Assembly (NCBI GenBank): GCA_016186955.1
Contig: JACPKP010000007.1
Coordinates: 1,962-65,961 of the forward strand
Length of the DNA: 64,000 nucleotides
Direction: 5' to 3'
DNA from: Candidatus Daviesbacteria bacterium
GTDB taxonomy: Bacteria; Patescibacteriota; Microgenomatia; Daviesbacterales; UBA10151
Numbering within the stretch: position 1 is the stretch's first letter; every line of letters starts with the position of its first letter. Under the pieces are notes generated by a model, which was not told where the DNA came from, did no database searches, and saw nothing but the letters and a program-made list of their open reading frames with translations. Below, one piece after another: positions 1 through 64,000 of the stretch. The translations under genes were made by a program, and so were the position numbers.

Positions 1-40
1 AAAGAAACGGTTAGGCTTAAGAAAAAATATAAAAAAATTT

Positions 41-688
41 TCACTTAAAATTTGGTTTTCCGGGCACAATATGGTGATTTAAACAACGCGCTCCGTAGGT
101 GACCTTGCTGTTTTTGAGAGGATTTTTGTCTCCCACTGCTACTTTTGGGCTATTGTATGGGGCAGGCTGCCCGTCTATTAACATTTGTGTGCGGGTGGCA
201 CTGTCCAGTCCACACACATCGCAGCCCGAGGCTAATTTTTCTATGCTTGTAGCAACAGCCATCATGGCAGCTGATGTAGGACAAAATTCTTCATTAAAAT
301 ACTGGTCAAGCCCCGCAGCAAATACCCTGATACCGTTTCTCTGGGCTTCAACAGCAAGTAATGCCAGTTTTGTATCAAAAAACTGCATTTCGTCAATTGC
401 TAAAGTTCGGGGTTTGGAGGTTCTATCGAAAATTTTCCTGGCAAGCATCAGATTATAGATTTCATCTGCAGAGGAAGCATTCTCACATGGCAATAACAGT
501 CCGTTCCTTGATTTTAAGGTTTTTACCCCGGCCCTTTTTGCTTCCAAAATATGTGTGACAATCAGAGCAGGATTTTTAAAATGGAGATGTTTTGCAACTT
601 TAATCCCCAGCCAGCCTGTTTTGTCGGCAAACATCGGCCCAACAGCCACTTCAATAGTTCCAAGTTCGTGAGAATTTTCAGCCCCCAT
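41..688 (-). CDS. tdk: thymidine kinase
   Basis: P-loop GPMFADKTG, TK-like core and C-terminal Cys/His zinc-ribbon region (CDVCG...CLNHH). Confidence 0.75.
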   Translation of the reverse strand: MGAENSHELGTIEVAVGPMFADKTGWLGIKVAKHLHFKNPALIVTHILEAKRAGVKTLKSRNGLLLPCENASSADEIYNLMLARKIFDRTSKPRTLAIDEMQFFDTKLALLAVEAQRNGIRVFAAGLDQYFNEEFCPTSAAMMAVATSIEKLASGCDVCGLDSATRTQMLIDGQPAPYNSPKVAVGDKNPLKNSKVTYGARCLNHHIVPGKPNFK

Positions 689-772
689 GCAATTAAATTA
701 TAAGAAGTCCCCAAAAATAGCAAGTACAAAAAAACAAGATTACGATTGAGATTTTAATATCGGTTTGCCTAC

Positions 773-801
773 TTGACGATTTAACGCTGAAGATTTACAT
801 T
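773..801 (+). promoter_or_regulatory. candidate sigma70 promoter (TTGACG-17nt-TACATT) for the cupredoxin gene
   Basis: -35/-10 hexamers with a 17-nt spacer about 25 nt upstream of the ATG at 826. Confidence 0.3.
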
Positions 802-825
802 TTCAATGAATTGAAATTAGAGGCT

Positions 826-1260
826 ATGGAAAGAAGGGAATTTCTAAGGATTTTCGGTAGCACAACAGGATTGTTGGTTTTGAGTAGTTGTATCAACATT
901 CCAGAAAATACGATGGGGCAAGCAACGGCAGAAAGAGCAGGCCCACAAGAAATATCAATCAAAGCAGATGAATTCTCCTTCAAACCAAACAAAATTTTAT
1001 TAAAGCTTCAAAAACCTGTTTCACTCACAATAATCAATAAGGGTAAGATAGCCCATGATTTAAAAACAGGCATGCCTATTAAGGATTTAGAATATCAGCA
1101 GGCTGATAATAAAAATGGTACTTTTGATGTAGATTTTGAAGTAGGTCATACTGCAAAACTGACATTTACACCAATTCAAACCGGAGATTTTCCATTTTTT
1201 TGCGATATTAAAGGACATAAAGAATCAGGAATGGTAGGGACATTTACTGTAAAGGCATAA
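826..1260 (+). CDS. cupredoxin (azurin-like blue copper protein) with Tat-type signal and lipobox
   Basis: MERREFLRIF...LSSC signal. C-terminal FPFFCDIKGHKESGMVGTFTV resembles the azurin Cu ligand loop (C-x4-H-x4-M). An SD-like GAGG precedes the ATG at 826; the ORF-track start at 811 is TTG. Confidence 0.6.
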   Translation: MERREFLRIFGSTTGLLVLSSCINIPENTMGQATAERAGPQEISIKADEFSFKPNKILLKLQKPVSLTIINKGKIAHDLKTGMPIKDLEYQQADNKNGTFDVDFEVGHTAKLTFTPIQTGDFPFFCDIKGHKESGMVGTFTVKA

Positions 1261-1423
1261 TCTAATTTGATTTAGCTAGGCATCTCTCCTTTTTTGCTGC
1301 GGGATTGTACACTTTTAGTCGGCACTCACTGCGTTCTAACCTGGCACATCGGAGGTGGCAGGCTAGAGATTGGAGCTGTTTTTAGCTATTTACATGAAGT
1401 TTAATTTGAGGGATGATTAAAAG

Positions 1424-2179
1424 GTGCAAAAGGGATTTTCCGCTATTTTAGTTTTGGTAATGGTTCTACTTTTGGCTGCAATTGGCGGGGGTGCATATTA
1501 TTTTGGAAAGCAGAGCAATACTTCTGAGACTTTACCCAAACAGAGCAAAAGAGTAGATATCAAGCTGATTTCTCCCTCGCCCTCCCCAGCGCCGGTTGAT
1601 GAAACAGCTAAATGGAAAACTTATATAATAAAAACTCTTAGTTTGGAGTTTAAACTCCCTCCAGAAATTGGGTCATTAGGTGAGTTAACAGAAGTGATAG
1701 AGCCAGGTCAAACAGGTACACAACTTTGTGTTAGTTTTACAAAACCGCTAAGTTTAATTAAAAACGCATATGCTGGTGGTTTTTGTGTTACAGAATATCC
1801 TTTAACTATGAATATTGGAACAACTTCAGTAGATTATTCGCAAGGTCGGGGGGGCACTTTTACTGATTTGCAAGGTTTTAAATATCAGGATGGAAAGTAT
1901 TTAACAAGATTTGTTAATGGTCAGTTTTTAGAAGAGTTCCCTCAAGATTTAATTACTAAAGTGCAAAATAATAATGGAGTCGAAATAATTAAAATTAAGC
2001 CCCACCTTCCTTTAGATGATGGACCCTCACTTAGAAATACATTACCAGAAGGTTGGGTAGGAGTTGTGATGAATACAAAAAACACGACTTATCCAGGTCT
2101 TGCTTTGAAAATACAGCTATCCGATAAAGTCAACGAACAATTAGTGGATAAGATACTTTCGACATTTCAATTCAATTGA
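1424..2179 (+). CDS. membrane-anchored hypothetical protein (possible pilin-like N-terminus MQKGFSAIL)
   Basis: Single N-terminal hydrophobic segment after KGFS. The conserved Glu5 of type IV prepilins is absent, so the pilin call is weak. Confidence 0.35.
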   Translation: MQKGFSAILVLVMVLLLAAIGGGAYYFGKQSNTSETLPKQSKRVDIKLISPSPSPAPVDETAKWKTYIIKTLSLEFKLPPEIGSLGELTEVIEPGQTGTQLCVSFTKPLSLIKNAYAGGFCVTEYPLTMNIGTTSVDYSQGRGGTFTDLQGFKYQDGKYLTRFVNGQFLEEFPQDLITKVQNNNGVEIIKIKPHLPLDDGPSLRNTLPEGWVGVVMNTKNTTYPGLALKIQLSDKVNEQLVDKILSTFQFN

Positions 2180-2217
2180 CTTCTTTTCAAGGCTGAGATA
2201 AGCTAACAGAAATACTT

Positions 2218-3066
2218 ATGCCATATGGTGATGGGATAGAAAGGATTAATTGCTATTCTTTGACGGATTTTCATGATTTTGATTTTTGCCCTTTCAGGTT
2301 TTTTGTCAAACACCACTTAAACAAAAAATATGAAATTGAAGAAGGAAACCCCGCTATGGCTTTGGGGAGCTTGCTGGACCAGTCAATCAAGCTTTTTCAC
2401 AAATCCAAAGCTTATGGGCAGCCATCGGAATATCTGATCAATATTGTCAGGGCTGCATTCAATGAGATCAGAGAAAATGTGGCCAGAACTTCCGGCCCCT
2501 CGTTTTATTCAAGCATCGTGCCGTTTCTGGACCATTCAGTAATTTCAGAGGCCAATAAAATTTTCGTCAGTTACTACGGGGCCAGAAATAAAAAAATTAA
2601 TAGGTCTTTGGGGTATGAAAGATTTTCTGAATGGGTAATGGAAGGGGAAGACGGTAGATTCAAACTCTGGGGCGGAGCGGATGCTTATGAGATAGGTGAT
2701 GACGGTATGCCTGAGGTGGTAGATTACAAATCCAGGCAGAATTTAGAAAAAGGCAAAAACAATCTTGATATGGATTTGATGCCCAAAATCTATGTGCTTT
2801 TGGCTTCAAAATTCCTCAAAAATAAGGGATATGATAAAGCCAGGTTTAAAGTCAGGATCTGGCAAGACCCTTTAAATGAGGATTATTATGAGGAGTTTGA
2901 CCTGCAAAAAATTGGGGATCAGGAAAACCTGTTTAAGCAAAAAATTAATAGGATTTTGGCTGTTTCAGAGATAAAGTTTTGCGGGAGGGAATTTTGTAAA
3001 GCTTGTAAATCAGATAAAAGAGATGAGTTGATAAAAAGTTTAGCTGGGATGGGAATTTATGTTTAA
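2218..3066 (+). CDS. PD-(D/E)xK nuclease of the Cas4/RecB-like type with Cys cluster
   Basis: N-terminal Cys pair (INCYS, DFCPF). Motifs D(AYEIGDD)...EVVDYK (ExK) and a QxxxY-like PKIYVL. C-terminal C-x4-C-x2-C (CGREFCKAC) fits a 4Fe-4S Cas4/DUF83 arrangement. Confidence 0.5.
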   Translation: MPYGDGIERINCYSLTDFHDFDFCPFRFFVKHHLNKKYEIEEGNPAMALGSLLDQSIKLFHKSKAYGQPSEYLINIVRAAFNEIRENVARTSGPSFYSSIVPFLDHSVISEANKIFVSYYGARNKKINRSLGYERFSEWVMEGEDGRFKLWGGADAYEIGDDGMPEVVDYKSRQNLEKGKNNLDMDLMPKIYVLLASKFLKNKGYDKARFKVRIWQDPLNEDYYEEFDLQKIGDQENLFKQKINRILAVSEIKFCGREFCKACKSDKRDELIKSLAGMGIYV

Positions 3067-3568
3067 AAACATCGCTGTTTCAGGGGCTATTGCAACGGGC
3101 AAATCTACACTTGCTAGGAACCTGGCTCAAACCTTAGGCTGGCAGTGGCTCAGCGCTGGGGAGTACTTCAGGAAATGGCATGGTAAGCATAAAATTCCCC
3201 TCCATCATTCTGGGAAAGTGCCGCAGGAGTTAGACAAAAAATTCGATAAACATTTCCAAAACTTAATGAAAAATAAAGAGCATGTGGTATTCGAATCACA
3301 TCTGGCTGGTTTTTTTGCCAAAGATTATCCGCAAACCTTCAAAGTCCTTTGCTGCTCTGAATTGAAAACCAGGATTAAAAGGGCAGCAAAAGAAGCTGCA
3401 AAAAGCATAAAGATGAGGGCAGAGTCACACAGAAGGAAGTTTAAAAAGTTGTACGGGGTGGAAAACAGGCTGGATGAGAGCTATTTTAATCTTGTAGTGG
3501 ACACAACGGCTAAAACCCCGGAAGAAGTTTTACAGTTTGTGTTAAAATCAATCTATAGAAAATCCTGA
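3059..3568 (+). CDS. cmk: cytidylate kinase (short archaeal-type CMP kinase family)
   Basis: Walker A GAIATGKST followed by SAGEYFR; ~170 aa, typical of cytidylate-kinase-like family 2. Confidence 0.55.
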   Translation: MFKNIAVSGAIATGKSTLARNLAQTLGWQWLSAGEYFRKWHGKHKIPLHHSGKVPQELDKKFDKHFQNLMKNKEHVVFESHLAGFFAKDYPQTFKVLCCSELKTRIKRAAKEAAKSIKMRAESHRRKFKKLYGVENRLDESYFNLVVDTTAKTPEEVLQFVLKSIYRKS

Positions 3569-4953
3569 TGAAGGTTGATGAGAGTATCTTCAAAAGCTAC
3601 GATATTAGAGGGGTATACCCTACACAATTAAATGAACAGGTTTTACCCGTAATTATATCTTCAATATATTCATTCTTTCAGTCTAAACTTGGGGAAAAAC
3701 AGTTAAGTATAGCGCTGGGGAGGGATATGCGTTTGTCTTCACCGTCTTTATTTAAAATAGCTAGCAAAACACTGGTCGATTTAGGGGCAGATGTAGTTGA
3801 TATTGGTCTTGTTGCAACCACAACCTTTTATTTTGCAGTGCATAAATATAGATATGACGGGGGAATCCAGATTAGCGCTTCACACAACCCAAAAGAATAC
3901 AATGGCCTCAAAATTGTAATGAAGGCTGAAAAGGGGTTGATTAAGATAGGTAAAAGTACTGGAATGGAGGAAATTAAAAAGTCAGCCCTTGAAGCGAACA
4001 GTGAAAAGAGAAAAGCAAAAAACGGCAAAGTTGTTAAAAAGAAAAATATGGTTAGGGAGGAAGTTAAAAATGCATTTAAAATTGCTGGGGAAGGAAAGGT
4101 AAAAAAATTCAAAATTATAGCTGACACTGCAAATGCAATGGGTGCAACTTATATACAGGAATTATTTAAAAAGATCCCTTGCGAACTGGTAAAGATGAAT
4201 TTTAAACTTGATGGTACTTTTCCGGCCCATCAGCCTGACCCACTTCAGCTTGAAACCTTAAAAGATTTACAACAAAGAGTTGTTGAGGAAAAAGCTGATT
4301 TGGGGCTTGCGCCTGATGGGGATGGGGACAGAATCTTTTTTATTGATGAAAAAGGTGAAATTATACCGCCTTCTGTCATTACTGCAATTGTTGCCAAAGA
4401 GTTGCTCAAAAACAACAAGGGAGAGAAAATCCTATTTGACATAAGATATATATTAACCCCCAAGAGGGTGACAGAAGAACACGGCGGGATACCTGTTGTG
4501 ACCAAAGTTGGGCATGCTTTTATAACTGAGGCGATGCAAAAAGAAGATGGGCTTTTTGCAGGGGAGTCCTCCGGGCATTATTACTTTAGGACTACAGGAG
4601 GGGCTGAATCTTCGGTCTCTGTAATTTTGATCCTATTAAATGTATTAAGCAGAGAGGATATAAAGTTTTCTGAACTGGTTAAAAGATTTACAAGAAGCAG
4701 GGAATCAGGGGAGATCAATTTTAAAGTTAAAAATGCCCCTGAAATTATAGAAGTTTTAAAGGATAAATTTAGCGATGGGATGGTTTCTGAACTTGATGGA
4801 GTGGCAGTGGAGTACCCGGAATGGAGATTTTCTTTGAGAACTTCCAATACTGAACCGCTTTTAAGATTAAATGTGGAAGAAGAATTGATTGCTGCAAAAG
4901 GTAGGCATGCAGAGTTAGTGGATATTATTAAAAAGAATGCAATTTCTGAATAA
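3568..4953 (+). CDS. phosphoglucomutase/phosphomannomutase family protein
   Basis: Active-site SASHNP, metal-binding APDGDGDR, GESSGH sugar-binding loop; contains a Lys-rich insertion. Confidence 0.85.
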   Translation: MKVDESIFKSYDIRGVYPTQLNEQVLPVIISSIYSFFQSKLGEKQLSIALGRDMRLSSPSLFKIASKTLVDLGADVVDIGLVATTTFYFAVHKYRYDGGIQISASHNPKEYNGLKIVMKAEKGLIKIGKSTGMEEIKKSALEANSEKRKAKNGKVVKKKNMVREEVKNAFKIAGEGKVKKFKIIADTANAMGATYIQELFKKIPCELVKMNFKLDGTFPAHQPDPLQLETLKDLQQRVVEEKADLGLAPDGDGDRIFFIDEKGEIIPPSVITAIVAKELLKNNKGEKILFDIRYILTPKRVTEEHGGIPVVTKVGHAFITEAMQKEDGLFAGESSGHYYFRTTGGAESSVSVILILLNVLSREDIKFSELVKRFTRSRESGEINFKVKNAPEIIEVLKDKFSDGMVSELDGVAVEYPEWRFSLRTSNTEPLLRLNVEEELIAAKGRHAELVDIIKKNAISE

Positions 4954-5013
4954 CTTGACCTCCTATATAAATTCCCAATTGTAAGTCAAGAATGGGATTC
5001 TACCGGGCATTAG

Positions 5014-5256
5014 TTATTTTTTGAGTATTTCAATCAGTTTTTCAATTGAAATATCAATGTCGTCTAAAATTGCCTTTAGCGTGCCTTTTCTAATTTCTTG
5101 TTTCGGATGATAAGGGATAGTAGTGCGTCTCCCATCTGGATGCTTCAATTGAATATGGCTACCTACCTGATGATATTTTACAAAGCCTAGTTTTTGTAAA
5201 GTTTTGAGCAGCTTGTCAGCTTTGACAACCGGAAGTTTAGGCATGCAGAGTGACAA
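5014..5256 (-). CDS. hicA: HicA-family toxin (YcfA-like mRNA interferase)
   Basis: VGSHIQLKHPDGRRTTIPYH signature; ~75 aa; overlaps the upstream hicB stop. Confidence 0.8.
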   Translation of the reverse strand: MSLCMPKLPVVKADKLLKTLQKLGFVKYHQVGSHIQLKHPDGRRTTIPYHPKQEIRKGTLKAILDDIDISIEKLIEILKK

Positions 5257-5467
5257 TTTGGATTTCTTCTATTGCGTCTCTTTGTTGCAACGGTTTGACA
5301 CCATCTTTTAGCAAACCTTCTAAGTGGGTTTGAATGGCTTCTGCCAAGTTTTTTTTGGTTTCAGTAACAGTTCCCCCCCAAGTATGGACACCTTTTAAAA
5401 GAGGAACAAATCCATGGTAGCCATCTTCATCAGGTTCAATAATTGTACGGTAAGTATAAGTTTTCAT
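5237..5467 (-). CDS. hicB: HicB-family antitoxin (UPF0150)
   Basis: MKTYTYRTIIEPDEDGYHGFVPLLKGVHTWG matches the HicB N-domain. The ORF-track 5' extension to 5647 is probably not translated; the ATG is at 5465-5467 on the minus strand. Confidence 0.7.
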   Translation of the reverse strand: MKTYTYRTIIEPDEDGYHGFVPLLKGVHTWGGTVTETKKNLAEAIQTHLEGLLKDGVKPLQQRDAIEEIQIVTLHA

Positions 5468-5480
5468 GCTTGTATTATAA

Positions 5481-6902
<1,422 letters not shown>

Positions 6903-6968
6903 TCACACCTCCGAGGTGTGATATTTCTACAACAGTTGATTGACAAAGGGTTTGTTTGGTGTTAATAG
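6903..6968 (+). promoter_or_regulatory. 19-bp perfect palindrome TCACACCTCCGAGGTGTGA followed by candidate sigma70 promoter (TTGACA-17-TAATAG)
   Basis: Palindrome at 6903-6921, TTGACA at 6940-6945. The same palindrome and a TTGACA recur at 29979-30038. Confidence 0.4.
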
Positions 6969-7094
6969 TAAGTTTGGTTTTCAATAATATGACCGAATTA
7001 AATGGTTGAAAGATGCGAAGATGCAGAACATTATTTATGCCCGGGATACCCTTTTTGTGATGGAGGTGTTATAATCCAGATTGGAGGTGATGAT

Positions 7095-7367
7095 ATGACA
7101 CAAGAACAAGAAAATGTTGCAGAGGTACAGCCTGAGGTGCGTAAAAAAATTCTTGTAAAAGTAAATTTTTTTGAGGATGAGTTAGAAGATTTAAAAAGAC
7201 TTGCTGAAGCTAGAGGTACCAATATGACGGAGGCATTGCGAGGTGCGATTGCTACTGAAAAATTTTTGCGTGAGAAAATTGCTGAGGGGAACAGTATATT
7301 AATACAAAATAAAGAGGTTGGTACAATCAGAGAAGTGTTGCTGATTCCAAAAAAAGAGCAAACCTAA
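7095..7367 (+). CDS. ribbon-helix-helix (CopG/Arc/ParD-like) DNA-binding protein
   Basis: Beta-strand KILVKVNFFEDEL followed by two helices (LEDLKRLAEARGTNMTEALRGAIATEKFL). Strong SD GGAGGT before the ATG at 7095. Confidence 0.5.
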   Translation: MTQEQENVAEVQPEVRKKILVKVNFFEDELEDLKRLAEARGTNMTEALRGAIATEKFLREKIAEGNSILIQNKEVGTIREVLLIPKKEQT

Positions 7368-7408
7368 AATAGTTTAGAAACAAAACAAGTAGTAATTAAT
7401 TCTGAAAC

Positions 7409-8590
7409 ATGAAAGAGGTTTATATTGTCAGCGCTGCCAGGACTCCGATTGGTAAATTTTTGGGTTCCCTCTCCCCTTTTGGCGCCCCTGAACTTGGAGG
7501 TTTTGCAATCAGGGCAGCAGTTGGGTGGTCAGGTTTGAGGTCGGAAAATATAGAAGAGGTGATCATGGGGCAGGCGCTTCAGGCAGGAGTTGGCCAGGCG
7601 CCCGCCAGGCAGGCAATGCTTAAAGCCGGTTTACCCGAATCAGCGTCTGCCACCACAATAAACAAAGTTTGCGCTTCAGGTCTTGAAGCAATCCACATTG
7701 GCGCTTTAAAAATCCAAACCGGTGAAGCAAATTGTCTAGTTGCAGGCGGGATGGAAAGTATGAGTAGGGCTCCCCACATCCTGAAAAATTCCAGGAATTT
7801 AAAAATGGGTGATGTAAATTTGGTTGATAGTGCAATAAGTGATGGGTTATGGTGTGCTTTTGAAAACACCCATATGGGGAATTTGGCGGAATTTATTGCG
7901 AGAGAGCGGGGAATCAACCGGATGGAAATGGATAAATTTGCGCTACTTAGCCACCTCAAAGCAGTCAGCGCAATAAATAAGGGTAAATTTTTACAGGAAA
8001 TTATACCAGTACCTCAATTTGGAGGGAAAGGGTTTGTGGGCCGGGATGAAAATCCCCGGGCAGACACCAGTATGGAGAAACTTATGAAATTGGATCCGGT
8101 ATTTGAGAAGGGCAGCGGAATTGTCACTGCAGGCAATGCCCCGGGGTTGGCAGACGGGGCGGCAGCGCTGGTTTTGGCTGAAAAATCCTGGCTTGAAAAA
8201 AGTGGTATTCCTCCCCTGGCAAAAATTACCGGTTATGCTACAGCTGCAACAGAGCCAAAATGGCTTTTTGCAGCGCCTGAGGTTGCCATCAAAAAATTGC
8301 TGGCCAGGACAAAAACCCAGCTTTCAGATTATCACCTTTTAGAAGTAAATGAGGCTTTTGCTGCGCAGATTTTGGCAAACGGGCAGGCGCTCAATTGGGA
8401 TTGGGACAGGGTTAATGTCAACGGCGGGGCAATCGCTTTGGGCCATCCGGTTGGCGCCACAGGGGCCAGAATTGTTGTGACACTCGTCCATGCTTTAAAA
8501 GCCCGTGGTTTAAAAAGCGGTCTTGCCGCGCTTTGCCATGGCGGAGGCGGGGCTGTGGCAATGAGTTTTGAGCTATCCCGCTATTGTTAA
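7409..8590 (+). CDS. acetyl-CoA C-acetyltransferase (thiolase)
   Basis: VSAARTPIGKF N-terminus; catalytic Cys (NKVCASG); C-terminal GHPVGATGAR and CHGGG motifs. Confidence 0.85.
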   Translation: MKEVYIVSAARTPIGKFLGSLSPFGAPELGGFAIRAAVGWSGLRSENIEEVIMGQALQAGVGQAPARQAMLKAGLPESASATTINKVCASGLEAIHIGALKIQTGEANCLVAGGMESMSRAPHILKNSRNLKMGDVNLVDSAISDGLWCAFENTHMGNLAEFIARERGINRMEMDKFALLSHLKAVSAINKGKFLQEIIPVPQFGGKGFVGRDENPRADTSMEKLMKLDPVFEKGSGIVTAGNAPGLADGAAALVLAEKSWLEKSGIPPLAKITGYATAATEPKWLFAAPEVAIKKLLARTKTQLSDYHLLEVNEAFAAQILANGQALNWDWDRVNVNGGAIALGHPVGATGARIVVTLVHALKARGLKSGLAALCHGGGGAVAMSFELSRYC

Positions 8591-8598
8591 ACAATGCA

Positions 8599-8820
8599 TC
8601 AAAATAGATTTAAAAAAGTATCTTTATCCATTTCTGCCTGATGGAGTATAGAATTTAGAGTACCCGGAGCAATTGGTTTGTTATGTATTGCAATAGTGAT
8701 TTTTCTACCATCTGGGTGGACAAGTCTAAGATGAGAACCAGTTTGTCTGCTAATCATAAATCCTTGTTTTTGAAAAAATTTAAGCAGATCTTTTGGTCTG
8801 ATCTGTGGTAACTTGGCCAT
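8599..8820 (-). CDS. hicA: HicA-family toxin
   Basis: TGSHLRLVHPDGRKITIAIH signature; paralog of the 5014..5256 gene. Confidence 0.8.
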   Translation of the reverse strand: MAKLPQIRPKDLLKFFQKQGFMISRQTGSHLRLVHPDGRKITIAIHNKPIAPGTLNSILHQAEMDKDTFLNLF

Positions 8821-9092
8821 TAAAAAGTAAGGTGGGCGTTTTTCGGAATCTCTGTTTCAAAGCTGGTGAGAACAGGATGGTCTATCTCAATAGGTATCTT
8901 TTCTCCCTCCTCTGTTAAAGATTCTAAATGAAATGCAACTAGAGATTTAATCTCTTTTTGGACCTGCTCAAAAGTATCTGCCTCAGTGGCAACCTCCAAA
9001 ATAGGAACATAGGCACTATAGCAACCTTTATTAGTTCCGATCCGCTTCTCTTTTTTGATAACTACTGTATAATTTGCAACTTTCTGTTTCAT
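8820..9092 (-). CDS. hicB: HicB-family antitoxin (short form)
   Basis: YTVVIKKEKRIGTNKGCYSAYVPILEVATEADTFEQ has a UPF0150-like fold; directly upstream of and overlapping hicA. Confidence 0.65.
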   Translation of the reverse strand: MKQKVANYTVVIKKEKRIGTNKGCYSAYVPILEVATEADTFEQVQKEIKSLVAFHLESLTEEGEKIPIEIDHPVLTSFETEIPKNAHLTF

Positions 9093-9170
9093 AATAATAT
9101 TATAACACGTGGCAAAGACTTGTTTTCAGAATCCAGTTAGGATATATTTTATTTACTGAGCAGATTTATA

Positions 9171-12100
9171 ATGTTTGAAAAAAACATTATCCAAAAAGGC
9201 CTGTCTATCCGGCAGGCAGGCATAGCCCATCTGATGCTGCTAATTGCTGTGGTAGGGCTGGTGGCATTCCTGCTCATCTCCAACACTTTTGATTTTAAGA
9301 ATAAGATTTTCAATGCCCTGTTCCCAAAACCTGCTTCAAAAGCAGCTGAAAATTTAGATACGACTAAAATTATTTCAAATGAGCTTTTAGTAAAATTAAA
9401 ACCTGAAATAGCAAATGTTTTAAAAGGTAAAGTGGAAACTGCAGCACTTACAGAAACTGGAATAGCCTCATTTGATGAATCTTTGAAGAAAGCAAAAGTT
9501 AAGAAAATTGAGTTTGTATCTAAAAAGTCTAAAGTTAATAAAGGTAAAAGAGTTCAAAACCCTAATTTCAGCAGTGACCATGTTGATAGATGGTTTAAAT
9601 TAACTCTAGCAAACCCTCAAGAAAAGTTGTCTGTTGATGGAATTATACTGGATTCAGATCCAAAGTTAAATAACAGTCAACTTAATGCTAGTGTTCAAAG
9701 TCCATCAACATCTCGAAGCAATAGATTGTTTAACCTGAAACCTAAACCAACAAGTGAGTCGAGTTTTCAGCTAAAGGATCGTTCTATTCCCGAGCCAACA
9801 TTAGAGGCTAATAAAAATCTTGGATATGGATTATTAGCTGATTCGATGAAAGAGTTAAAGAAAAATTCTCAGATTGAAGTGGTGGAACCGAATTACATCT
9901 ATCATAAGTTCGAAGTGACCACGAATGATTTTTATTTTAATTCACCATTAAATGAACTTTGGGATTTAAAAAGAATTAATATTTCAAAAGCTTGGGATTT
10001 AACAATGGGGAGTAAGTCAACAGTGGTAGCTGTAGTTGATTCGGGTATTGATTATACACATCCTGATCTTTTGGATAATATATGGATTAATCCAGGTGAA
10101 AGTGGTGGTAAAGAGAATAATGGCATAGACGATGATAGCAACGGTTTTATAGATGATTATAGGGGATATGATTTTGTTACAATTGATCCAAGAAAAGAAG
10201 ATGTTTTAGATACTACTGATAATGATCCTATGGATGAGTTAGGGCATGGTACTCATGTTGCTGGGATAATTGGGGCTTTAGGAAATAATGATCCTGATCA
10301 TTCAATAGACACCGGCAAGCGGATGGTAGGAGTAAGCAATATTAGTTTAATGGCGGTGAAAGGATTGAACGCTAATGGTGAAGGATTAATAAGTGATTTG
10401 GGCGCAGCTATAAGGTATGTAACGGATAATGGGGCTGATGTTATAAACATGAGTTGGGGGGGAATGGGGAAAAGCCAATTTTTGGATGATCAACTTCAGT
10501 ACAGCTACAACAGGGGCGTGGTTTTGATTGCAGCTGCAGGTAATAGTGCTATTAATGCAGCTTATTTTAGTCCCGCTAGTTCGTCATATGTTATTACTGT
10601 TGCGTCCTCTAATGACCAGGATTCTTATTCCTGTTTTTCCAACTTTGGTTTCAAAATAGACCTTTCTGCTCCAGGAGGCGATTCTTCAAGTTGTGGTGGG
10701 GGCGGAAAGAACATTCTTTCCACAATTTCTAAGACTCACAGCAGTTCATTTTCCATATATGGTTGTTGTTATGCAGTTGCAGCAGGTACATCTATGGCGA
10801 CACCCCATGTTGCTGGAACTGCAGCCTTGCTTTTGACGCTTCATCCTGACTGGACTCAGGAGATGGTCAGACAAGCTTTGAGAAAAGGTAGTGATGATAT
10901 CGGGCCTCCTGGTTTTGACCTTGATACAGGATATGGCAGGTTGGATGTATTCAAAACCTTAAGTTGGCAAAAACCGTTATCAGTTAAAATAACCTATCCT
11001 ACCGAAAGTACGCTTTTTTCAACAACTAATATTCAAATTTCAGGGATAGTCAGTGGTGAAAATTTAAGCAATTGGAAACTCGAATATGCTTCTTATTATG
11101 ATCAAAATAATTGGCAGCTTTTAAATAGCGCCACCGTACCTGTGAATTACGGGCTTTTAAAAGATTGGGATATAACATCTTTGCTTGATAAGCCTTATAT
11201 TTTGAAACTTACAGCAACAGATCAGTCAGGGATAATTTATGAAGATAGGGTTGCAGTGGTAATAAATCAATTGATTTTGGATGATCCACCGCTTGCATAC
11301 CCAGATAACCGGTTTAGGGATTTTGCAGTTTATAACATAGGGCAGAAAGTAGTTATCAAAGGCACTGCAGCTCAGGCTAACTTGAAAAATTATCAGGTTA
11401 AAATTTATAAAGCCAATACATACGCAGAGATTACAAACGTCAAGATAGCCTTAACAAATGACGGATTGCAAAAGGTAAGAAACGGCATTTTAGGAACATG
11501 GGATACGAGTGGTCTTGCTCAGGATATGTATATTGTTGAACTCAGGGCTAACTTATCCGACGGAAGTTACAGCGCATTAGGTGGGACAGTATTGTTGGAT
11601 AATTTTGTTCATTCAGGTTGGCCAAAAAAGATCTTTGATTATGAAGGTAGTAATTGGTATTTACCCTCGCCATATGGTCATTTAATCACTGAAGATATAG
11701 ACGGAGACGGAAAAAAAGATCTGCTGACCGCTTATGGCGACAAAGTGGTTATTTATAATGGTGATGGAGGGGTTTTATCCGGATGGCCACAAACAGTTGA
11801 TCCATTTAATAAATTTGAATCTATTATTAAAGGGCCTACGGTTGGAGATTTAGATAATGATGGTAAACCCGAAATAGTGGCAGCTGCAAATTCTGTATCC
11901 GTCGAGACGGGCACATTTTTATTAAATGATGCTTTAATCTTGATTTGGCGTTCTGATGGGACTCTTTTTCCTGGTTGGCCAAAAAGGATATCGGGGATTA
12001 AAAATCCTTTCATAGTATTGAGTGATGTCGATGACGATGGTCAACAGGATATAGTATTAGAAAGTAGTTCTGGTGTGAATGCGGATCCTGCAAGGATTAC

Positions 12101-14012
12101 TGTTTTAAGAAAAGATGGGAGTATTCTACCGGGTTGGCCAAGAGATATAGAGCAAAGCCAGCAATTCAAATTGTTAATTGACCCCGCTGTATCGGATTTA
12201 AACGGGGATGGTAAAAAGGAAATTATTATAGCAGATGATCGGGGGCCGAGTAACTTGTATATCCTTGATTATAAAGGAGGTGTTATAAGTGGGTGGCCTA
12301 AGCCTCTAAATCCATCGTTACCTAACAACACTTCCGGAATATTGCTGTCAAACTTTGTCATAGGAGATATTGATAACGACGGCAAACCTGAAATTGTAGC
12401 GGGTAATCACAGCGGAGTTATTACCGCCTATAAAATTGACGGATCAATTGTTCTTGGTTGGCCGGTAACTGTCAATCCGTCAGGGCATATATATCCTGTG
12501 GTAATAGGAGATTTAGATAATGATGGCAAGCCGGAAATTGTTGCAGGAACAAGCAAAAACTATCTTTATGTGTTTAGGGGTGACGGCACTCTTGTTCCAG
12601 GTTGGCCAAAGAACATAAGCGTAACTTATGGAGGTTCAGGTTTTGGTTACCCGGTTTTAGCAGATACAGATGGAGATGACCTACCCGAAATAATTGTTGT
12701 GAGCAGTATGGATTTAAGAAATCCCTTTCCTTTGCATGCTTATAAATTAAACGGACAAGAAGCAAGTGGTTTTCCGAAACCTCTTTTGACAGGAGATGAT
12801 TCTCGCCATAATAATTCTCCTGTTGTGGGTGATTTTGATGGGGACGGGTTTTTAGAATTGGCATTCATTGATGGGACTTTGAGGCTAAATGTTTGGGATC
12901 TAGTTGGACCGGTTAATTCCAACCAGCCTTGGCCAATGTTCATGCATGATCCTCAAAAAACTGGAGTTTCTATCAAGACTGCGGAATCATTGATAACTTC
13001 CTGTGCCCCTGCTAAAAATACAGTAGGCATTAATGAACCCGTAATATGGTCCGCCCAGGCCAGCGGTGGTACTGGTTCCTACCAATTCAGCTGGTCAGGG
13101 GCTGACGGGCTTACCGGCGCCAGCCAATCTGTTACTAAAAGCTATGCTTCTCCAGGCATAAAGAATGCATCAGTTGCAGTTTCTTCAGGGACACAGGCAA
13201 AAACTGCAAATTGTGTGGTAACAGTAGCAGATAACATTCCGCCTGCAGTTTCAATTACATTCCCTGGCAATAACCAGACTGTACTTAGAACCTTCAATCT
13301 TACAGCTAATGCATCTGATAATGTGGCAGTGGCAGGAGTCCAGTTTAAAATGGATGGAGTAAACTTAGGTCCAGAAGATACAACTGCCCCCTATTCAGCT
13401 TCCTGGAATACCAAACTTGCTGCCAATGCAGTGCATACTTTAACTGCAGTTGCCAGGGATAGTTCTGGAAATACCACCACCAGTTCTTCTGTGACAGTCA
13501 CTGTAGATAACTCATATAACAGGGCATTTATCACAAAATCTACCTTCAATGGTAGTTTAGGAGGGTTGTCTGGCGGTGATTCAAAATGTCAGCAGGCTGT
13601 AAACTCCCTTACTTTTGGGGGCACATTTAAAGCCTGGTTGTCTGATTCAGTAACTTCTGTATCTTCGAGACTAAATCAGAGCAGTTTGTCATATAAACTT
13701 CTTAATCCAACTGCAGTAGGTGGTGGTACAATAATTGCCAATAACTGGACAGACTTAGTTGATGGGACACTGCTTGCCCCTATCAACATAGATGAAACAG
13801 GAAATACTGTTGCAGCAGGCAGAGTTGTCTGGACTAATACTAACCCTTCAGGTGGCATTGACTCCACATCCAACAACTGCAGTAACTTTTCTTCCTCCAA
13901 CTTTTCTTACAAATCAGGTATTGGTAAAAATGACCAGATAAAGAGTGGTTGGACAACAGGCGCTAACCAGTCCTGTGACCAGCAAGCCTCCCTTTATTGC
14001 TTTGAGCAATAA
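9171..14012 (+). CDS. giant secreted S8 subtilisin-like serine peptidase fused to FG-GAP beta-propeller and Ig-like domains
   Basis: N-terminal TM/signal. Catalytic triad motifs VVAVVDSGID (Asp), HGTHVAGII (His), GTSMATPHVAG (Ser). Eight DxDxDGxxE FG-GAP-like repeats alternate with (P/S)GWP motifs. The C-terminal part is Ig-like and Cys-containing. Confidence 0.8.
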   Translation: MFEKNIIQKGLSIRQAGIAHLMLLIAVVGLVAFLLISNTFDFKNKIFNALFPKPASKAAENLDTTKIISNELLVKLKPEIANVLKGKVETAALTETGIASFDESLKKAKVKKIEFVSKKSKVNKGKRVQNPNFSSDHVDRWFKLTLANPQEKLSVDGIILDSDPKLNNSQLNASVQSPSTSRSNRLFNLKPKPTSESSFQLKDRSIPEPTLEANKNLGYGLLADSMKELKKNSQIEVVEPNYIYHKFEVTTNDFYFNSPLNELWDLKRINISKAWDLTMGSKSTVVAVVDSGIDYTHPDLLDNIWINPGESGGKENNGIDDDSNGFIDDYRGYDFVTIDPRKEDVLDTTDNDPMDELGHGTHVAGIIGALGNNDPDHSIDTGKRMVGVSNISLMAVKGLNANGEGLISDLGAAIRYVTDNGADVINMSWGGMGKSQFLDDQLQYSYNRGVVLIAAAGNSAINAAYFSPASSSYVITVASSNDQDSYSCFSNFGFKIDLSAPGGDSSSCGGGGKNILSTISKTHSSSFSIYGCCYAVAAGTSMATPHVAGTAALLLTLHPDWTQEMVRQALRKGSDDIGPPGFDLDTGYGRLDVFKTLSWQKPLSVKITYPTESTLFSTTNIQISGIVSGENLSNWKLEYASYYDQNNWQLLNSATVPVNYGLLKDWDITSLLDKPYILKLTATDQSGIIYEDRVAVVINQLILDDPPLAYPDNRFRDFAVYNIGQKVVIKGTAAQANLKNYQVKIYKANTYAEITNVKIALTNDGLQKVRNGILGTWDTSGLAQDMYIVELRANLSDGSYSALGGTVLLDNFVHSGWPKKIFDYEGSNWYLPSPYGHLITEDIDGDGKKDLLTAYGDKVVIYNGDGGVLSGWPQTVDPFNKFESIIKGPTVGDLDNDGKPEIVAAANSVSVETGTFLLNDALILIWRSDGTLFPGWPKRISGIKNPFIVLSDVDDDGQQDIVLESSSGVNADPARITVLRKDGSILPGWPRDIEQSQQFKLLIDPAVSDLNGDGKKEIIIADDRGPSNLYILDYKGGVISGWPKPLNPSLPNNTSGILLSNFVIGDIDNDGKPEIVAGNHSGVITAYKIDGSIVLGWPVTVNPSGHIYPVVIGDLDNDGKPEIVAGTSKNYLYVFRGDGTLVPGWPKNISVTYGGSGFGYPVLADTDGDDLPEIIVVSSMDLRNPFPLHAYKLNGQEASGFPKPLLTGDDSRHNNSPVVGDFDGDGFLELAFIDGTLRLNVWDLVGPVNSNQPWPMFMHDPQKTGVSIKTAESLITSCAPAKNTVGINEPVIWSAQASGGTGSYQFSWSGADGLTGASQSVTKSYASPGIKNASVAVSSGTQAKTANCVVTVADNIPPAVSITFPGNNQTVLRTFNLTANASDNVAVAGVQFKMDGVNLGPEDTTAPYSASWNTKLAANAVHTLTAVARDSSGNTTTSSSVTVTVDNSYNRAFITKSTFNGSLGGLSGGDSKCQQAVNSLTFGGTFKAWLSDSVTSVSSRLNQSSLSYKLLNPTAVGGGTIIANNWTDLVDGTLLAPINIDETGNTVAAGRVVWTNTNPSGGIDSTSNNCSNFSSSNFSYKSGIGKNDQIKSGWTTGANQSCDQQASLYCFEQ

Positions 14013-14036
14013 CCGGAAATTAAATTAAACTAGGGG

Positions 14037-14066
14037 TTGACAGGGCGCTAAGTTTTGTGGTATCTT
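14037..14066 (+). promoter_or_regulatory. candidate promoter (TTGACA-18-TATCTT) upstream of rpoB
   Basis: Hexamers in the 96-nt gap between the protease gene and rpoB. Confidence 0.3.
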
Positions 14067-14150
14067 TACATTAATTCAATCATTTCTAAATAAGTAGGCG
14101 TACCAGAGGTGTATGCTTATTTTTTTGTGTTGCATAGGTATTATTTTTTT

Positions 14151-17100
14151 ATGCAAGCCGCAAAAGCCAGCAATATTAATAATAGGCTGTATTGGGGGAA
14201 AAGAAGCTCTATAGCGGAGCTTAAAAAACTTGATCTTACCAGGCTCCAAAAACAATCCTACGAACTTTTTTTAAACTCCGGCATCGGACAGCTTTTAAAT
14301 GAAATATCACCTGTTGCAGATTTCACCGGAAAAAACTGGAGACTTGAATTCGGCGAATACTTTTTCGGTAAAAGCAGGTTTTCACCTGAGCAGTGCATGA
14401 TTAAAGGGGTTTCTTTTGATGCCCCGCTCCGGGTTAAAGTGGTCCTGACCAACCTCCAGACAAATGAAACATACAAACAGGAGGCTTTTTTGGGTGATAT
14501 CCCCCAGATGACGGAAAAAGGCACCTTTATTATTAATGGTGTTGAAAGGGTGATAGTCAACCAGATTGTCCGTTCCCCAGGGGTTTTTTTCTCAGCCATA
14601 GAAGATCCTATCACAGGCAGGAAGCTGTTTGGCGCTGAGCTGCGCCCTTCCCATGGTTCCTGGCTGGAATTTTCAATCTCCCGCTCTGATGTGTTAACAG
14701 TCAAAATCGACCGGAGAAGAAAATTTGCAGCAACCACTCTGCTTAGGGCGCTTGGGTTTACTGACGGCCAGATCAGGGATAGGTTTTCATCAGCAGACCA
14801 AAACAGCGACCACCGCTACATTGAATCAACCCTGGCCAAAGACATGACTAAAGACGAGAATGAAGCTCTGCTGGAAATCTTCCGCAAGATGAGGCCCGGC
14901 GACCCGGTAGTTTTAGAAACTGCACGGACACTTTTGGAAAATATGTTTTTTAATGCCCGCCGGTATAACCTGACCAGGGTGGGCAGGTTTAAAATCAATA
15001 AAAGGTTAGGTTTAAATATCCCCAATACACCGGAAAACTGGACCCTGACTAAAGAAGATATAGTTGAAACCCTAATATACTTGATCGGGTTAGCAAACGG
15101 TGCGGGGAAAGTTGACGATATTGACCATTTATCCAACAGGAGGGTGAGGATGGTTGGGGAGCTGGTGGCCCAGAATGCTTTTTGGGTCGGCCTGCAAAGG
15201 TTGGAGAGGGTAATCAGGGAAAGGATGAGCCTGCTTTCGGCTGACCAGGAGATTACTGCTTCGGGTCTGGTCAACGCCAGGCCGGTTATTGCCGCCATTA
15301 ATGAATTTTTCCGCTCTTCGCAATTGTCTCAGATACTTGACCAGATCAACCCTTTATCGGAAGTGGACCATTTAAGAAGGCTTTCCGTAACAGGCACAGG
15401 GGGTATCTCCAGGGATAGGGCCAGTTTTTCCATCCGTGATATTAACCATTCCCAATACGGCAGGATTGACCCTGTCCGTTCCCCTGAAGGGCAAAATATC
15501 GGGCTGGTTACTTATCTTGCGCTCTATGCCAGGATTAATGAGTATGGTTTTTTAGAGACACCATACAGGAAGGTGGTTTTACAGGGGAACAAGCCGAAAA
15601 TCACTGATGAAATAGTTTATTTAACAGCAGACGATGAGGAGAACTTGTATATTACCGAAGCAACTATTGAAATCAGCAATGACGGATATATTACCCAAAA
15701 AAGAGTGCCTGTGCGTTTCGGCGGTAACTTTTTTGAAACAGACAACAAAATGGTTAATTTAATTGATGTATCTCCGCAGCAGATAGTCGGGACTTCGGCA
15801 TCGCTGATCCCCTTTTTGGCCCATGATGATGCCAACAGGGCCTTGATGGGTACCCATATGCAGTGCCAGGCAGTGCCCCTGCTTTTACCGCAATCCCCCA
15901 TGGTTGGGACAGGTATGGAGGAGATTATAGCCGATAATATGGCCAGGGTTGTCAGGGCAGGTTTTGATGGGACGATAACTTATGTTGATGGGGAAAAACT
16001 GGTGCTTGAGGGAAAAGGTAAAAAAGAGGAGCTTAAAATTGAGAAGTTTGTCAATTCCCCGGCTATGACCTGTTACTCCCAACGCCCGGCTGTTTTTTTG
16101 GGCCAAAAGGTCAAAACAGGTGACCTGCTTATTGAGGGTGTATCAACTCAGGGAGGAGAGTTGGCTTTGGGACAAAATTTAATGATAGCATATATGAGCT
16201 ATGACGGTTTAGAATACGAAGACGCGATCATCATCTCTGATCGGCTTGTCAAAGAAGACCTTTTAACCAGTATCCATATTGAAGAATATTCCACAGATGT
16301 GGTTGAGACGAAACTCGGGCCGGATGAGGTCACAAGCGATATACCAAATGTTTCGGAAGATAACCTGGCCAACCTTGATGCCGGAGGTGTTGTCAGGATT
16401 GGCGCAGAGGTGGGCCCGGGGGATATATTAGTCGGTAAAGTCCAGCCTAAAGGTGAAACTGAGCTGACTGCAGAGGAGAGGTTGCTGCGGGCAATATTCG
16501 GGGAAAAAGCCAAAGAAGTCAGGGATACATCTTTGAGGATGCCCCATGGTGAAAAAGGCATTGTTATCGGGATACAGATCTTATCCAGGGAGGCAGGGGA
16601 TGATTTGGGGGCAGGGGTGCTGCAGAGGATTAAAGTTAAAGTTGCCCAGTATAGGAAAGTTTCCGCAGGTGACAAATTAGCAGGCAGGCATGGCAATAAA
16701 GGGGTTATTTCTAAAGTAGTGCCTGAGTATGATATGCCGCGTCTTGAAGACGGCACCCCGGTTGATATTATTATCCGCCCGGCAGCTATTTTAAACAGGA
16801 TGAATTTGGGGCAGCTTTTGGAAGCGCATTTTGGTTTTGCTGCCAAAAAACTGGGTTATAAAATCGCTGCGCCGGTATTTGAAAAAATTCCCGAGGAGAT
16901 ACTCACAGAAGAGCTCAAAAAAGCAAAACTTCCTGTTTCAGGCAAAAGCCGCCTGATTGACGGAAGAACAGGGGATTACTTCTACCAAGACGTGACTGTG
17001 GGGTATGCATATTTCCTGAAATTGATACATATGGTTGAGGATAAAACCCACGCACGCTCTACCGGTCCTTATTCCCTGGTTACACAACAGCCTTTAGGCG

Positions 17101-17540
17101 GGAAAGCGCAAATGGGAGGCCAAAGGTTGGGGGAGATGGAGGTTTGGGCGCTTGAAGCATACGGCGCTGCAAATATATTACAGGAAATGTTGACTATCAA
17201 ATCTGATGATGTAGTCGGAAGGGCCAAAGCATTTGAGGCGATAGTCAAAGGGACAGAGATCCCGCAGGCTTTGATACCGGAGTCATTTAAGGTTTTGGGC
17301 AAAGAATTGCAGAGCCTGGCTGTATCGGTAGAGCCTCAGGGTGTGCAGATTGTCAGCGCTCCAGCTGTTGTGGGTTTGGATGATTCAGCTGCCGCAAGTG
17401 ATGATACCAAGCTAAAGGAAAAGAAAGAGTTGGAAGAGTTCAAAGAGGCGCTTGAAGTCACTGATGTTGGGGATGTTGCTGAATTGGAGAGTGAATCAAG
17501 CCCGATGGAGATTGTTGATGTTCCCAAAACATATGAATGA
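14151..17540 (+). CDS. rpoB: DNA-directed RNA polymerase subunit beta
   Basis: Full-length RpoB hallmarks ([25 protein letters not shown] etc.). The likely start is the ATG at 14151 rather than the ORF-track 14109. Confidence 0.95.
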
Positions 17541-20500
17541 CCTACTTGATTTTGAAAGCTTAAAAGTATCAATTGCCAGCCCTGAGGTAATCAGGGGGTG
17601 GTCTTTTGGTGAAGTTACAAAACCTGAGACTATCAATTACCGTACCTTAAAGGCTGAGAAAGATGGGCTTTTCTCGGAAAATATTTTTGGGCCTACCAAA
17701 GATTTTGAATGTTATTGCGGTAAGTACAAGAGGATCCGTTACAGGGGTGTAATCTGTGATAAGTGCGGGGTTGAGGTAACGCAGTCAAAGGTTAGGCGGG
17801 AGAGGATGGGTCATATCTCCCTTGCTACCCCTGTTGCACACATATGGTTTGTCAAAGGTGCTCCTTCCAAAATCTCACTGGTTTTGGACCTGACAATGAA
17901 AAACCTGGAGTCAGTGATATATTTTGCATCATATATGGTGGTGGAAATTGACAGTGAAGGGAAACAGCAAGCTTTAGAACATTTGGCTAGTCAACTCGCG
18001 GACAAGAAAGCGCTGACAGTCCAAAACCTGGACAGGGCTATTGGTGAGGTAGAGAAAAATCTTGAGCAAATCCTGAAGGAATTAAAAAAGAAACTGAAAG
18101 AGCATGAAAAATTTGAATTGGCTGCTTCTGAAGAAGAATTAAAGACCCGCCAGTTTGTTGCAAGCCTAAGGGATGGCAACCAAGTTGAGTTGGGCCAGTT
18201 GGAAGGTATATACAAGGTTGTTACTGATTTGACAAACAGCATTGTACCTCTCAGGCTTCTTTCTGAAGATGAGTATTATAAACTGCAGGAGTATGGCGTA
18301 GCTGATTTTCTCAAAGTGGGTATGGGCGCAGAGGTCCTTTTGGAGGTTTTACAAAGAATTGACCTTGATAAACTGGCTGCTGAATTGAGGATAGAAGTCC
18401 AAAAATCTTCAGGGCAACGCCATATTAAAGCTACAAAAAGGCTGCGTTTAGTTGAAGGGATGCGCAAATCTAAAATCAGCCCTGCATGGATGGTGTTGAC
18501 AGTTTTGCCTGTATTACCGCCTGACCTGCGGCCTATGGTGCAGCTCCCGGGGGGCAGGTTTGCAACAAGTGATTTAAATGACCTGTACAGACGGGTTATC
18601 AACAGGAATAACAGGTTAAAAAGGTTGATTGAGCTGGGCGCTCCCGAAATTATTTTAAGGAATGAAAAACGGATGCTGCAGGAGGCCGTTGATTCTTTGA
18701 TTGACACCAATACCAGGACAACCAGGAGGATTGGAGGCCACCAGTTGCGTTCCCTCTCTGATATGTTGCGCGGTAAACAAGGCAGGTTCAGGCAAAACTT
18801 ATTGGGTAAAAGGGTTGATTACTCCGGCAGGTCAGTTATTATTGTCGGGCCTAAACTTAAACTTCATCAGGTGGGTGTGCCAAAAGAGATGGCGCTTGAG
18901 GTGTTTAAACCGTTTGTTTTAAGGGAGTTGATCTCGCGCGGTCTGGCATCAAATGTGAAAGGTGCAAAAAATATCCTGGAATTTAGGCCGCCGGAAGTTT
19001 GGGATATCCTGGAAGAAGTTATTGAAAACCACCCGGTGCTCATTAACAGGGCCCCTACACTTCACAGGCTTGGGATACAGGCATTTTACCCGGTATTGAC
19101 AGACGGTGATGCAATCCAGATCCACCCGTGTATTTGTGCAGGGTTTAATGCAGATTTTGACGGGGATCAGATGGCCATACATGTGCCGTTATCTGAAAAA
19201 GCCAAAGCTGAAGCCAGGGAGCTGATGATGGCTAAAGAAAATATCTTAAAACCGGGTGACAGCTCGCCTGTCAATATGCCGAACAAAGAGATGGCGCTTG
19301 GTTGTTTCTACATAACTTCGATAGATAAAAAACTGGAGCCATCCGAAAAAATTTACTCCGAGCAGGAAGCGTTGCTGGCCTACCAGACCAATAAATTGCA
19401 GGCAAGAAGGCTGATAAAATGTTATATCCAGGACAAATTGTTAGAGACTACTGTCGGCAGGATTTTATTTAACAAATTTTTGCCCAAAGAGCTGCAATTT
19501 CTTAATGAAAACATATCGCAAGCCTGGATTGTCAAAATTATTATGAAAGCTTTCAAAACTTTTGAGAAATCTGAAATCGCCAAACTGATTGATGACATTA
19601 AAGATTTTGGTTTTTGGGGGGTAACTATTTCAGGACTATCGCTGGCTATTTCAGATAATAAAATTATCCCTGAAAAACCTAAGCTGATCGCTCAGGGGGA
19701 TCAAGAGATTGCGGAGATTGAAAATAACCTGGCAAAAGGACTCATTACAAATGAAGAAAGACGGGCCTTAGCCCAAGAGGTTTGGACTAGGATTGGTGAG
19801 GAGATAGTCAGGGGGACATTTGCCTCGATAGATGCTGATAGCCCGATCCAGATTATTATGCAGTCAGGGGGAGCCAGGGCTACTACTGCCCAAATTGCCC
19901 AGACCTCAGGCATGAGAGGGTTTTCGGTTGACCCAACCGGAAAGATTGTAGAGCTTCCTACGAAATCCAATTACAGGGAAGGGTTAGGTGTATTTGAATA
20001 CTTTACTTCCTGCAGGGGCGCCAGAAAAGGTGTTGCAGATAGGGCTATCAGGACTGCAGATGCAGGGTATTTGACCAGAAGACTGGTTGATGTTTCCCAC
20101 GATGTAATTATCAGGATCGAAGAATGCGGTACAGACCAGGGGATAAGTCTTGAAGTTTCAAAAGAGAATATCCCATCAAACAATTCAAGATTTTTAGGCA
20201 GGAAGACTCTAAACAAGGTAGTCGATCCCAAAACAAAGAAAACAATTATTGGAAGTGATTCCTACATTGAAGAGAATGAGGTTGTTGAGCTTTTTAAAAG
20301 CAATGTGGCAGAGGTGACTATCCGTTCTCCCCTGACATGCAAGGCTAAAATTGGACTTTGTTCAAACTGTTACGGGTTAGATCTATCAAGCAGGAAGCCG
20401 GTCCAGTTGGGGACTCCGGTTGGTGTAGTTGCAGCCCAAGCTATAGGTGAACCGGGCACCCAGTTGACGATGCGGACTTTTCATACCGGTGGAGTTGTCG

Positions 20501-21213
20501 GAGTGGATATAACCCAAGGATTGCCAAGGATAGAAGAGTTATTTGAAGCGAGAAGCCCCAAAGTTGCAAGCCCGGTTTCCGAGATCGCCGGAAAGATAAC
20601 TCTGGTTGATTCAGACCAGGGCAGGATTGTACGGGTGAGAACCACATCCAAGCCTCATGAAGAACGCGAATATAATATTCCCCCTTCAGCAGAGTTATTG
20701 GTTGAAGATGGTAATTTGGTAGCAGCCGGCAGCCCGCTGGCATCAGGGCATCTGGAAATTAATGAGGTTTTAAGAGTGAGGGGTTTGAGGGAGGCGCAAA
20801 GGTATATAGTGGGCCAGGCAAGGGAGGTGTATGAGTCGCAAGGGGTGCACATCCATGAGAAACACTTTGAGGTGATTGTACGCAAGATGTCTGACAAAGT
20901 TAGGATTGAATCCCAGGGTGATGCTGTGCTTTTGCCTGGAGAGATTGTAGATAGGAACAGGTTTGAGGATGAAAATACCAGGGTGCTGGCTGAAGGCGGG
21001 GAACCTGCTACAGCAGGGGTTATAATCTTGGGGATTACCAGGTCCTCGCTTCAGACAGAGAGTTTTCTTTCTGCAGCCTCATTTCAGGAAACCACTACTG
21101 TTTTGGCAGATGCTGCATCATCCGGTAAGGTGGACAAGTTGCTTGGGCTCAAAGAAAATGTTATCATTGGACGATTAATACCAACTAGCCCCGAACGGGC
21201 GAAGATGGAGTAA
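17533..21213 (+). CDS. rpoC: DNA-directed RNA polymerase subunit beta'
   Basis: Zn-finger [35 protein letters not shown] catalytic motif, trigger loop. The ATG at 17533 overlaps the rpoB stop (ATGAATGA). Confidence 0.95.
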
Positions 21214-21215
21214 AT

Positions 21216-21689
21216 ATGCCGACAATTAACCAATTAGTCAGAAAAGGGCGGAAAAGCAAGGCTAAGAAATTTAAAGCAACACTGCTGCGCCGTTCATATA
21301 ATGCTAAAGAGAGGAGATATACTTCCTCGCCAAATCCGCAAAAACGCGGGGTAGTTACTTTAGTGCGTACAATGACACCAAGAAAGCCAAATTCAGCCTT
21401 GCGTAAAGTTGCCAGAGTGAGGCTTTCAAACCGTGGGGAAGTCACAGCTTATATCCAGGGGATAGGGCATGATTTAGCTGAGCATGGGATTGTTTTGGTG
21501 CGGGGAGGCAGGGTTAAAGACCTTCCGGGTGTAAAATACCATTTGATCAGAGGGAAGCTTGACCTGGCAGGGGTTGCAGGCAGAAAAACATCAAGGAGCA
21601 AGTATGGTTCTAAAAAAGGCGGGGGTGGGGTAGCTGCGCCAAGAGCAGCAGCGCCTGCGCCGGCACCTGTAGCTGGAGGAGGAGCATAA
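21216..21689 (+). CDS. rpsL: 30S ribosomal protein S12 with Ala/Pro/Gly-rich C-terminal extension
   Basis: [12 protein letters not shown]...[13 protein letters not shown]; ~30 extra C-terminal residues. Confidence 0.9.
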
Positions 21690-21699
21690 GATTACAATT

Positions 21700-22173
21700 A
21701 TGAGATCAGGAAAAATTACAAAGAGAAAATTAGCGCCAGACCCGGTATATAATTCAAAACTTGTCACCCGTTTTATCAACAGGGTGATGTTTGACGGAAA
21801 AAAAACAGTTGCCCAAAACCTGGTGTACAAAGCTTTAGAACAAATTGAAAAAAGCGGCAAAAACCCGGTGCAGACCTTTGAGACAGCTATTGCTAATATC
21901 TCCCCCAGGATGGAAGTCAGGCCCAGAAGGGTGGGGGGAGCTTCCTACCAGGTGCCAACTGAGGTGCGGGGTGACAGGAGGGAAGCTTTGGCAATACGAT
22001 GGTTGATCACAGCCGCCAAATCCCGTTCCAACAAGGAATTCCACACTTTCTCGGAAAAATTGGCTGCAGAATTTTTGGCAGCTGCTGAAAACCAGGGTGC
22101 AGCCATTAAGAAAAAAGAAGATATTTCCAGGATGGCTGAAGCTAACAAAGCTTTCGCTCATTTCAGATGGTAA
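21700..22173 (+). CDS. rpsG: 30S ribosomal protein S7
   Basis: Typical S7 sequence; directly follows rpsL. Confidence 0.9.
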   Translation: MRSGKITKRKLAPDPVYNSKLVTRFINRVMFDGKKTVAQNLVYKALEQIEKSGKNPVQTFETAIANISPRMEVRPRRVGGASYQVPTEVRGDRREALAIRWLITAAKSRSNKEFHTFSEKLAAEFLAAAENQGAAIKKKEDISRMAEANKAFAHFRW

Positions 22174-22174
22174 T

Positions 22175-22366
22175 ATGAAAGAATTGACAAGAGATTTAAG
22201 CACGAGACAGGAAGCTATCAAAAACAATTTGAGTGATTTCAAATCTGATTATATGAATTTGCCTTTAAAGTGGAGAGTGGTGGGCACTGTTGCCTTTTTT
22301 GGATCAGCAATTGCAGCTGGAACTGGATTAGGGATTGCAGTAAGTATAGCCAAGTTATATTTTTAG
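22175..22366 (+). CDS. small hypothetical membrane protein (C-terminal TM)
   Basis: The ATG at 22175 immediately follows the rpsG stop. C-terminal VVGTVAFFGSAIAAGTGLGIAVSIA is hydrophobic. Confidence 0.3.
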   Translation: MKELTRDLSTRQEAIKNNLSDFKSDYMNLPLKWRVVGTVAFFGSAIAAGTGLGIAVSIAKLYF

Positions 22367-22376
22367 TTTTTTTTCA

Positions 22377-22401
22377 AATCCCGCCCCCGGGTAATCCTAG
22401 G
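22377..22401. repeat. X-repeat copy 0 (AATCCCGCCCCCGGGTAATCCTAGG)
   Basis: Related copies at 23724-23749 and 24431-24456. Confidence 0.5.
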
Positions 22402-22525
22402 CGCAACTTATGAAAGAACACCTACCAGACTTTAATCCTAAAACTGCTGTTTACATTGAAACAGGAGGCGATAGTGAAGTTTATCAAGTTGGGTTGGTGA
22501 TCTGATAATGTGATAAAATCTGGGT

Positions 22526-23383
22526 ATGGGTCCTGATGAAGAGACTGTGGAACCAGGGTTAGAAACAGAGGAATTGGCCCAAAAGATAAACCCCTTTTGG
22601 GAACAGCCCTATCAGTTGGCAAGAGCAGTTGCCAGAAGATGGAGAAAACCCGAGGCGAAAACAGAGATAGAACCTACTATTGCGTCTACTCACCAGGAAG
22701 ATATCCTTTCAACTAGAGATAAAAAAAACAAGCGGGAATTAGGAGCAGATAGCGCTAATGTTGTACTATTTGTTGAGCTTGAAGATGATGGCTCAGCAAT
22801 ATACAAACCCGTAAGTGGAGAGCAGCCTTACTTAAGACATGGTATTGAAGCAGGGACTTATTATCAAAGAGAACGGGCAGCATACCTAGTAGATAGGTTT
22901 TTAGGTCTCGGTTTAGTTCCACCAACCGTAATACGTGAATTAGATGGTGAGATTGGGAGTTTGCAGCAGTTTATTCCAGAAACAACGGGCAGTTGGGGTG
23001 TGGATCTTTCTCAACTACAAGAAGATTTATATCAACTTTGGGTTTTTGATTATATTATTTGGAATACAGATAGACATTCAGGTAATTTACTTTTTCAGGG
23101 TAATAAGCTTTTCGCAATCGATCATGGTCTGTCTTTTGGGAGTGAGTGTCGTATGTTCATGAGGCATTTTTATGACATTGCCGCTCCCAAACAACTGGTT
23201 GGTCTGCTGGAGCAATTTTTAAAAGATGACAAAAGCAAAAAAATTCTACAAGAACTACTTGAGGAGTTGCTCAGTGAAGATGAGGTAAAGGCTTGTGTGA
23301 GAAGGATTGAACATATCGGTTCTAAATTAATCAAAAATGGTATGATCAAACTTAATGAAGATAGCATTTTCAATCCTGAATAA
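22526..23383 (+). CDS. PI3K/PI4K-like atypical kinase-fold protein
   Basis: Catalytic-loop-like IWNTDRHSGNLLF (DRHxxN) and IDHGLSFG (DFG-equivalent). Upstream AIYKP beta-strand lysine and a conserved Glu in QRERAAYLVDRF. Confidence 0.45.
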   Translation: MGPDEETVEPGLETEELAQKINPFWEQPYQLARAVARRWRKPEAKTEIEPTIASTHQEDILSTRDKKNKRELGADSANVVLFVELEDDGSAIYKPVSGEQPYLRHGIEAGTYYQRERAAYLVDRFLGLGLVPPTVIRELDGEIGSLQQFIPETTGSWGVDLSQLQEDLYQLWVFDYIIWNTDRHSGNLLFQGNKLFAIDHGLSFGSECRMFMRHFYDIAAPKQLVGLLEQFLKDDKSKKILQELLEELLSEDEVKACVRRIEHIGSKLIKNGMIKLNEDSIFNPE

Positions 23384-23388
23384 CACAA

Positions 23389-23643
23389 ATGGCTTATGTA
23401 GAGATCTATAAATTAAATAATGATGGTTCGCAAAAGATTTTGGCTGTTTGCAGGCAGCTTGGGGAAGAGGTGGTTTGTGAAGGAGAGGAAAAGTTCATTG
23501 AATATTTAAATAAAGAGGGGATTAATGATTACAATTCCCCATCCCCGAAAAAATTATTCCCAAAAGACGGTAGGTTGTTTCTTGAACAATTAAAGTACAA
23601 TTTCAAATCAGGATACCTAAATGCCACTGATTTAAAAGAATGA
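23389..23643 (+). CDS. hypothetical protein
   Basis: ORF only; 84 aa; no recognisable motif. Confidence 0.3.
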   Translation: MAYVEIYKLNNDGSQKILAVCRQLGEEVVCEGEEKFIEYLNKEGINDYNSPSPKKLFPKDGRLFLEQLKYNFKSGYLNATDLKE

Positions 23644-23652
23644 ACCGCGTTA

Positions 23653-23719
23653 GGCACAAAAGGCGTCCCCTTTTGAGGCTAAATTAATTTATACCCCCTT
23701 GTTTTAACTGTAACTATTT
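23653..23719. repeat. Y-repeat copy 1: 67-nt exact duplicate of the 3' end of the regulator gene (24481..25785)
   Basis: Identical to 24457-24523. Its reverse complement encodes EIVTVKTRGYKLI*. Confidence 0.7.
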
Positions 23720-23723
23720 TTAA

Positions 23724-23749
23724 AATCCCACCCCCTGGGTGGTCCTGAG
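23724..23749. repeat. X-repeat copy 1 (variant, CCCACC-CCCT-GGGTGG hairpin)
   Basis: AAAATCCCACCCCCTGGGTGGTCCTGAG. Confidence 0.5.
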
Positions 23750-24449
23750 TATAGGTTTCCTTTCATCGAAAAGTTGCGGGCACAACAATTATAAGATATC
23801 ATTCTTGTTTATGGAGAGAATCAGTGTGCAGGAAGCAGGGTTAGAAGGTTTACCCAGGATTAGGGGACATCATCTAAATAAACTGAAAGAGCTCTATGTT
23901 TTTATGAATACTAAAAGGGAATCTTTATCCGAATCAGGATATCAAGGTTCTTTGTCAGGAGAAATGGAAGCTTTAATCAAATTTTTTATTCAGGAACATA
24001 GCAGCGATTTGTTGACATTTGTAGATCCTGCAACCCGTACTTTTGGTTTATCTCAAGAGTGGATGATGAGTTATATAAACGATACAATTGGAGGTATTGA
24101 AGCCGAGAAAGTTAAAATATACAATCAAAAAACATATGAAGCGATTGTAAAATATATTTCATATCCGGCAAGCCAACAAGTTCTATTGACAGTTACCCCG
24201 GATTTTATTTGCAGATTATGTTTAGTGGGAACACATTGTTTAAAAAGCTCAAAATTGATGCCACTTGATTATAGAGAAATCAGAGAATTTTCAAAGTTCC
24301 AAATAAACAGGAGAAGGGATATGCAAATTTATACGGAGGAATTTAAATTTAGCGATCGCCTGAAGCCATTAATCACTAAAGTAGTGTTAACCACCTTTGG
24401 AGATATTAGGTTTTACTTATCTTTTGGTGGAATCCCACCCCCGGGTTAG
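23739..24449 (+). CDS. hypothetical protein on a repeat-flanked cassette
   Basis: ORF bracketed by X/Y repeats. The true start may be MERISVQ at 23811. No recognisable domain. Confidence 0.4.
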   Translation: MVLSIGFLSSKSCGHNNYKISFLFMERISVQEAGLEGLPRIRGHHLNKLKELYVFMNTKRESLSESGYQGSLSGEMEALIKFFIQEHSSDLLTFVDPATRTFGLSQEWMMSYINDTIGGIEAEKVKIYNQKTYEAIVKYISYPASQQVLLTVTPDFICRLCLVGTHCLKSSKLMPLDYREIREFSKFQINRRRDMQIYTEEFKFSDRLKPLITKVVLTTFGDIRFYLSFGGIPPPG

Positions 24450-24523
24450 TCCTAGGCACAAAAGGCGTCCCCTTTTGAGGCTAAATTAATTTATACCCCC
24501 TTGTTTTAACTGTAACTATTTCA
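24431..24523. repeat. X-repeat copy 2 plus Y-repeat copy 2 (native 3' end of the regulator gene)
   Basis: AATCCCACCCCCGGGTTAGTCCTAGG followed by the 67-nt Y sequence. Confidence 0.7.
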
Positions 24524-25785
24524 TAAGAGCTGTTTTGTTGCTTCAGCTTACTCCGGACTCTTGCTACCAGCCTGTCTATTGCCCAATCGGAGACTCCCAA
24601 TTCCTCTTCTTCAGGCCAGACTGCTTCAATTATGGCTTCCCGCTCACATATCTGGTTTAAGTTATTTTGTAGACAAGTAAACAACAGATGTTCTTTTTTA
24701 CTGAGTTCCAACGGTGGCATTTCCAGCGGTTTGGCCCCATTTGTCTGTCTTGATTTGATGAAATTTTCAAAGATCGGGCTAAAAATCCGGGTTTTACCTT
24801 TTTCAGTAGCAACCAGGCCGGTATCCCAAAGGTATTTACTTGAAAGTTGCCCATCTTTTGAAATTTTTTCTTTGGAGACAATCTGAATCAGTGTATCTTG
24901 CTCTGTTTCATTTAAACTGTCCCAGAGTTCTTCGGATTGTAAAGCTATCCTTTCATCCTCTATCAAGGCCGGAAAAAGTTCAAAATTTTTGTTTAAAATT
25001 TTGATTTTTTCTGAGAGAGTAATCAAGGCGAGCAGCAGGTATTGGATATATCCGCCGGAAAACGCAAATAACTCTTCCTTAAATTTTTTGGGAAGGTGCA
25101 AGTTATACTTTCTGGTGTTAACTTTATAGATAGTTTCCAGATCTTTGGGCTCTGCTGTTTTAACATACATCTGGTATACGATTAGGGCGGGAGAGGCTTG
25201 GCTGAATGCCTTGGGTGCAAGCTGGTCTAAACTCCTAAAACTTGTCAAAACATAAGTTAACTGGTGGTTGGTTGCATCATACAGGCTTTCAAGGTTGGCA
25301 AAAAGCTCAGGCGTGACAGCATCTTTAATACGGTCAAAATGGATTAAAAACATTGTCGGGATAAAGCCTGCCTGTGTGATTTTTATCAAGCTTAACCTGA
25401 CACAATCAAATAATAAAAACAGGTCTTTTGATTGAATTGAATCCAAAAAAAGGTTCTCGACATATTTTTTAATTTTAGGTTCCAAATTTAAGCGCTCGCA
25501 GTTATCAACAATCCTTTTTAAAGTTAACATCCAAAATGGGAAAACCTCCCTTTCTACCAAATCATTTAGATCCACATGGATAAATAAATGTTTTTTTCTA
25601 TTTGGAATGTGTTTGTCTATCACCTTTTTATGGCTTAAGAAAAACCTTAAGAAATTGCTGATGCCAACCCGGCGCATACCGATCATAATGATTGTCTGGC
25701 GGTTTTTGAGATAATATCCTAAATTTTGGGAGATCTCTTTCCTGAAGGTTTTTGGGTAATACGATTCCAGGACCGTGTTTACCAT
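24481..25785 (-). CDS. transcriptional regulator: degenerate AAA/STAND-like NTPase domain fused to C-terminal OmpR/PhoB-type winged helix
   Basis: N-terminal IIMIGMRRVGISNFL resembles a Walker A with Lys replaced by Ile. Walker B-like LFIHVDLND. The C-terminus EAVWPEEE...IDRLVARVRSKL...IVTVKTRGYKLI is trans_reg_C-like. Confidence 0.6.
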   Translation of the reverse strand: MVNTVLESYYPKTFRKEISQNLGYYLKNRQTIIMIGMRRVGISNFLRFFLSHKKVIDKHIPNRKKHLFIHVDLNDLVEREVFPFWMLTLKRIVDNCERLNLEPKIKKYVENLFLDSIQSKDLFLLFDCVRLSLIKITQAGFIPTMFLIHFDRIKDAVTPELFANLESLYDATNHQLTYVLTSFRSLDQLAPKAFSQASPALIVYQMYVKTAEPKDLETIYKVNTRKYNLHLPKKFKEELFAFSGGYIQYLLLALITLSEKIKILNKNFELFPALIEDERIALQSEELWDSLNETEQDTLIQIVSKEKISKDGQLSSKYLWDTGLVATEKGKTRIFSPIFENFIKSRQTNGAKPLEMPPLELSKKEHLLFTCLQNNLNQICEREAIIEAVWPEEEELGVSDWAIDRLVARVRSKLKQQNSSYEIVTVKTRGYKLI

Positions 25786-25805
25786 GCAGGTTAATTTTAG
25801 AAGGA

Positions 25806-25862
25806 TTTGGTCAAATTAGCAAATAAATCAGGATTTTGTCAGAATGTGGTCAAAATAGCGTC
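25806..25862. promoter_or_regulatory. direct repeats GGTCAAAWTAGC(N) in the regulator gene's upstream region (possible wHTH operator)
   Basis: GGTCAAATTAGC (25808) and GGTCAAAATAGCG (25848), with a TTGTCAGAATG between them. Confidence 0.25.
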
Positions 25863-25898
25863 AAGCATATATTTTATCCTTGGCAATAAAATATATCA

Positions 25899-26177
25899 GT
25901 GACAGAAAAAGAATGGACGGATTACGGTTATGGTATCTCTCCGCTTTATGCTGCAGAAAACCCGGTGACTTATTTGCCTATTGCCCAGTTTTCTGCTCCT
26001 CTTGAATGTCCGCAGGGAATAATTGTAAAAGAAGCCCAACCGGAACAAAAAATTCAACCCAGACAAATTATTGTCGCACAGCCAAAAGTAGAGTACAGCA
26101 GCTATAAACGGCTACCCTTTTGGCGCAATTTAATAATAATTCTGCAAAAATGGGCGCCCCGTATAGGTTCCATTTGA
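25899..26177 (+). CDS. hypothetical protein
   Basis: ORF only; Gln/Pro-rich. Confidence 0.25.
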   Translation: MTEKEWTDYGYGISPLYAAENPVTYLPIAQFSAPLECPQGIIVKEAQPEQKIQPRQIIVAQPKVEYSSYKRLPFWRNLIIILQKWAPRIGSI

Positions 26178-26237
26178 CTTTTAAGTTCCAAGAGGTTAAT
26201 ATGTTATTCTGTCAAACGAAAAACCACGGAAGTTAAT

Positions 26238-26368
26238 CGTGGATGAAGTTTGCTTCGCCGACAGGCGAATCTCGCCGAAGGCGAGCAGGAAGAGAAACTA
26301 CGGGCGAAGCGAAGCGGAGTCCGTAGAGGCTCATTCTAAAGCACCCCTCTTCAGGGGGCTATTTTTTG
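26238..26368 (+). ncRNA. structured leader/possible small RNA: nested GC stems ending in an intrinsic-terminator-like hairpin plus T6
   Basis: GCTTCGCC...GGCGAAGC long-range pairing, CTCGCC-GAA-GGCGAG and CTACGG...CCGTAG stems, then CCCCTCTTCAGGGGG followed by TTTTTT (26343-26368). Confidence 0.3.
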
Positions 26369-26379
26369 AAATCACACCT

Positions 26380-26628
26380 ATGGATCAGTTAAAAAAACAA
26401 AAGCTTGAAATGTGGCAAAAAAAACTTGAAGGGCTTCAAAAAGAGTTCAAGGAGATTATGGTGCGCAAAGGGGAAGCTGCAGCTGACGGTGACCTTTCAG
26501 AAAATGCAGCATACAAACAGGCTGTGGAGGAGGCTGATATTTGCCTGGTCAGGATCAGTGAAATTAAAAAAATTATAGCTAATTTGGAAGGACCCGCCTC
26601 CGCCAAGGCTCCGGCGGGCAAGGGATAA
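26380..26628 (+). CDS. stand-alone GreA/GreB N-terminal coiled-coil domain protein
   Basis: GDLSENAAYKQA signature of the Gre-factor N-terminal domain, with two Asp/Glu near the coiled-coil tip. No FKBP-like C-domain; 82 aa. Confidence 0.55.
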   Translation: MDQLKKQKLEMWQKKLEGLQKEFKEIMVRKGEAAADGDLSENAAYKQAVEEADICLVRISEIKKIIANLEGPASAKAPAGKG

Positions 26629-26632
26629 TAGA

Positions 26633-28801
26633 ATGGCTGTTACAAAGACTAAGAGAGATTACCCCCTTGATAGGATACGTAACATAGGCATCATTGCCCA
26701 TATTGATGCCGGGAAGACCACCACAACAGAGCGGATCTTATTTTATACCGGTAAAACTTATAAAATAGGTAATATTGATGAAGGCACTACCACAACTGAT
26801 TGGATGGAACAGGAAAAGGAACGTGGTATTACAATAGTTTCTGCTGCTATAACCGCTTCCTGGACTGCCAAGTCAGGACCTTTTCAAGACCAGGAGATGA
26901 GGATTAATTTAATTGATACCCCCGGGCATGTGGATTTTACAGTGGAGGTAGAGCGGTCCTTGCGGGTTTTGGACGGAGGGGTGATTGTTTTGGATGCAGC
27001 CTCTGGTGTGCAGTCCCAGACCGAGACTGTCTGGAGGCAGGCCAATAAATACCATGTTCCTCTGATTGCATTTGCCAACAAGATGGATGTGGTTGGGGCT
27101 GATTTTTTGGGCACAATCCAGTCAGCCAGAGATAGATTAGGGGCAAACGCTATCGCCTATAACCTGCCGATTGGTGCGGAAACCAGTTTTAAAGGGGTTG
27201 TGGATTTGTTGGGTAATGATGAGAAGGGTGCTTTCGCGATTGTTTGGGAGCAAAGTGGTTCTGATTTTGATCCCAGTGGTTCAAAATTTAACATAACAGA
27301 TATTCCAGAAGATATGAAAATTGCAGTTGAGGAGCACAGAAATAAATTGATTGAAGAGATTTGTGCTACGGATGAAGTTTTATTGGAACAGTTTCTTAAT
27401 GGTAAGAAGATTGCTGTTAATGATTTGAAGTTAGCTTTGAGAAAAGCAGTAATTGCTGAAAAAATTGTCCCGGTTATGGCAGGTTCTTCACTTCGCAATA
27501 AAGGGGTGCAACCAATGCTTGATAATGTGGTTAATTTTTTGCCTTCCCCCCAGGATTTGCCTGAGATTAAAGGGCTTGACCCTAAAACCCAAGAGGAAAA
27601 GATTTTTCAGAATGTAAAAGATGCCCCTTTGGGCGCTTTGGCTTTTAAAATCCAGGTTGACCCTCATGTTGGGAGGCTCACTTATGTTAGGGTTTATTCT
27701 GGGATTTTAAAATCAGGTTCATATCTTTACAACTCAACAAAAGATGTAAAAGAGCGGGTAGGGAGGGTGCTTTTAATGCACGCCAATGATAGGGAGGAGA
27801 TTGATGAAGCTTTTGCAGGGGAAATTATAGCAGTAGTGGGGTTGAAAGATACTGTGACTGGAGATACGCTTTGTGATGATTCAAACCCGATTGTTTTGGA
27901 ATCCATTACTTTTGCAGAACCTGTGATCTCTCTTGCTATTGAACCCAAAACTAAATCAGACCAGGAAAAACTGGCTTATTCTTTGCAAAGACTGGGGGAA
28001 GAAGACCCAACATTTCGGGTAAAATCTAACCCTGAGACAGGACAGACTATTATCTCCGGTATGGGAGAGCTCCATCTGGAGATTATTGTGGACAGGATGA
28101 AAAGGGAGTTTAAGGTGGAGGCGAATATTGGAGAGCCTCAGGTTGCATACCGGGAAACTATCCAAAAAGAAGCAAGGGGTGAGGGTAAGTACATCAGGCA
28201 GACTGGTGGCAGAGGCCAATACGGACATTGCTTGCTTAGGATTGAACCTCTTCCCAGGGGCCAGGGACGGGAATTTGTCTCAGAAGTTGTGGGTGGGGCA
28301 ATACCAAGGGAGTTTATTCCGGCTATCGAAAAAGGGGTTATTGAAAAAGAAGACACCGGAATGTTGGCCGGTTTTCCGGTAACGGATATCAAAGTTGCGG
28401 TTTATGACGGGTCATATCATGATGTTGATTCATCTGAGATTGCATTTAAAATTGCCGGATCCTTAGGGCTTTCCGAGGCTGCCAAAGAGGCGGATATGAT
28501 ACTTTTGGAGCCTATTATGAAGGTGGAAGTGACAACGCCTGAGGAATTTATGGGAGATCTGATTGGGGATTTATCTTCAAAACGGGCACAGATCCTGGGT
28601 ACTGAGAAAAGGCATAATTCAAGCGTGATTAATGCTTTGGTGCCTCTTGCAGAACTTGGAGGTTATATAACTGCCATAAGGTCAATGTCACAAGGTCGTG
28701 CTTCAGCCTACATTGAGCCCTCCCATTATGAGAGTGTGCCAAGTAACATTACCCAAAAAATTGTTGCATCTTCAGGGTTCACTGGCAGAGTTGAGCATTA
28801 A
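26633..28801 (+). CDS. fusA: elongation factor G
   Basis: AHIDAGKTTTTERIL, DTPGHVDF, NKMD; full length. Confidence 0.95.
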   Translation: MAVTKTKRDYPLDRIRNIGIIAHIDAGKTTTTERILFYTGKTYKIGNIDEGTTTTDWMEQEKERGITIVSAAITASWTAKSGPFQDQEMRINLIDTPGHVDFTVEVERSLRVLDGGVIVLDAASGVQSQTETVWRQANKYHVPLIAFANKMDVVGADFLGTIQSARDRLGANAIAYNLPIGAETSFKGVVDLLGNDEKGAFAIVWEQSGSDFDPSGSKFNITDIPEDMKIAVEEHRNKLIEEICATDEVLLEQFLNGKKIAVNDLKLALRKAVIAEKIVPVMAGSSLRNKGVQPMLDNVVNFLPSPQDLPEIKGLDPKTQEEKIFQNVKDAPLGALAFKIQVDPHVGRLTYVRVYSGILKSGSYLYNSTKDVKERVGRVLLMHANDREEIDEAFAGEIIAVVGLKDTVTGDTLCDDSNPIVLESITFAEPVISLAIEPKTKSDQEKLAYSLQRLGEEDPTFRVKSNPETGQTIISGMGELHLEIIVDRMKREFKVEANIGEPQVAYRETIQKEARGEGKYIRQTGGRGQYGHCLLRIEPLPRGQGREFVSEVVGGAIPREFIPAIEKGVIEKEDTGMLAGFPVTDIKVAVYDGSYHDVDSSEIAFKIAGSLGLSEAAKEADMILLEPIMKVEVTTPEEFMGDLIGDLSSKRAQILGTEKRHNSSVINALVPLAELGGYITAIRSMSQGRASAYIEPSHYESVPSNITQKIVASSGFTGRVEH

Positions 28802-28900
28802 ATTTGCATTTTTTTGTAAGTTGTATTAGTATATATATACTTAAATCTCCCGCAAGGACCAAAAGTCATTTGCGGGATTTTTTGTGCTATACTCATTTGC

Positions 28901-29455
28901 ATGAAACAAGCCCGCTGCGTGATTATTATTGATGGGAGTAACTTCTACTTCAAGTTAAAAGATTTGGATTTACATTATGAACTGCAATTTGATTTCTCTG
29001 GTTTTGCTAAATTGCTGGCTGGTAAGAATAAAATTGCGAGGTGTGTGTACTATGTGGGTGCGGTAAGAACAGATGGTACAAAACATACCCAAAAGTTGTT
29101 TAATAAGCAGCAGAAACTTTTTGCAAATCTCAAGAAACATAATTTTCAATATTCGCTTGGATATTTGTTGAAATCTGGCGGAAAAATGCATGAAAAAGGA
29201 GTAGATGTTAATATGGCTGTTGATATAGTTAAAGGTGCGCTAAAAGATGAGTTTGAACATTTTATTATAGTCAGCTCGGACACGGATTTGTTACCAGCTA
29301 TATTAGTAGTCAAAGAAGCGGGCAAAACTATTGAATATATAGGATTTTCTCATCAAGCAAGTTTGGCGATGGTAGCTAATTGTTCCGAATCCAGGTTATT
29401 GAAAAAAGAGGATTTACTACCTTTTGTAAGTCGCAAAATATCACCCAAAAAATAG
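28901..29455 (+). CDS. NYN-domain (LabA/PIN-like) nuclease-fold protein
   Basis: IIIDGSNF and FIIVSSDTDL motifs typical of the NYN/DUF88 PIN-like fold. Confidence 0.65.
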   Translation: MKQARCVIIIDGSNFYFKLKDLDLHYELQFDFSGFAKLLAGKNKIARCVYYVGAVRTDGTKHTQKLFNKQQKLFANLKKHNFQYSLGYLLKSGGKMHEKGVDVNMAVDIVKGALKDEFEHFIIVSSDTDLLPAILVVKEAGKTIEYIGFSHQASLAMVANCSESRLLKKEDLLPFVSRKISPKK

Positions 29456-29494
29456 TGGCATCCTCCGGGTTTACAGGCAGAGTAGAGCATTAAT
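29444..29494 (+). repeat. 51-nt synonymous-codon duplicate of the fusA 3' terminus (encodes TQKIVASSGFTGRVEH*)
   Basis: 9 of 51 nt differ from 28751-28801, all at synonymous third positions; out of frame with the NYN gene. Confidence 0.8.
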
Positions 29495-29877
29495 TATTTG
29501 AAATATTGCCTTTTACGATAAATTGCCCAGAACCAGAGTGTGCTTACGATGATAAGACTTAACCAAGCAGGTATATAAGAATAGGGCCAATATGCACCTG
29601 AAGAATTTTTGAAAAAAATAACCAAATAATCAAGAAATGATATTATCCAGCTAATTATTGATAAATAAATCCCCCACTTTTGAAATTTCCAAAGTCCGTA
29701 TATTAAGACAATTGCCACTAAGTTTACTAAGATCCTGTAGGGAAAATACCAAATAGGGTTGAAATTTTCAAGGTTTATTTGGTTAAATTTGAAGAAAATT
29801 AAGTAAAGGGAATATAAAACGGATAAAGAAAAAATAAATAGAACAATTGTTAAAAATTTGCCTCGCTCTTTTTTCAT
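29494..29877 (-). CDS. integral membrane protein (4 predicted TM helices)
   Basis: Highly hydrophobic and Trp/Tyr-rich, with TM segments throughout. Confidence 0.5.
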   Translation of the reverse strand: MKKERGKFLTIVLFIFSLSVLYSLYLIFFKFNQINLENFNPIWYFPYRILVNLVAIVLIYGLWKFQKWGIYLSIISWIISFLDYLVIFFKNSSGAYWPYSYIPAWLSLIIVSTLWFWAIYRKRQYFK

Positions 29878-29978
29878 ATAAACTAATTATAATATTAAAT
29901 TACACTTTTTACAAAGATTGTTTAAGAAAACGTTTTTCTTAAACATTACCCCTCTGATGTGGCAGGACAATTTTAATA

Positions 29979-30038
29979 TCACACCTCCGAGGTGTGATAA
30001 AAATAGCTGTTGACAAATTGGATACAAGCTCATAGAAT
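29979..30038 (+). promoter_or_regulatory. 19-bp palindrome TCACACCTCCGAGGTGTGA followed by sigma70 promoter TTGACA-17-TAGAAT
   Basis: Second copy of the palindrome. The -10 lies only ~8 nt before the ATG at 30046, suggesting a near-leaderless transcript. Confidence 0.45.
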
Positions 30039-30045
30039 CACTGGC

Positions 30046-30780
30046 ATGGAGAGCCAAGGTGCAGTGAAGAAAATTTCAAGAGTTAGAAAAACCATCATTG
30101 ATACCAAACCAGAACCTGTATCACAAATAGACTCCATACCCACTATTCAACTTCACTCAAAAAAAGATATTTTCAATAACCTCAATGAAGAAATAAAAAA
30201 ATTAAAAGATCAATTTGATATTTTGGAAAAAGAAATTACTGAAACAAGACAAGAGTGGGTTAAGGAACAAAGAGTTCATCAACAGGAGATGGAGGAAAGA
30301 GAACGTCAAGAGAATCTTGGAAGAAAACATGAGCAAGAGCTGTACCAGTATGAAACAAATTTGAATCATAAAAAAGCGGAAGATGAATTTAGTGACAAAA
30401 AAACTAAGTGGGAAAAGGAGCTTTTAGAGCGTAAAGATGAGCTTGCAAAAGATAAACAGGAATTAGCGGAATTAAGAAGCAAGGTAGCAGGTTTTGAACA
30501 ACAGCTTGTCAAAGCAGCAGATGGGGCATCTGAAGCGGCTAAAAAAGAGCTGGAATCTAGGTTTGAGAATGAAAAAAGATTATATGAGCAGCAAGTCAAG
30601 GCGGAAAAAGATGTACTCAATTTAAGGCTCAGCAATTTGACTGCTGATAATAGTAGGCAAGCTCATGAGATAGAAACTCTCAAAAAAGCTTTGGATGAAG
30701 CTACAAGACAGGTGAAGGAGATAGCGGTAAAAGTGATTGAATCAAACAGCGGTGTAATTAAAACCTCCTCTGCAGAATAG
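30046..30780 (+). CDS. coiled-coil protein (Glu/Lys-rich)
   Basis: Heptad-like EELKKL periodicity throughout. The ORF-track start at 30010 lies inside the promoter; the ATG at 30046 is preferred. Confidence 0.45.
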   Translation: MESQGAVKKISRVRKTIIDTKPEPVSQIDSIPTIQLHSKKDIFNNLNEEIKKLKDQFDILEKEITETRQEWVKEQRVHQQEMEERERQENLGRKHEQELYQYETNLNHKKAEDEFSDKKTKWEKELLERKDELAKDKQELAELRSKVAGFEQQLVKAADGASEAAKKELESRFENEKRLYEQQVKAEKDVLNLRLSNLTADNSRQAHEIETLKKALDEATRQVKEIAVKVIESNSGVIKTSSAE

Positions 30781-30834
30781 TTACTTTTAATGTGATCGTT
30801 TAAATATCCGTAGTATGGTAAAATAAATTTACGT

Positions 30835-31191
30835 ATGAATGAACAAGAGGTTAGTTTAGACCAACTAAAACAGATAATACGGGAAAAAGGCATAAATCCC
30901 GCCCCTGGCGCTAAACCCGGCAGTTTTACAGCATATGGAATCGTTTTAGGAAACCATGGATTAGCAGCTACGGAAGTTTTTTATGAAATTTATAAAAGAC
31001 TTAAACCTATCTTTGGAGAAGCGCTGCTGGATGGTTTTTCAACTTCTGCCGCGCATGCGGAACTGGGGAGATTTGAGCCTAAATTAGCGCCTTACTCCGA
31101 TGGAGAAACAGCCTGGCTTGAGGCTCAGAAATCAGAGCTGACTGTTTATTTAAAAAGCACACTGAAGCGGAGGAAACAGGTAGGATTGTAA
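30835..31191 (+). CDS. hypothetical protein
   Basis: ORF only; 118 aa. Confidence 0.35.
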   Translation: MNEQEVSLDQLKQIIREKGINPAPGAKPGSFTAYGIVLGNHGLAATEVFYEIYKRLKPIFGEALLDGFSTSAAHAELGRFEPKLAPYSDGETAWLEAQKSELTVYLKSTLKRRKQVGL

Positions 31192-31205
31192 GTGGCCGAG
31201 CCAAT

Positions 31206-32291
31206 ATGGTTGAGAATAAACCCCAAAAATTATGGTTGTACGATCAAACTATTGCAGGTGAAGGTTTGAGCCAAATTGTCCAAGATCTTCTGAAAGATGT
31301 CCCAAGTATCGGGCAGCCAAATATCTTTCCATTGGAGTGGCATGGTGATGCCCATGGAAAATTAGCAAAGCTTTATGAAACAGCAAAAGAACGTGCTTGG
31401 AATCCGGCTCAGGCGATTGATTGGAAAAAGTTGGATCCCAAAGACTTTACAAGAGAACAACGGTTGGGGGTAATGTATTGGTATTCAGTTTTGGCGAATT
31501 TCGACGGTTCGGGGCCTCCGGTTTTTGCTAAAGCAATGATAAAATCTTATGAAACACATGAACCTAATGAGCTTAGAAATGCATTTTTTTCAATAGCCCG
31601 GGATGAAGTAAACCATGAAGAGGTTTGTTACCGGACAGTTTCCAGGCTTTGGTCTCAAACCCCGACAGAATGGGACCCTCAAAATGACCTAGAAGCTTTA
31701 GCCTTGAGAAACATCCGTTGGCTTTATTATAACGGCGGTAGATATTGGAAAGGTTATTCCAAGGCTTTGGAAGAAAAATATCCGATGAGCGTACTTTTTT
31801 CTTCATTTATGATGGGAGAGGTTGCGGCCACAACCCTTTTTCACAACATGAGTAAGGCAGCCAAACATCCTGTTTTTGCCCAGGGGCTTAAAAAAGTTGG
31901 GCAGGATGAAGCTAGGCATATGGCAATTTGCCTGGCTGCGTTGGAGCATGAATATATGAAACTGACAGAAGAAGATAAACAGATGATTACTAAGCAGCTT
32001 CGGGCCGGGTTTGTATTTCTTTCCATGATTTTGTATGAACCGCCTGATGAATTTTGGAAGCTGCCCCCGGAATTTTTGGAGGTTCATAGAAAATTAGAAC
32101 AGTTAGCAAGGGAAGCAGGTTTGGGAGTGGCAACCTTAAGCGAAAAGAAACAAGTTTGGCAGGAGGCAATGCTTAAAGTAAAAACAGTAGTAAACTCCTA
32201 TGGAGTGGAATTTCCAGCCATGCCTGAAGTAGGTATCACCGGAAAGGAGGTTGTAAATATCAGCATGGAAGATATAATTCCTGTATTCTAA
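31206..32291 (+). CDS. ferritin-like diiron-carboxylate oxygenase superfamily protein
   Basis: Two E...ExxH pairs (E-THE...DEVNH and GEVAA...DEARH) spaced as in diiron enzymes of the R2/AurF/desaturase type. Confidence 0.5.
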   Translation: MVENKPQKLWLYDQTIAGEGLSQIVQDLLKDVPSIGQPNIFPLEWHGDAHGKLAKLYETAKERAWNPAQAIDWKKLDPKDFTREQRLGVMYWYSVLANFDGSGPPVFAKAMIKSYETHEPNELRNAFFSIARDEVNHEEVCYRTVSRLWSQTPTEWDPQNDLEALALRNIRWLYYNGGRYWKGYSKALEEKYPMSVLFSSFMMGEVAATTLFHNMSKAAKHPVFAQGLKKVGQDEARHMAICLAALEHEYMKLTEEDKQMITKQLRAGFVFLSMILYEPPDEFWKLPPEFLEVHRKLEQLAREAGLGVATLSEKKQVWQEAMLKVKTVVNSYGVEFPAMPEVGITGKEVVNISMEDIIPVF

Positions 32292-32292
32292 T

Positions 32293-32778
32293 ATGGAAAG
32301 AATGGTTGGAAAAGCAGTCAGAACCTTAGATGACAAAACAACTGTTTTGAACTTTGACAGTATAAAGAGAGGCGACAGGTTTGTGATGGAGCAGGAAGTT
32401 ACAAGGGAAAAGGTGATGCTTTTTGCACAGGCTTCCGGTGATTTCAGTCTTTTACACTCTGATCCTCAATATGCATTAAATACCCGTTTTGGCAAGGTTA
32501 TTGCCCATGGAATGCTGACAGGGGGTTTTATTTCTGCAGCGCTTGCGGGTTTAGGTAAAGACGCAATGACTGCAGTCTATCTGGAGCAGTTTTTAAAATT
32601 CCACAGGCCGGTTGTAGAAGGGGATATTTTAAGGGTTTATTTAAAAATCACTTGTAAAAATAACACAGACAAAAGCCTTTGTTTGACGACAGATTGTTAC
32701 AACAGAAGAGATCGATTGGTAGTCAGCGGTAGGGCAAAAATCCGTTTGGATCCATACCCATATCCTCAAGCTGCCTGA
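32293..32778 (+). CDS. MaoC-like (R)-specific enoyl-CoA hydratase/dehydratase (hotdog fold)
   Basis: ASGDFSLLHSDPQYA...GKVIAHGML motif. Its start overlaps the stop of the diiron gene. Confidence 0.7.
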   Translation: MERMVGKAVRTLDDKTTVLNFDSIKRGDRFVMEQEVTREKVMLFAQASGDFSLLHSDPQYALNTRFGKVIAHGMLTGGFISAALAGLGKDAMTAVYLEQFLKFHRPVVEGDILRVYLKITCKNNTDKSLCLTTDCYNRRDRLVVSGRAKIRLDPYPYPQAA

Positions 32779-32821
32779 AAATTCAGGATGATCGGGATCA
32801 CGCAAAATTTCAAACTAACTA

Positions 32822-32850
32822 TTGCATTTTGCGCTAGATTATTATATTAT
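32822..32850 (+). promoter_or_regulatory. candidate tuf promoter TTGCAT-17-TATTAT with long leader
   Basis: Good hexamers, followed by a CCAGCTT-TGGA-AGCTGG hairpin and a ~140-nt leader ending in an AAGGA SD. Confidence 0.4.
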
Positions 32851-32991
32851 TTGGTATAAGCCCAGCTTTGGAAGCTGGATTTTAATGGGTTGGTACCCAT
32901 GTCATTTCGATACGCAAGTGAGAAATCTTATATAGAAATTAGATTGCCACGTCGCTCGTAAACTCACTCCTCGCAATGACAAAGGAAACAT

Positions 32992-34176
32992 ATGGCAGAT
33001 TCTAAAAAGTACGAAAGAACTAAACCGCACGTAAATGTCGGAACCATGGGTCATGTTGACCATGGTAAAACTACCCTGACTGCAGCGATTACCAAAGTTT
33101 TGGCAGGTAAAGGTTTGGCAGAGGTTAGAACTGTAGACCAAATTGATGCAGCCCCGGAGGAAAAAGCCCGCGGAATCACCATCAATATTTCCCATCAGGA
33201 ATATGAGACCGAAAAACGCCACTATGCCCACATCGATATGCCGGGTCATGCTGACTATATCAAAAACATGATTACCGGAGCAGCGCAGACAGACGGAGCT
33301 ATTCTGGTAGTTTCTGCCCCGGATGGCCCAATGCCTCAAACCAGGGAACATCTTTTGCTAGCCCGTCAGGTGGGGGTTCCGGCGATTGTGGTCTACCTTA
33401 ATAAAACAGATATGGTTGATGACCCTGAGCTTTTAGATTTAGTGGAAGAAGAGGTCAAAGACTTGCTTAAAAAATATGAATATGACCCCAATTCACCAAT
33501 AATCAGAGGCAGCGCTAAAAAAGCTTTGGAAGGCGATCCTGAAGCAGTTAAATCTATTGAAGCTTTAATGGAAGCTGTTGATACATGGATCCCAACCCCT
33601 GTTAGGGATAAAGATAAGCCGTTTTTGATGGCTGTTGAAGATGTATTTTCCATTAAAGGGCGTGGTACAGTGGCTACAGGCAGGATTGAAAGAGGGGTTG
33701 TCAAAATTAATGAGGAAATTGAAATTGTGGGTATCAGGCCTACCAAAAAGAGCGTTGTGACAGGCATTGAGATGTTCCATAAAATGCTCGACCAGGGTGA
33801 AGCAGGGGATAATGCCGGGATACTATTGCGGGGTGTTGAGAAAGATGATATTGAAAGAGGGCAGGTTTTGGCAAAACCCGGTTCAATCACCCCTCACAGT
33901 GAATTTGAGGCTGAAATTTATGTTTTGAGTAAGGAAGAGGGTGGAAGGCATACCCCGTTTTTTAAAGGCTACAGGCCGCAATTTTACATCAGGACTACTG
34001 ATGTGACAGGTGAGGTGCAGCTTCCTGAGGGGGTTGAGATGGCTATGCCTGGGGACACAGTTAAAATTGTAGGAAAATTAATCACCCCGGTTGCTATGGA
34101 GGATGGTTTGAGGTTTGCAGTCAGGGAAGGCGGGAAAACAGTAGGGGCAGGGGTCATTACCAAGATAATTGCTTAA
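32992..34176 (+). CDS. tuf: elongation factor Tu
   Basis: [22 protein letters not shown]; full length. Confidence 0.95.
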
Positions 34177-34234
34177 AATTTAGTCTGTCCCAAGGGGCCG
34201 AAAGGCTCCTTTTTATTATTAACAGAGAGGAAAG

Positions 34235-34501
34235 ATGCCTGAAATTGAAATTACCGAAGACAAGAGAAAAGATTTACGCAGTTGGGCTGATGGAGCTGGG
34301 AAGCGTTTAAAGAACATTGATCCAAACGGAGGAAGCTTAATATGGGACATTGCCGGCGAGCCGTTTGTCATGCATACAAGGCTTCTGGCGCTGTATACTA
34401 GCGGCCGCTCTTTTGACTGTTGGGCAGAGAGGTATTTTGTGCTTTGCAGCGATAAACATGCTGAGACCCTTGAGCAAGCAGGTATTATTGAGTTAGAGTA
34501 G
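34235..34501 (+). CDS. hypothetical protein inserted between tuf and rpsJ
   Basis: ORF with an SD-like AGAGAGGAAAG upstream; no known motif. Confidence 0.35.
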   Translation: MPEIEITEDKRKDLRSWADGAGKRLKNIDPNGGSLIWDIAGEPFVMHTRLLALYTSGRSFDCWAERYFVLCSDKHAETLEQAGIIELE

Positions 34502-34562
34502 TTGACCTATAATTGGTTTTTAGGGGGTTTGTGGTACAATAGCACATTGAAAGGGGAATAAT

Positions 34563-34871
34563 ATGGCAAAAGGCAGAATTAGAGTCCGTTTAAAATCTTA
34601 TGACCATCGGGTTTTAGATGCTACTTGTGAGCAGCTGCTGGATACTGCTTTGCGTACCGGCGCCAAAATTGTCGGTCCCATTCCCCTTCCCACAAAACGC
34701 TCCAGGATTACCATTCCCCGTTCTCCTTTTAAACACAAAGATTCCCAGGAAGCTTTTGAAATAAAAACCCACAAAAGAGTAGTAGATATCGTTGAACCCA
34801 CTGATAAAACCATAGATTCACTAATGCATTTGGAACTTCCAGCTGGTGTGGATATAGAAGTAAAGATGTGA
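34563..34871 (+). CDS. rpsJ: 30S ribosomal protein S10
   Basis: [14 protein letters not shown]...IVGPIPLPT. Confidence 0.9.
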
Positions 34872-34883
34872 TATTTTAAACAA

Positions 34884-35189
34884 ATGGTAGAGACAGAATA
34901 TCGCGACCCTATAGATACAGAATATAACAGGTATTTAGACAGTCCTTCTAAGAAGCTTTGGGATGATGTTGATATAGAGGTAAAAAAACTTTTATATTTT
35001 GCCGAAATGACCTCAGGTATGACATCCTTGGAAAGAACGGTTTATCTGTTGAGGTTTGAAGTTAGAAATATTATCAATAAAAGATACTCACGAAGAGAAG
35101 TGGGAGAGTTAATAGAAAAATCCCCCAGGACTGTACAAAGATTGGAAAAGAGTGCCATGGCCAAAATTGCATCCGGATTTGGCGCCTGA
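34884..35189 (+). CDS. stand-alone sigma-70 region-4-like HTH protein
   Basis: LERTVYLLRFEV...YSRREVGELIEKSPRTVQRLEKSAMAKI closely fits the sigma-70 region 4 pattern. Confidence 0.5.
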   Translation: MVETEYRDPIDTEYNRYLDSPSKKLWDDVDIEVKKLLYFAEMTSGMTSLERTVYLLRFEVRNIINKRYSRREVGELIEKSPRTVQRLEKSAMAKIASGFGA

Positions 35190-35526
35190 TTCTTCCATTC
35201 TTTATCCCAAAATAGTATACGATCGTACAACGTTTTGTCAAATGATAGCCCGGTGTTGCTTTTGTGCGCAAGCCTGTGTTAGAATTGTATAAGTGTTTAT
35301 GCCTAGAGTTTGTTAAAAAATAAACTTTAAGTTTTCAGTAGATCGCGCGTCTGAGCAGAAACAGATATGATGCAGCACACATAGATTGTCCGGTGGCGGG
35401 TAAAACCGTTATTTTTGACGTGTATGATGAGCCAATGATCTGTCCGGAGTGCCACAAACTGTTAGAGCCCCGGATTATTACTGAAGGGGAATTTAAATCG
35501 TTTGGAAAAGATAAAGAAAGGATAGT

Positions 35527-36324
35527 ATGATCCAGACATTACTGGGCACTAAAAAATTTATGACTTCAACTTATGATTCCCGCGGCAGGCGGGTGGGTGC
35601 AACAGTGGTTGAAATGAACCCGAATATGGTCACGCAAATTAAAGATAAGGAAGGGAAAGACGGATACGATGCTGTGCAATTGGGTTATGGAACTAAAAAG
35701 AGCGTAAAAAAACCCCAGATTGGTCATGCAAAAAAAGCCGGAGTTGAGGGTAAGATCAGGTGGATGCGTGAAGTTAGGGCTAGCGAGACTGTAAAACCTG
35801 GCGACCAGATCAGTTTGGGCCAGGTTTTTTCTGTTGGTGATGCAGTTAAAATAACAGGGGTAAGCAAGGGTAAAGGGTTTCAGGGTGGAGTCAGAAGGCA
35901 TGGATTCCATGGAGGGCCAAAAACCCATGGCCAATCAGACCGCCACCGGGCGCCAGGTTCCATCGGGGCCGGTACAACTCCGGGCCGGGTTTACAAGGGT
36001 AAAAGAATGGCAGGGCATATGGGAGTGGAGAGGGTGAGTTATAAAGGTTTGGAGGTTGTCAAAGTGGATAAACAAAACAACCTGTTGACTATCAAAGGCG
36101 GTGTGCCTGGTCCGGCAGGAGGATTTGTAATAGTTGAAAAACAAGGACGGATAAAAGGTTATACGCCACCACCTGAGGAAAAACCTGAAGAGGAAGAATT
36201 AGAGTCAAGTGACAACACCTCGGAGGTGAAGTCAGAAGAGCCAAAAGTTGAAGCAACAGAAGAGGTTGAATCTACTGAAAGTTCCGATGAGGTAAAGGAG
36301 GAAACAGGAAATGGCAGTAATTAA
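35527..36324 (+). CDS. rplC: 50S ribosomal protein L3 with acidic C-terminal tail
   Basis: L3 core (GVSKGKGFQGGVRRHGF); about 50 aa of Glu/Ser-rich extension. Confidence 0.9.
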   Translation: MIQTLLGTKKFMTSTYDSRGRRVGATVVEMNPNMVTQIKDKEGKDGYDAVQLGYGTKKSVKKPQIGHAKKAGVEGKIRWMREVRASETVKPGDQISLGQVFSVGDAVKITGVSKGKGFQGGVRRHGFHGGPKTHGQSDRHRAPGSIGAGTTPGRVYKGKRMAGHMGVERVSYKGLEVVKVDKQNNLLTIKGGVPGPAGGFVIVEKQGRIKGYTPPPEEKPEEEELESSDNTSEVKSEEPKVEATEEVESTESSDEVKEETGNGSN

Positions 36325-37180
36325 GTCAAAAGTCAAAAGCCCGTCTGCCGGACGGGCAGGTCAAAAGTCAAAAGTATCAAGAAAAGATTCTGTCGCCCCG
36401 AGTAACTCGGGGATCCAGAATGACAAAAAACCAAAAAAGACTAAAAAAGTTGCAGGAGTAAATAAGATTGCCACGTCCTCCGAAAAGGTTAAAAAACCTA
36501 TAGTTAAAACTAAGACAACATCAAATTTGTCAATTCCTGTTTATTCTCTGGCAGGCAGCAAGACCGCAGCAAGTTTGGCATTGCCTAAAGAAATTTTTGG
36601 CGCCAAAGTAAACAAAGCCTTGCTTGCCCAGGCGATGAGGGTTTACCTTAATAATCAGAAAAGCCATTGGTCAAATACCAAAACCCGTGGTGAAGTAAAA
36701 GGGTCAACCAGGAAAATTTTTAAACAAAAAGGCACCGGCAGGGCAAGACATGGGGCAATCAGGGCCCCAATTTTTGTGGGCGGGGGGATTGCTTTGGGGC
36801 CAAAAAACCGGAAGGTAGTTTTGGATCTGCCCGCAAAAATGAAAAATGCGGCGCTGGTTTCAGCCTTAGCACAAAAAGCAGATGAGAAGCAGGTTTTAGG
36901 GATCAGCGGCTTGGATAAAGCAAGCGGAAAAACCAAAGAGATGATAGGCTTAGTCACAAGAGTCCAGAGTCAAGAGTCCAGTAAAAAAAGTATTTTGATT
37001 GTGGTGGGGGAGAAGATAGAAAATGCTGCTAGGGCTGTGAGAAATATTACAGGGGTAGATTTACTGCAATTTGACCAGATTAATGCTTATGAAGTAATTA
37101 AACACCAAAGCCTGGTTTTAACAAAGGAAGCTGTTGAAAAATTGCAGGGAAGACTATTGGGTAAAAAGGAGGCTAAATAA
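36311..37180 (+). CDS. rplD: 50S ribosomal protein L4 with ~80-aa Lys-rich N-terminal extension
   Basis: L4 core from about IPVYSLAG. The N-terminal extension contains the palindromic element (36324-36374) in-frame. Confidence 0.9.
   Translation: MAVIKSKVKSPSAGRAGQKSKVSRKDSVAPSNSGIQNDKKPKKTKKVAGVNKIATSSEKVKKPIVKTKTTSNLSIPVYSLAGSKTAASLALPKEIFGAKVNKALLAQAMRVYLNNQKSHWSNTKTRGEVKGSTRKIFKQKGTGRARHGAIRAPIFVGGGIALGPKNRKVVLDLPAKMKNAALVSALAQKADEKQVLGISGLDKASGKTKEMIGLVTRVQSQESSKKSILIVVGEKIENAARAVRNITGVDLLQFDQINAYEVIKHQSLVLTKEAVEKLQGRLLGKKEAK
36324..36374. repeat. GTCAAAA(x2)-GCCCGTCTGCCGGACGGGCAGG-GTCAAAA(x2) palindromic element, in-frame in rplD
   Basis: Encodes KSKVKSPSAGRAGQKSKV; family members at 37599, 38199, 47643, 44466 and 49419. 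Confidence 0.75.
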
Positions 37181-37182
37181 AA

Positions 37183-37692
37183 ATGACAGCTGTTATATTA
37201 AAACCGTTGGTTACGGAAAAATCAATGTCGCTTGTCAAATCAGGAATGTTTACATTCCTGGTGGATAAAAACGCCACCAAAAGTCAGATTGGGAAAGCTG
37301 TTTCCGGGAGATTTGCAGTGGATGTTTTAAGTGTCAGTACAGTGAATATGAAGGGTAAAACCAAACTGCAAAAGAGCAGAAAAGGGTATTTTCAGAAACC
37401 ATCGTTTAAAAAAGCAATAGTCCAGCTTAAAAAAGGGCAAAAAATTGCTTTGTTTGAATCAGCAGAGAAAGAAGAAGTAGAAGTGAGGACAGCAGAAGGT
37501 GAAGTAGTTGGCAAAACCACAGAAAAAAAGAGTTTATTGGGGAGGACAAAGATAAAGATCAGCAAGCTGTCTCCTGTGGAGATTGAACAAAATACAGCAG
37601 TCAAAAGCCCGCCTGCCGGACGGGCAGGTCAAAAGGCAAAAGTTAAAAGTACAAGTAAAAAATTAAAAGTAAACAAGAAAGGAGCTAAGTAA
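37183..37692 (+). CDS. rplW: 50S ribosomal protein L23 with C-terminal extension
   Basis: L23 core; the C-terminal 70 aa are Lys-rich and contain the palindromic element. Confidence 0.85.
   Translation: MTAVILKPLVTEKSMSLVKSGMFTFLVDKNATKSQIGKAVSGRFAVDVLSVSTVNMKGKTKLQKSRKGYFQKPSFKKAIVQLKKGQKIALFESAEKEEVEVRTAEGEVVGKTTEKKSLLGRTKIKISKLSPVEIEQNTAVKSPPAGRAGQKAKVKSTSKKLKVNKKGAK
37599..37645. repeat. palindromic element copy in the rplW 3' extension (GCCCGCCTGCCGGACGGGCAGG flanked by GTCAAAAG)
   Basis: Encodes VKSPPAGRAGQKAKVKS. Confidence 0.7.
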
Positions 37693-37695
37693 AAA

Positions 37696-38556
37696 ATGGC
37701 GCTAATTAGTTACAAAGAAAACACACCAACCAGAAGGTTTATGACCAAGCTCGAAAAACCAAAGAAAAACGGTAAACATCATAAATCCCTGGTCAGTATA
37801 CTGCCGAAACAAAGCGGCCGGTCGCATGGCAAAGTTACAGTCCGCCACCAGGGCGGAAGGCACAAGAGATATTACAGGTTAGTTGATTTCAAAAGGAATA
37901 AATTTGGAGTAGAAGCAGTAGTGGAAGCTTTTGAGTATGACCCAAACAGGAATGTCAATATTGCCCTGGTTAAATATGCCGATGGTGAGAGAAGATACAT
38001 CTTAGCGCCTTCAGGTTTAAAGCCGGGGGATAGAGTGATATCAGGAGAAAGGGTTGAAGTAAAGGTTGGCAATGCCATGAAACTTAAAAATATGCCTGTA
38101 GGTACAATAGTCCATAATGTGGAGTTGACACCGGGCAGAGGAGGCCAGTTTGGGCGTAGTGCAGGTACAGGGTTGACTATCCAGGCGAAAGATAGCGGCC
38201 TGCCTGCCGACCTGCCTGACGGCAGTCAGGGCAGGCAGGGGTTTGCGCACTTGAAAATGCCCTCAGGAGAGATTAGAATGGTTCCCCTGGAGGCTATGGG
38301 GACTGTTGGAAGCTTGGGTAACGAAGAATGGAAGAATGTTACTTTTGGTAAGGCTGGAAGAAAAAGGCATATGGGGATCAGGCCGACTGTCAGGGGGACA
38401 GCCCAGGATCCCCACTCACATCCGCATGGTGGAGGAGAGGGCAGGTCAGGAATCGGCAGAAAAAGCCCCATGACGGTATACGGTAAAAAGGCAGTGGGAA
38501 ATACCAGAAAAAAGAATAAATGGACAAGCAAGTATATTTTGAAAAGGAGGAAATAG
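37696..38556 (+). CDS. rplB: 50S ribosomal protein L2 with ~14-aa internal insertion
   Basis: L2 core (HGGGEGR...). The insertion LPADLPDGSQGRQG is encoded by a ~41-nt palindrome. Confidence 0.9.
   Translation: MALISYKENTPTRRFMTKLEKPKKNGKHHKSLVSILPKQSGRSHGKVTVRHQGGRHKRYYRLVDFKRNKFGVEAVVEAFEYDPNRNVNIALVKYADGERRYILAPSGLKPGDRVISGERVEVKVGNAMKLKNMPVGTIVHNVELTPGRGGQFGRSAGTGLTIQAKDSGLPADLPDGSQGRQGFAHLKMPSGEIRMVPLEAMGTVGSLGNEEWKNVTFGKAGRKRHMGIRPTVRGTAQDPHSHPHGGGEGRSGIGRKSPMTVYGKKAVGNTRKKNKWTSKYILKRRK
38199..38239. repeat. GC-rich palindrome CCTGCCTGCCGACCTGCCTGACGGCAGTCAGGGCAGGCAGG in-frame inside rplB
   Basis: Outer arms CCTGCCTGC/GCAGGCAGG; shares the CTGCCGAC core with the intergenic copies. Confidence 0.65.
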
Positions 38557-38650
38557 AGTCTAGTCGCAAGAGTCCAGAGTCAAGTGAACGTCATTGCGAG
38601 GACTCCGATGGACATCGGAGGACGAAGCAATCTAATAAAAATTAAAAATT
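38556..38650. repeat. rplB-rpsS spacer element: GTCAAGA 7-mers, TCCGATG-GA-CATCGGA palindrome, AAAATTAAAAATT before the rpsS ATG
   Basis: A 94-nt spacer where these genes are normally adjacent. Confidence 0.5.
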
Positions 38651-38935
38651 ATGTCAAGATCATCATATAAAGGTCCGTATGTGGACGTCAAATTGTTAAA
38701 AAAAGTTAATGCACAAAAGGCTGATGGTGCAAAAACTCCGATTAAAACCTGGGCCAGAAGGTCACAGATTCCGCCTGAATTCGTGGGCCATACATTTTTG
38801 GTGCATCAAGGTAAGAATTTTGTGTCTGTTTATATTTCTGAATCCATGGTGGGGCACAAACTTGGGGAATTTGCGCCAACCAGAATTTTTAGGTCACATG
38901 GAAAGATGACTGAGAAAAGCGTAGCAAAAACATAA
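38651..38935 (+). CDS. rpsS: 30S ribosomal protein S19
   Basis: S19 signature [33 protein letters not shown]. Confidence 0.9.
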
Positions 38936-38941
38936 AACATA

Positions 38942-39418
38942 ATGGAGTATACAACAATACAAAAAAATATTACTACTTCGCCCAGGAAACTGAGGTTGGT
39001 GGCTGATATGGTGAGAAAAATGAGCCCAGAGCAGGCTGTAGAAATTTTGCAGTTTACCAATAAAGCGGCTGCTCAACCTTTGATCAAAGCCATCAAAACT
39101 GTTTTGGCAAACAGCAAAAAAGCTGATGTGGTTTTTAAAACCATTGAGATCAACGAAGGGCCAAAATTAAAAAGATACAGGGTGGGTACAGCCGGTAGAG
39201 GACGGGGCAGGCCGTACAGGAGAAGATGGAGCCATATAAAAATCGTTTTGATAGACGATTTAAATGTCAAAAGTCAAATGTCAAAAGTCAAAAGTACAGT
39301 TCAAAATGCAAAAGTAGAAGATAAGAAGGCAGCGTTAAAAGAAAAAGGAAGGGAGGGTAAAAAGAGTGTGCGGACTCCCGAAGTAGATCCTTCGACTCGC
39401 TACGCTCGCTCAGGATGA
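38942..39418 (+). CDS. rplV: 50S ribosomal protein L22 with C-terminal extension
   Basis: L22 core; the extension contains GTCAAAA/GTCAAAT 7-mer repeats (39266-39294). Confidence 0.9.
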   Translation: MEYTTIQKNITTSPRKLRLVADMVRKMSPEQAVEILQFTNKAAAQPLIKAIKTVLANSKKADVVFKTIEINEGPKLKRYRVGTAGRGRGRPYRRRWSHIKIVLIDDLNVKSQMSKVKSTVQNAKVEDKKAALKEKGREGKKSVRTPEVDPSTRYARSG

Positions 39419-39451
39419 CAAAGTAAGTTTAAAAATTGTACTTACTTTGTC
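39417..39451. repeat. perfect 12-bp inverted repeat hairpin GACAAAGTAAGT-N11-ACTTACTTTGTC between rplV and rpsC
   Basis: Overlaps the rplV stop; followed by an A-rich tract and then the rpsC ATG. Confidence 0.5.
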
Positions 39452-39462
39452 AAATAAAAACT

Positions 39463-40104
39463 ATGGCGCAAAAGATACATCCGGTTGGTTTTAGGTTGGG
39501 GATCGGTACCACCTGGGAGTCAAGGTGGTTTGCCAACGGCAAAAAATACCAGCAAAACTTACTGGAAGATATAAAAATAAGAAATTTGCTAATCAAAAAA
39601 CTCAGGCCCGCCGGGATTACAAAAATAGAAATAGAACGTTCTATCAATAAAATCAGGATCATTATTTTTGTTACACGCCCTGGTATACTAATTGGCAGGG
39701 GAGGTACAGGTTTAACAGATTTAAAAAAATATTTATTAAATGAGCTGAAAATAAAAGAGGAAAATAATTTAGAAGTTATACCTATGGATATTAAGCAGCC
39801 TGACCTATCAGCTTATTTAGTTGCGCAAAACATTGCAGAGCAATTAGCAAGAAGGATGCCTGCAGCCAGGGTAATGAACCAGGCTATAGACAGGGTGATG
39901 CGCTCAGGTGCAAAAGGGGTGAGGATTGTTTTGTCAGGTAGGATCGGAGGGGCTGAGATTGCCAGACGTGAGTGGAAAGCCTCTGGTTCAATGCCGTTGC
40001 ATACCTTAAGGTCGGATATTGATTTTACAGTTTACCCGGCAATGACCAAGTCTGGTTATGTGGGGGTAAAAGTTTGGATAAACAAGGGGGAAAGTAAAAT
40101 ATAA
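39463..40104 (+). CDS. rpsC: 30S ribosomal protein S3
   Basis: [13 protein letters not shown]...; KH and S3-C domains. Confidence 0.9.
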
Positions 40105-40517
40105 TGGCGCTTTTAGTACCAAAAAGAGTTAAATACCGGAAAGCCTTTAGAGGTAAGAGGGGTGGGGTAGCTACCCGCAATAATACCATTGTTTTTGGCA
40201 ACTTTGGATTAAAAAGCGAAGCTGCCGGTTGGGTATCTTCCCGCCAGCTGGAAGCTTCCAGGCGTGCCATGACCCGCTACACACAGCGGGGTGGACGTAT
40301 TTGGATCAGGGTTTTTCCTGATAAGCCGGTTACCAAACACCCGGCAGAATCAAGGATGGGTTCAGGGAAGGGAGATGTTGAGGGGTATGTGGCTGTGATT
40401 AGGCCGGGGACGATTTTATTTGAGATGGGCGCTGTTTCAGAGGAGATTGCGAAAGAAGCCATGAGGCTGGCAGCCCATAAATTACCGTTAAAAACCAGAT
40501 TTATTATAAAGGAATAA
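40104..40517 (+). CDS. rplP: 50S ribosomal protein L16
   Basis: L16 signature [14 protein letters not shown]. Confidence 0.9.
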
Positions 40518-40523
40518 TATTTT

Positions 40524-40760
40524 ATGCGTAAAAATGATTTTGTACAGATAAAAGGGTTAGACAAACAGGTTATTTCAGGCAAAGTTAAGGAGCTTAGGCA
40601 GGAGATCTCAGCTTTAATTATGGATAAAAATATGAATAAACTGAAGGATTTAAAAAGTATTTATAAAAAAAGGAAAGATTTAGCCCAACTGTTGACTGTA
40701 CGGCGGCAAAAACAGTTGTTGGAACAATTGGAGTCAACAGTGAAAGGAGCAACAGAATGA
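40524..40760 (+). CDS. rpmC: 50S ribosomal protein L29
   Basis: Position and size between L16 and S17; coiled-coil L29-like. Confidence 0.8.
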   Translation: MRKNDFVQIKGLDKQVISGKVKELRQEISALIMDKNMNKLKDLKSIYKKRKDLAQLLTVRRQKQLLEQLESTVKGATE

Positions 40761-41173
40761 TCGGACGGGTTATATCAACAAAAATGCAAAAAAGCGCTGT
40801 TGTTTTGGTAAACAACAAGAAAAAGCATCCATTGTATAAAAAAACCTTTTTAAGGACCAAAAAATATTTGGTTGATGACCCTATTGGGGTAAAAGACGGA
40901 AATATTGTAGAGATTATCAAAATAAAGCCGGTATCAAGGCATAAACATTGGGGCGTTGTGAAGGTGTTGGGTACAGATATAGTTACTTTAGGGACAGAGG
41001 TTTTGAAGGAAGAGGCAAAAGAGGCGATTGAAGAGGTTCTGCCTGTTGAAAAACAAGGAGAAGCTGCAGCTCAGGAGCCGCTGCCAAAAGAAGAAGTGAA
41101 AAAGAAAGTGGGAAAAACTGAAAAAGTAAAAATTGAAAGACCAAAAAGAAAAAGAAAGGGGGAACTTAGTTAG
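40757..41173 (+). CDS. rpsQ: 30S ribosomal protein S17 with Lys/Glu-rich C-terminal extension
   Basis: S17 core GRVISTKMQKSAVV... Confidence 0.85.
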   Translation: MIGRVISTKMQKSAVVLVNNKKKHPLYKKTFLRTKKYLVDDPIGVKDGNIVEIIKIKPVSRHKHWGVVKVLGTDIVTLGTEVLKEEAKEAIEEVLPVEKQGEAAAQEPLPKEEVKKKVGKTEKVKIERPKRKRKGELS

Positions 41174-41255
41174 TCCGCTTGTCAAAAATGCTGCGCATTT
41201 TTGCAAGCGATCTCAAAAACTATAATTGTTTGTAGTTTAGAGGAAGTTTTTTCCG

Positions 41256-41624
41256 ATGGTACAACACAGAAGTATGTTAAATGTAGCAGATAATTCAGGG
41301 GCCAGAAAGGTTCAGGTTATCCAGCTGCTTGGCGGATCGGGTAAACGGTTCGGCAGGTTGGGTGAGACCTTGGTGGCTGTAGTCAAGGGGGCTTTATCCA
41401 ACAGCCAGGTTAAAAACGGGGAGATTGTCAGGGCTGTCTTGGTTAGGGCCCGTAAAGAGAAACGGCGGGATGACGGTTCTTATGTAAAATTTGATGACAA
41501 TGCGGCAGTTGTAGTCGACAAAGACGGAAATTTGCGGGCAACCAGGATTTTTGGTCCTATTGCCAGAGAGGTGAGGGATGCCGGGCACAATAAAATTGCA
41601 TCACTAGCACAGGAGGTATGGTAA
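41256..41624 (+). CDS. rplN: 50S ribosomal protein L14
   Basis: L14 N-terminus MVQHRSMLNVADNSGARKV. Confidence 0.9.
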   Translation: MVQHRSMLNVADNSGARKVQVIQLLGGSGKRFGRLGETLVAVVKGALSNSQVKNGEIVRAVLVRARKEKRRDDGSYVKFDDNAAVVVDKDGNLRATRIFGPIAREVRDAGHNKIASLAQEVW

Positions 41625-41731
41625 TCGGACTGAAGCGAGAAACAATTACACTAATCCCTAATTGTTTCGAGCAAAGGAGATCGCTTGCCACAATTGTGTA
41701 ATCAATTGTGGACAAGGGAAAGGAAAACAAT
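41621..41731. repeat. intergenic element E copy 1 (GGTAATCGGACTGA...CCACAATTG-N6-CAATTGTGG...GGAAAGGAAAACAAT)
   Basis: Starts in the rplN stop codon and ends at the rplX ATG. Paralogous to 43397-43482. Contains a perfect 9-bp inverted repeat at 41689-41712. Confidence 0.65.
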
Positions 41732-42034
41732 ATGTCTAAAATAAGAAAAGGCGATAAAGTTAAAATTTTGTTGGGAAAAGACAGAGGAAAAACCGGCGCT
41801 ATCGAAAAAGTATTGGTTCAAAAAAGCCGGGTTTTAGTTTCAGGTGTCAATTTAGTAAAAAGGCATGTAAAAAAACAAGGGACTATTGAAGGCGGAATTA
41901 TTGATATCGCCAAGCCAGTCAATATTTCCAACGTTATGTTAATTTGTCCCAGTTGCAACTTGCCAACAAGAGTGGGGTTTAAGATAGGGGCAGAAAAAGC
42001 CAGGATATGTAAAAAATGCAAAAAGGAGATTTGA
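41732..42034 (+). CDS. rplX: 50S ribosomal protein L24 (KOW) with C-terminal 4-Cys zinc-ribbon variant
   Basis: L24 start MSKIRKGDKVKIL; C-terminal CPSC...CKKC. Confidence 0.85.
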   Translation: MSKIRKGDKVKILLGKDRGKTGAIEKVLVQKSRVLVSGVNLVKRHVKKQGTIEGGIIDIAKPVNISNVMLICPSCNLPTRVGFKIGAEKARICKKCKKEI

Positions 42035-42040
42035 TGATTT

Positions 42041-42589
42041 ATGAAGACTTTAAAAGAAAAATATTTGGAGGAGGTGCAACCGAAAATGATGGAAGAGTTC
42101 AGTATTAAAAATGTTTTTGCAGCGCCTAAATTAAAAAAGATAGTTATCAATATGGGTCTGGCTGACGCAAAAGAGGATGCCGGTATTTTAGAAAAATCAG
42201 TGGTTAATGTTGCAGCTATTTCAGGCCAGAAGCCGGTTGTGACAAAGGCTAAAAAATCCATCGCAGCTTTTAAACTTACGAAAGGCGCTTCAATAGGGTT
42301 GATGGTAACTTTAAGGGGTGATAAGATGTATGCTTTTTTCAATAAACTTGTAAATATAGTATTGCCAAAAGTGAGGGATTTTAGGGGAGTTGCACAAACC
42401 GGCTTTGACAGCAAGGGAAATTATAATTTAGGTTTTAAGGAACTACTCATATTCCCTGAAATAAACTATAAAAATGTTGATAAACCAAGGGGGTTGCAGG
42501 TTACTATTAATACAACAGCAGAAAACAGGGAGCAGGGGAAAATGTTGCTAGAGCTGATGGGGATGCCTTTTAAGAAAGGGGACAGATAA
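42041..42589 (+). CDS. rplE: 50S ribosomal protein L5
   Basis: Typical L5. Confidence 0.9.
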   Translation: MKTLKEKYLEEVQPKMMEEFSIKNVFAAPKLKKIVINMGLADAKEDAGILEKSVVNVAAISGQKPVVTKAKKSIAAFKLTKGASIGLMVTLRGDKMYAFFNKLVNIVLPKVRDFRGVAQTGFDSKGNYNLGFKELLIFPEINYKNVDKPRGLQVTINTTAENREQGKMLLELMGMPFKKGDR

Positions 42590-42690
42590 AATTTTCAATT
42601 TAAAATTTACAATTTTCAATCAAATCTTAATTTTAAATTAAAACATTGGAAATTCATTGAAAATTAAAAACTGAAAATTAAAAATTAATT
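42588..42690. repeat. AT-rich intergenic repeat R copy 1 (AAATTTTCAATTTAAAATTTACAATTTTCAAT...AAAATTAAAAATTAATTT-ATG)
   Basis: Paralogs at 42887, 44381 and 49333. Confidence 0.7.
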
Positions 42691-42870
42691 TATGGCTAAG
42701 GTTAGTAATATAGTCAAGAAAAAAGTTAAATATGAAGTCCAAAAAGTGAACCGCTGTTTACGGTGTGGCAGGTCACGTGGTTTTATCAGACGCTTTGGTG
42801 TATGCAGAATTTGTTTTAGGGAACTTGTTTACCGCGGTTATTTACCGGGAGTAAAAAAATCATCATGGTA
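42691..42870 (+). CDS. rpsZ: 30S ribosomal protein S14 type Z (zinc-binding, 59 aa)
   Basis: [59 protein letters not shown] with a CxxC...CxxC motif. Below the 60-aa ORF-track cutoff; called by eye. Confidence 0.8.
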
Positions 42871-42886
42871 ATAGAAAGGAAAAAAG

Positions 42887-43004
42887 AGAAATTTTCAATT
42901 TAAAATTTACAATTTTCAATCAATGATTTAATGTTTAAATTTTGAAAATTAATCAAATGAAAATTCATTAAAAATTGAAAAATAAAAATTAAAAATTAAT
43001 TATT
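42887..43004. repeat. AT-rich intergenic repeat R copy 2
   Basis: Same head (GAAATTTTCAATTTAAAATTTACAATTTTCAATCAATGATTTAAT) and tail (AAAATTAAAAATTAATTATT-ATG) as copy 1. Confidence 0.7.
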
Positions 43005-43400
43005 ATGGATACAGTAGCCGATGCATTAACCAGAATAAAGAATGGATATATGGCCCGTAGGACCGAGGCGGTTTTGACATACTCAAAACTGGTTTTAGCA
43101 GTGCTCAAAGTTTTAGAAAAAGAGGGTTATATTGAAAATTTTAAAGAAAAAAAAGATGAGAAAAATAAAAATATTATTCAGATTTTAGTGGGGTTAAAGT
43201 ATGACGGCAAGAAGCCGGTTTTGACAGATCTTAAAAAGATTTCGAAACCCGGTTTGAGGGTATATAAAAGCAGCAAGAAGTTGCCCAGGGTTTTGAATGG
43301 TTTAGGTGTTGCAATAATTTCAACCCCAAAAGGGGTTATGACAGACAGACAAGCCAGAAAAGTTGGGCTCGGAGGAGAAATATTGGCGTATGTCTGGTAA
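43005..43400 (+). CDS. rpsH: 30S ribosomal protein S8
   Basis: S8 N-terminus DTVADALTRIKNG. Confidence 0.9.
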   Translation: MDTVADALTRIKNGYMARRTEAVLTYSKLVLAVLKVLEKEGYIENFKEKKDEKNKNIIQILVGLKYDGKKPVLTDLKKISKPGLRVYKSSKKLPRVLNGLGVAIISTPKGVMTDRQARKVGLGGEILAYVW

Positions 43401-43482
43401 TCGGACTGAGCGTAGCGAAGGAGATCGCTTGCCACAATTGTGTAACCAATTGTGGACAAGGGTAAAGAAAGGATAAAAATTT
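43397..43482. repeat. intergenic element E copy 2 (with CCACAATTG-N6-CAATTGTGG at 43432-43455)
   Basis: Starts in the rpsH stop codon and ends at the rplF ATG. Confidence 0.65.
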
Positions 43483-44037
43483 ATGTCACGGATAGGGAAT
43501 GTGCCAATTACTATACCTGCAGGTGTTGATGTCCGGATAGATGGGCAAAATATTGCTGTGTCCGGTCCAAAAGGGGAACTTGAGATAGTTGTCCGTCCGG
43601 AACTAAAAATAGAAAAAGGGGATACTAAACTGTTAATCAAAACCATAAAACAGAACCGTATCTCCCGTTCTTTGCATGGTTTGACCCGGTCCCTGTTAAA
43701 TAATATGGTTTTGGGTGTCCATACAGGATGGATTAAAAATTTAGAGATGGTGGGAGTTGGGTACCGGGCTCAGGGAGGGGGAGATACATTAACGCTTAGT
43801 ATAGGATTTTCTCATCCTGTGACAGTCAAAGCGCCTGCAGGGATAACTTTTAGTGTTACGGACAATACCAAAATAACCGTTGCAGGCATTGATAAAAATC
43901 TGGTCGGGCAAACTGCGGCAAATATCAGGGCAGTAAAACCTCCGGAAGTATACAAAGGAAAAGGGATCAGGATGAGCGGTGAATATGTCAGGCGGAAACC
44001 AGGCAAGGCAGGTAAAGCCATAGGAGGAGCAAAATAA
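43483..44037 (+). CDS. rplF: 50S ribosomal protein L6
   Basis: MSRIGNVPITIPAGVDV. Confidence 0.9.
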   Translation: MSRIGNVPITIPAGVDVRIDGQNIAVSGPKGELEIVVRPELKIEKGDTKLLIKTIKQNRISRSLHGLTRSLLNNMVLGVHTGWIKNLEMVGVGYRAQGGGDTLTLSIGFSHPVTVKAPAGITFSVTDNTKITVAGIDKNLVGQTAANIRAVKPPEVYKGKGIRMSGEYVRRKPGKAGKAIGGAK

Positions 44038-44038
44038 T

Positions 44039-44374
44039 ATGTATAAGATCAAGCGGATGCAAAAACATAAAAAGATCAGGAAGGATATATCAGGGACTCA
44101 AGATAGGCCTAGGCTAGCTGTGTTTAAATCCAGCCAGCATATTTATGCCCAGATTATTGATGATACACAAAATAAAACCCTGGTGGATGCGTCAGACCTC
44201 AAGATAAAAAATGGTAAAAAATCAGACAAGGCATCAATGGTCGGTGAAGAATTGGCTAAAAAAGCTGTCAAAAGAAACTTAAAAAAAGTTGTTTTTGACA
44301 GAGGTGGTTTTAGATACCATGGCAGGATAATGGCTTTAGCAGAAGCTGCAAGGAAGGGAGGACTAGAGTTCTGA
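44039..44374 (+). CDS. rplR: 50S ribosomal protein L18
   Basis: L18 core ...RPRLAVFKSSQHIYAQIID. Confidence 0.85.
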   Translation: MYKIKRMQKHKKIRKDISGTQDRPRLAVFKSSQHIYAQIIDDTQNKTLVDASDLKIKNGKKSDKASMVGEELAKKAVKRNLKKVVFDRGGFRYHGRIMALAEAARKGGLEF

Positions 44375-44380
44375 GGAACT

Positions 44381-44507
44381 CAAATTTTCAAGTCACAATT
44401 TACAATTTTCAATAAATGATTTAATTTTAAATTTTAAACATTGAAAATTCATTGTAAATTGAAAACCTGTCTGCCGACAGGCAAGACTAAAAATTAAAAA
44501 TTAATTT
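44381..44507. repeat. AT-rich intergenic repeat R copy 3, carrying embedded GC hairpin CCTGTCTGCCGACAGG (44466-44481)
   Basis: Head CAAATTTTCAAGTCACAATTTACAATTTTCAAT, tail AAAATTAAAAATTAATTT-ATG (rpsE). Confidence 0.7.
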
Positions 44508-45020
44508 ATGGATCCAAGAAATAGGTTTAACAATCAAAGAAGGGGTTATAACAGGCCACCGCAAGAGCCCTCTGAATTTTTTGAAAAAGTAGTCCAGGTC
44601 AATAGGGTATCAAAAAAGACAAAGGGAGGAGATAAACGTTCGTTGTCTGTTTTGGTGGTCGTTGGGGATAAGAAAGGCAGGGTGGGTGTGGGCTTGGGCA
44701 AAGCGGCGGATGTCCAGTCAGCTGTCAGGAAAGCTACAGCCTATGCTAAAAAACATCTTTTCGCAGTCCCTTTAAAAAACAATCGGACAATTCCCCACAG
44801 CATATTTGTAAAACTGGGCGCTGCAAAGGTAATGATGAAGCCTGCATCGGAGGGGATAGGGGTGATTGCAGGGGGGGCAGTCAGGGTTGTGATGGAGGCG
44901 GCAGGCATCAAAGATATAATTTCAAAAGTATTGGGCACCAGTAACCAGGCATCTAATGTCTATGCAAGTTTGGAGGCGTTGAAGCAGCTTAAGCCTTTTG
45001 TAAAGAGGGGGGATAAATGA
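44508..45020 (+). CDS. rpsE: 30S ribosomal protein S5
   Basis: S5 dsRBD and C-domain. Followed directly by rplO with no L30 gene between them. Confidence 0.9.
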   Translation: MDPRNRFNNQRRGYNRPPQEPSEFFEKVVQVNRVSKKTKGGDKRSLSVLVVVGDKKGRVGVGLGKAADVQSAVRKATAYAKKHLFAVPLKNNRTIPHSIFVKLGAAKVMMKPASEGIGVIAGGAVRVVMEAAGIKDIISKVLGTSNQASNVYASLEALKQLKPFVKRGDK

Positions 45021-45472
45021 AATTACATAAATTACCAAAACTGAAAGCCAGGCCTAAAAAACGCCTCGGGAGGGGTTTGGGTTCAGGTAAAGGAAAAACC
45101 GGCGGGAGAGGACAAAAAGGCCAGAAAGCACGCGGAAAGATTCCTGCAGCCAATGTCGGCGGAGGCCTGATTTTATATAAAAAACTGCCCTTCCGGAGGG
45201 GGTTAAGCCGGAAAGGCGGTAACCCGCCCCGTTTGCCAAAACCTATATTAATTAGTCTTTCCAGCTTAAATCAGGTTAAAGCAAAAACACATATTAATAT
45301 AGATACTTTGATTGAAAATGGTTTGATTAAGGCAAAAGATGCTAAAATTAGGGGAGTTAAAATATTAGCCAACGGTAAATTACAGATACCGCTTGTAGTT
45401 GAGCTGCCTGTAAGCAAAAAAGCCAAGGAGTTAATTGAAAAGGCCGGAGGTAATATTGGAATTATAGGTTAA
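45017..45472 (+). CDS. rplO: 50S ribosomal protein L15
   Basis: Gly/Arg-rich L15 N-terminal region. Confidence 0.85.
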   Translation: MKLHKLPKLKARPKKRLGRGLGSGKGKTGGRGQKGQKARGKIPAANVGGGLILYKKLPFRRGLSRKGGNPPRLPKPILISLSSLNQVKAKTHINIDTLIENGLIKAKDAKIRGVKILANGKLQIPLVVELPVSKKAKELIEKAGGNIGIIG

Positions 45473-46765
45473 TTGATGAATAAGATATTTGCCCCTCTGC
45501 TCAATGCATTTAAAATACCGGATCTCAGAAAAAAAATTCTGATCTCTATCCTCATTTTAATAATTTTCAGGATAGCTGCCTATATTCCAGTCAGTGGTGT
45601 GGACCTTGTAGGGCTGCGCGATTTATTTACAAATAATGAATTTTTAGGCCTTTTGGATATTTTCTCAGGAGGGACTCTGGCAAACTTTTCAGTGATTGCC
45701 TTAGGGTTAAACCCGTATATTAATGCGTCGATTATTATCCAGCTTTTAACAATGGTTTTTCCAAAACTTGAAGCAATGAGCAAAGAAGGGGAACAGGGCA
45801 GACAAAAAATAACCCAATACACCCGTTATTTGACAGTGCCTTTAGCAGTCGTCCAGGCGATAGGTATGGTTACCCTTTTGAAAAAACAGGATCTTATAAC
45901 CGTTTCTACACCTGTTGATATCCTGGCGATTATTATCGGGATGACAGCAGGCACCCTGTTTTTAATGTGGTTGGGAGAACTTTTAACTGAATACGGGATA
46001 GGTAACGGCATTTCAGTTTTGATTTTTGCAGGCATTGTGGCGAGAGCGCCTGTGGTGCTTTTCCAAACAGCATCAGTGGTGCAGCAGCAACAGGTCATTA
46101 ACCTGTTAATTTTTGCAGGTGTGGCAATTCTAATTATAGCAGGCGTTGTTTTTGTCAACGAAGGCAGAAGACAGATTCTGGTGCAGTATGCCAGAAGATA
46201 TTCCGGCGCCAGACAGGTTGCAGCATCCCACACATACCTGCCGCTTAGAGTAAACCAGGCAGGAGTTATACCGATCATTTTTGCAGTTTCACTGGTTTTA
46301 ATACCTTCTTTCGGAGGGCAGTTTTTAACGCAACTCCCCCAACCTTTTTTCCAGCAGGTAGGATATTTCTTAAACGCAAATTTTCAACCCAGGTCTTTGG
46401 TTTATAACCTTGTTTACTTTATTCTTGTTATAGGGTTTACTTATTTTTACACGGCGGTAGTTTTTAACCCGACAAAAATTGCAGACGAGATTAAAAAATA
46501 TGGTGGATTTATCCCGGGAATCAGGCCGGGGAGTGCCACAGCCAGTTACTTAAATTATATCTTAGTGAGGATTACTTTGGCTGGCGCTGTATTCTTGGGG
46601 ATGATTGCTATTCTGCCTTCAATGATCTCGCAATTGACTGACATTTCAACGTTGGTGGTTGGAGGCACCTCGCTTTTGATCGTAGTTTCAGTAATATTGG
46701 ATACTGCCAAACAGTTTGAAAGCAAGCTGATTGAACGAAATTATGAAGGGTTTTTGAAAAAGTGA
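45473..46765 (+). CDS. secY: preprotein translocase subunit SecY
   Basis: 10-TM SecY topology with conserved motifs. Confidence 0.95.
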
Positions 46766-47313
46766 AAATTTTAATCACCGGTCCGCAGGGTTCTGGTAAA
46801 ACAACCCACGCCAAAATTGTGGCAGAAAAATTTAATTTATGTTTTATCAAAACCGGGGACTTGGTGAGGAATAAAGCTTTAGAAAATAGTGATGAAGGAA
46901 GAAAGTTGAAAGAGGCTTTGGATAAAGGTGAGTTGGCAGATGATAGGATTATTGCAAATTTAGTAGAAAATGCGTTGGTACAACAAAATTGCAAAGATAA
47001 TTTTGTAATGGATGGTTATCCCAGGCGGCTGCCCCAGCTTCAGGTTTTTGACCCTGGTTTTGATAAGGTTTTTTATTTGGACTTATCTGATGAGATGGCA
47101 GTAGAGAGGATGCTGAAAAGAAGCAGGGAGGATGATACTCCTCAATTAATTCAACAAAGGCTAATGTTGTACCATCGGGAAACTGAAAAAGCGCTAAAGT
47201 ACTATCAAACTATGGGAATTTTAATAAAAATTAATGCAGCAAGAAGTATTGGAGAAGTTGCTGGAGATATAGTGGACCATTTAAAAAGACATGGCAATAA
47301 ATACAAGGACTAA
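46762..47313 (+). CDS. adk: adenylate kinase (short form, no zinc lid)
   Basis: [15 protein letters not shown]. Confidence 0.85.
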
Positions 47314-48091
47314 GGGAGAACTGGCGCTAATGAGAAAGAGTGGGGTTATTACTGCCAGGGCGTTGGGAGAAGTCTTGAAGAATGTCCGTGAAGGTATTAG
47401 CCTGATAGAATTGGAAAAAGTTGCGGAAAACCAGGTTGTCAAGTTGGGAGGAGAACCTTCATTTAAAACCGTCCCTGGTTACAGATGGACTTCCTGCTTG
47501 ACTATCAACAATGAGGTTGTACACGGAATCCCAAGGGATATTAAGTTGAAAAATGGTGATATCTTAAGTGTTGATTTAGGCGCAGTTTTTAAAGGCTGGC
47601 ATACGGATGCTGCATGGAGTGTGGTGGTGGGAAGTCAAAAGTCAAAAGCCCGTTTGCCGAACGGGCAGGTCAAAAGTCAAAATGATGAAAAAGAGAAATT
47701 TTTAGCAGTGGGGGAAGAGGCTCTATGGAAGGGGATTGGGCAGGCAGTGGATGGTAATAGAATAGGTGATATCTCCGGGGTTATACAGGAAGTTGTGGAG
47801 AGCGCAGGTTATTCAGTTGTGCGGGCGCTGGTAGGGCATGGGGTGGGCAGGGAGCTGCATGAAGACCCCGAAGTGCCGGGATATGGTAAAAAAAGTACAG
47901 GGCTCAAACTTATTGCAGGCATGACGCTTGCGGTAGAGGTGATTTACACCAGCGGGAAACCTGATGTAGTTTTGGATCCTGATGGTTGGACTATCACTAC
48001 TGCAGATGGAAGCCTGGGTGGACTTTTTGAGATGAGTGTGGTGGTAGGTGTAAAACAAGCTGAAGCGCTGACGGATTGGAGACAAAAGTGA
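47291..48091 (+). CDS. map: methionine aminopeptidase type I with ~25-aa internal insertion
   Basis: Pita-bread fold motifs. The true start may be the internal Met at 47324. The insertion is encoded by the palindromic element (47643-47690). Confidence 0.85.
   Translation: MAINTRTKGELALMRKSGVITARALGEVLKNVREGISLIELEKVAENQVVKLGGEPSFKTVPGYRWTSCLTINNEVVHGIPRDIKLKNGDILSVDLGAVFKGWHTDAAWSVVVGSQKSKARLPNGQVKSQNDEKEKFLAVGEEALWKGIGQAVDGNRIGDISGVIQEVVESAGYSVVRALVGHGVGRELHEDPEVPGYGKKSTGLKLIAGMTLAVEVIYTSGKPDVVLDPDGWTITTADGSLGGLFEMSVVVGVKQAEALTDWRQK
47643..47690. repeat. palindromic element copy in-frame in map (GTCAAAAGTCAAAAG-CCCGTTTGCCGAACGGGCAGG-TCAAAAGTCAAAA)
   Basis: Stem bases differ from the rplD copy in a compensatory manner (GCCCGTT/AACGGGC versus GCCCGTC/GACGGGC). 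Confidence 0.75.
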
Positions 48092-48139
48092 CTATGGGTT
48101 GTTTTTTGAATTTAAAACTGCTACAATTGTAAGGTTAAT

Positions 48140-48391
48140 ATGGATGACCAGATACCGGATTTAATTAAAGTGCAGGGAGTAGTCAGGGAGGTTTTGCCGA
48201 ACACTTTATTCCGGGTTGAAGTCACCGGTTCCGCGGATCTGCCTGAACTGACTAGCCGGGTGATTTTATGTCACATATCTGGTAAAATGCGTAGGCACTA
48301 TATCAGGCTGTTGGCAGGAGATAGGGTTGAGGTAGAGATGAGCCCGAAATATGATCTTGATAAAGGACGAATTACTTTTAGATTAAAGTGA
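48140..48391 (+). CDS. infA: translation initiation factor IF-1
   Basis: S1-like OB fold: [18 protein letters not shown]... Confidence 0.9.
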
Positions 48392-48392
48392 T

Positions 48393-48509
48393 ATGAGAGT
48401 ACAAGCAAGCGTTAAAACCAGATGCAAGTTTTGTAAATTTGTGCGCAGGGAGGGCGTATTGTTTGTAATATGCCCGCGTGACCCAAAACACAAGCAGAGG
48501 CAGGGATAA
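48393..48509 (+). CDS. rpmJ: 50S ribosomal protein L36 (38 aa)
   Basis: [38 protein letters not shown], a zinc-ribbon L36; below the ORF-track cutoff. Confidence 0.8.
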
Positions 48510-48512
48510 ATT

Positions 48513-48908
48513 ATGGCACGTATCGCAGGAGTGGATTTACCAAATGAAAAAAGGGCGGATATCGGGCTTACTTACATCTATGGTGTAGGCAGGTCTAATG
48601 TTGTGCAAATTTTGGAAAAAGCAGGAGTGGATGGCAGCAAAAGGATTAAAGATTTAAGTGAGGAAGAGGTTAATAAATTAGCTAAAGCTTTGGAGGGGAT
48701 TACAGTTGAAGGAGACCTGCAGAGAGAGATTGAACAAAATATCAAAAGGTTGGAGGAGATCGGAAGTTACCGGGGTTTGAGGCACAGAAAAGGGTTGCCG
48801 GTTAGAGGCCAGAGGACCAGGTCAAACGCCAGGACTAAAAAAGGCAAGAGAAAAACAGTAGGCACTGTCAGAAAGGAAGTTACAGCCAAAACGATGCCGA
48901 AGCAATGA
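48513..48908 (+). CDS. rpsM: 30S ribosomal protein S13
   Basis: [14 protein letters not shown]. Confidence 0.9.
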
Positions 48909-48934
48909 GGCATCGTCCTGAACAAGAAGGAAAC

Positions 48935-49330
48935 ATGGCAAAGAAAACAATTATAACAAAGAAAAAGATTACAACCGGAAAGCATATAAGCGCTGGAAGG
49001 ATCTACGTGACCGCCACCTTCAATAATACGCTGGTTACCCTAACTGATATGAATGGTCAGACTTTAGCTTGGAGCTCTTCAGGAAATGCCGGTTTTAAAG
49101 GAGCCAGGAAAGCCACGCCTTTTGCTGCAATCAGCGCTATTGAGAAGGTGGCGAAAAAAGGCAAAGAGGGTGGGTTGGCCACGGTTGAGGTATTTATCAA
49201 AGGCCCGGGGCCAGGAAGGGATGCTGCGATCAGGGCTTTAAGGAATGCCGGTTTAAATATTACTATGATTGCAGATGTAACGCCTGTACCGCATAACGGC
49301 CCAAGGGCTAAGAAAAGGAGAAGAGTATAA
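48935..49330 (+). CDS. rpsK: 30S ribosomal protein S11
   Basis: S11 core; the preferred start is the ATG at 48935, preceded by an AAGGAAACA SD. Confidence 0.9.
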
Positions 49331-49332
49331 AC

Positions 49333-49458
49333 TAAATTTTCAAGTCACAATTTACAATTTTCAATCAATGATTTAATTCTTAAATTTTAAACATTGAAAA
49401 TTCATTAAAAATTGAAAACCTGTCTGCCGACAGGCAAGACTGAAAATTAAAAATTATT
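49333..49458. repeat. AT-rich intergenic repeat R copy 4, carrying GC hairpin CCTGTCTGCCGACAGG (49419-49434)
   Basis: Near-identical to copy 3; tail AAAATTAAAAATTATT-ATG (rpsD). Confidence 0.7.
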
Positions 49459-50061
49459 ATGTCTCGCTATACAGGACCAAAACGAAGATTATCAAAAAGA
49501 GAAGGGGTGGCGCTATTTGCTAAAGATGCTAAAGCGCTGGAAAGAAAAGGTGCAGTCCCTCCCGGGATGAGGGGTACAAAAGTCAGGCCCAGATTTTCAG
49601 AATACAGTTTTCAGCTTAGGGAAAAGCAAAAAACCAAAAGGATTTTTGGTTTAAATGAGAGGCAGTTCAGGAATACTTTTAATGAGGCTTCGAAATCTAA
49701 AGGTGCGACAGGCAACAGGTTGCTTGAACTTTTAGAAAGAAGGTTGGATAATGTAGTTTATAGGTTGGGGTTTGTAAAATCCAGGGCTGAAGCAAGGCAA
49801 ATAGTTACGCATGGGCACATTACTGTTGACGGCAAAAAGGTAAGTATTCCGTCATTTAAGGTGAAAACAAACTCAGTAGTTGCAATTTCACCTAAATTTG
49901 TGGATAATACACAAGTACAAAAAAGCCTAGAGGAAAATACACCGGTTCCTGGATGGCTTTCAAGAAAGGCAACGGTAGGCAAGATTTTACGGGTTCCGGA
50001 ACGGCAAGAGATGGAAAGTATAGTAAATGAGCAGCTGATAGTAGAGTACTATAGTAGGTAA
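49459..50061 (+). CDS. rpsD: 30S ribosomal protein S4
   Basis: MSRYTGPKRRLSKREG. Confidence 0.9.
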   Translation: MSRYTGPKRRLSKREGVALFAKDAKALERKGAVPPGMRGTKVRPRFSEYSFQLREKQKTKRIFGLNERQFRNTFNEASKSKGATGNRLLELLERRLDNVVYRLGFVKSRAEARQIVTHGHITVDGKKVSIPSFKVKTNSVVAISPKFVDNTQVQKSLEENTPVPGWLSRKATVGKILRVPERQEMESIVNEQLIVEYYSR

Positions 50062-50067
50062 CATGAT

Positions 50068-50268
50068 ATGAGTTGTGAAAACTTAGATTTAAAAAGATTA
50101 ACAGGTGAAGAGTTATTTCATTTGATGGATCATCATCAGGATGGAATATGGTTGGCAACTGAAGAAATGCTGCAACACTGTAAGTCAAGTGGTGACATTA
50201 TGCGTGAGCTAGAAGAAAGAAATTTATTTGCAAAATATTTGGATCAAAGAGTTCAAAAGTTAATATGA
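50068..50268 (+). CDS. small hypothetical protein inserted between rpsD and rpoA
   Basis: 66-aa ORF whose stop overlaps the rpoA start (ATGA). Confidence 0.3.
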   Translation: MSCENLDLKRLTGEELFHLMDHHQDGIWLATEEMLQHCKSSGDIMRELEERNLFAKYLDQRVQKLI

Positions 50269-51179
50269 TTAAATTTAAAATAAAAACTGAAAATGAAAAA
50301 GAAAATTATGCCAAAGTGGTAATCGAACCGCTTGAGCAGGGCTACGGGCATACGCTGGGTAATAGTTTAAGGCGCTGTATGCTTAATTCCCTGCCCGGGG
50401 CTGCCATCACTTCTGTCAAAATTGCAGGGGTATCCCACCAGTTTTCTACAATCCCCGGAGTAGTAGAAGATGTAATTGAAATGATCCTAAACCTCAAAAA
50501 AGTCAGGGTTAAAGTGTTTGGTGAAAAATCTATCCGGTTGTCTTTGCAAAAAAGCGGAAAAGGCGAGGTTAGGGCTCGGGATATTGATACTTTAGGCCAA
50601 GGTGAAATTGTCAATGGCGACCAGCATATTGCCACCATAACAGACCCCAAGGTGAAACTTAATATGGAGATGACTTGTGAACTGGGAACGGGATATGTAC
50701 CTGCAGACGAGAGGAAGCTCAATGAAATTGGAGTTATCCCGACTGATGCTATTTATACCCCGGTCTTTTCGGTAAACTATACTGTGGATCAGACACGTGT
50801 CGGCAGGCGCACGGATTTTGACAGCCTGGTTTTAGAGGTGACGACCGATGGTACGATTGAACCGCAAGCAGCGGTTGAAAAAGCTGCGCGGATATTGGCC
50901 GGTTATTTTAAACAGGTTTATGAGCCGGAAGAGGAAGTTATAGCAGAAGTGCAAACCCCAAGTTTTGTATCGGATGATCTGCTCAAATCTTCTGTTGAAG
51001 AGTTGGATCTGCCGGTCAGGATAACCAATGCATTGAAGGCTATTGAGATTGATACAATAGGCAAACTTTTGACCATGCCGGCCCAACAACTTATGAAGGC
51101 AAAAAACCTTGGTGCAAAATCCCTGACACTGATTTCAGAAAAGCTTGCAGAGAGGGGGCTGTCTTTAGGTGAGGCATAA
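50265..51179 (+). CDS. rpoA: DNA-directed RNA polymerase subunit alpha
   Basis: N-terminal domain motifs (GYGHTLGNSLRR) and C-terminal domain. Confidence 0.9.
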   Translation: MIKFKIKTENEKENYAKVVIEPLEQGYGHTLGNSLRRCMLNSLPGAAITSVKIAGVSHQFSTIPGVVEDVIEMILNLKKVRVKVFGEKSIRLSLQKSGKGEVRARDIDTLGQGEIVNGDQHIATITDPKVKLNMEMTCELGTGYVPADERKLNEIGVIPTDAIYTPVFSVNYTVDQTRVGRRTDFDSLVLEVTTDGTIEPQAAVEKAARILAGYFKQVYEPEEEVIAEVQTPSFVSDDLLKSSVEELDLPVRITNALKAIEIDTIGKLLTMPAQQLMKAKNLGAKSLTLISEKLAERGLSLGEA

Positions 51180-51588
51180 GGTATATGGTAAGCGCCTCGG
51201 TAGAGATAAGAATGCAAGGAACGCACTTTTTAAAAACCTAGTGCGTTCTCTGGTTTTGTGGGAAAAAATTGAAACTACAGAAGCTAAAGCAAAAGCTGTA
51301 AAAGGGCTGGTTGATAAACTGATCAATGCTGCTAAAACTCCAAACACCAGGAGGTTAGTTTCCCAGTTTTTGATTGATAAAAAAGCGCAGGAAAAATTAA
51401 TTAAAGACCTATCCCCCAGGCTTGGAAGCAGAAATTGTGGGTATACATCAGTTATTAAACTGGGGAAAAGATTGGGGGATAGGGCGATGATGGTAGAGAT
51501 GAGGTTGTTAACAGAAGAACCAAAGGCGCAGGTTTCTAAAGAGTTAGTGAAGAAACCAACTGCGAGAGGAGTGAAAAAAGAAGTTTGA
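51169..51588 (+). CDS. rplQ: 50S ribosomal protein L17
   Basis: MRHKVYGKRLGRDKNARNALFKNL. Confidence 0.85.
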   Translation: MRHKVYGKRLGRDKNARNALFKNLVRSLVLWEKIETTEAKAKAVKGLVDKLINAAKTPNTRRLVSQFLIDKKAQEKLIKDLSPRLGSRNCGYTSVIKLGKRLGDRAMMVEMRLLTEEPKAQVSKELVKKPTARGVKKEV

Positions 51589-51591
51589 TCT

Positions 51592-52017
51592 ATGTCTACG
51601 AATGTTTTATCAGCAAAAGATATAAAGCGGGATTGGCATTTAATTGATGCAGAAGGGAAAATATTGGGCAGGCTGGCAACGGATGTGGCGGTTAAGCTTT
51701 CGGGAAAACATAAGCCTTCCAGAGTACCATATTTGGATACAGGGGATTTTGTGGTAGTGACTAATGCTGCAAAAGTCCGTGTTACAGGGAAAAAAGCCCA
51801 GCAAAAAAAATATGTCCGTCATTCCGGTTATCCCGGGGGTTTGAGAGAGGAAACTTTTAGCAAGCTTTTAGTCCGCCGGCCGGAGGAGGTAATAAGACAT
51901 GCTGTCAAAGGAATGCTGCCAAAGACAAGTTTGGGAAGAGCGATGATTACTAAATTGCATATTTTTGCCGGGAGTGAACACCCGTTTGAAAAACAATTGG
52001 AGACAAAAGATGCCTGA
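51592..52017 (+). CDS. rplM: 50S ribosomal protein L13
   Basis: L13 signature DAEGKILGRLAT. Confidence 0.9.
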   Translation: MSTNVLSAKDIKRDWHLIDAEGKILGRLATDVAVKLSGKHKPSRVPYLDTGDFVVVTNAAKVRVTGKKAQQKKYVRHSGYPGGLREETFSKLLVRRPEEVIRHAVKGMLPKTSLGRAMITKLHIFAGSEHPFEKQLETKDA

Positions 52018-52411
52018 CCAAAACTACAAACAAGCAGTGGGGAGAAGAAAAGAGGCGGTTGCCAGAGTTAGGGTTTTCCCCGGACAGGGGCAGATGATAA
52101 TAAACGGCAAACAGGTGGCAGAGTACTTTAAAGGCCCGGTCTTCCAGAAAAAATACCAGAAGCCTTTTGAAGTAACAAAAACTTTGGGTAAATATACTGC
52201 GACGGTAAAAGTGTTGGGAGGGGGTGTGGTTTCCCAGCTTGATGCAACAGTCCACGGGATTGCCAGGGCTTTGGATCTTTTTGATAGGGATAATTACAGG
52301 CCAAGTTTGAAAAAGGTAGGGCTTTTAACAAGGGATGCCAGAGTGAAAGAGAGAAGAAAATATGGCCTCGCCCATAAAGCCAGGGCAAAAAAGCAATCCC
52401 CAAAAAGGTAA
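52010..52411 (+). CDS. rpsI: 30S ribosomal protein S9
   Basis: GRRKEAVARV...; C-terminal KKQSPKR. The ATG at 52010 overlaps the rplM stop. Confidence 0.9.
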   Translation: MPDQNYKQAVGRRKEAVARVRVFPGQGQMIINGKQVAEYFKGPVFQKKYQKPFEVTKTLGKYTATVKVLGGGVVSQLDATVHGIARALDLFDRDNYRPSLKKVGLLTRDARVKERRKYGLAHKARAKKQSPKR

Positions 52412-52427
52412 AAATTAAACGGTATAC

Positions 52428-53372
52428 TTACTTGAATACTACTGCGTTTGGTAATGCCCTGCCAGGTCCGGCTTTGTACCCGCCGCTATAAAGAGCAATG
52501 GACCCGCCACCGTCTAAATTAAGCGCGTATTTTGCGCCTAAGGCTTTAAAGACTGCTGCGAAATCGTACATATCAACATTATAAGCAACTACTAAAAAGA
52601 TATTAGAATCGTTAAACCCGATTCCGCCTTTTGTGCCTTTAGAAGATTGTTTCGCTGAAAGCGATCCGCCCTCTACTGTAATATGACCGTTATTTAAAAT
52701 GCCCGGATAATTAACAATTCCTGCACGGATTCCATCGGCCCGGCCGGCATCCTGACGGTAATGGTAAGCGCCTCCGTTATCCTGATAAACCATGCTTCTT
52801 CCGCCCCAACCGAGATTACCCTCATTAATCCACTTATTTAACCTAGAGTTATAAACTGAAAAATCAAAAGAATTCTTTTTAGCAGCGCAATCGGCATAAT
52901 CTGCAGGACATGTATAAGTGCCGTGGATCCCTGCGTAACCCCCGAAATGATTAATATATTCTGCTAAGGGTTTTACAGGACAATCTGCGGCACAGTCTGA
53001 ATCATTGGCGGTATCCGTAATCATTTGTGCGCTAATCGGGAGGGTAACGACTGTTGCCCTGAAACTACCCTGTTCTGTCTGAATATTTCCTCCGGAATTT
53101 ACACCTGAGGAAGTGGTGGCAGAAGGTTTAGGAGTGGGGGAAGATTGAGGAGTTGGCGAAGAAGTTGATATTGGTGTGGGAGTTGGTGTGGGGGTAGAGG
53201 TAGACGATGGGGAAGGGGAGGGGCTTGGAGATAGTAATGGTGATGGACTGGGAGAGGGGGCAAGAAAGGTTTTACTTTTGCCCGCCTGGTTATAAGTGAC
53301 AACCAGAGTTGTTACTACAGCAATAATTAAAATTAAAACAATAGGGGCGATTCCTGAAGAATTCAACTGCAC
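52428..53372 (-). CDS. secreted/membrane-anchored protein with Pro/Ser/Thr linker and phosphodiester-glycosidase-like (DUF2233/NAGPA-like) C-domain
   Basis: N-terminal TM, a PSPSP/TPTP linker, and C-terminal NLDGGGS...GGYKAGPGRALPNAVVFK; paralog of 56225..57406. Confidence 0.45.
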   Translation of the reverse strand: MQLNSSGIAPIVLILIIAVVTTLVVTYNQAGKSKTFLAPSPSPSPLLSPSPSPSPSSTSTPTPTPTPISTSSPTPQSSPTPKPSATTSSGVNSGGNIQTEQGSFRATVVTLPISAQMITDTANDSDCAADCPVKPLAEYINHFGGYAGIHGTYTCPADYADCAAKKNSFDFSVYNSRLNKWINEGNLGWGGRSMVYQDNGGAYHYRQDAGRADGIRAGIVNYPGILNNGHITVEGGSLSAKQSSKGTKGGIGFNDSNIFLVVAYNVDMYDFAAVFKALGAKYALNLDGGGSIALYSGGYKAGPGRALPNAVVFK

Positions 53373-53384
53373 AATCTTAGAATA

Positions 53385-54461
53385 TCACAACTTGATTATC
53401 TGTTCCCATGGGTAATCTGGGTTACCAAAGTGGCCATAGCTAGCTGTTTGAAGATAAATGGGTTTTCTTAAATTGAGTCTTTCTATAATTGCCAAAGGCC
53501 GGAAATCAAAATTTTTTTCAACCAATCTGGAAAGGCTTTTGGCGTCTTGGTCAACTGCTTCAACCATCAAAGGTTCTGCGCGGCCTATTGCGTATGAAAC
53601 AGATACCAGGCAGTTTTTGGCATGTTTGTTGGCTACAATATTTTTGGCAACAAACCTGCACATATAAGCTGCGGAGCGGTCAACTTTTGTCGGGTCTTTG
53701 CCGGAAAAACAACCCCCGCCATGCGGGACCAGTCCGCCATAGGTATCAACAATAATTTTCCTGCCGGTCAACCCCGTATCAGAGGCGAAACCGCCAATTA
53801 CAAAAGAGCCGGTCGGGTTAACCAAAATTTCAATTCCTTTGATATTTCCCACAATAGGTTTGATTAGTTTGTTGGCCAGGTCTTTTCTGATTTGGGACTG
53901 GGTTACTTTTTTATCATGCTGGCAGGAAATAAGGATTGTTTTGACTGTTTTGCCTTCAATGGTAACCTGGGCTTTGCCGTCAGGTTTTAACCATTTGAGA
54001 ATGCCTTCTTCACGCAGTTTCTGCAGACCTTTGGTAAGTTGATGGACTAAGACTACACCTTTGGGTAAAAACTGGGGTGTTTCATCAGTGGCAAACCCGT
54101 ACATAATGCCCTGGTCGCCTGCGCCGCCGCTGTCGACCCCCTGTGCAATGTCAGGGGATTGCCGGACTATGCGGGTGATGATTTTGATTGGTTCTTTATA
54201 TCCCAATTTTTTGTATAAATCAGCTGCTATTTTTTTAAAGTTGACTTCTGCTTGAGTTGTCAGCTCCCCGCCAATAACCAGCATCCCATGGCAGCCGAAA
54301 GATTCAATAGCCACTCGCGATTTGGGGTCTTGCCGTAAACATTCATCTAAAATTGCGTCTGAGATTTGGTCGCAGACTTTATCAGGGTGTCCGCAGGTGA
54401 CAGATTCTACAGTGTAGATTTTTGGGTTGATAATCATAAACCCCCGCATCATCTTTGGCAC
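53385..54461 (-). CDS. metK: S-adenosylmethionine synthetase
   Basis: ESVTCGHPDKVCDQISDAILD, GGGAFSGKD. Confidence 0.9.
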   Translation of the reverse strand: MPKMMRGFMIINPKIYTVESVTCGHPDKVCDQISDAILDECLRQDPKSRVAIESFGCHGMLVIGGELTTQAEVNFKKIAADLYKKLGYKEPIKIITRIVRQSPDIAQGVDSGGAGDQGIMYGFATDETPQFLPKGVVLVHQLTKGLQKLREEGILKWLKPDGKAQVTIEGKTVKTILISCQHDKKVTQSQIRKDLANKLIKPIVGNIKGIEILVNPTGSFVIGGFASDTGLTGRKIIVDTYGGLVPHGGGCFSGKDPTKVDRSAAYMCRFVAKNIVANKHAKNCLVSVSYAIGRAEPLMVEAVDQDAKSLSRLVEKNFDFRPLAIIERLNLRKPIYLQTASYGHFGNPDYPWEQIIKL

Positions 54462-54589
54462 CGCGTCCTGTTTACCAACAAACTCGGTTGCCGGTCCGAT
54501 GTTAGATCGGACTCTCTTGATGTTTACATCTATATTTTTAACTTATTGAAAATTTTTTGTCAAGACATTGTTGTAGATACGAACTAATA

Positions 54590-55567
54590 TTAATAAGTAC
54601 AAATACCACCTGCACCGATAATTGTTAGATCAGATCCTACCTCATAAACTGCATTATCATTCCCGCCATCTGAAACCACTTTGGGTGATTGTTGACTGGA
54701 TTCCAGTGCAGCATCGATCTCCCATTTTGAACCTCCATCCGAACAATAGGTATAGTGATAAATACCACTATTAACCGGATCTACCGGTAAAATTGGTACG
54801 CCCACAGCTTTTTGGGCCTGCAAATTAACTTTTATCCATCCTGTTCCTGCAGCAGACCGGTTATTTGAACTGGTATCTAAACTTCTACCTGTACATCCTT
54901 CTTTTGCAACTCCTCCCATGCACAAAACTGAAGCTGTTGATGTTGCCTCTTGGTATGTAACATTAATAGCTTGTTGCAGGTTCGCAAGATCAGAAAGCCT
55001 GTAAGCGTCTCTTGACCTTTTAGTTAATTCGGACACATCATTCGGGGTGTTTTGCTTTGTTGATTCACCATTAATTGGAGCCGGAGGGACCAAAGCCGAA
55101 TTAGCATTTAATTTAAAACAGTAATTTCCCTTTGGATGCTGCCATTTTTTATCAGTGTATGAATAATCATAAACTTGACCCAAACGCGGCTCATCTGAAA
55201 CTTTTGTATTATCTGTCGAGAAATCTGCGCAAAGCTGGTAATCACTACTGGCCCCGGCTGTATATTGATAATCAGCTTTTGTCTCCGGATCCTTGGTATT
55301 TTTACTAACATAACTGTAAGTACTATCTTCAGTAACTTCTTTCAGGTCTTTGGGTAGCTTGTTGCTTTTTTGGTAGTAGCTTTCTATGGCGTAACTGATA
55401 TTTGATAAATCAGAAATTCTCTGAGCATCAAATTTTTTATTCCTGGTTTCAAAAGGTGAGCCGGATTCAGAAATCCCATAAATTACTGCCCCGAGCATAA
55501 TCAAGCTTAAGATGGTGATAGTTATTATCTGCTTAATCATTGGTTTTGCGGTCTTCCCGGACTTCAT
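54590..55567 (-). CDS. secreted hypothetical protein with N-terminal TM anchor (weakly pilin/pseudopilin-like)
   Basis: A single N-terminal TM followed by RISDLSNISYAIESYYQKSNKLP, reminiscent of pseudopilin N-domains. No prepilin cleavage motif. Confidence 0.3.
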   Translation of the reverse strand: MKSGKTAKPMIKQIITITILSLIMLGAVIYGISESGSPFETRNKKFDAQRISDLSNISYAIESYYQKSNKLPKDLKEVTEDSTYSYVSKNTKDPETKADYQYTAGASSDYQLCADFSTDNTKVSDEPRLGQVYDYSYTDKKWQHPKGNYCFKLNANSALVPPAPINGESTKQNTPNDVSELTKRSRDAYRLSDLANLQQAINVTYQEATSTASVLCMGGVAKEGCTGRSLDTSSNNRSAAGTGWIKVNLQAQKAVGVPILPVDPVNSGIYHYTYCSDGGSKWEIDAALESSQQSPKVVSDGGNDNAVYEVGSDLTIIGAGGICTY

Positions 55568-56177
55568 TTAAAAGATAAACAAATATTGAACCGGCGACCA
55601 GAAAAGTTACCCCCAAGTGGGCAAAAGAACGGGTGCTGGTAGTTCCGCCCAGGAAACCGTATATTGTGGAAATCAGGTGGCTGATCATGATAATAAAAGT
55701 GCCGACCAGGGTTAAATAGATGAGAACTTTTCTCGCCCTTAAGTTTCTGATACCAGGTTTGGTTATGAGTTGGTGTTTCAGCAGCAAAAAAAGCGCTGCA
55801 AATACCGGAAAAGTCACAATGATTCCGGCAATATAGCCCTTCAAAAGCCAATTATCGGCATAGGACAGATAATTCAAAGTTGTCCGGTCAATGCTATCTT
55901 TAATCAGTTGGTCAACCGCGTGGTGAAGGATTCCTCCCAGTGAGGTAAAACTAACATAAAGACAGATAAAAAGCAGGATGTATTGGAAGGAAACCCACAT
56001 TCCAAATTGAGGTACAGGCGGAGGAGGCAGATTAATACCCGGTGTTGACGGAGCCAAGGCTTCATTAACATCATGTTCAGACCAGCCGGATTTTATTAAA
56101 TGGGCTTTAATCTGTTCATCTGTAACTTTTTGGGTTCTTGCTTGGGTGATATATTTTATTAATTCCGAATTTGCCAT
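55533..56177 (-). CDS. integral membrane protein (cytoplasmic N-domain plus 4 TM)
   Basis: Hydropathy only. Confidence 0.4.
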   Translation of the reverse strand: MANSELIKYITQARTQKVTDEQIKAHLIKSGWSEHDVNEALAPSTPGINLPPPPVPQFGMWVSFQYILLFICLYVSFTSLGGILHHAVDQLIKDSIDRTTLNYLSYADNWLLKGYIAGIIVTFPVFAALFLLLKHQLITKPGIRNLRARKVLIYLTLVGTFIIMISHLISTIYGFLGGTTSTRSFAHLGVTFLVAGSIFVYLLNEVREDRKTND

Positions 56178-56224
56178 TTCAATTAATTATTGCTGAATAA
56201 AATCATAAAATCAACAAACATGCA

Positions 56225-57406
56225 CTACTTTTTTACTAAAAGCAGGGCATTGGGGATCTGTCTGCCCGGGCCGGCTTTGTAACCGCCAAACCAGAGGGCG
56301 GTTGAGCCGCCTTGGTCCAAACCTAAAGCATTTTGCATCCCCATTGTTTTTAAGACCTGGGCTGTTTCTCCTGCGGAGGCATTATAAACAAGCCCTATAT
56401 AAACCGTTGAACCGGTAGTTCCTACAAAAGTCCTTGTCCCTTTGCTGTCAATTTTCGGGTCGCCGTTTGCAGAGAATTGTACTTCGCCGTTTAAAACATA
56501 CAATGGGTAATTTGCCAACACGCTGTCTACGGAGGTATCGCGCCCCCATTGCAGGCTTTGGGTGACAAACCTGGCGCTGCCTCCGGAAAAAATCACCGCC
56601 GGGACATTTGAGTAAACGTTATTGTCGGAGTTAAAATAAGTTTTATTTTTATTCATCAGCAGCGTATCAAAAGAGTTAGTTTTGCCGGTGCAGGACGGGT
56701 AAGATGAAGGGCAAAAAAATGAGCCGTTGATCCCGGCAAAAGCGCCTGACCTGGAGACAAAATCAGCCAGCGGTAAAACCGGGCAGTTGTCTCTGCAATC
56801 CCCATCTGACGCTGTATCAACGATAACTTTGGTGGAGTTTAAGTCTGCAGAAACGATGTTGACTAAAAAATCCCTGTTATCAATGTGGACTTTTTGCTGT
56901 GAGAAGCCTGAGCTTGGGGGAGTATTATTTTGGGGGACATTTTCCGGGATTTTAAAAGCTGCAGCTGCTTTTTGATTTTCTTTCTCAATGGAGCTTTTTA
57001 CATCAGCCAAAATCTTGCCGGCTTCGGAATAATTTCTTCCAGACAAAAGCTTTAGGGATTTGGCAAAACTTTTTTCAAATTCCGCTTTTTTTGTTTTATC
57101 GCCGGAGAAGTCCAGCATCTTTTCATAGGTTACGACAGCGCTGTCATAAGTTTTTTGGATATTGTCAACCTCTTTTTTAAGGTCCTGGTTTATTTTATAC
57201 TGGTCCTGGCTTTTTAATTCCAACAACTCTTTTTGTATGGCAAAAAGATCCTTCCTTAACTTTGTATCGTCATTGGAGATTTTTTGATAAATTACTTCCA
57301 GCTGGTTGGTTTTGTATAAAAAACCGCCGGATAACAGAATGAAAAACACAACTAAAATTATCAGGAATTTTGTCCGCAATATTTTAAACGGGGGAAAATG
57401 CTTCAC
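56225..57406 (-). CDS. membrane-anchored coiled-coil protein with phosphodiester-glycosidase-like C-domain (paralog of 52428..53372)
   Basis: C-terminal GLDQGGSTALWFGGYKAGPGRQIPNALLLVKK and shared CP..D/C motifs. Confidence 0.45.
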   Translation of the reverse strand: MKHFPPFKILRTKFLIILVVFFILLSGGFLYKTNQLEVIYQKISNDDTKLRKDLFAIQKELLELKSQDQYKINQDLKKEVDNIQKTYDSAVVTYEKMLDFSGDKTKKAEFEKSFAKSLKLLSGRNYSEAGKILADVKSSIEKENQKAAAAFKIPENVPQNNTPPSSGFSQQKVHIDNRDFLVNIVSADLNSTKVIVDTASDGDCRDNCPVLPLADFVSRSGAFAGINGSFFCPSSYPSCTGKTNSFDTLLMNKNKTYFNSDNNVYSNVPAVIFSGGSARFVTQSLQWGRDTSVDSVLANYPLYVLNGEVQFSANGDPKIDSKGTRTFVGTTGSTVYIGLVYNASAGETAQVLKTMGMQNALGLDQGGSTALWFGGYKAGPGRQIPNALLLVKK

Positions 57407-57437
57407 ATAAATTATAGTAACAAAGAATTAGATGGAA

Positions 57438-57824
57438 TTAAAGCGACTCCGGCAGATATTTCATCAGGAATTGTTCGGTCCCTGTGATAGCTTCGTTTAC
57501 AGAATCAGGTGGGTTTTGTTTGTGTTTAAGCGCATAGACTTCATAAAGCTTTTTTAGGCTGCCATTAGGCGGTATTGGCAATAACTCAATCTCTTCTGCT
57601 GAATGTAAGCTAATGGGTGGAAATTTAATCAATATTGTCAGGATTTTTTTATCACCTAATGCCCGTTCTATAACAGATCCGGCAACAGTGTGCTGTTTAT
57701 CTGCACGATCAATCCTAAACAGGCCGTCATAAATCCTATTCCCTTTGACATGTTTTAATTTCCAGCCTTTCTGCTGCCATAACTCTTTTGGCTGTTCAGG
57801 CGATTTTCTGATCTTTCTTTCCAT
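57438..57824 (-). CDS. hypothetical protein
   Basis: ORF only; probable start MERKIRK. Confidence 0.3.
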   Translation of the reverse strand: MERKIRKSPEQPKELWQQKGWKLKHVKGNRIYDGLFRIDRADKQHTVAGSVIERALGDKKILTILIKFPPISLHSAEEIELLPIPPNGSLKKLYEVYALKHKQNPPDSVNEAITGTEQFLMKYLPESL

Positions 57825-57876
57825 TTTTGTATTATACCCAAAGGATGCATCCTTTTGCAACCATGAAATTTGTGGT

Positions 57877-58164
57877 ATGGTAAAGGTGATGGGCAAAAAA
57901 AGTTTTTTGGTGGTTTTGGGAGGGACTATTATTTGGTTTATTTCTACTATAATTCAACCTTTTGTTGATTTTTTTATATTTAAAAAACACATTGTGTCAA
58001 TTTTTGGGTCTCAATGTAGACCAACAGGTTACCCAATTCCACTTTGCCTAAGCGAAAATTCAGGTACGTTTTTTTACTACATGGTTATTTTAATTAATAT
58101 AATTTTTTGGTTTGCGGTTGTTTGGGTAATCTGGAAGATTCTTTTCAGAAGGAGAAAAAGCTAG
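57877..58164 (+). CDS. small membrane protein (2 TM)
   Basis: Hydrophobic ORF. The alternative longer ORF-track start would overlap the minus-strand gene. Confidence 0.25.
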   Translation: MVKVMGKKSFLVVLGGTIIWFISTIIQPFVDFFIFKKHIVSIFGSQCRPTGYPIPLCLSENSGTFFYYMVILINIIFWFAVVWVIWKILFRRRKS

Positions 58165-61160
58165 TACCCTGTTTCTAAGACCCCCTTGTTGGTAGTTAAA
58201 AAGATTAAGAGTAAACCATCTTTTTCTAAGACCTGTTTTTTATTATCATCAGATTTGATCTCCAGTTTGGTCCGGTTGGTTTTGGGGTCAAAATTGGCTG
58301 TCAGTTTGCCGTCACCGCTTAAAATTATTTTTTGGTCTAAGTTATCTTTGGCTTCCAGGTAGGTTTTATCAAAAGTAATTGGCGGTGATAAATTGTAGGA
58401 TAAACTTTTTAATTCCAGCCAGTCTTTTTTGTTTTGATTTTTTGGTTCAACTGCCAGTTGGGTTTGGTTGCCTGCCTCATCTGTTAAGTTTACCAGCCCG
58501 TTACCTGAATCTGAAACATCAACTGCGGATAGATTATCCGTGCCTAAAATATTGATATTCTGAAGCTGCGGGTTATAGATGATTTTTGCTTCCGGGGGAG
58601 TTTTATCAATTTTAATCCCTGTTTCCTGAGGAAACTCCCCGTTACCGGCATTATCAACAGACCTGAATTTTAATTTACTTAAACCTTCAACAGAGACAGT
58701 AAAAGGCCGGGTATAAGTTTGGACACTCTGGCCATTATCCAATGAGTACTCTGTTTTTAAAACACCGGAGTTGTCGTCTGTTGCGGTAAGTTCAACAGCC
58801 ACATCCGACCTGTACCAGCTGTTGCTGCCTGAGGCGCCGGTTAGTTTAACTGTGGTAATGGGGGGTGTCAGATCCGAGGTTTGGCTGCCGGTTAAAATAC
58901 TGGTTGGGGAAACTTGCAGGTCTTTTGTGCCGTCACCATCCCGGTCAATTTGTAGAATCGGCGGGTCGGCAGATCCGGTCTCAAAAACAGTTTCCGCTTT
59001 GGTATTTGGTGTTAAAGGGATATCTTGATAAAGGGTAGTTTGGGTGTTGATATCTTCGTTGTAGTCCCTGATTTTAAAATCAAAACTGCCCTGGCCAGTG
59101 GCTTCAAATTTAACGGTATAAATTCCATCATCAGGCAGAAAGATAAATTTGGCGTCACCTAAGCTGTCATAGGAACTGCCCGGGATATTTGCCTCAAACC
59201 CGCCATCAGGCAAAGGCCCGGTATGATTTCCCAAAAAGTCATAAAGATGGATGTTGACAGGCGAGTGGACGGAAAATAATTCCCCTTTTAATTTAAAAGC
59301 CTCTGCAGATACCCCTGAGGGTAAAGCAGGGTCGTCTTTTAAAATATTTTTAACTAAATTTAGCGCAGGACCGTTGCCCGGCAGGCTGGCATGGTTTTGT
59401 TTGGTGAAATAAACCCCGCCGGGTTTTTTTAAAGAAGCGCTCAAAAGCGGGACAGTATCATCGCCGTTGATTTTCAGCCCGTCGGTTTGGGGGATTTTTA
59501 TCCCGGCAAAGTCTATTTTATATTTTTCAATGATCTGGCCTAAAGTGTCTATGCCGGAGCCGGCAATAACAGATACCTGGACCCCGTTGGTGTTGTCCAG
59601 GCTATTGTCTAAGTTGTGGAAAGATTCTGCAGGGGTAAAAAGTTGGGTGTTGTGGCCAAGGTTGGTTAGAAGCTCTTTGGTCTGGGTATAGTTTAAACCA
59701 CCGGTGACGTTGTTGTTGTCGATATCCCGCAAATCCTTAAAAGGGACAGGGTGCTGGTTGTCAGACCCTGAATAAAAGTCATAATATTTTTGTGTAGGAG
59801 CAAGTTCAAATGCCCCAGTCAGGTTTTGAAAAACATCTTTTAGTTCTGAAGGAGAAATTCCTATACAAAGAGGACTCGTGTCTTTTGTACTCAAACAATC
59901 CCCGTACAACAATCCTTTTAAAATCTTTACTGATCCTAAATTTGGCGGCGCTAGGGTGATTAATTTCCTGACATTGCCTGCTTTGGTTGGGTCTGCAATA
60001 TAATTTCTGGCAACCAAACCGCCCATGGAGTGGGTGACAATGTCTACTTTATCAGCGCCTGTTTGGGTTTTTATGGCGTTTATTTTTTGGTCAAGCAGGT
60101 CTTTGGTTTGGGATAGATCTTTTCTCCAGTCATAAGGGAAGATAAACAGGTCCTGGTTTAGGATGTAGCCGTTTTGGGTGAAAAAATCTAAAGTCTGCTG
60201 GTAAGCACCAGGAAACAGATTACCGGTTAGTTCTAGATCGGCCTCCGGGGTTATCCCGTCAGCTTTTAACTTTAAAATATCAAAATAATCATCATCCCCG
60301 GGCTTGATTGCTTCCCCCTCATTGACCCAGACTTTTTCTCCTGCAGAGTAGTTATTGGTAAAAGTACCTCCATGGCCATTGGGTTTTGACCAGCTGACAG
60401 CATCTTTAGTTTTCAGCTCCGAACCCCCTATGCCCGGGATAAAAATTAAGGGGGTTTTGGTAGGCGGAGGGGGAGCGCTCAACAGGGAGGTAATTTTAAC
60501 ATTGTCAAACTTTACATAAATTTTTCCCAAGTCGCCGGTCCAGGACTGCAGCCCGATCCCGCCCTTTTTTAGATTCGTCCCGGCATCGGTATAGTTTATA
60601 ACTAAGTTATTATTGATCCAAAGCTTAATATTTTCACCTATAACCTCAATTTTGATGTGGTACCAGACGTTGTTTAAAAGCTGTTGGGAGCGGGTGGACT
60701 TGACCAGGGCGCCATGGCCATTTTCAGACTTCCAAAATTTTACCTCAGGGGTGTTATATGCACCAGTCCCGTGCCTTAAATTAAATGCATAAGCATTTCC
60801 TCCTGCCCTTCTGAACTCTATCCCCTCATCTACCCCGGAATAATTATTTACATCAATCTCAATCCGGTAATTATCCCACTCGCTGCTGCCTGTATTGATC
60901 TCACTGAAAATATTGGTTTTACCTGAAACATTAGATATTAAATTCCCGCCATTGACAGACCAAACCCCTGCAGCAACAGTCCAGCCGTTAAAATTTCCGT
61001 CATTGAAATTATCAGAAAAAAGCAGCGGGCCATCGGTTGTATCAGCAAAAACAAGGTTGGGAGGGACAAGTAAAAAAGAAAAGAGGATTAAAAAAATAAC
61101 TTTAAAAATTTTTGCTGCCATAAAGCCGGGCAGCTTTGAGTTCCGGGCAAAATATACCAT
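58161..61160 (-). CDS. large secreted LamG/concanavalin-like domain protein fused to alpha/beta-hydrolase lipase (GHSMGG) and Ig-like domains
   Basis: Signal/TM. An N-terminal lectin-like region, then DIVTHSMGGLVARNY (a GxSxG nucleophile elbow of PGAP1/LCAT-like lipases), then repeated Ig-like C-terminal modules. Confidence 0.6.
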   Translation of the reverse strand: MVYFARNSKLPGFMAAKIFKVIFLILFSFLLVPPNLVFADTTDGPLLFSDNFNDGNFNGWTVAAGVWSVNGGNLISNVSGKTNIFSEINTGSSEWDNYRIEIDVNNYSGVDEGIEFRRAGGNAYAFNLRHGTGAYNTPEVKFWKSENGHGALVKSTRSQQLLNNVWYHIKIEVIGENIKLWINNNLVINYTDAGTNLKKGGIGLQSWTGDLGKIYVKFDNVKITSLLSAPPPPTKTPLIFIPGIGGSELKTKDAVSWSKPNGHGGTFTNNYSAGEKVWVNEGEAIKPGDDDYFDILKLKADGITPEADLELTGNLFPGAYQQTLDFFTQNGYILNQDLFIFPYDWRKDLSQTKDLLDQKINAIKTQTGADKVDIVTHSMGGLVARNYIADPTKAGNVRKLITLAPPNLGSVKILKGLLYGDCLSTKDTSPLCIGISPSELKDVFQNLTGAFELAPTQKYYDFYSGSDNQHPVPFKDLRDIDNNNVTGGLNYTQTKELLTNLGHNTQLFTPAESFHNLDNSLDNTNGVQVSVIAGSGIDTLGQIIEKYKIDFAGIKIPQTDGLKINGDDTVPLLSASLKKPGGVYFTKQNHASLPGNGPALNLVKNILKDDPALPSGVSAEAFKLKGELFSVHSPVNIHLYDFLGNHTGPLPDGGFEANIPGSSYDSLGDAKFIFLPDDGIYTVKFEATGQGSFDFKIRDYNEDINTQTTLYQDIPLTPNTKAETVFETGSADPPILQIDRDGDGTKDLQVSPTSILTGSQTSDLTPPITTVKLTGASGSNSWYRSDVAVELTATDDNSGVLKTEYSLDNGQSVQTYTRPFTVSVEGLSKLKFRSVDNAGNGEFPQETGIKIDKTPPEAKIIYNPQLQNINILGTDNLSAVDVSDSGNGLVNLTDEAGNQTQLAVEPKNQNKKDWLELKSLSYNLSPPITFDKTYLEAKDNLDQKIILSGDGKLTANFDPKTNRTKLEIKSDDNKKQVLEKDGLLLIFLTTNKGVLETGY

Positions 61161-61182
61161 AACAATGTTATAATTTCAAGCA

Positions 61183-61253
61183 CGGGGAGTAGTATAGTGG
61201 TAACACGCCGCGCTGGGGGTGCGGCATCGGGAGTTCGATTCTCCCCTCCCCGA
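61183..61253 (+). tRNA. tRNA-Pro (anticodon GGG)
   Basis: Hand-folded. Acceptor CGGGGAG/CTCCCCG with C1-G72 and A73 (the bacterial tRNA-Pro identity). D-loop AGTGGTA with G18G19. Anticodon stem CCGCG/UGCGG, loop CUGGGGG. T-arm GGGAG-TTCGATT-CTCCC. No encoded CCA. Confidence 0.7.
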
Positions 61254-61335
61254 CCTTTCGACTCGCTTCGCTCGCTCAAGGTCTTCGACCAGCAAAATTT
61301 AGTAGAGTCGAAAGGCCCTGAGCTTGTCGAAGGGC
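61254..61335. repeat. long imperfect palindrome downstream of tRNA-Pro (CCTTTCGACTC...GAGTCGAAAGG; GTCTTCGAC...GTCGAAG)
   Basis: Also shares the 25-nt motif TTCGACTCGCTWCGCTCGCTCARG with 39391-39415. Confidence 0.5.
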
Positions 61336-61340
61336 TAAAT

Positions 61341-61595
61341 ATGTTCAAAGTATATATTTTGAGAGGTCCATTGAATCATCTTTACATAGGATATACTCAT
61401 GATCTAGACAATCGAATAAAGAGACATCAGTTGGGAGTTGGAGCTGAATTTACCAAACGCAATAAAACACTTGAGGTTGTATATACTGAAACATTTAATA
61501 CTTTGCTAGAAGCTCGTAGACGAGAATCACAAATTAAAGGTTGGAGAAGAGAAAAGAAAGAGAATTTAATCAAGTTTGGCAAACCAGTTTTATAA
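61341..61595 (+). CDS. GIY-YIG nuclease family protein (UPF0213/YhbQ-like)
   Basis: VYILRGPLNHLYIGYTHDLDNRIKRHQ...E...IKGWRREKK matches GIY-YIG motifs. Confidence 0.75.
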   Translation: MFKVYILRGPLNHLYIGYTHDLDNRIKRHQLGVGAEFTKRNKTLEVVYTETFNTLLEARRRESQIKGWRREKKENLIKFGKPVL

Positions 61596-61925
61596 TTATT
61601 AAACTGGATAAAGTAATCCTTTGATCTGTTTAGAACATTGGGCCTTCGGCCGAAGCTCTAAAACTGTCGGCTCGAACGGTCAAGAAAAATTCTTCGACTT
61701 CGCTCAGAACATGCGGAACACGCAAATTTTTAATACACCTCTCGCCTTTGGTGAGGCAAAGAACTTTTTTCCTTCTGCTTTCAACTTAAAAGGCGCAACC
61801 GGTGGAGACAATTTATATTAAAATCTATCTTATACTTTGCTTGAATTCCTTCAGTGCTTTAATTTTTACCTTTCAAAATACCTAAATGCTAATTACCCGC
61901 CTTGGTAAAAAACTAATCTTATAAT

Positions 61926-62333
61926 TTACTTACCTTGTTTTTCAGGTTGTTTAGTGTGTTCCTTATGAGCTTGGTTGTGTTCATCTCCCTCGTGGGTATG
62001 TTCAGGCTGGTTAGGATCTTCACCCTTAGCCCATCTTTTTAATACTTCATAATCAACTGCCCCACAAAGGACTACTTTTGAATCTTCGTTATAATACATT
62101 GGGACTCCTTGGCAGCCAGTTTGGAGACTAAACATCTTATTAGCGTTTTCCTCATTACCCCAAACTTCCAATCTTTCAAGTTTTACCCCAAGCTCTTTTT
62201 CTAACCTTTCATCCAGTGGTTTCATCTGATGACAATAACCACATCCCTGTCCATAAAATTTTATAAACGAAGCTTGAAAACTTCGTTTGAAAGATGAGCT
62301 TTCAAACTTGTTTATTAATGCCATATATTTCAC
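61926..62333 (-). CDS. thioredoxin/glutaredoxin-fold protein with His-rich C-terminal tail
   Basis: FYGQGCGYCHQMKP CxxC active site. Confidence 0.5.
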   Translation of the reverse strand: MKYMALINKFESSSFKRSFQASFIKFYGQGCGYCHQMKPLDERLEKELGVKLERLEVWGNEENANKMFSLQTGCQGVPMYYNEDSKVVLCGAVDYEVLKRWAKGEDPNQPEHTHEGDEHNQAHKEHTKQPEKQGK

Positions 62334-62779
62334 CTTCTTTGCTTAAATCTATTTAATGCTTCAATTTGAACTTTCCTAAGGTGAATTTGAGGTCTTTTAG
62401 ATTTGATCTTTTCAATAGCATCATTTATGTCCATCCCTTTGGAGATAAAATAGGCTGCTAAAAGTGTCGGCGACCTGCCGTGTCCGTTTTTACAATGGAC
62501 ATAAACTTTTTTATTGTTTTTTACTAAACTTTCTATAACGGCAACACCGGTATTGAGTTGTTCTTGGGTCGGGGCTTGTTGGTCTTTAACAGGCAACCAG
62601 AGGTAAGTATCGATATTGGCCGTTTGTTCCTGTCTGTCTTCCTCAAGGTCAATATCTGCTTTAATTCCATGATCCAGCAGAATTTTAATGTGGGGGACGG
62701 CACTGCAACAAAGATTAGTCCCGAGATATATTAAATCTGTAATCTGATTAAGCTCTAAAATTTTGTGGTTGTTATTCAT
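62330..62779 (-). CDS. dual-specificity/protein-tyrosine phosphatase
   Basis: VHCKNGHGRSPT is a CX5R P-loop. Confidence 0.7.
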   Translation of the reverse strand: MNNNHKILELNQITDLIYLGTNLCCSAVPHIKILLDHGIKADIDLEEDRQEQTANIDTYLWLPVKDQQAPTQEQLNTGVAVIESLVKNNKKVYVHCKNGHGRSPTLLAAYFISKGMDINDAIEKIKSKRPQIHLRKVQIEALNRFKQRR

Positions 62780-62783
62780 ATTG

Positions 62784-63173
62784 TTAAAGATTGGCTACCT
62801 TTTCTTTTACCAATGTTTTTAAGTCTTCTAAGCTTTTTAGTTGATTAATTTCATTGGTTGAAATAAACTCAGTGAGCAAATTTTCCTCTTTGACAAATGC
62901 TATAGGAAAGGTAATATTTTGCCTGTCGGGATAAAATTTTAAGAATTCATCTTTGTGTAAGAACCCTACTTTAACAGGTAGCAAGTTGATAAATTCTTTC
63001 CAGTCTTTTTTCATACTAGCCCCTGAGTAAGTTAAGCTACATAAATTGCATGGATAAGTTTTAGGTGAGATTGTCTTGTGAATAAAGTCGCCAACTTGAT
63101 TAAATAAAGACGAATCAGCGTTATAGACAAACAAGACAGGCTTGCCACTGCGTGATAAAAGTTTTTTGTTCAT
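62784..63173 (-). CDS. hypothetical CxxC protein
   Basis: YPCNLCSLTY; no further assignment. Confidence 0.3.
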   Translation of the reverse strand: MNKKLLSRSGKPVLFVYNADSSLFNQVGDFIHKTISPKTYPCNLCSLTYSGASMKKDWKEFINLLPVKVGFLHKDEFLKFYPDRQNITFPIAFVKEENLLTEFISTNEINQLKSLEDLKTLVKEKVANL

Positions 63174-63697
63174 TTAAGCTTCCTTTCTCCGGCTTTAATA
63201 GGAATTGGTAAAACGTTTTCTTTTGGAGTTATAGGGCAATCCCAATTGCCATTGTAAGAGCTATATGGATTGTAGGCATAATTAAAATCAACAATTAAAT
63301 TGTCCCCCTTTTTGGGAATTTGTAACATCCTGCCATTTTCATAAGTTTCTTCTCCAGTTGTTTGGTCGCGAAATAAAAGATAATATTGAAACTGTTCCTG
63401 TTCTGGATCCTCGAAAACTATCGCTTCTATTTCTTTTCCCTCAACTGTAAATGTAATTTTTCCAGCTCTTAAATAAATTTGCTCATCTCCGCCAGTGGTT
63501 TTAATATTTACCTCTTTGCTTACATCGGCAATGTTTTTATCTAGTGTTAACTCGAAACTTAAATTTGGGTTAGCGGGAAAGTAATTAAGCCCTTTAAAAT
63601 CCCTCTTTTGTCCTTCGGTTAAAGGAGATTCTTTATCGTTTTTCCAAGCCTCATCCTTTTGTTTTCTAAATTGTAAAAGCTTCTTTTCGTCGTACAT
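63170..63697 (-). CDS. DUF1684-family protein
   Basis: DFNYAYNPYSSYNGNWDCPITPKENVLPIPIKAGE resembles the conserved DUF1684 C-terminal motif. Confidence 0.5.
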   Translation of the reverse strand: MYDEKKLLQFRKQKDEAWKNDKESPLTEGQKRDFKGLNYFPANPNLSFELTLDKNIADVSKEVNIKTTGGDEQIYLRAGKITFTVEGKEIEAIVFEDPEQEQFQYYLLFRDQTTGEETYENGRMLQIPKKGDNLIVDFNYAYNPYSSYNGNWDCPITPKENVLPIPIKAGERKLK

Positions 63698-63708
63698 AAT
63701 TATTTTTG

Positions 63709-64000
63709 TTATCCAATATCAAAAAATGCTCTTTGTAACCATTCAGGTAAAGCCGGATGGATATAAACAGAATTCGTGATTGCCTCTACTTTACCGTTTG
63801 CCTTCATAGCAACAATGGCCTCATGTATTAAAATGGAAGCATTAGGCCCAATAATATGACAACCTAAAATATTATCCTGCTCCGAAACTAATACTTTAGC
63901 TAAACCATTTTGCTGCAGCGCGCCTCCCATACCTGTATCTTTAAGTTCTGCTTTACCAACTTTGTAAGAAATGCCTTCTTTTTTAAGTTCTTGTTCTGTT
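63709..64000 (-). CDS. FAD-dependent pyridine nucleotide-disulfide oxidoreductase, C-terminal dimerisation domain (partial; N-terminus outside window)
   Basis: GCHIIGPNASILIHEAIVAMKANGKVEAI...HPALPE is characteristic of the dimerisation domain of the lipoamide-dehydrogenase/glutathione-reductase family. The reading frame continues to the window edge. Confidence 0.6.
   Translation of the reverse strand, partial: TEQELKKEGISYKVGKAELKDTGMGGALQQNGLAKVLVSEQDNILGCHIIGPNASILIHEAIVAMKANGKVEAITNSVYIHPALPEWLQRAFFDIG

Follow-up and report, generated by a model that had tools for sequence, protein, structure and literature searches.

We consider it likely that the gene at 24481-25785 on the reverse strand of the window (the whole 64-kb stretch of DNA analysed here) encodes a one-component regulator, a pseudo-NTPase module fused to an OmpR-type winged helix-turn-helix (wHTH) domain, which autoregulates its own leaderless gene through a phased array of TGAC(A) half-sites. 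In the proposed mechanism, the C-terminal wHTH would recognise the TGAC(A) half-sites, and three to four direct sites at one-turn, 11-nt steps, ending just upstream of the gene's own -35 box, would allow several wHTH domains joined by the scaffold to occupy one face of the DNA beside RNA polymerase and so to autoregulate the gene. CPR bacteria (Patescibacteria), with their tiny genomes, encode very few transcription factors, and to our knowledge hardly anything has been learned so far about how they regulate their genes. This study defines a widely conserved regulator family, a candidate operator position weight matrix (PWM) and a putatively leaderless promoter architecture in this group.

The gene and its family

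The gene and the features that flank it on either side are as follows.

24481-25785, reverse strand: CDS of 434 aa, with a pseudo-ATPase NOD/AAA+ module ahead of an OmpR-type winged helix (ORF list, identity to P0001)
24459-24477, reverse strand: weak hairpin CAAAAGG-ggacg-CCTTTTG between convergent gene ends, candidate terminator
25899-26177, forward strand: divergent putative ORF of 92 aa with a GTG start (ORF list)

The encoded protein is 100% identical to an NCBI protein of Candidatus Daviesbacteria (P0001), and the open reading frame is a real gene. There are 1547 homologues of the window protein at E<=1e-3, and 163 relatives were confirmed in a scan in which each GTDB species was represented by a single genome. 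The regulator is conserved throughout the Microgenomates-type CPR bacteria, including Daviesbacteria, Levybacteria and their relatives. At present the homologues are annotated only as 'helix-turn-helix domain-containing protein', and our literature search found no description of the regulator family. The neighbourhoods of the orthologues contain genes of sugar metabolism (PGK, FBA, FBPase, hexokinase-like, PGI and PfkB kinases), and the genes upstream of the orthologues vary, being PGK, FBA, DUF4012, small ORFs or others. The hairpin behind the gene is not significant, with a folding energy of -11.7 kcal/mol and a z-score of -1.35, and no RNA family of Rfam was matched between 23500 and 26700. 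The divergent 92-aa ORF is without a Pfam match and has no homologue among the divergent ORFs found at other arrays.

Domain organisation of the protein

Three domains can be delimited in the protein, from the C-terminus to the N-terminus.

24487-24714, reverse strand: OmpR/PhoB winged helix Trans_reg_C, residues 358-433 (Pfam)
24751-25149, reverse strand: helical lid and internal winged-helix domain, residues ~213-345 (secondary structure of the model, full-length structural alignments)
25156-25701, reverse strand: nucleotide-binding-domain fold, residues ~29-210 (AlphaFold2 model, Foldseek, family profile)

The initial annotation had described an OmpR/PhoB winged helix fused to a P-loop scaffold that resembles arch_ATPase/STAND proteins, and both halves of this description are borne out. 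The C-terminal domain matches Pfam PF00486 (Trans_reg_C) over profile positions 3-77 of 77 (E-value 3.5e-16; 59.5 bits, gathering score 26.2), and the PDB sequence matches of the C-terminus are to the DNA-binding domains of ArlR, CovR, PhoB and ToxR. Its recognition helix VSDWAIDRLVARVRSKL (SDWAIDRLVAR) is invariant in the regulator family. The protein is not a response regulator with a receiver domain, as it has no Response_reg match and its N-terminal fold is AAA+/STAND-like; the NCBIfam response-regulator models match residues ~350-434 only, with 12-35 bits against cut-offs of 250-470. Nor is it a SARP, since its wHTH stands at the C-terminus and BTAD is not matched.

The AlphaFold2 model of the window protein (pLDDT 83.8) places the strands of the nucleotide-binding domain (NBD) at residues 31-36 (β1), 65-72 (β2), 141-148 (β3), 177-182 (β4) and 204-208 (β5). 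The best Foldseek match is 2qen (E 1.5e-8), followed by ORC2 (5.5e-7), Cdc6, 2fna and Apaf-1, and the family profile matches 2qen across the P-loop, where GMKRVGISNFLRFFLNHK is aligned to GIRRVGKSSLLRAFLNER. In the model, the lid and winged-helix domain (WHD) consist of helices 213-259 and 270-321 and a hairpin at 325-334, and the model aligns over its full length to 2qen and to ORC/Cdc6, so that residues ~213-345 are predicted to complete an NBD-HD-WHD module. The protein thus shows the αβα NBD fold with a lid and a winged helix that is typical of AAA+/STAND proteins, and it is homologous to bona fide members, because the N-domain profile retrieves proteins bearing the Walker Lys and Asp-Glu at E-values of 1e-20 to 1e-26. 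In Pfam, the window protein does not reach the thresholds of the AAA models (AAA_14, 17.1 bits against a cut-off of 27), and it has no match to PF01637 (ATPase_2), the arch_ATPase model, which is matched by only 4 of 30 relatives; the arch_ATPase motif GxRRxGK[ST] is retained apart from its Lys. In the structural model, the N-terminal two thirds form a STAND/AAA+-type module nearest to arch_ATPase, ORC/Cdc6 and nSTAND1 proteins.

Loss of the Walker motifs

The segments that bear on nucleotide binding are listed below.

25657-25680, reverse strand: degenerate Walker A, G36 M R R V G41 I42 S43, with Lys replaced by Ile and both Gly retained (sequence)
25330-25353, reverse strand: Walker B equivalent, M145 F L I148 H149 F150 D151 R152, at the end of β3 (alignment, model)
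25561-25572, reverse strand: DLND, residues 72-75, conserved, at the end of β2

The peptide IIMIGMRRVGIS corresponds to residues 32-43 (nt 25692-25657). Instead of the Walker A pattern GxxxxGK[ST] it reads G36MRRVG41-I42-S43, and the Ile, which the initial annotation had recognised as a replacement of the invariant Lys, is itself invariant in close homologues. The same annotation had reported a change of the first Gly to Met, which was a misassignment, as G36 and G41 are both present and M37 occupies a variable position of Walker A. It had also taken DLND for a degraded Walker B. However, DLND follows β2, D72 is more than 90% conserved in an alignment that includes relatives with intact Walker motifs, and VDLN-like motifs are present in both the K-bearing and the I-bearing classes. 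In our alignment the Asp-Glu of active relatives (hhhhDEFD) falls on I148-H149, and the F-D that follows is retained; the Walker B pattern hhhhD[DE] is therefore replaced here by I148-H149, for which the family consensus is [LIV]-R.

A profile search with the N-domain yielded 914 clusters, and the P-loop was aligned and its columns extracted in 121 cluster representatives. In 87 of them another residue stands in place of the Lys (Ile in 81; Leu, Val or Thr in 6), where Walker B reads [LIVNTMA]-R, and in all but one of these 87 the Walker B Asp is also gone. Conversely, 31 representatives retain the Lys and 30 of them keep the Asp, the Walker B pair being D-E in 12, D-D in 7, D-Q in 6, D-R in 4 and D-P in 1. 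The extracted columns can be summarised as D-[EDQR] for the K-bearing class and [LIVNT]-R for the I-bearing class. The Lys-bearing relatives match nSTAND1, AAA_16, AAA_22 and ATPase_2, and 28 of 30 also carry Trans_reg_C. Since distant homologues keep GxxGxGK[ST], together with D-E, the K-to-I change is a derived loss, as had been supposed, and an ancient one. The loss is found in all of 120 close homologues among the matches listed, so that the catalytic motifs are gone across the whole Microgenomates clade and not specifically in the window protein, as the initial annotation had implied.

Residues G36, R39, V40, G41, I42, F150, D151 and R152 are invariant in 26 homologues with 51-68% overall identity. 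We propose that the Lys of Walker A and the Asp-Glu of Walker B would have been exchanged jointly at the origin of the clade, giving GxxxxG-I-S and [LIV]-R-F-D-R, and that the replacement sequence would have been held almost invariant ever since. Because the new Walker sequence is nearly invariant, purifying selection seems to act on the dead site, and the module appears to be a pseudo-NTPase that is maintained and not decaying. When the Lys of Walker A and the Asp of Walker B are both missing, this is the classical sign that NTP is no longer bound or hydrolysed. The N-domain would thus have lost ATP binding, and it most likely serves as a nucleotide-independent scaffold for oligomerisation or sensing. 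The family provides a natural example of a STAND/AAA+ module in which Walker A and Walker B appear to have been lost together and then frozen by selection, and such a frozen module is useful for asking what role these scaffolds play without nucleotide turnover. The principle is not new, since pseudo-NTPases and NTPase-HTH fusions are already known, and the design is modestly new.

Promoter and TGAC array

Upstream of the start codon, the following elements are arranged on the strand of the gene.

25794-25822, reverse strand: core promoter TTGCTA-17-TAAAAT, with -35 at 25822-25817 and -10 at 25799-25794 (consensus scan)
25823-25867, reverse strand: operator-like array, four half-sites repeated directly every 11 nt (TGAC pattern, PWM, orthologue spacing, metagenome scan)
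25863-25860, reverse strand: TGAC of half-site 1, gcTTGACg
25852-25849, reverse strand: TGAC of half-site 2, ttTTGACc
25841-25838, reverse strand: TGAC of half-site 3, ttCTGACa
25830-25827, reverse strand: TGAT of half-site 4, tcCTGATt, degenerate

Between the -10 hexamer TAAAAT and the ATG lie 8 nt. In 46 of 60 orthologues a -10 hexamer ends at a distance of 4-10 nt upstream of the start codon, as against 4.8% of random ATGs, and a TTGC[TC]A-like -35 box at a spacing of 17±1 is found in 49 of 60. As the -10 box lies about 6-8 nt from the start codon, we infer that the mRNA is leaderless or near-leaderless.

The array is the sole occurrence of TGAC-N7-TGAC-N7-TGAC in the 64 kb, where 0.08 are expected. 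A PWM built from 58 orthologue arrays (38 bits, 45 nt, four phased TGAC half-sites) scores 30.4 at the array, compared with 4.8 for the next best site of the window and a shuffle maximum of 12.5. In the upstream regions of 57 orthologues, the spacings of TGAC pairs peak only at 11, 22 and 33 nt (13, 11 and 13 pairs), and no peaks are seen on the opposite strand of these regions. Of 56 upstream regions, 18 score at least 12 of 16, compared with a single one when the reverse strand is read and with 9 among 2859 background windows. Tandem direct half-sites with a period of ~10-11 bp beside a core promoter are what is expected of an OmpR/PhoB-type operator. With respect to the -35 box of the regulator gene, the array is fixed in orientation and position, the distance between the two varying from 13 to 19 nt; in the window it abuts the core promoter, its half-sites ending 3 nt before the -35 box.

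A scan of metagenomes with the motif only recovered 120 loci, 42 of which encode an orthologue, and in about 39 the array lies directly upstream of it and is co-oriented. This finding of arrays upstream of about 40 orthologues by the motif alone supports autoregulation, and the gene is probably autoregulated through its TGAC array. A clear self-array is present in only about one third of orthologues, even though the recognition helix is identical, and autoregulation is therefore not universal. We further infer that the protein binds to the array and oligomerises. The position of the array favours activation as the sign of the regulation; however, a simple picture of an activator upstream of -35 does not account for the orientation of arrays toward divergent genes. 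Extra arrays in CPR contigs have their GCTTGAC end facing a divergent gene. No conserved divergent partner genes were found at the CPR arrays, where the ORFs are small and mutually non-homologous, and candidate extra targets include a HAD-like hydrolase and glycosyltransferases. A search for a regulon in the window with the threefold TGAC pattern and the 45-nt PWM returned the gene's own array only, and CTGACA-N5-CTGACA at 2 mismatches gave 9 matches against 2.8 expected, none of the others being array-like.

Alternative explanations

The initial annotation had based autoregulation on two copies of a 12-mer, GGTCAAAWTAGC, which lie as follows.

25809-25820, forward strand: proximal 12-mer GGTCAAATTAGC, covering the last four bases of the -35 box and promoter spacer, with an out-of-phase TTGACC inside
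25848-25859, forward strand: distal 12-mer GGTCAAAATAGC, overlapping half-site 2 of the array

Both copies exist, the proximal one starting at 25809 and not at 25808, and both fall within a 27-nt direct repeat (25794-25820 and 25833-25859) whose copies are 78% identical and 39 nt apart. We regard it as very improbable that the P-loop was inactivated recently (by K-to-I and G-to-M changes and a decay of Walker B to DLND) in a protein that autoregulates through these two repeats, even though the K-to-I change is real and the 12-mers are real and stand upstream of the gene. The loss is clade-wide and conserved, two of the three motif assignments are wrong, and the number of 12-mers in the whole window at up to 1 mismatch fits chance, 0.79 being expected and at least 2 occurring in 18 of 100 shuffles. 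A TGAC does recur in the promoter spacer of 5 of 87 orthologues, always at spacer position 3-4, but this equals the chance frequency. The proximal 12-mer is altered in the closest relative (L004), no further copy of GGTCAAAWTAGC was found in the window at up to 1 mismatch, and a search for it in 206 related loci gave 0 matches. The spacing of 39 nt corresponds to 3.5 helical turns, which places the copies on opposite faces and does not match the helical phase that an OmpR dimer would need, unlike the tandem sites of the OmpR family. We therefore rejected the pair as an operator; autoregulation through upstream direct repeats is likely to hold in the form of the phased TGAC array.

The conservation of the dead site also raises the question whether the N-domain is still alive, with G-M-[KR]-R-V-G-I-S binding a nucleotide or phosphorylated ligand via K/R38 and R39 and acting as an oligomerisation switch, as in MalT or AfsR. 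The near-invariant loop and the F-D-R segment argue for some function, a basic pair at loop positions 3-4 is common to arch_ATPases (GxRRxGKS), and the orthologues lie among sugar-metabolism genes, with the hydrolase and glycosyltransferases mentioned above as candidate targets. Given its extreme conservation and its two basic residues, the P-loop-like segment might still bind a ligand with a phosphate group or even a nucleotide. We nevertheless find a live N-domain unlikely, as, with a single exception, the 87 representatives that lack the phosphate-contacting Lys have also lost the Mg-coordinating Asp, and the conservation is equally explicable by structural or interface constraints. A different objection concerns the ownership of the array, which could be bound by another factor or serve the divergent gene, its association with the regulator gene then being synteny only. 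The GTG of the divergent ORF at 25899-26177 lies 33 nt from the GCTTGAC end, arrays elsewhere, both in other CPR loci and in the FHA-wHTH class described below, have this end 25-58 nt from the start of a gene on the opposite strand, and two thirds of the orthologues are without a clear self-array. Yet the upstream neighbourhood of the regulator is not conserved while the orientation and position of the array relative to -35 are fixed, and proteins of another architecture, in a background that differs at the phylum level, combine the same wHTH subtype with the same array. Phased direct repeats of 11 nt are the hallmark of OmpR/PhoB/SARP-type winged helices and fit the wHTH of the window protein, and we consider ownership by another promoter or regulator quite improbable.

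Relation to known systems

The closest counterparts are active nSTAND1/AAA_16 proteins with Trans_reg_C (P0231, P0248 and P0255; P0238 from an Anaerolineaceae MAG), which are homologous over the whole length at E-values of 1e-20 to 1e-26. They share the NBD-HD-WHD module, the C-terminal OmpR wHTH, the VD.N of β2 and the F-D after Walker B, but differ in having GxxGxGK[ST], D-[EDQ] and other recognition helices, and are themselves uncharacterised. At the one locus inspected, that of P0238, no TGAC array was found upstream. The arch_ATPase 2qen (PAB2304) and archaeal ORC/Cdc6 have the AAA+ NBD, lid and winged helix in common with the window protein, and the 2qen-like P-loop context G-[IM]-[RK]-R-V-G-x-S-x-[LF]-L-R-x-F-L-N is shared; in contrast to it, they retain the catalytic Lys as well as an acidic Walker B, and an OmpR-type domain is absent from them.

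AfsR, a large SARP, combines an OmpR-type wHTH with BTAD, an NB-ARC STAND ATPase and TPR, and MalT combines a STAND ATPase with a LuxR HTH. SARPs bind direct repeats of 11-bp periodicity by the core promoter, and oligomerisation of STAND proteins organises DNA-binding domains on arrayed sites. The window protein resembles AfsR and MalT in that a STAND-type NTPase module and a DNA-binding domain are fused in one chain. However, SARPs carry the wHTH at the N-terminus, ahead of BTAD, and their ATPase is active and ATP-regulated, whereas in the window protein the wHTH is C-terminal, BTAD or a repeat sensor domain is absent and the NTPase motifs are lost. Operators of PhoB/OmpR consist of tandem direct half-sites with a period of ~10-11 bp that abut or replace the -35 box, and autoregulation is common. 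The DNA-binding fold of these response regulators is the same as that of the window protein, which has neither a receiver domain nor a phospho-acceptor Asp.

We speculate, while holding it to be rather unlikely, that a repurposed pocket with its invariant K/R-R pair senses a phosphorylated metabolite, for instance a sugar phosphate, and drives cooperative, scaffold-mediated binding to the 11-nt phased TGACA arrays, that the protein is a master regulator of sugar and glycosylation genes in Microgenomates, and that wHTH and array form a portable cassette, joined to the pseudo-NTPase in CPR bacteria and to FHA in other phyla. The latter class comprises FHA and Trans_reg_C regulators in STK/PP2C/FHA clusters (L084-L086, L129, L144 and others). 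Small ORFs that follow arrays of this class ('YRAGRFYDV..') proved to be antisense readings of the 3' end of an FHA gene and are not genes. The regulators differ from the window protein in having an N-terminal FHA phospho-threonine reader in place of the pseudo-NTPase, and they come from contigs that are richer in GC and do not belong to CPR bacteria. Between their wHTH and that of the window protein there is 40% identity (E 6e-16), with the shared pattern LSKKE..L..L......C.R..IIEAVWPE....SD..ID.L..R.R.K, and they have the same GCTTGAC-N17-YTGACA-N5-CTGACA arrays, which are found upstream of the regulator's own gene and of the neighbouring FHA gene.

Domain architecture and fold of the regulator

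The regulator is the 434-aa product of an ORF at 24481..25785 on the minus strand, and its 100% identical NCBI match has no fuller annotation than 'helix-turn-helix domain-containing protein [Candidatus Daviesbacteria bacterium]', which places the window in a CPR/Microgenomates genome. At the C-terminus, the OmpR/PhoB winged helix named in the initial annotation is solid, with a Trans_reg_C match at residues 358-433 (E 3.5e-16) and a recognition helix, SDWAIDRLVAR, that shows no variation within the family. Because NCBIfam response-regulator models match this C-terminal part alone, far under their cut-offs, and a receiver domain is lacking, the regulator falls outside the response-regulator family. 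An AlphaFold2 model built with 26 homologues as input (pLDDT 83.8, pTM 0.74) has the following order of domains.

Domains of the regulator in the AlphaFold2 model (residues)
β1 31-36, β2 65-72, β3 141-148, β4 177-182, β5 204-208: five-stranded nucleotide-binding domain
Following the nucleotide-binding domain: helical lid, then internal winged helix
350-358: disordered linker, then the OmpR domain

In a Foldseek search of the PDB the top match was arch_ATPase PAB2304 (2qen, E 1.5e-8), followed by archaeal ORC2/Cdc6, SSO1545 (2fna) and Apaf-1, and the family profile aligned GMKRVGISNFLRFFLNHK of the regulator to GIRRVGKSSLLRAFLNER of 2qen. This ranking and alignment show that a P-loop NTPase-like fold had been correctly assigned to the N-terminus.

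Age and coupling of the Walker motif losses

The P-loop peptide noted earlier, IIMIGMRRVGIS, is present in the regulator, where the Walker A frame reads G36-x4-G41-I42-S43 with Ile at the Lys position. Two details of the earlier reading have to be corrected. The first Gly is not replaced by Met, as both glycines (G36 and G41) are retained and M37 is a variable position; nor is DLND (residues 72-75) a degraded Walker B, as it comes after β2 and is conserved also in catalytically intact relatives. The Asp-Glu of the active relatives' hhhhDEFD segment aligns with I148-H149, where β3 ends, and of this segment the regulator keeps just the final F150-D151.

The form G-[MIA]-[KR]-R-V-G-I-[SN] occurs in 120/120 listed close homologues (51-68% identity) and in 80/80 GTDB loci. 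A search of 1.84 billion cluster representatives with an N-domain-only profile returned 914 clusters, among which the distant relatives (E 1e-20 to 1e-26, 19-26% identity) carry canonical GxxGxGK[ST], match nSTAND1, AAA_16, AAA_22 and ATPase_2, and in most cases also bear a C-terminal OmpR domain. A family lacking canonical Walker A throughout would have spoken against a derived loss; because the motif exists in these distant relatives, the proposed derived loss stands; the inactivation is, however, not specific to the window protein, being old and fixed across close homologues. Walker A and Walker B columns extracted from 121 representatives are paired, which shows that the two motifs were lost together.

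Walker B state by residue at the Walker A Lys position
Lys, n=31: Asp kept in 30/31 (D-E 12, D-D 7, D-Q 6, D-R 4, D-P 1)
Arg, n=3: Asp kept (D-R 2, D-K 1)
Leu, Val or Thr, n=6: Asp gone except in the homologue P0265 (Leu, D-E)
Ile, n=81: [LIVNTMA]-R in 81/81

The Arg-type members, e.g. GLPGVGRS, are intermediates. Residues G36, R39, V40, G41, I42, F150, D151 and R152 do not vary among homologues that share about 50% identity overall. At the level of these alignments, purifying selection is shown to act on the dead site, and the N-terminal module reads as a maintained pseudo-NTPase scaffold, not as a recently inactivated enzyme.

Promoter and half-site array upstream of the regulator gene

Comparison, on the gene strand, of the upstream regions of about 60 orthologues from GTDB genomes reveals a conserved core promoter, TTGC[TC]A, 17 nt, TA[CA]AAT. 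In 46/60 orthologues, compared with 4.8% of random ATGs, the distance from the end of its -10 box to the start codon is 4-10 nt (mode 6), and because of this position the regulator mRNA appears from its sequence to be leaderless.

Features upstream of the regulator gene
25822-25794 (-): promoter, -35 TTGCTA at 25822-25817, 17 nt, -10 TAAAAT at 25799-25794, 8 nt to ATG
25867-25823 (-, gene strand): array gcTTGACg / ttTTGACc / ttCTGACa / tcCTGATt
25809-25820: proximal 12-mer of the initial annotation
25848-25859: distal 12-mer of the initial annotation
25899..26177: 92-aa ORF with GTG start

In the same upstream regions, TGAC pair spacings peak at 11, 22 and 33 nt only (13, 11 and 13 pairs), and the opposite strand has none. 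Arrays scoring at least 12 of 16 were found in 18/56 upstream regions, against 1/56 on the reverse strand and 9/2859 background windows, and the window array is among the best. TGAC-N7-TGAC-N7-TGAC occurs within the 64 kb at this array alone (0.08 matches expected). A PWM of 38 bits, derived from 58 orthologue arrays and leaving the window out (consensus nGCTTGACtnttnaanGACTttTTtCTGACAaaAACCTGACAAna), scores 30.4 there, the next best site scoring 4.8 and the shuffle maximum 12.5.

The initial annotation had proposed the two 12-mers as a site of autoregulation. Both exist, at the core of a 27-nt direct repeat (78% identical, 39-nt spacing). The 12-mer has 0 occurrences in 206 related loci, and its count across the window is unremarkable (0.79 expected; at least 2 in 18/100 shuffles). 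Since the promoter maps to 25822-25794, the proximal copy consists of the closing bases of the -35 hexamer and the promoter spacer. With 17 nt between its TTGACC and half-site 4, the TTGACC is out of phase with the array, and TGAC falls within the spacer in 5/87 promoters, each time at spacer position 3-4. The distal copy overlaps half-site 2.

Half-site 1 (GCTTGAC) also takes part in an inverted repeat (25860-25877 / 25886-25903; 18 nt, 83% complementary, 8-nt loop), its partner being an inverted GTCAC located where the divergent ORF has its GTG. Within this repeat, on the minus strand at 25899-25871, is another promoter-like site, CTGATA-17-TAAAAT.

Arrays and winged helices in other genomes

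Public metagenome contigs scanned by motif alone (GCTTGAC-N17-YTGACA-N5-CTGACA) gave at least 120 loci. A full-length regulator orthologue, always with the Ile-type P-loop, is present in 42 of the 120 listed, and in about 39 of these 42 the array is directly upstream of and co-oriented with its gene, being followed by TTGCTAAA...TAAAAT/TACAAT and then ATG. Another 17 listed loci, on GC-richer contigs, encode FHA + Trans_reg_C proteins of about 230 aa whose wHTH is 40% identical to that of the window regulator (E 6e-16). In the STK/PP2C clusters there, both the FHA-wHTH gene itself and a neighbouring FHA-membrane-protein gene are preceded by the array, with 4-site TGACA arrays 26-32 nt from the start of the conserved membrane-protein gene. 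The pseudo-NTPase and FHA loci together indicate that one half-site grammar accompanies one wHTH subtype in two architectures. No stronger computational evidence than this co-occurrence is available that the regulator wHTH reads the arrays. FHA + OmpR-wHTH loci, set among Ser/Thr-kinase, PP2C and FHA-membrane-protein genes, include L084-L086, L088, L094, L099, L112, L129, L139, L144, L163, L164, L173, L191, L194 and L195.

Extra arrays in CPR contigs (L006 twice, L033, L039, L126, L134) share the orientation of the regulator gene, and 30-58 nt separate their GCTTGAC end from the start of a gene on the opposite strand encoding a HAD-like hydrolase, GT2 or GT4 glycosyltransferase or an unknown protein; such genes are possible regulon members. 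Extra arrays, 1-4.6 kb from the regulator and always co-oriented with it, are at L006 1671-1725 and 2090-2135, L017 ~359, L026 ~436 (upstream of PGI), L033 ~3023, L039 ~2957, L126 ~6589 and L134 (reverse-complemented) ~4108.

Proposed mechanism and alternatives

We propose that the pseudo-NTPase NBD-HD-WHD module (nucleotide-binding, helical and winged-helix domains) may serve, independently of nucleotide, as a scaffold for oligomerisation or sensing, which would set several OmpR-type winged helices on successive half-sites, on one DNA face, immediately upstream of the -35 box. Their occupation of the array would autoregulate the regulator gene. As with PhoB, OmpR and SARPs, whose sites the candidate operator resembles, the array position favours activation. 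The regulator probably also controls other array-bearing promoters.

Three rival readings are less likely. One is the 12-mer model of the initial annotation. A second, in which the N-domain pocket still binds a ligand, is to be weighed with both the joint loss of the Walker motifs and the constraint on the site. In the last, the arrays belong to the divergent gene or to a different factor. A clear self-upstream array is found in just about one third of orthologues despite the identical recognition helix, L017 and L026 have theirs elsewhere nearby and not upstream of their own regulator gene, and in the window 33 nt separate the GCTTGAC end from the 92-aa ORF's GTG. That ORF has no Pfam match, and no homologues of it were found at other arrays; the co-orientation with orthologue genes and the shared wHTH subtype speak against this last reading.

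In its way of working the regulator is likened to STAND-HTH regulators (AfsR-type SARPs, MalT). It is not a SARP, as it has no BTAD and its own wHTH is C-terminal, nor a catalytically competent AAA+/STAND NTPase, as it has neither Walker A nor Walker B; its true relatives belong among the nSTAND1-like NTPase + Trans_reg_C proteins, which are uncharacterised. Full-text literature searching, incomplete in coverage, turned up no account of the family. The family is of use in studying regulation in CPR and offers a naturally occurring pseudo-NTPase, while not conceptually surprising.

Genomic surroundings

In the window the str-operon neighbours rpsG (S7) and fusA (EF-G) are apart by about 4.4 kb, and this interval includes the regulator gene.

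Genes in and around the interval
21700..22173: rpsG
22526-23383 (+): 285-aa protein, PI3_PI4_kinase match (E 6e-11) plus HipA_2-like kinase models
26239-26628 (+): small protein, GreA/GreB N-terminal coiled-coil domain alone (E 3e-11), stopping 5 nt ahead of fusA
26633..28801: fusA

The interval holds the PI3/PI4-kinase-like gene, unusual for a CPR genome, two unannotated ORFs, the opposite-strand regulator and the GreA_N-only ORF. An unannotated 236-aa ORF is convergent with the regulator gene, just a weak hairpin lying between them, and no Rfam family matched the regulator region. S7 adjoins the regulator also in L004, the closest relative's locus.

Among the GTDB loci (L001-L083), the next gene downstream of the regulator on the same strand is valS (valyl-tRNA synthetase) in 40/58; genes for a 161-aa membrane protein and for ribosomal protein L25 come after it, and frequent upstream neighbours are PGK, FBA-like, FBPase, hexokinase-like and PfkB-kinase genes. 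The window is without this typical valS / glycolytic / sugar-kinase synteny. Many of the records L004-L083 that encode this CPR-specific regulator are titled 'uncultured Gammaproteobacteria bacterium' (TPA assemblies), evidently a placeholder or mislabel, judging by the protein family and its neighbours.

Follow-up and report, generated by a model that had tools for sequence, protein, structure and literature searches.

GreA/GreB, Gfh1, DksA and Rnk are each built from a coiled coil and a globular anchoring domain. All bacterial secondary-channel factors described so far bind RNA polymerase (RNAP) via a C-terminal globular domain, and this includes Gfh1, Rnk and Rv3788, full-length proteins with a Gre-fold coiled coil and no cleavage activity (PMC4598747). 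[quoted passage not shown] TraR, a truncated homologue of DksA found on conjugative plasmids, shows that a secondary-channel factor can be shortened and remain active on RNAP (PMC4598747). Expression of Gre factors is itself controlled: the leader of Escherichia coli greA contains an intrinsic terminator (GraL) at which two thirds of the transcripts stop, and GreA autoregulation requires this leader (PMC2836576, PMC6829880). Such leaders are widespread, with greA/rnk ranking seventh among attenuator-controlled gene families, and attenuators are also known 5' of rpsL and fusA (PMC2965389).

Here, we analyzed a 64,000-nt stretch (the window) of contig JACPKP010000007.1 from a Candidatus Daviesbacteria genome, in which a short gene with similarity to the N-terminal part of GreA, here called greN, lies directly before fusA, the gene for elongation factor EF-G. 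Daviesbacteria (CPR/Patescibacteria) are ultra-small bacteria with extremely reduced genomes. The explanation that we consider probable for the locus as a whole, reading it from its sequence, is that GreN would be a minimal RNAP secondary-channel factor co-expressed with EF-G, that a promoter-proximal attenuator would control both genes, and that a repeat has been inserted into their leader in this lineage only.

The greN reading frame (26380-26628, + strand; ATG at 26380, stop codon at 26626-26628) encodes a stand-alone Gre-factor N-terminal coiled coil of 82 aa, and GDLSENAAYKQAVEEAD is present within this product. Residues 6 to 69 matched the GreA_GreB_N domain (PF03449; Pfam, E 9.5e-12). 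The AF2 model of GreN was a two-helix hairpin (H3-34/H43-70, pLDDT 86.8), and its best match in the PDB was E. coli GreA (1grj), with an rmsd of 1.1 Å over 61 columns. In a profile alignment to solved structures, D38 and E41 of GreN aligned with D41 and E44 of E. coli GreA, and the tip GDLSENAAY fell on GDLKENAEY (residues 40 to 48) of GreA. An earlier note on this DNA, made from the letters alone, had described an 82-aa frame retaining the Gre finger with its acidic tip, and these comparisons bear that description out. Judged from profile and fold together, GreN and the catalytic half of GreA/GreB are homologous, and the tip motif of GreN is intact.

The same note had stated that the C-terminal RNAP-binding domain is lacking, and indeed no Pfam match to the C-terminal GreA_GreB domain (PF01272) was found in the 82-aa protein. 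With the NCBIfam collection, GreN did not reach the curated greA or greB cut-offs (43.2 bits against TIGR01462, which has a cut-off of 139), every equivalog model scored far under its cut-off, and the greA models matched by their N-terminal halves only. GreN thus shares with GreA/GreB (PF03449 + PF01272) a homologous antiparallel coiled coil and the tip GDL(S/K)ENAxY, but differs from them in having no C-terminal globular domain, in carrying an invariant tryptophan (W12) at the base of the hairpin that was missing from the full-length GreAs checked, and in the position of its gene, which sits in the str operon against the start of fusA. Since both the two-domain architecture and scores at the curated cut-offs are absent, we did not assign GreN to GreA and have filed it as a new variant of the Gre kind that is devoid of the C-terminal domain (CTD).

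A short Gre frame could also be a truncated pseudogene, or the product of a frameshift or assembly error in a full-length greA, and a fusion to a downstream FKBP-like domain after correction of such an error had been named as a possibility in the earlier note. A frameshift or fusion that hides a C-terminal domain is excluded, because only 4 nt separate the greN stop codon from the start of fusA at 26633, and the arrangement was the same in 75 of 80 loci. Two apparent exceptions, a GreN-EF-G fusion in L070 and a form of 170 aa in L008, were dismissed because greN ends at a normal stop codon in each. Besides, tblastn, which covers all frames, detected no coding potential for a Gre C-terminal domain in the window or in about 0.5 Mb of related loci, which cover a small part of each genome. 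Short length is the one feature in favor of a pseudogene or artifact; the same short form was present in 133 species genomes and showed purifying selection (see below), and we give this explanation practically no weight.

The open reading frame list for the window contained a longer, 129-aa version of the protein starting at a GTG at 26239, which the earlier note suspected of not being real. This suspicion was justified, and we rejected the longer form as an over-extension. The homologues all began at the internal methionine, the NCBI record for the same contig (HYW46_04125, Candidatus Daviesbacteria) is the 82-aa protein, and the N-terminal extension falls inside an insertion that is missing from close relatives. 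In the window, gene callers can thus over-extend the greN frame into an inserted repeat.

To place GreN among its relatives, several searches were combined. A word-indexed search returned 20 homologues, every one of them 68 to 84 aa long and with PF03449 as the only domain. In a scan in which each species was represented by one genome, 133 genomes had relatives, and where the titles were informative, nearly all were MAGs of Daviesbacteria, Microgenomates or Patescibacteria. In an exhaustive HMMER search of 1.84 billion representatives, the short family scored 55 to 118 bits and full-length GreA at most 51 bits (E ~1e-8). Overall, the homologues ranged from 48 to 126 aa, and their present annotation is 'hypothetical protein' or, generically, 'GreA/GreB family factor'. 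Among 77 fusA-linked orthologues, the greN frame was always intact (63 to 86 aa, mode 74 aa), the residues W12, G37, D38, L39, E41, N42 and A43 were 100% conserved, and the median dN/dS was 0.27. By these measures, greN is a real and conserved gene, evidently under purifying selection.

The family also contains paralogs. Five of the 80 loci did not lie directly before fusA, and these were extra short CTD-less copies, some of them in tandem pairs in which one copy is without the first acidic residue (KVGYLSENAYK). Degenerate tips of this kind, KVGYLSENAYK and NGEDEDSAL, were found in extra short paralogs of some genomes. A second CTD-less type, GreN-2, formed a separate group of 33 proteins with the tip GDWHENAEFEDAERQ (GDWHENAEF). 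In three independent long contigs, GreN-2 was encoded in tandem after GreN, between rpsG and fusA, and the tandem arrangement of the two was also present in two further loci, L018 and L063. Because GreN-2 occupies this same slot between rpsG and fusA, we conclude that the linkage of a CTD-less Gre finger to fusA is old and that the family has diversified. The N-terminal tryptophan, at the open end of the hairpin, was common to GreN and GreN-2; of the 60 best representatives examined, 22 were full-length GreAs, and all of these lacked it. The invariant tryptophan is a candidate docking determinant of the GreN family, whose members, according to the earlier note, might act as competitive inhibitors or depend on another partner for docking.

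What these proteins might do follows from the functions of the Gre N-terminal domain. We propose that the GreN coiled coil enters the secondary channel of RNAP, as the N-terminal domain of Gre factors does, and that its two acidic tip residues would there assist the cleavage of backtracked RNA. The isolated N-terminal domain of GreA reportedly keeps a weak cleavage-inducing activity, the C-terminal domain giving affinity (Koulich et al., 1997-98), and a finger alone would therefore be competent but weakly bound. The missing docking domain could be offset by the conserved base of the hairpin (M11, the invariant W12, I65 and L69), by EF-G-tied expression from a strong promoter, or by both. A comparison with TraR is instructive in this respect: both are shortened factors, but TraR, of the DksA family, retains its binding module with half of the coiled coil gone, whereas in GreN the coiled coil is complete and the binding module is missing.

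Conservation of the tip is, however, no proof of cleavage, because Gfh1 keeps its tip without cleaving. GreN might accordingly be a non-catalytic occupant of, or competitor for, the secondary channel, i.e., a modulator like Gfh1 or Rnk. The inhibition of catalysis by Gfh1 despite its acidic tip (PMC4598747) is a precedent for this, and the short paralogs with degenerate tips, a degeneracy that some of them share with the Gfh1, Rnk and Rv3788 group, suggest that channel binders have diversified in function. However, competition requires affinity, which the known competitors obtain from the C-terminal domain that is missing here, GreN being a coiled coil only (PMC4598747). Moreover, the fusA-linked GreN retains the full catalytic motif, with G-D-L-x-E-N-A 100% conserved in 77 sequences. 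We thus regard a purely non-catalytic role as unlikely and prefer the reading of GreN as a minimal secondary-channel factor with a catalytic tip.

A more far-reaching version of the preferred reading is that one to four CTD-less coiled coils (GreN, GreN-2 and the tip-degenerate paralogs) replace the canonical Gre factor in these bacteria, with docking centered on the tryptophan and the main copy hard-wired to EF-G synthesis. A search starting from one full-length GreA representative returned GreAs of the Parcubacteria type only, and we found no paper in the literature that deals with GreA together with Daviesbacteria or Microgenomates. We put this version forward tentatively, as a conjecture that has more chances of being wrong than right. 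If it were true, the capacity for transcript rescue would scale with the capacity for translation elongation, greN and fusA having promoter and attenuator in common and being coupled in translation; GreN would then be the smallest known secondary-channel factor and part of a new kind of transcription-translation bookkeeping. Apart from this, a family that is finger-only, selected and rich in paralogs raises the question of how the finger finds the RNAP channel, and GreN may offer a natural minimal system in which to separate catalysis from docking.

The genomic setting of greN was largely constant on its 3' side. In 75 of the 80 fetched loci, greN was immediately 5' of fusA, and in most of these 75 the distance from its stop to the fusA start was -1 to +14 nt, with frequent overlaps in the form of ATGA or TAATG. 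The Shine-Dalgarno (SD) sequence of fusA (GGAGG) sits within the last greN codons. The fusA gene of the window (26633-28801, + strand) encodes an EF-G with the full Pfam domain set. The wider gene order was rpoC-rpsL-rpsG-greN-fusA-tuf, with variable genes filling 0 to 2 kb between rpsG and greN and further variable content between fusA and tuf. The first of these two segments is large in the window and contains a 285-aa ORF, a 236-aa ORF between perfect 69-nt repeats, a 92-aa ORF and, on the minus strand, a gene for a 434-aa AAA/Trans_reg_C protein. The 92-aa ORF (o92; 25899-26177, + strand) had no match in Pfam or NCBIfam; tblastn detected counterparts with 30 to 36% aa identity in L081 (E 2e-14) and L082 (E 8e-10), the two closest loci, and no counterpart was found in the other 80.

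The tight linkage could mean that GreN has been recruited to translation, binding EF-G or the ribosome, so that its place beside fusA reflects a physical partnership. Consistent with this, greN abuts fusA in 75/80 loci, where its stop codon frequently overlaps the fusA start, and GreN-2 fills the same slot. However, the conserved residues of GreN are precisely the ones by which GreA serves the active site of RNAP, the RNAP genes rpoB-rpoC (in the window, 14109-17540 for beta and 17452-21213 for beta') lie in the same cluster two genes upstream, paralogs exist away from fusA, and no precedent is known for such a partnership; we consider it improbable. Under the reading of GreN as a channel factor, the fixed slot in the str operon, the overlap with the EF-G start and a leader hairpin dedicated to this site suggest instead that transcript rescue is co-regulated with translation elongation.

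Upstream of greN, a promoter scan located a near-consensus sigma70-type promoter, TTGACT-17 nt-TAATAT (26174-26202, + strand), whose -35 box is overlapped by the stop codon of o92. The pattern TTGACT-16/18-TAnnnT was found 5' of greN in 74 of 82 loci, and the invariant positions were exactly the two hexamers. The spacer was often TTTAGGATCAAA, and the 16-mer TTGACTTTTAGGATCA occurred about once per locus and always at the greN promoter. The covariance model R1 also matched the promoter of the window. Among the loci without promoter and hairpin are L051, L060 and L061, in which rpsG lies directly upstream.

The earlier note had placed a highly structured GC-rich region before greN, ending in a terminator-like hairpin with six T residues 12 nt ahead of the ATG. 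Both parts of this description held: the 156-nt leader had an MFE of -56.8 kcal/mol (z = -3.4, none of 200 shuffles being as stable; z = -1.9 for the opposite strand), and an intrinsic-terminator-like hairpin with the arms AGC.CCCCU and AGGGGGCU followed by U6 was present at 26340-26367 (+ strand). Its core, CCCCT-CTTC-AGGGG(G), spans 26344-26358, the T6 run lies at 26362-26367, and 12 nt then remain before the ATG. The two components, however, turned out to have different histories, the hairpin being ancestral and the GC-rich part a recent insertion.

A hairpin with a T-run was found at the equivalent place in 72 of 78 fusA-linked loci. It begins about 10 nt past the -10 box and usually ends 9 to 35 nt ahead of the ATG, and the complete layout of promoter, hairpin and greN was seen in about 66 to 72 loci. 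The commonest form was (G)CCUCCC-loop-GGGAGG(U)UUUUU, the clade of the window has GCUCCCC/GGGGGC, and further variants were CCCCGC/GCGGGG and UCCCAA/UUGGGA. A covariance model of promoter plus hairpin was built from a hand-annotated seed. In the resulting hairpin alignment, 97% of the cells were paired, compared to 83% in shuffled alignments; all seven pairs were changed on both sides, with 58 doubly changed cells compared to 15.2 in shuffles (0/500). When the partner was slid by 1 to 3 columns as a control for covariation, pairing dropped to 64 to 89%, although an alignment fitted to a covariance model leans toward structure and the slid controls share that bias. RNAalifold, given the uncurated MAFFT alignment of promoter and hairpin, returned no structure, since variation in loop length had shifted the arms out of register. 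The hairpin has many G.U pairs, which argues that the structure acts as RNA on the + strand.

Hairpins of this type were nearly confined to this site. In 447 kb, 45 of 49 CCYCC..GGRGG+T hairpins lay at the greN leader position, and no further C-rich/G-rich hairpin of the greN-leader type was found elsewhere in the window. In about a third of the loci, the 3' arm GGGAGG lies at SD distance from the greN ATG. We propose that the hairpin, like known greA leaders, would attenuate transcription of greN-fusA close to the promoter, and that in about a third of the loci it may also sequester the greN Shine-Dalgarno sequence. With the SD sequestered, GreN could be made at a level far below that of EF-G, and this would weaken the idea that abundance compensates for low affinity.

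The resemblance to GraL lies in a strong promoter followed, within tens of nucleotides and before a gre gene, by an intrinsic-terminator-like hairpin, at which termination is in our case predicted. By its published description, GraL has a stem of 11 bp (PMC2836576), compared to 5 to 9 bp for greN. The greN hairpin further differs in starting about 10 nt past the -10 box, in having CCUCCC/GGGAGG arms that contain the SD in many loci, and in that the leader would control fusA as well. The leaders of rpsL and fusA in other str operons are distinct from the present one, which had no match in Rfam and precedes greN, itself inserted before fusA. We have therefore filed the greN leader, by analogy, as a putative new member of the class of gre and str-operon leader terminators. 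A terminator placed right behind a strong promoter, and before the gene for the essential and abundant EF-G, is nevertheless odd.

The hairpin with its U-tract could also be a mere terminator of the upstream genes (rpsG, o92 and the inserted genes), a 5' stabilizing stem-loop of the greN-fusA mRNA, or both. The hairpin is always 3' of some co-oriented or variable gene, it begins within a few nucleotides of the expected 5' end of the transcript, and no alternative antiterminator structure was predicted in the window, all of which is compatible with such a passive role. On the other hand, a promoter precedes the hairpin in about 66 to 70 loci, promoter and hairpin behave as one travelling unit whichever gene is upstream, and generic terminators are less site-specific than a hairpin type found in 45 of 49 cases at this position. 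The passive role is a possibility worth keeping in mind, though a doubtful one, and we continue to favor attenuation of greN-fusA.

Between promoter and hairpin, the window contains an inserted, GC-rich and structured element of about 133 nt with three or four stem-loops (26204-26341, + strand), which is lineage-specific. The closest relatives (L081, L082 and L001) do not have it and are otherwise collinear through promoter and hairpin. Neither blastn nor nhmmer found insert-like sequence in the 82 loci or elsewhere in the window, the only hits being the element itself and the T-run region. The first of two pattern scans of metagenomes gave no match; the second returned L083 and L084. The match in L083 lies inside a peptidase-like coding region and was dismissed as chance. 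Metagenome contig L084, however, contains a second copy (4345-4480, minus strand) with about 92% identity over about 133 nt and unrelated flanks, located between two convergent small ORFs. Two scans of viral contigs did not detect the element.

Because a 92% identical copy recurs in an unrelated genomic context, the GC-rich stems are best regarded as an inserted repeat element. Most simply, the insert would be a small repeat, lineage-restricted and found in two copies, that landed in a permissive spot, and it is now presumably transcribed as the 5' part of the greN-fusA leader. It resembles ERIC, REP, BIME and MITE-like repeats in being GC-rich, multi-hairpin and non-coding, in occurring in two unrelated intergenic contexts at 92% identity, and, presumably, in being transcribed with neighboring genes. 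It differs from them in that just two copies were found, no named family is similar, and terminal inverted repeats or a target-site duplication were not recognized: by eye, the two copies had no clear terminal inverted repeats, and the ATTCT that flanks both ends of the window insert is in L084 partly internal to the element. A coding function was considered and discarded: the two copies are set apart by 1-nt indels that compensate each other, and the reading frame open in L084 is interrupted by a stop codon in the window.

The stability of the element leaves room for another explanation, namely that it is a functional RNA (a riboswitch, an sRNA or a protein-binding leader) controlling greN-fusA in the lineage of the window, and the earlier note had likewise pictured the leader as attenuator or riboswitch-like control, or as an independent sRNA. 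The insert is very stable (MFE -48.9 kcal/mol, z -4.5), would be transcribed from the greN promoter and is 92% conserved with the copy elsewhere, which had a z of -2.0. However, the closest relatives have the same gene order without it, and the L084 copy lies between convergent ORFs and not 5' of a gene. The ten differences between the two copies, read against the predicted folds, were mostly not compensatory. Rfam offered no relevant family either: at gathering thresholds the window yielded tRNA only, the region 26100-26700, scanned at E up to 10, gave only a chance miRNA match, and no match came from ten related loci at E up to 1. We think it quite unlikely that the insert is such a regulator. 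Of the riboswitch-or-attenuator suggestion, the part that stands is therefore the attenuator, which fits the conserved and covarying hairpin; the nested GC-rich stems are missing from the other loci and are not a conserved riboswitch-like structure. In our preferred reading, the conserved promoter, the inserted repeat and the ancestral hairpin, a putative attenuator, are three separate components of one leader.

At the 3' end of greN, just 5' of the fusA start, another GC-rich stretch (26593-26618, + strand) codes for the C-terminal tail GPASAKAPAGKG of GreN. Folding of this tail hairpin was unexceptional (z +1.0). A reverse-complement similarity of 77% to positions 8522-8551 had suggested a repeat, a reading that was dropped in favor of chance; 8522-8551 itself is probably a Gly-rich coding part of a 393-aa ORF, close to its 3' end. 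The tail-coding DNA was also near-identical in locus L002, although the GreN proteins of the two loci are only ~54% identical.

In several of the related loci fetched for comparison, the fusA gene encoding EF-G is preceded by two Gre-like genes that lack the C-terminal domain (CTD). The first encodes GreN, the stand-alone Gre N-terminal coiled coil, and the second, placed in tandem 3' of GreN and 5' of fusA, encodes a distinct CTD-less type that we refer to as GreN-2 (L085, 3835-4246; L086, 3619-4231; L088, 3793-4249; L018, 2762-2971; L063, 3236-3451). GreN-2 is characterized by the tip GDWHENAEFEDAERQ, an N-terminal Trp and an LP(K/R)A motif, and it overlaps the 3' end of GreN by approximately 20 nt. 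Additional short GreA-N paralogs were found away from fusA (L062, 1797-2373; L071, 1835-2394; L077, 3001-3480; and also in L007 and L012), frequently as tandem pairs, in which one copy retained GDLSENAAYK and the other carried a degenerate tip, KVGYLSENAYK, from which the first acidic residue is gone. A large opposite-strand ORF was also noted near these paralogs in L007, L012 and L062, a candidate with DEAD-box-helicase-like motifs recognized by eye only.

At the greN/fusA junction, the GC-rich DNA encoding the greN tail GPASAKAPAGKG (window 26593-26622) was nearly the same in the window and in L002 (about 3215-3250), even though the remainder of the two proteins shows only approximately 54% identity. 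This DNA could be either a conserved junction element or an independently acquired GC-rich segment, and its predicted folding showed no unusual RNA stability.

Two further features of the operon in the window look like the result of insertion or duplication. Between rpsG and greN, a 236-aa ORF with a weak DUF1284 match (window 23739-24449) is flanked by perfect 69-nt direct repeats (23651-23719 and 24453-24521), an arrangement suggestive of a cassette that was recently inserted or duplicated. The final 57 nt of fusA (28745-28801) recur with 84% identity at 29437-29493, where they form the 3' end of an ORF with an NYN domain (28901-29455). This NYN gene appears to have inserted at the end of fusA and to have duplicated that end. 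NYN homologues were also present downstream of fusA in L011 and L046.

Upstream of the greN promoter, a 92-aa ORF (window 25899-26177) is probably a real small gene, because the two closest relatives have counterparts that share 30-36% identity with it (L081, 1747-2034; L082, 705-962). It is paired with a divergent 434-aa AAA/Trans_reg_C regulator, which was also found in L020 and L032. The covariance model of the promoter and leader hairpin gave additional weak matches, located in the greN-fusA interval in L064 (969-1032) and L067 (3260-3322) and immediately 5' of tuf in L053 (5638-5700), and the promoter-plus-hairpin unit may have been duplicated inside the operon.

Many loci among L001-L080 are clearly Daviesbacteria-like, in that they carry the operon as in the window, with EF-G 74-83% identical to that of the window, yet belong to TPA MAG records under the title 'uncultured Gammaproteobacteria bacterium'. 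These records appear to have been mislabelled on submission.

Elsewhere in the window, repeated AT-rich spacers among the ribosomal-protein genes (42589-43001, 44382-44503 and 49334-49456; 36323-36387, 37591-37655 and 47632-47696) contain embedded short GC palindromes (CCTGTCTGCCGACAGGCAAG; CCCGTCTGCCGGACGGGCAGG) in 2 to 4 copies each. A 24-nt palindrome, ATCACACCTCCGAGGTGTGATATT, occurs twice (6902-6925 and 29975-29998); its arms contain CACCTCC, which resembles an anti-SD, and GGAGGTG, which resembles an SD.

Follow-up and report, generated by a model that had tools for sequence, protein, structure and literature searches.

The fusA 3' end of Candidatus Daviesbacteria as a recurrent site of small cassettes between duplicated gene termini

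The genomes of Patescibacteria are tiny and contain few mobile elements that can be recognised, and the ways in which these bacteria exchange genes are poorly understood. In a stretch of 64,000 nucleotides from a Candidatus Daviesbacteria genome (hereafter the window), the gene for elongation factor G (fusA) runs to its normal end, a small gene for a NYN-domain nuclease follows, and the terminal codons of fusA then appear a second time, spelled differently. How does a cassette come to lie between two ends of one essential gene that encode the same peptide with different codons? A first-pass annotation proposed that the nuclease gene belongs to an element that integrates into the 3' end of fusA and brings its own replacement terminus. 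The anatomy of the locus, its counterparts in related genomes and the divergence of the two gene ends are considered here in turn, followed by the mechanisms that could have produced them.

The duplicated fusA terminus and its cassette

The features to which the text refers are as follows.

26633..28801, + strand: fusA (EF-G, 722 aa), intact; an ORF whose homologues, 100-77% identical, are named elongation factor G of Candidatus Daviesbacteria
28745..28801, + strand: repeat copy 1, the functional fusA end (last 18 codons plus TAA), by sequence comparison
28802..29436, + strand: whole inserted cassette, 635 nt, between the repeat copies; its limits agree with the limits of homology in the cassette family
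28803..28832, + strand: promoter-like boxes TTTGCA and TAGTAT with an 18-nt spacer, at the left end of the cassette, read from the sequence
28839..28884, + strand: conserved unit of ~45 nt, comprising a ACTTAAATCTCC tail, a hairpin (28849-28876) and a T-run (28878-28883)
28901..29455, + strand: NYN-domain nuclease gene, 184 aa (PF01936, E = 2e-17; HEC-09, E = 1e-15)
29437..29493, + strand: repeat copy 2, a stranded fusA terminus with no ORF of its own, out of frame with the NYN gene
23651..24521, strand not assigned: second gene-end duplicate, a perfect 69-nt repeat at 23651-23719 and 24453-24521

The two copies of the fusA end are offset by 692 nt and agree at 48 of 57 nucleotides, with a longest identical run of 11 nt, and either one encodes the peptide NITQKIVASSGFTGRVEH followed by a stop. 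All nine differences are synonymous third-position changes, an outcome with a probability of ~5e-5 if they were placed randomly. The repeat had initially been described as a 51-nt pair (28751-28801 and 29444-29494) with nine substitutions, all synonymous and in third positions. The repeat itself and the character of its differences stand, but the second coordinate is corrected to 29443-29493, the match extends 6 nt further 5', and the count is seven in 51 nt and nine in 57. Copy 2 possibly starts one codon earlier still, at 29434, where CAA encodes the Q that is common at that position of fusA. The two cassette flanks align locally with a score of 69, whereas the 99th percentile is 29 in a null made by pairing upstream and downstream flanks across unrelated loci, and the repeat is one of just 18 repeat families of at least 28 nt in the whole window. 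On flank score, codon-position probability and rarity, a chance origin of the repeat is excluded.

EF-G remains intact because the fusA side holds a full copy of the terminal codons. The NYN frame closes at a TAG that lies within copy 2 in a different frame, and copy 2 is therefore not read as EF-G, in agreement with the first-pass annotation, which had placed it out of the NYN frame. The conserved part of the NYN protein stops at ...LLPFV, and copy 2 supplies the final six codons and the TAG. Fusion of NYN to the EF-G tail through a programmed -1 frameshift on CCCAAAAAATAG was considered and dropped because the frame of the cargo relative to the downstream copy differs from locus to locus.

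The cassette sits inside the last 19-20 codons of fusA and is a discrete and, judging from its sequence, autonomous unit that combines promoter-like boxes, a hairpin RNA or terminator and a predicted NYN RNase gene. The putative promoter boxes begin 2 nt past the fusA stop, and most cassette family members carry a TTGACA-N17/18-TAGTAT layout at the equivalent position. The hairpin has a fold z of -4.3, and in an alignment of 26 family members 99.6% of the cells are paired, with compensatory changes in 7 of 10 pairs. About 70 of 81 NYN genes adjoin this 45-nt unit, which lies either upstream on the same strand or downstream and convergent. It is a putative small RNA, an intrinsic terminator or both, and may also end fusA transcription. 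Neither the hairpin RNA nor the AATCCCRCCCCC motif matched any entry in Rfam, and a conserved site at which the RNA tail could pair in antisense with the NYN mRNA was sought and not found. The AATCCC... motifs were considered as remnants of tRNA 3' ends and rejected, as ARAGORN and Rfam show no tRNA there. The sole tRNA of the window is a tRNA for Pro, which has no match to the AATCCC... motifs.

The NYN protein scores 64.5 bits against the PF01936 profile (curated cut-off 24.2). PF01936 was the only family found for it, and it belongs to none of the known DNA homing endonuclease families. Residues D11, E98, D102, D108 and D129 are invariant in an alignment of 22 sequences, and D127 is conserved in at least 90% of them. 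The top PDB matches of its AF2 model (pLDDT 82.7) are VPA0982 (2QIP) and the NYN domain of MARF1, with the T5 5'-exonuclease among the weaker fold matches. The protein is thus modelled as a standard NYN/LabA-type PIN-like fold and is a predicted RNase, as characterised relatives such as MARF1 are RNases. It also matches the HEC-09 model of PADLOC, and no NYN relatives were found on viral contigs. The NYN protein and its RNA partner are most likely a putative toxin-antitoxin-like or defence module. The order of promoter, small RNA, terminator and endoribonuclease gene (here predicted) is that of type III toxin-antitoxin systems (ToxIN), but the RNA is a single hairpin rather than a tandem repeat array, and ToxN-type toxins differ from NYN in fold.

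A dispersed cassette family and a recurrent docking site

The cassette belongs to a family with more than 2,100 homologues in Microgenomates, whose context differs almost species by species. More than 60 different sites are occupied, and 129 of the ~150 ORFs flanking NYN cassettes are singletons. Between unrelated contexts, the homology is delimited by the -35 box on one side and the ORF end on the other, which bears out the earlier proposal that the NYN gene lies within a small, discrete mobile unit. For instance, the cassettes of L014 and L036 share 91.7% identity between -87 and a point 31 nt before the stop, and homology spans -133 to +9 between L072 and L084 and -134 to -1 between L061 and L082.

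Duplicated flanks are not confined to fusA. At 23 of 71 NYN loci (about one-third), flank repeats exceed the 99th percentile of the cross-locus null; what is duplicated is either the 3' end of the gene upstream (fusA) or the 5' end of the gene downstream (gatC, dnaE, hisS and others). The downstream copy begins a few nucleotides from the NYN stop. Differences pooled over 22 duplicates fall 19, 7 and 120 times on codon positions 1, 2 and 3 (146 in total; binomial p = 7e-34), and 9, 5 and 55 times in the subset not ascertained on peptide. With 120 of 146 differences at position 3, both copies carry the signature of evolution as real fusA ends, and the suggestion that selection had shaped the stranded copy as a genuine fusA terminus is upheld. 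A further case in the window is a one-ORF cassette (23720-24452) flanked by the perfect 69-nt direct repeat, which contains the last 13 codons, the stop and the terminator hairpin of a minus-strand gene (24481-25785).

In Daviesbacteria the fusA 3' end acts as a hotspot, a reusable docking site for varied cargo. Spacers in 35 related fusA-tuf intervals range from 307 to 4194 nt, and most hold a single fusA end; in 11 of the 35, a second or third fusA end lies behind other cargo. The cargo comprises DUF433 with DUF5615/PIN, Phd with ParE, NYN and a 735-aa helicase-like ORF. Eleven of 69 metagenome loci with a fusA end hold two exact pattern matches, and more hold relaxed copies; cassettes stand in series at L089, L140 and L145, and at least three NYN lineages have colonised the site. 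Duplicates of the tuf 5' end were also sought, and none was convincing (at most one, against the 11 intervals with duplicated fusA ends). The comparison of this interval among relatives, which the first-pass annotation had proposed, thus reveals polymorphism, and the arrangement is therefore not an old tandem duplication fixed in all of them.

No empty site was found in close relatives, whose EF-Gs reach at most 86% identity, and within the same population every contig holds the cassette. The shortest gaps with a single fusA end measure 307 and 468 nt, in genomes none of which exceeds 86% EF-G identity and whose downstream DNA is not alignable. When the NYN protein and the downstream membrane protein were looked up by exact protein match, every contig recovered carried the cassette, and an exact look-up of the 434-aa neighbour gave no match.

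The 32 ORFs of the window contain no Pfam match to an integrase, transposase or recombinase, and no integrase or transposase was found inside the cassettes examined. No inverted-repeat, palindromic, attC-like or dif-like architecture is visible at the junctions. The fusA end was inspected by eye as an integron core site or dif and rejected, the likeness being inconsistent between copies. The analogy with integrase-driven tRNA-targeting islands, drawn in the first-pass annotation, is not supported, given the lack of a recombinase in the cassette and among the window ORFs, the more than 60 sites and the lack of a fixed core. Since no recombinase is present and unrelated cargo gives the same fusA-end anatomy, NYN is not needed for insertion: it is cargo and not the integrating enzyme.

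Possible routes to two diverged gene ends

The best reading, held with moderate confidence, is homology-guided recombination after horizontal transfer. The cassette would have arrived from another Daviesbacteria-like lineage and become established through recombination for which the conserved fusA sequence itself was the guide, with one exchange in or beside fusA and a second inside the short stretch of fusA-end homology or at its edge. With exchange points so placed, one copy would descend from the functional fusA end of the donor and the other from that of the recipient. The two copies would have been 'born diverged', which would account for their differing only at synonymous sites. Each insertion would regenerate a fusA end, so that more cassettes could stack. 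The likely route would be uptake of DNA and then recombination of a homologous or homology-facilitated kind; natural competence and recombination genes have both been reported for Patescibacteria (PMC10633639, PMC12455944).

The divergence of the copies speaks for this reading. Long copies resemble each other no more than they resemble the functional fusA ends of other lineages; in the window, copy 2 matches the fusA end of another lineage at 51 of 57 positions (median 43), more than the 48 it shares with copy 1. Because the long copies are about as different as the ends of separate lineages, one of the two would have come from another lineage, as the first-pass annotation had supposed. Against the fusA ends of the nearest relatives, the scores of the window copies are tied. 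The ParE cassettes of L108 and L114 have 22 nt of the downstream copy in common, beyond which they differ, and in its distal part the L108 downstream copy matches L108's own fusA end, a pattern that fits exchange inside the fusA-end homology. It is also a weak hint that in L108 the upstream copy is the native one and that the downstream copy is foreign in the part nearest the cassette. The route of transfer, the type of recombination and the identity of the native copy are what we infer beyond these comparisons.

Other observations sit less easily with homology-guided recombination. The homology arms measure 27-63 nt at ~80-85% identity, and arms of this kind are poor RecA-type substrates, which counts against it, as do cassette ends that are tighter than expected from random break points. 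Simple homologous recombination does not predict the asymmetry between fusA and tuf or the clustering of edges, which hint at site preference or strong selection. No signal of a mosaic fusA was found at the protein level. NYN proteins at fusA in different hosts are 66-70% identical, compared with 77-78% for the EF-Gs; being more diverged than the host EF-Gs, they give no direct sign of recent transfer.

Site-specific integration, the kind of model put forward in the first-pass annotation, would start from a circular cassette carrying an attP-like fusA end. A tyrosine, serine or Xer-type recombinase encoded elsewhere in the genome would exchange this end with the chromosomal one, as in tRNA-targeting islands, ICEs in the 3' ends of protein genes, integron cassettes or pdif modules. 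We consider this possible but rather unlikely. It would account for cassettes in series that are each followed by a fusA end, for a duplicated fusA end without a duplicated tuf start, and for the precise cassette limits. The left edges of downstream copies span -8 to -20 codons and gather around -20 and -9/-10, and one cassette type has the same junctions in unrelated hosts, both as such a system might produce. An element-borne end under selection at the protein level only would explain the synonymous drift. Yet neither any cassette nor the window encodes a recombinase, and one NYN family occupies more than 60 sites with different duplicated sequences. Even when cassette type and site are the same, the left edge shifts by many codons, the two copies have no identical stretch above 11 nt in common, and attC/dif-like or inverted-repeat architecture is not visible.

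An origin in place is less probable again. Insertion would have created an identical long target duplication that then diverged within the lineage, the downstream copy being either selected (e.g. as a working end again after excision) or repeatedly overwritten. The perfect 69-nt duplication around the other cassette of the window shows such a starting state, and short fusA-end copies of 27-30 nt are nearly identical to their own fusA end. Within a genome both copies usually encode the same peptide, though the peptide varies between genomes, and codons -9 to -14 agree fully in 7 of 9 independent long pairs, compared with ~12% of random pairs. However, ~60% of changes in a neutral pseudo-copy are expected at codon positions 1 and 2, whereas none of the nine in the window and 26 of the pooled 146 are found there. 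The failure of long copies to resemble each other more than the ends of other lineages speaks against this origin as well, and the stranded copy has no apparent function, with no ORF and a frame that varies relative to the cargo.

Homing by the NYN protein, which would cut an uninterrupted fusA end and leave repair to copy in the cassette together with a recoded, cleavage-resistant end, is improbable to a still greater degree. The nuclease gene does have a recoded functional end directly on one side and a displaced end on the other, and FEN-type DNA nucleases are relatives of the PIN/NYN fold. Fungal mitochondria offer a precedent in the C-terminal duplications of atp6 and cob, where a homing nuclease ORF follows an essential gene, with the working end before it and a displaced partial copy behind (PMC6279837). 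Those ORFs encode LAGLIDADG or GIY-YIG DNA endonucleases, whereas the protein here is predicted to be of the NYN RNase type, and its characterised relatives are RNases. Allomyces atp6, reportedly described by Paquin et al. in 1994, is said to be an example of a free-standing homing gene with a C-terminal duplication. In contrast to such genes, non-nuclease cargo behaves alike here: Phd/ParE and DUF433/DUF5615 give the same anatomy at the same site without a DNA endonuclease. NYN cassettes are not faithful to one site either, as their 129 singleton neighbours and the three or more NYN lineages at fusA attest, and no paper linking NYN to homing was found. Finally, an assembly chimera in which the fusA ends of two strain variants were joined, conceivable in a metagenome-assembled genome, has a negligible probability, since the identical repeat and cassette sequence occurs on independent assemblies of four sequencing runs and is therefore no assembly accident, and the same anatomy recurs in dozens of unrelated assemblies from different projects.

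Related systems and gene flow in Patescibacteria

Under homology-guided recombination, the fusA cassette is best read as a variant of 'insertion with long target duplication', known from restriction-modification (RM) gene units (Nobusato et al., 2000; Furuta, Abe and Kobayashi, 2010, PMC2853133). Measured by what Furuta et al. (2010) used to recognise such units, the insert is 635 nt (limit 20 kb), carries no mobility gene and is flanked by a direct repeat of 57 nt (threshold 30 bp). They also looked for a related genome with a single repeat copy and no insert, for which the candidates here are the single-ended fusA-tuf intervals of relatives no closer than 86% in EF-G. The RM units are likewise small selfish units without a mobility gene, bounded by target-derived direct repeats of variable length (30-420 bp) that at times overlap a gene 3' end, and they occur mostly in naturally competent bacteria (PMC2853133). 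Their repeats are near-identical, their cargo is RM genes and their hosts are Proteobacteria and similar groups. In the CPR bacteria studied here, by contrast, the cargo is NYN plus RNA or toxin-antitoxin genes, long repeats have diverged at synonymous sites, and one gene end is a recurrent hotspot with cassettes in series.

Integrase-driven elements also insert in the 3' ends of protein genes, as ICESt1 does in fda and SXT in prfC. In integrase islands and ICEs, as here, sequence brought by the element restores the gene end, and the end that it displaces becomes the far-side direct repeat; however, they bring their own integrase, have a fixed crossover core and extend over kilobases, whereas the fusA cassettes lack both, have variable edges and measure 0.6 kb. 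Integron cassette arrays and the pdif modules of Acinetobacter resemble them in another respect, being small trimmed cassettes, often toxin-antitoxin genes, that have no recombinase of their own and are stacked at one place between copies of a short site. Unlike in those systems, no intI/attC or XerC/D-dif architecture was seen at the junctions or in the window, and the separating 'site' is essential-gene coding sequence that differs by locus. The minimal mobile elements of Neisseria, reportedly described by Saunders and Snyder in 2002, are alternative cassettes between conserved genes that are exchanged by transformation and homologous recombination, but they leave no duplicated gene end.

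A wider reading, which we offer tentatively and with less confidence than homology-guided recombination, is that CPR bacteria possess a cassette system without a cassette-borne recombinase, in which the coding termini of conserved essential genes serve either as homology arms or as portable sites of attachment. At fusA, the final 9-20 codons may do what attC does in integrons. Small toxin-antitoxin or defence cassettes would dock at such termini, stack in arrays and pass between lineages, and each event would swap in a synonymous foreign end and leave the old one behind. The promoter, 45-nt hairpin RNA and NYN gene would then constitute a new and very widespread addiction or defence module of two parts, RNA and nuclease, carried by this system.

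The fusA locus offers a concrete and repeated footprint of gene flow in Patescibacteria. Conserved genes receive small, recombinase-free cassettes at their very ends or starts and stay intact, and the terminus that was displaced persists as a scar that can be dated. The locus also brings to light a conserved pair of RNA and NYN gene, with more than 2,000 members and without an assigned function. If a trans-acting recombinase is responsible, the cassettes would represent an integron-like system with protein-coding attachment sites. If insertion is homology-guided, it would explain hypervariable 'islands' inside the otherwise rigid cluster of ribosomal protein, EF-G and EF-Tu genes, and the terminal codons of a marker gene such as fusA could be foreign, which is relevant to phylogeny.

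The fusA end as an insertion site

In the window, which comes from a Candidatus Daviesbacteria, the NYN gene lies between two copies of the 3′ end of fusA, together with a promoter-like region and a small hairpin unit:

fusA, 26633-28801, 722 aa, C-terminus ...NITQKIVASSGFTGRVEH followed by the stop
Promoter-like boxes of the TTGACA-N17/18-TAGTAT type, 28803-28832
Unit of ~45 nt, 28839-28884, with a CTAAAATCTCC tail, a covarying hairpin, a T-run and its own promoter-like boxes
NYN ORF, 28901-29455, 184 aa (PF01936, E = 2e-17), between both repeat copies

The final 57 nt of fusA (28745-28801; copy 1) are found again at 29437-29493 (copy 2), offset 692 nt downstream. The copies agree at 48/57 bases; the other nine sit at third codon positions of the fusA frame and are all synonymous. 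The flank-to-flank alignment score at this locus is 69, against a 99th percentile of 29 for a null in which upstream and downstream flanks were paired across unrelated loci, and the arrangement also occurs on independent assemblies from four sequencing runs. These results confirm the duplicate reported in the first-pass annotation, with corrections: the repeat reaches two codons further 5′ than the 51 nt then described, its second copy had been placed one base too high, and the differences, rightly described as synonymous only, number seven in those 51 nt and nine across the full 57 nt. The final six codons and the TAG of the NYN gene fall inside copy 2 in a different frame, so that no EF-G sequence is translated from this copy, in agreement with the first-pass annotation.

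Scanning metagenome contigs for sequences able to encode GFTGRVEH-stop yielded 69 loci, essentially Daviesbacteria-type fusA ends; 11 carry two same-strand exact matches, and relaxed searches added more. The fusA-tuf spacer spans 307-4194 nt in metagenome and genome loci. Where a contig covers both the fusA end and the tuf start (35 intervals), the spacer contains an additional fusA end in 11 cases and, at most once and marginally, a copy of the tuf start. The cargo between fusA-end copies includes DUF433 with a DUF5615/PIN-like protein, Phd/YefM with ParE, NYN, and a 735-aa helicase-like ORF, among others, and three of the loci fetched for comparison (L089, L140, L145) hold two or more cassettes in series, with a fusA end after each. 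Downstream copies end at the stop codon and start 8 to 20 codons before it, their left edges clustering around -9/-10 and -18/-20. Relative to the resident fusA end, short copies (27-30 nt) carry 1-4 base differences, and long ones (39-63 nt) show 74-87% identity. The fusA end is thus a hotspot at which NYN is dispensable for the anatomy.

At L109 (1004-1651) the fusA site is occupied by a distant NYN gene of 200 aa that is in frame with the stranded fusA end, so that its protein terminates in ...SSGFTGRVEH, the EF-G tail. At L134 (~3915-3978) the stranded end behind a DUF433 cassette, among the few copies showing decay, has lost 1 nt and carries an in-frame stop (CAA to TAA).

NYN cassettes and the hairpin unit

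The NYN protein of the window is full length, the family carrying a conserved ...LLPF(V/I) motif just before its C-terminal end. It has more than 2,187 homologues, nearly all in Microgenomates/Patescibacteria, with identities of 63-80% and lengths of 170-207 aa (mostly 177-185). Its structure model (pLDDT 82.7) matches VPA0982 (2QIP) and the NYN domain of MARF1, an RNase family, and the protein also matches the PADLOC candidate HEC-09. A search for relatives on viral contigs gave none, and a literature search found no NYN genes tied to mobility or homing in Patescibacteria.

At 80 NYN loci sampled from species-representative genomes, neighbours are nearly all different (129 of ~150 flanking ORFs are singletons), and NYN lies behind fusA at only three loci besides the window. 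Repeats between the upstream and downstream flanks exceed the null 99th percentile at 23 of the 71 loci with enough flank. Three kinds of sequence are duplicated: coding sequence from the 3′ end of the gene upstream, namely fusA in the window, L005, L007 and L034; coding sequence from the 5′ end of the gene downstream (L032, L025, L035, L008, L056, L077 and L030); or intergenic DNA. The downstream copy begins no more than a few nt from the NYN stop. Judging by eye from the peptides, we take the downstream genes to be gatC-like in L032, L025 and L035, dnaE-like in L008 and hisS-like in L056; those of L077 and L030 are unnamed. In 22 coding duplicates, differences at codon positions 1, 2 and 3 number 19, 7 and 120 (binomial p = 7e-34), with 111 synonymous and 19 non-synonymous codons; duplicates not ascertained on peptide give 9, 5 and 55. 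Because neutral in-place decay would put most changes at positions 1 and 2, this pattern indicates that both copies evolved as working gene ends during nearly all their divergence. In L005 (4534-4625) NYN is followed by a complete stranded fusA end, interrupted by a palindromic insertion of 45 nt (TCATCGACTCTGAGG...CTCAGACTCGAAGA; hairpin predicted at -13.5 kcal/mol) that looks like a miniature inserted element.

Upstream of nearly all NYN members, TTGACA-N17/18-TAGTAT boxes are followed by ~45 nt and a second -10-like box directly before the ATG, the ~45-nt unit consisting of ACTAAAATCTCC, a hairpin whose loop is of the GNRA type, and a T-run. Across 26 hairpin sequences, paired cells amount to 99.6%, with compensatory changes at 7 of 10 pairs; the window hairpin folds with z = -4.3, and the unit has no Rfam match. 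About 70 of 81 NYN genes are adjoined by this unit, upstream on the same strand or downstream and convergent, and it is rare elsewhere; an NYN subfamily at 45% identity is accompanied by a divergent version. Since nine loci have the unit 3′ of NYN on the opposite strand, it appears to be a partner gene rather than a mere leader. No antisense site for the RNA unit is conserved in the NYN mRNA. The hairpin RNA may be an antitoxin or substrate partner of the nuclease, and, judging by gene order, the pair would most likely be a TA-like or defence module. The association is not strict, since L005 holds a second promoter and hairpin-RNA unit (5059-5470) where the gene that follows is not NYN but DUF5674 (E = 1e-30).

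Cassettes in unrelated contexts share DNA homology from the -35 box to the stop codon or a few codons short of it: the L014/L036 pair shows 91.7% identity between -87 and a point 31 nt short of the stop, and homology spans -133 to +9 in L072/L084 and -134 to -1 in L061/L082. The cassette therefore has defined ends, its stop codon coming from the right-hand sequence as in the window, and the gene indeed belongs to a small discrete unit, as first suggested.

Other insertions and repeats in the window

The rpsL-rpsG-fusA-tuf cluster, normally compact, is split by ~4.4 kb and ~4.2 kb of unrelated genes (22174-26632 and 29494-32991). Besides the kinase listed here, they include genes for AAA-plus-winged-helix regulator, GreA-N-like, small membrane, coiled-coil, AurF-like and MaoC-like proteins.

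HipA/PI3K-like kinase, 22526-23383
Perfect 69-nt direct repeat, 23651-23719 and 24453-24521: last 13 codons, stop and terminator hairpin of the gene at 24481-25785
Single ORF between the 69-nt repeats, 23739-24449, with no Pfam match
AAA plus Trans_reg_C gene, 24481-25785, minus strand

The 69-nt repeat locus has the same gene-end-duplication anatomy as fusA, yet its copies are identical, so that this duplication is presumably recent. The motif AATCCCRCCCCC(N)GGGT occurs three times (22377-22393, 23724-23740 and 24431-24447; 0.05 expected by chance), two copies marking both ends of the 23720-24452 cassette; in one frame the copies encode C-terminal ...(I/N)P(P/A)PG-stop peptides. By ARAGORN and Rfam they are no remnants of tRNAs, and the motif is absent from all 156 fetched loci. 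Intergenic repeat families, including five copies of the hairpin unit AGTCAAAAGCCCGTCTGCCGGACGGGCAGGTCAAAAG, lie among the ribosomal protein genes at 36331-49454; AT-rich repeats of 57-84 nt are found at 42589, 42889, 44382 and 49334, and another repeat, of 57 nt, occurs at 41670 and 43414.

Origin of the copies and route of insertion

The EF-G C-terminal peptide is variable among Daviesbacteria. Among long repeats, the downstream copy resembles the fusA end of its own genome no more closely than it resembles those of other lineages, so that the two copies appear to have been 'born diverged', one of them deriving from a different lineage. In the window, copies 1 and 2 agree at 48/57 positions, while the functional fusA end of another lineage agrees with copy 2 at 51/57 (median 43), and the central proposal of the first-pass annotation, that one copy came from another lineage, holds. 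The nearest EF-G is 86% identical, both window copies give tied scores against the fusA ends of the nearest relatives, a protein-level mosaic test of the window fusA gave no signal, and contigs of the window's population include no empty site. Elsewhere, the cassette/copy junction is common to different hosts for DUF433 (TTTTA followed by CCACAAAAT in L085/L152, L145 and L134) and ParE (22 identical nt in L108 and L114). Beyond the shared junction the copies differ in a codon-structured manner, and in L108 the distal part matches the fusA end of the same genome. Such mosaic copies suggest exchange inside fusA-end homology, in which the cassette-proximal part would move with the cassette and the distal part would be the recipient's former end.

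Horizontal transfer followed by recombination guided by conserved gene sequence is the favoured and moderately probable route, in which the short stranded gene end would act as second homology arm or joint. Patescibacteria are reportedly naturally competent and retain genes for recombination (PMC10633639, PMC12455944). A purely homologous process fits poorly with arms this short and diverged, with the contrast between fusA and tuf, and with edges that cluster, which keeps a trans-acting site-specific recombinase in play as a serious, if rather improbable, rival; no recombinase, such as the one envisaged earlier as recognising the fusA site, is found inside any cassette or among 32 window ORFs. 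In-place duplication followed by divergence is doubtful: it would account for the repeats that are short and identical and for the perfect 69-nt one, but is at odds with the synonymous-only pattern of the long repeats. Unrelated cargo yields identical anatomy at the fusA site, so NYN is cargo and not the insertion agent; that it is a homing endonuclease is unlikely. The nearest anatomical parallel is the atp6 or cob C-terminal duplications around free-standing homing endonuclease genes of fungal mitochondria (PMC6279837). An assembly artefact, for an arrangement recovered from separate runs, can practically be dismissed.

Integrase-driven islands that restore the targeted gene end have a similar outcome, and integron or pdif-module arrays a similar stacking, yet tests at the fusA locus did not find the defining features of either. 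The nearest bacterial precedent is the 'insertion with long target duplication' of restriction-modification units, which are small, selfish and without mobility genes, and whose target repeats of 30-420 bp sometimes overlap gene 3′ ends; such insertions occur mostly in competent species by an unknown mechanism (PMC2853133). The fusA cassette is best filed with this known, mechanistically unsolved kind of insertion. The phenomenon is real and wider than the window alone made visible. What is new is the cargo, an RNA and NYN pair with thousands of members, and its host group, the CPR; synonymous-only divergence as a mark of inter-lineage origin; and the fact that many types of cassette have repeatedly used a single essential-gene terminus.
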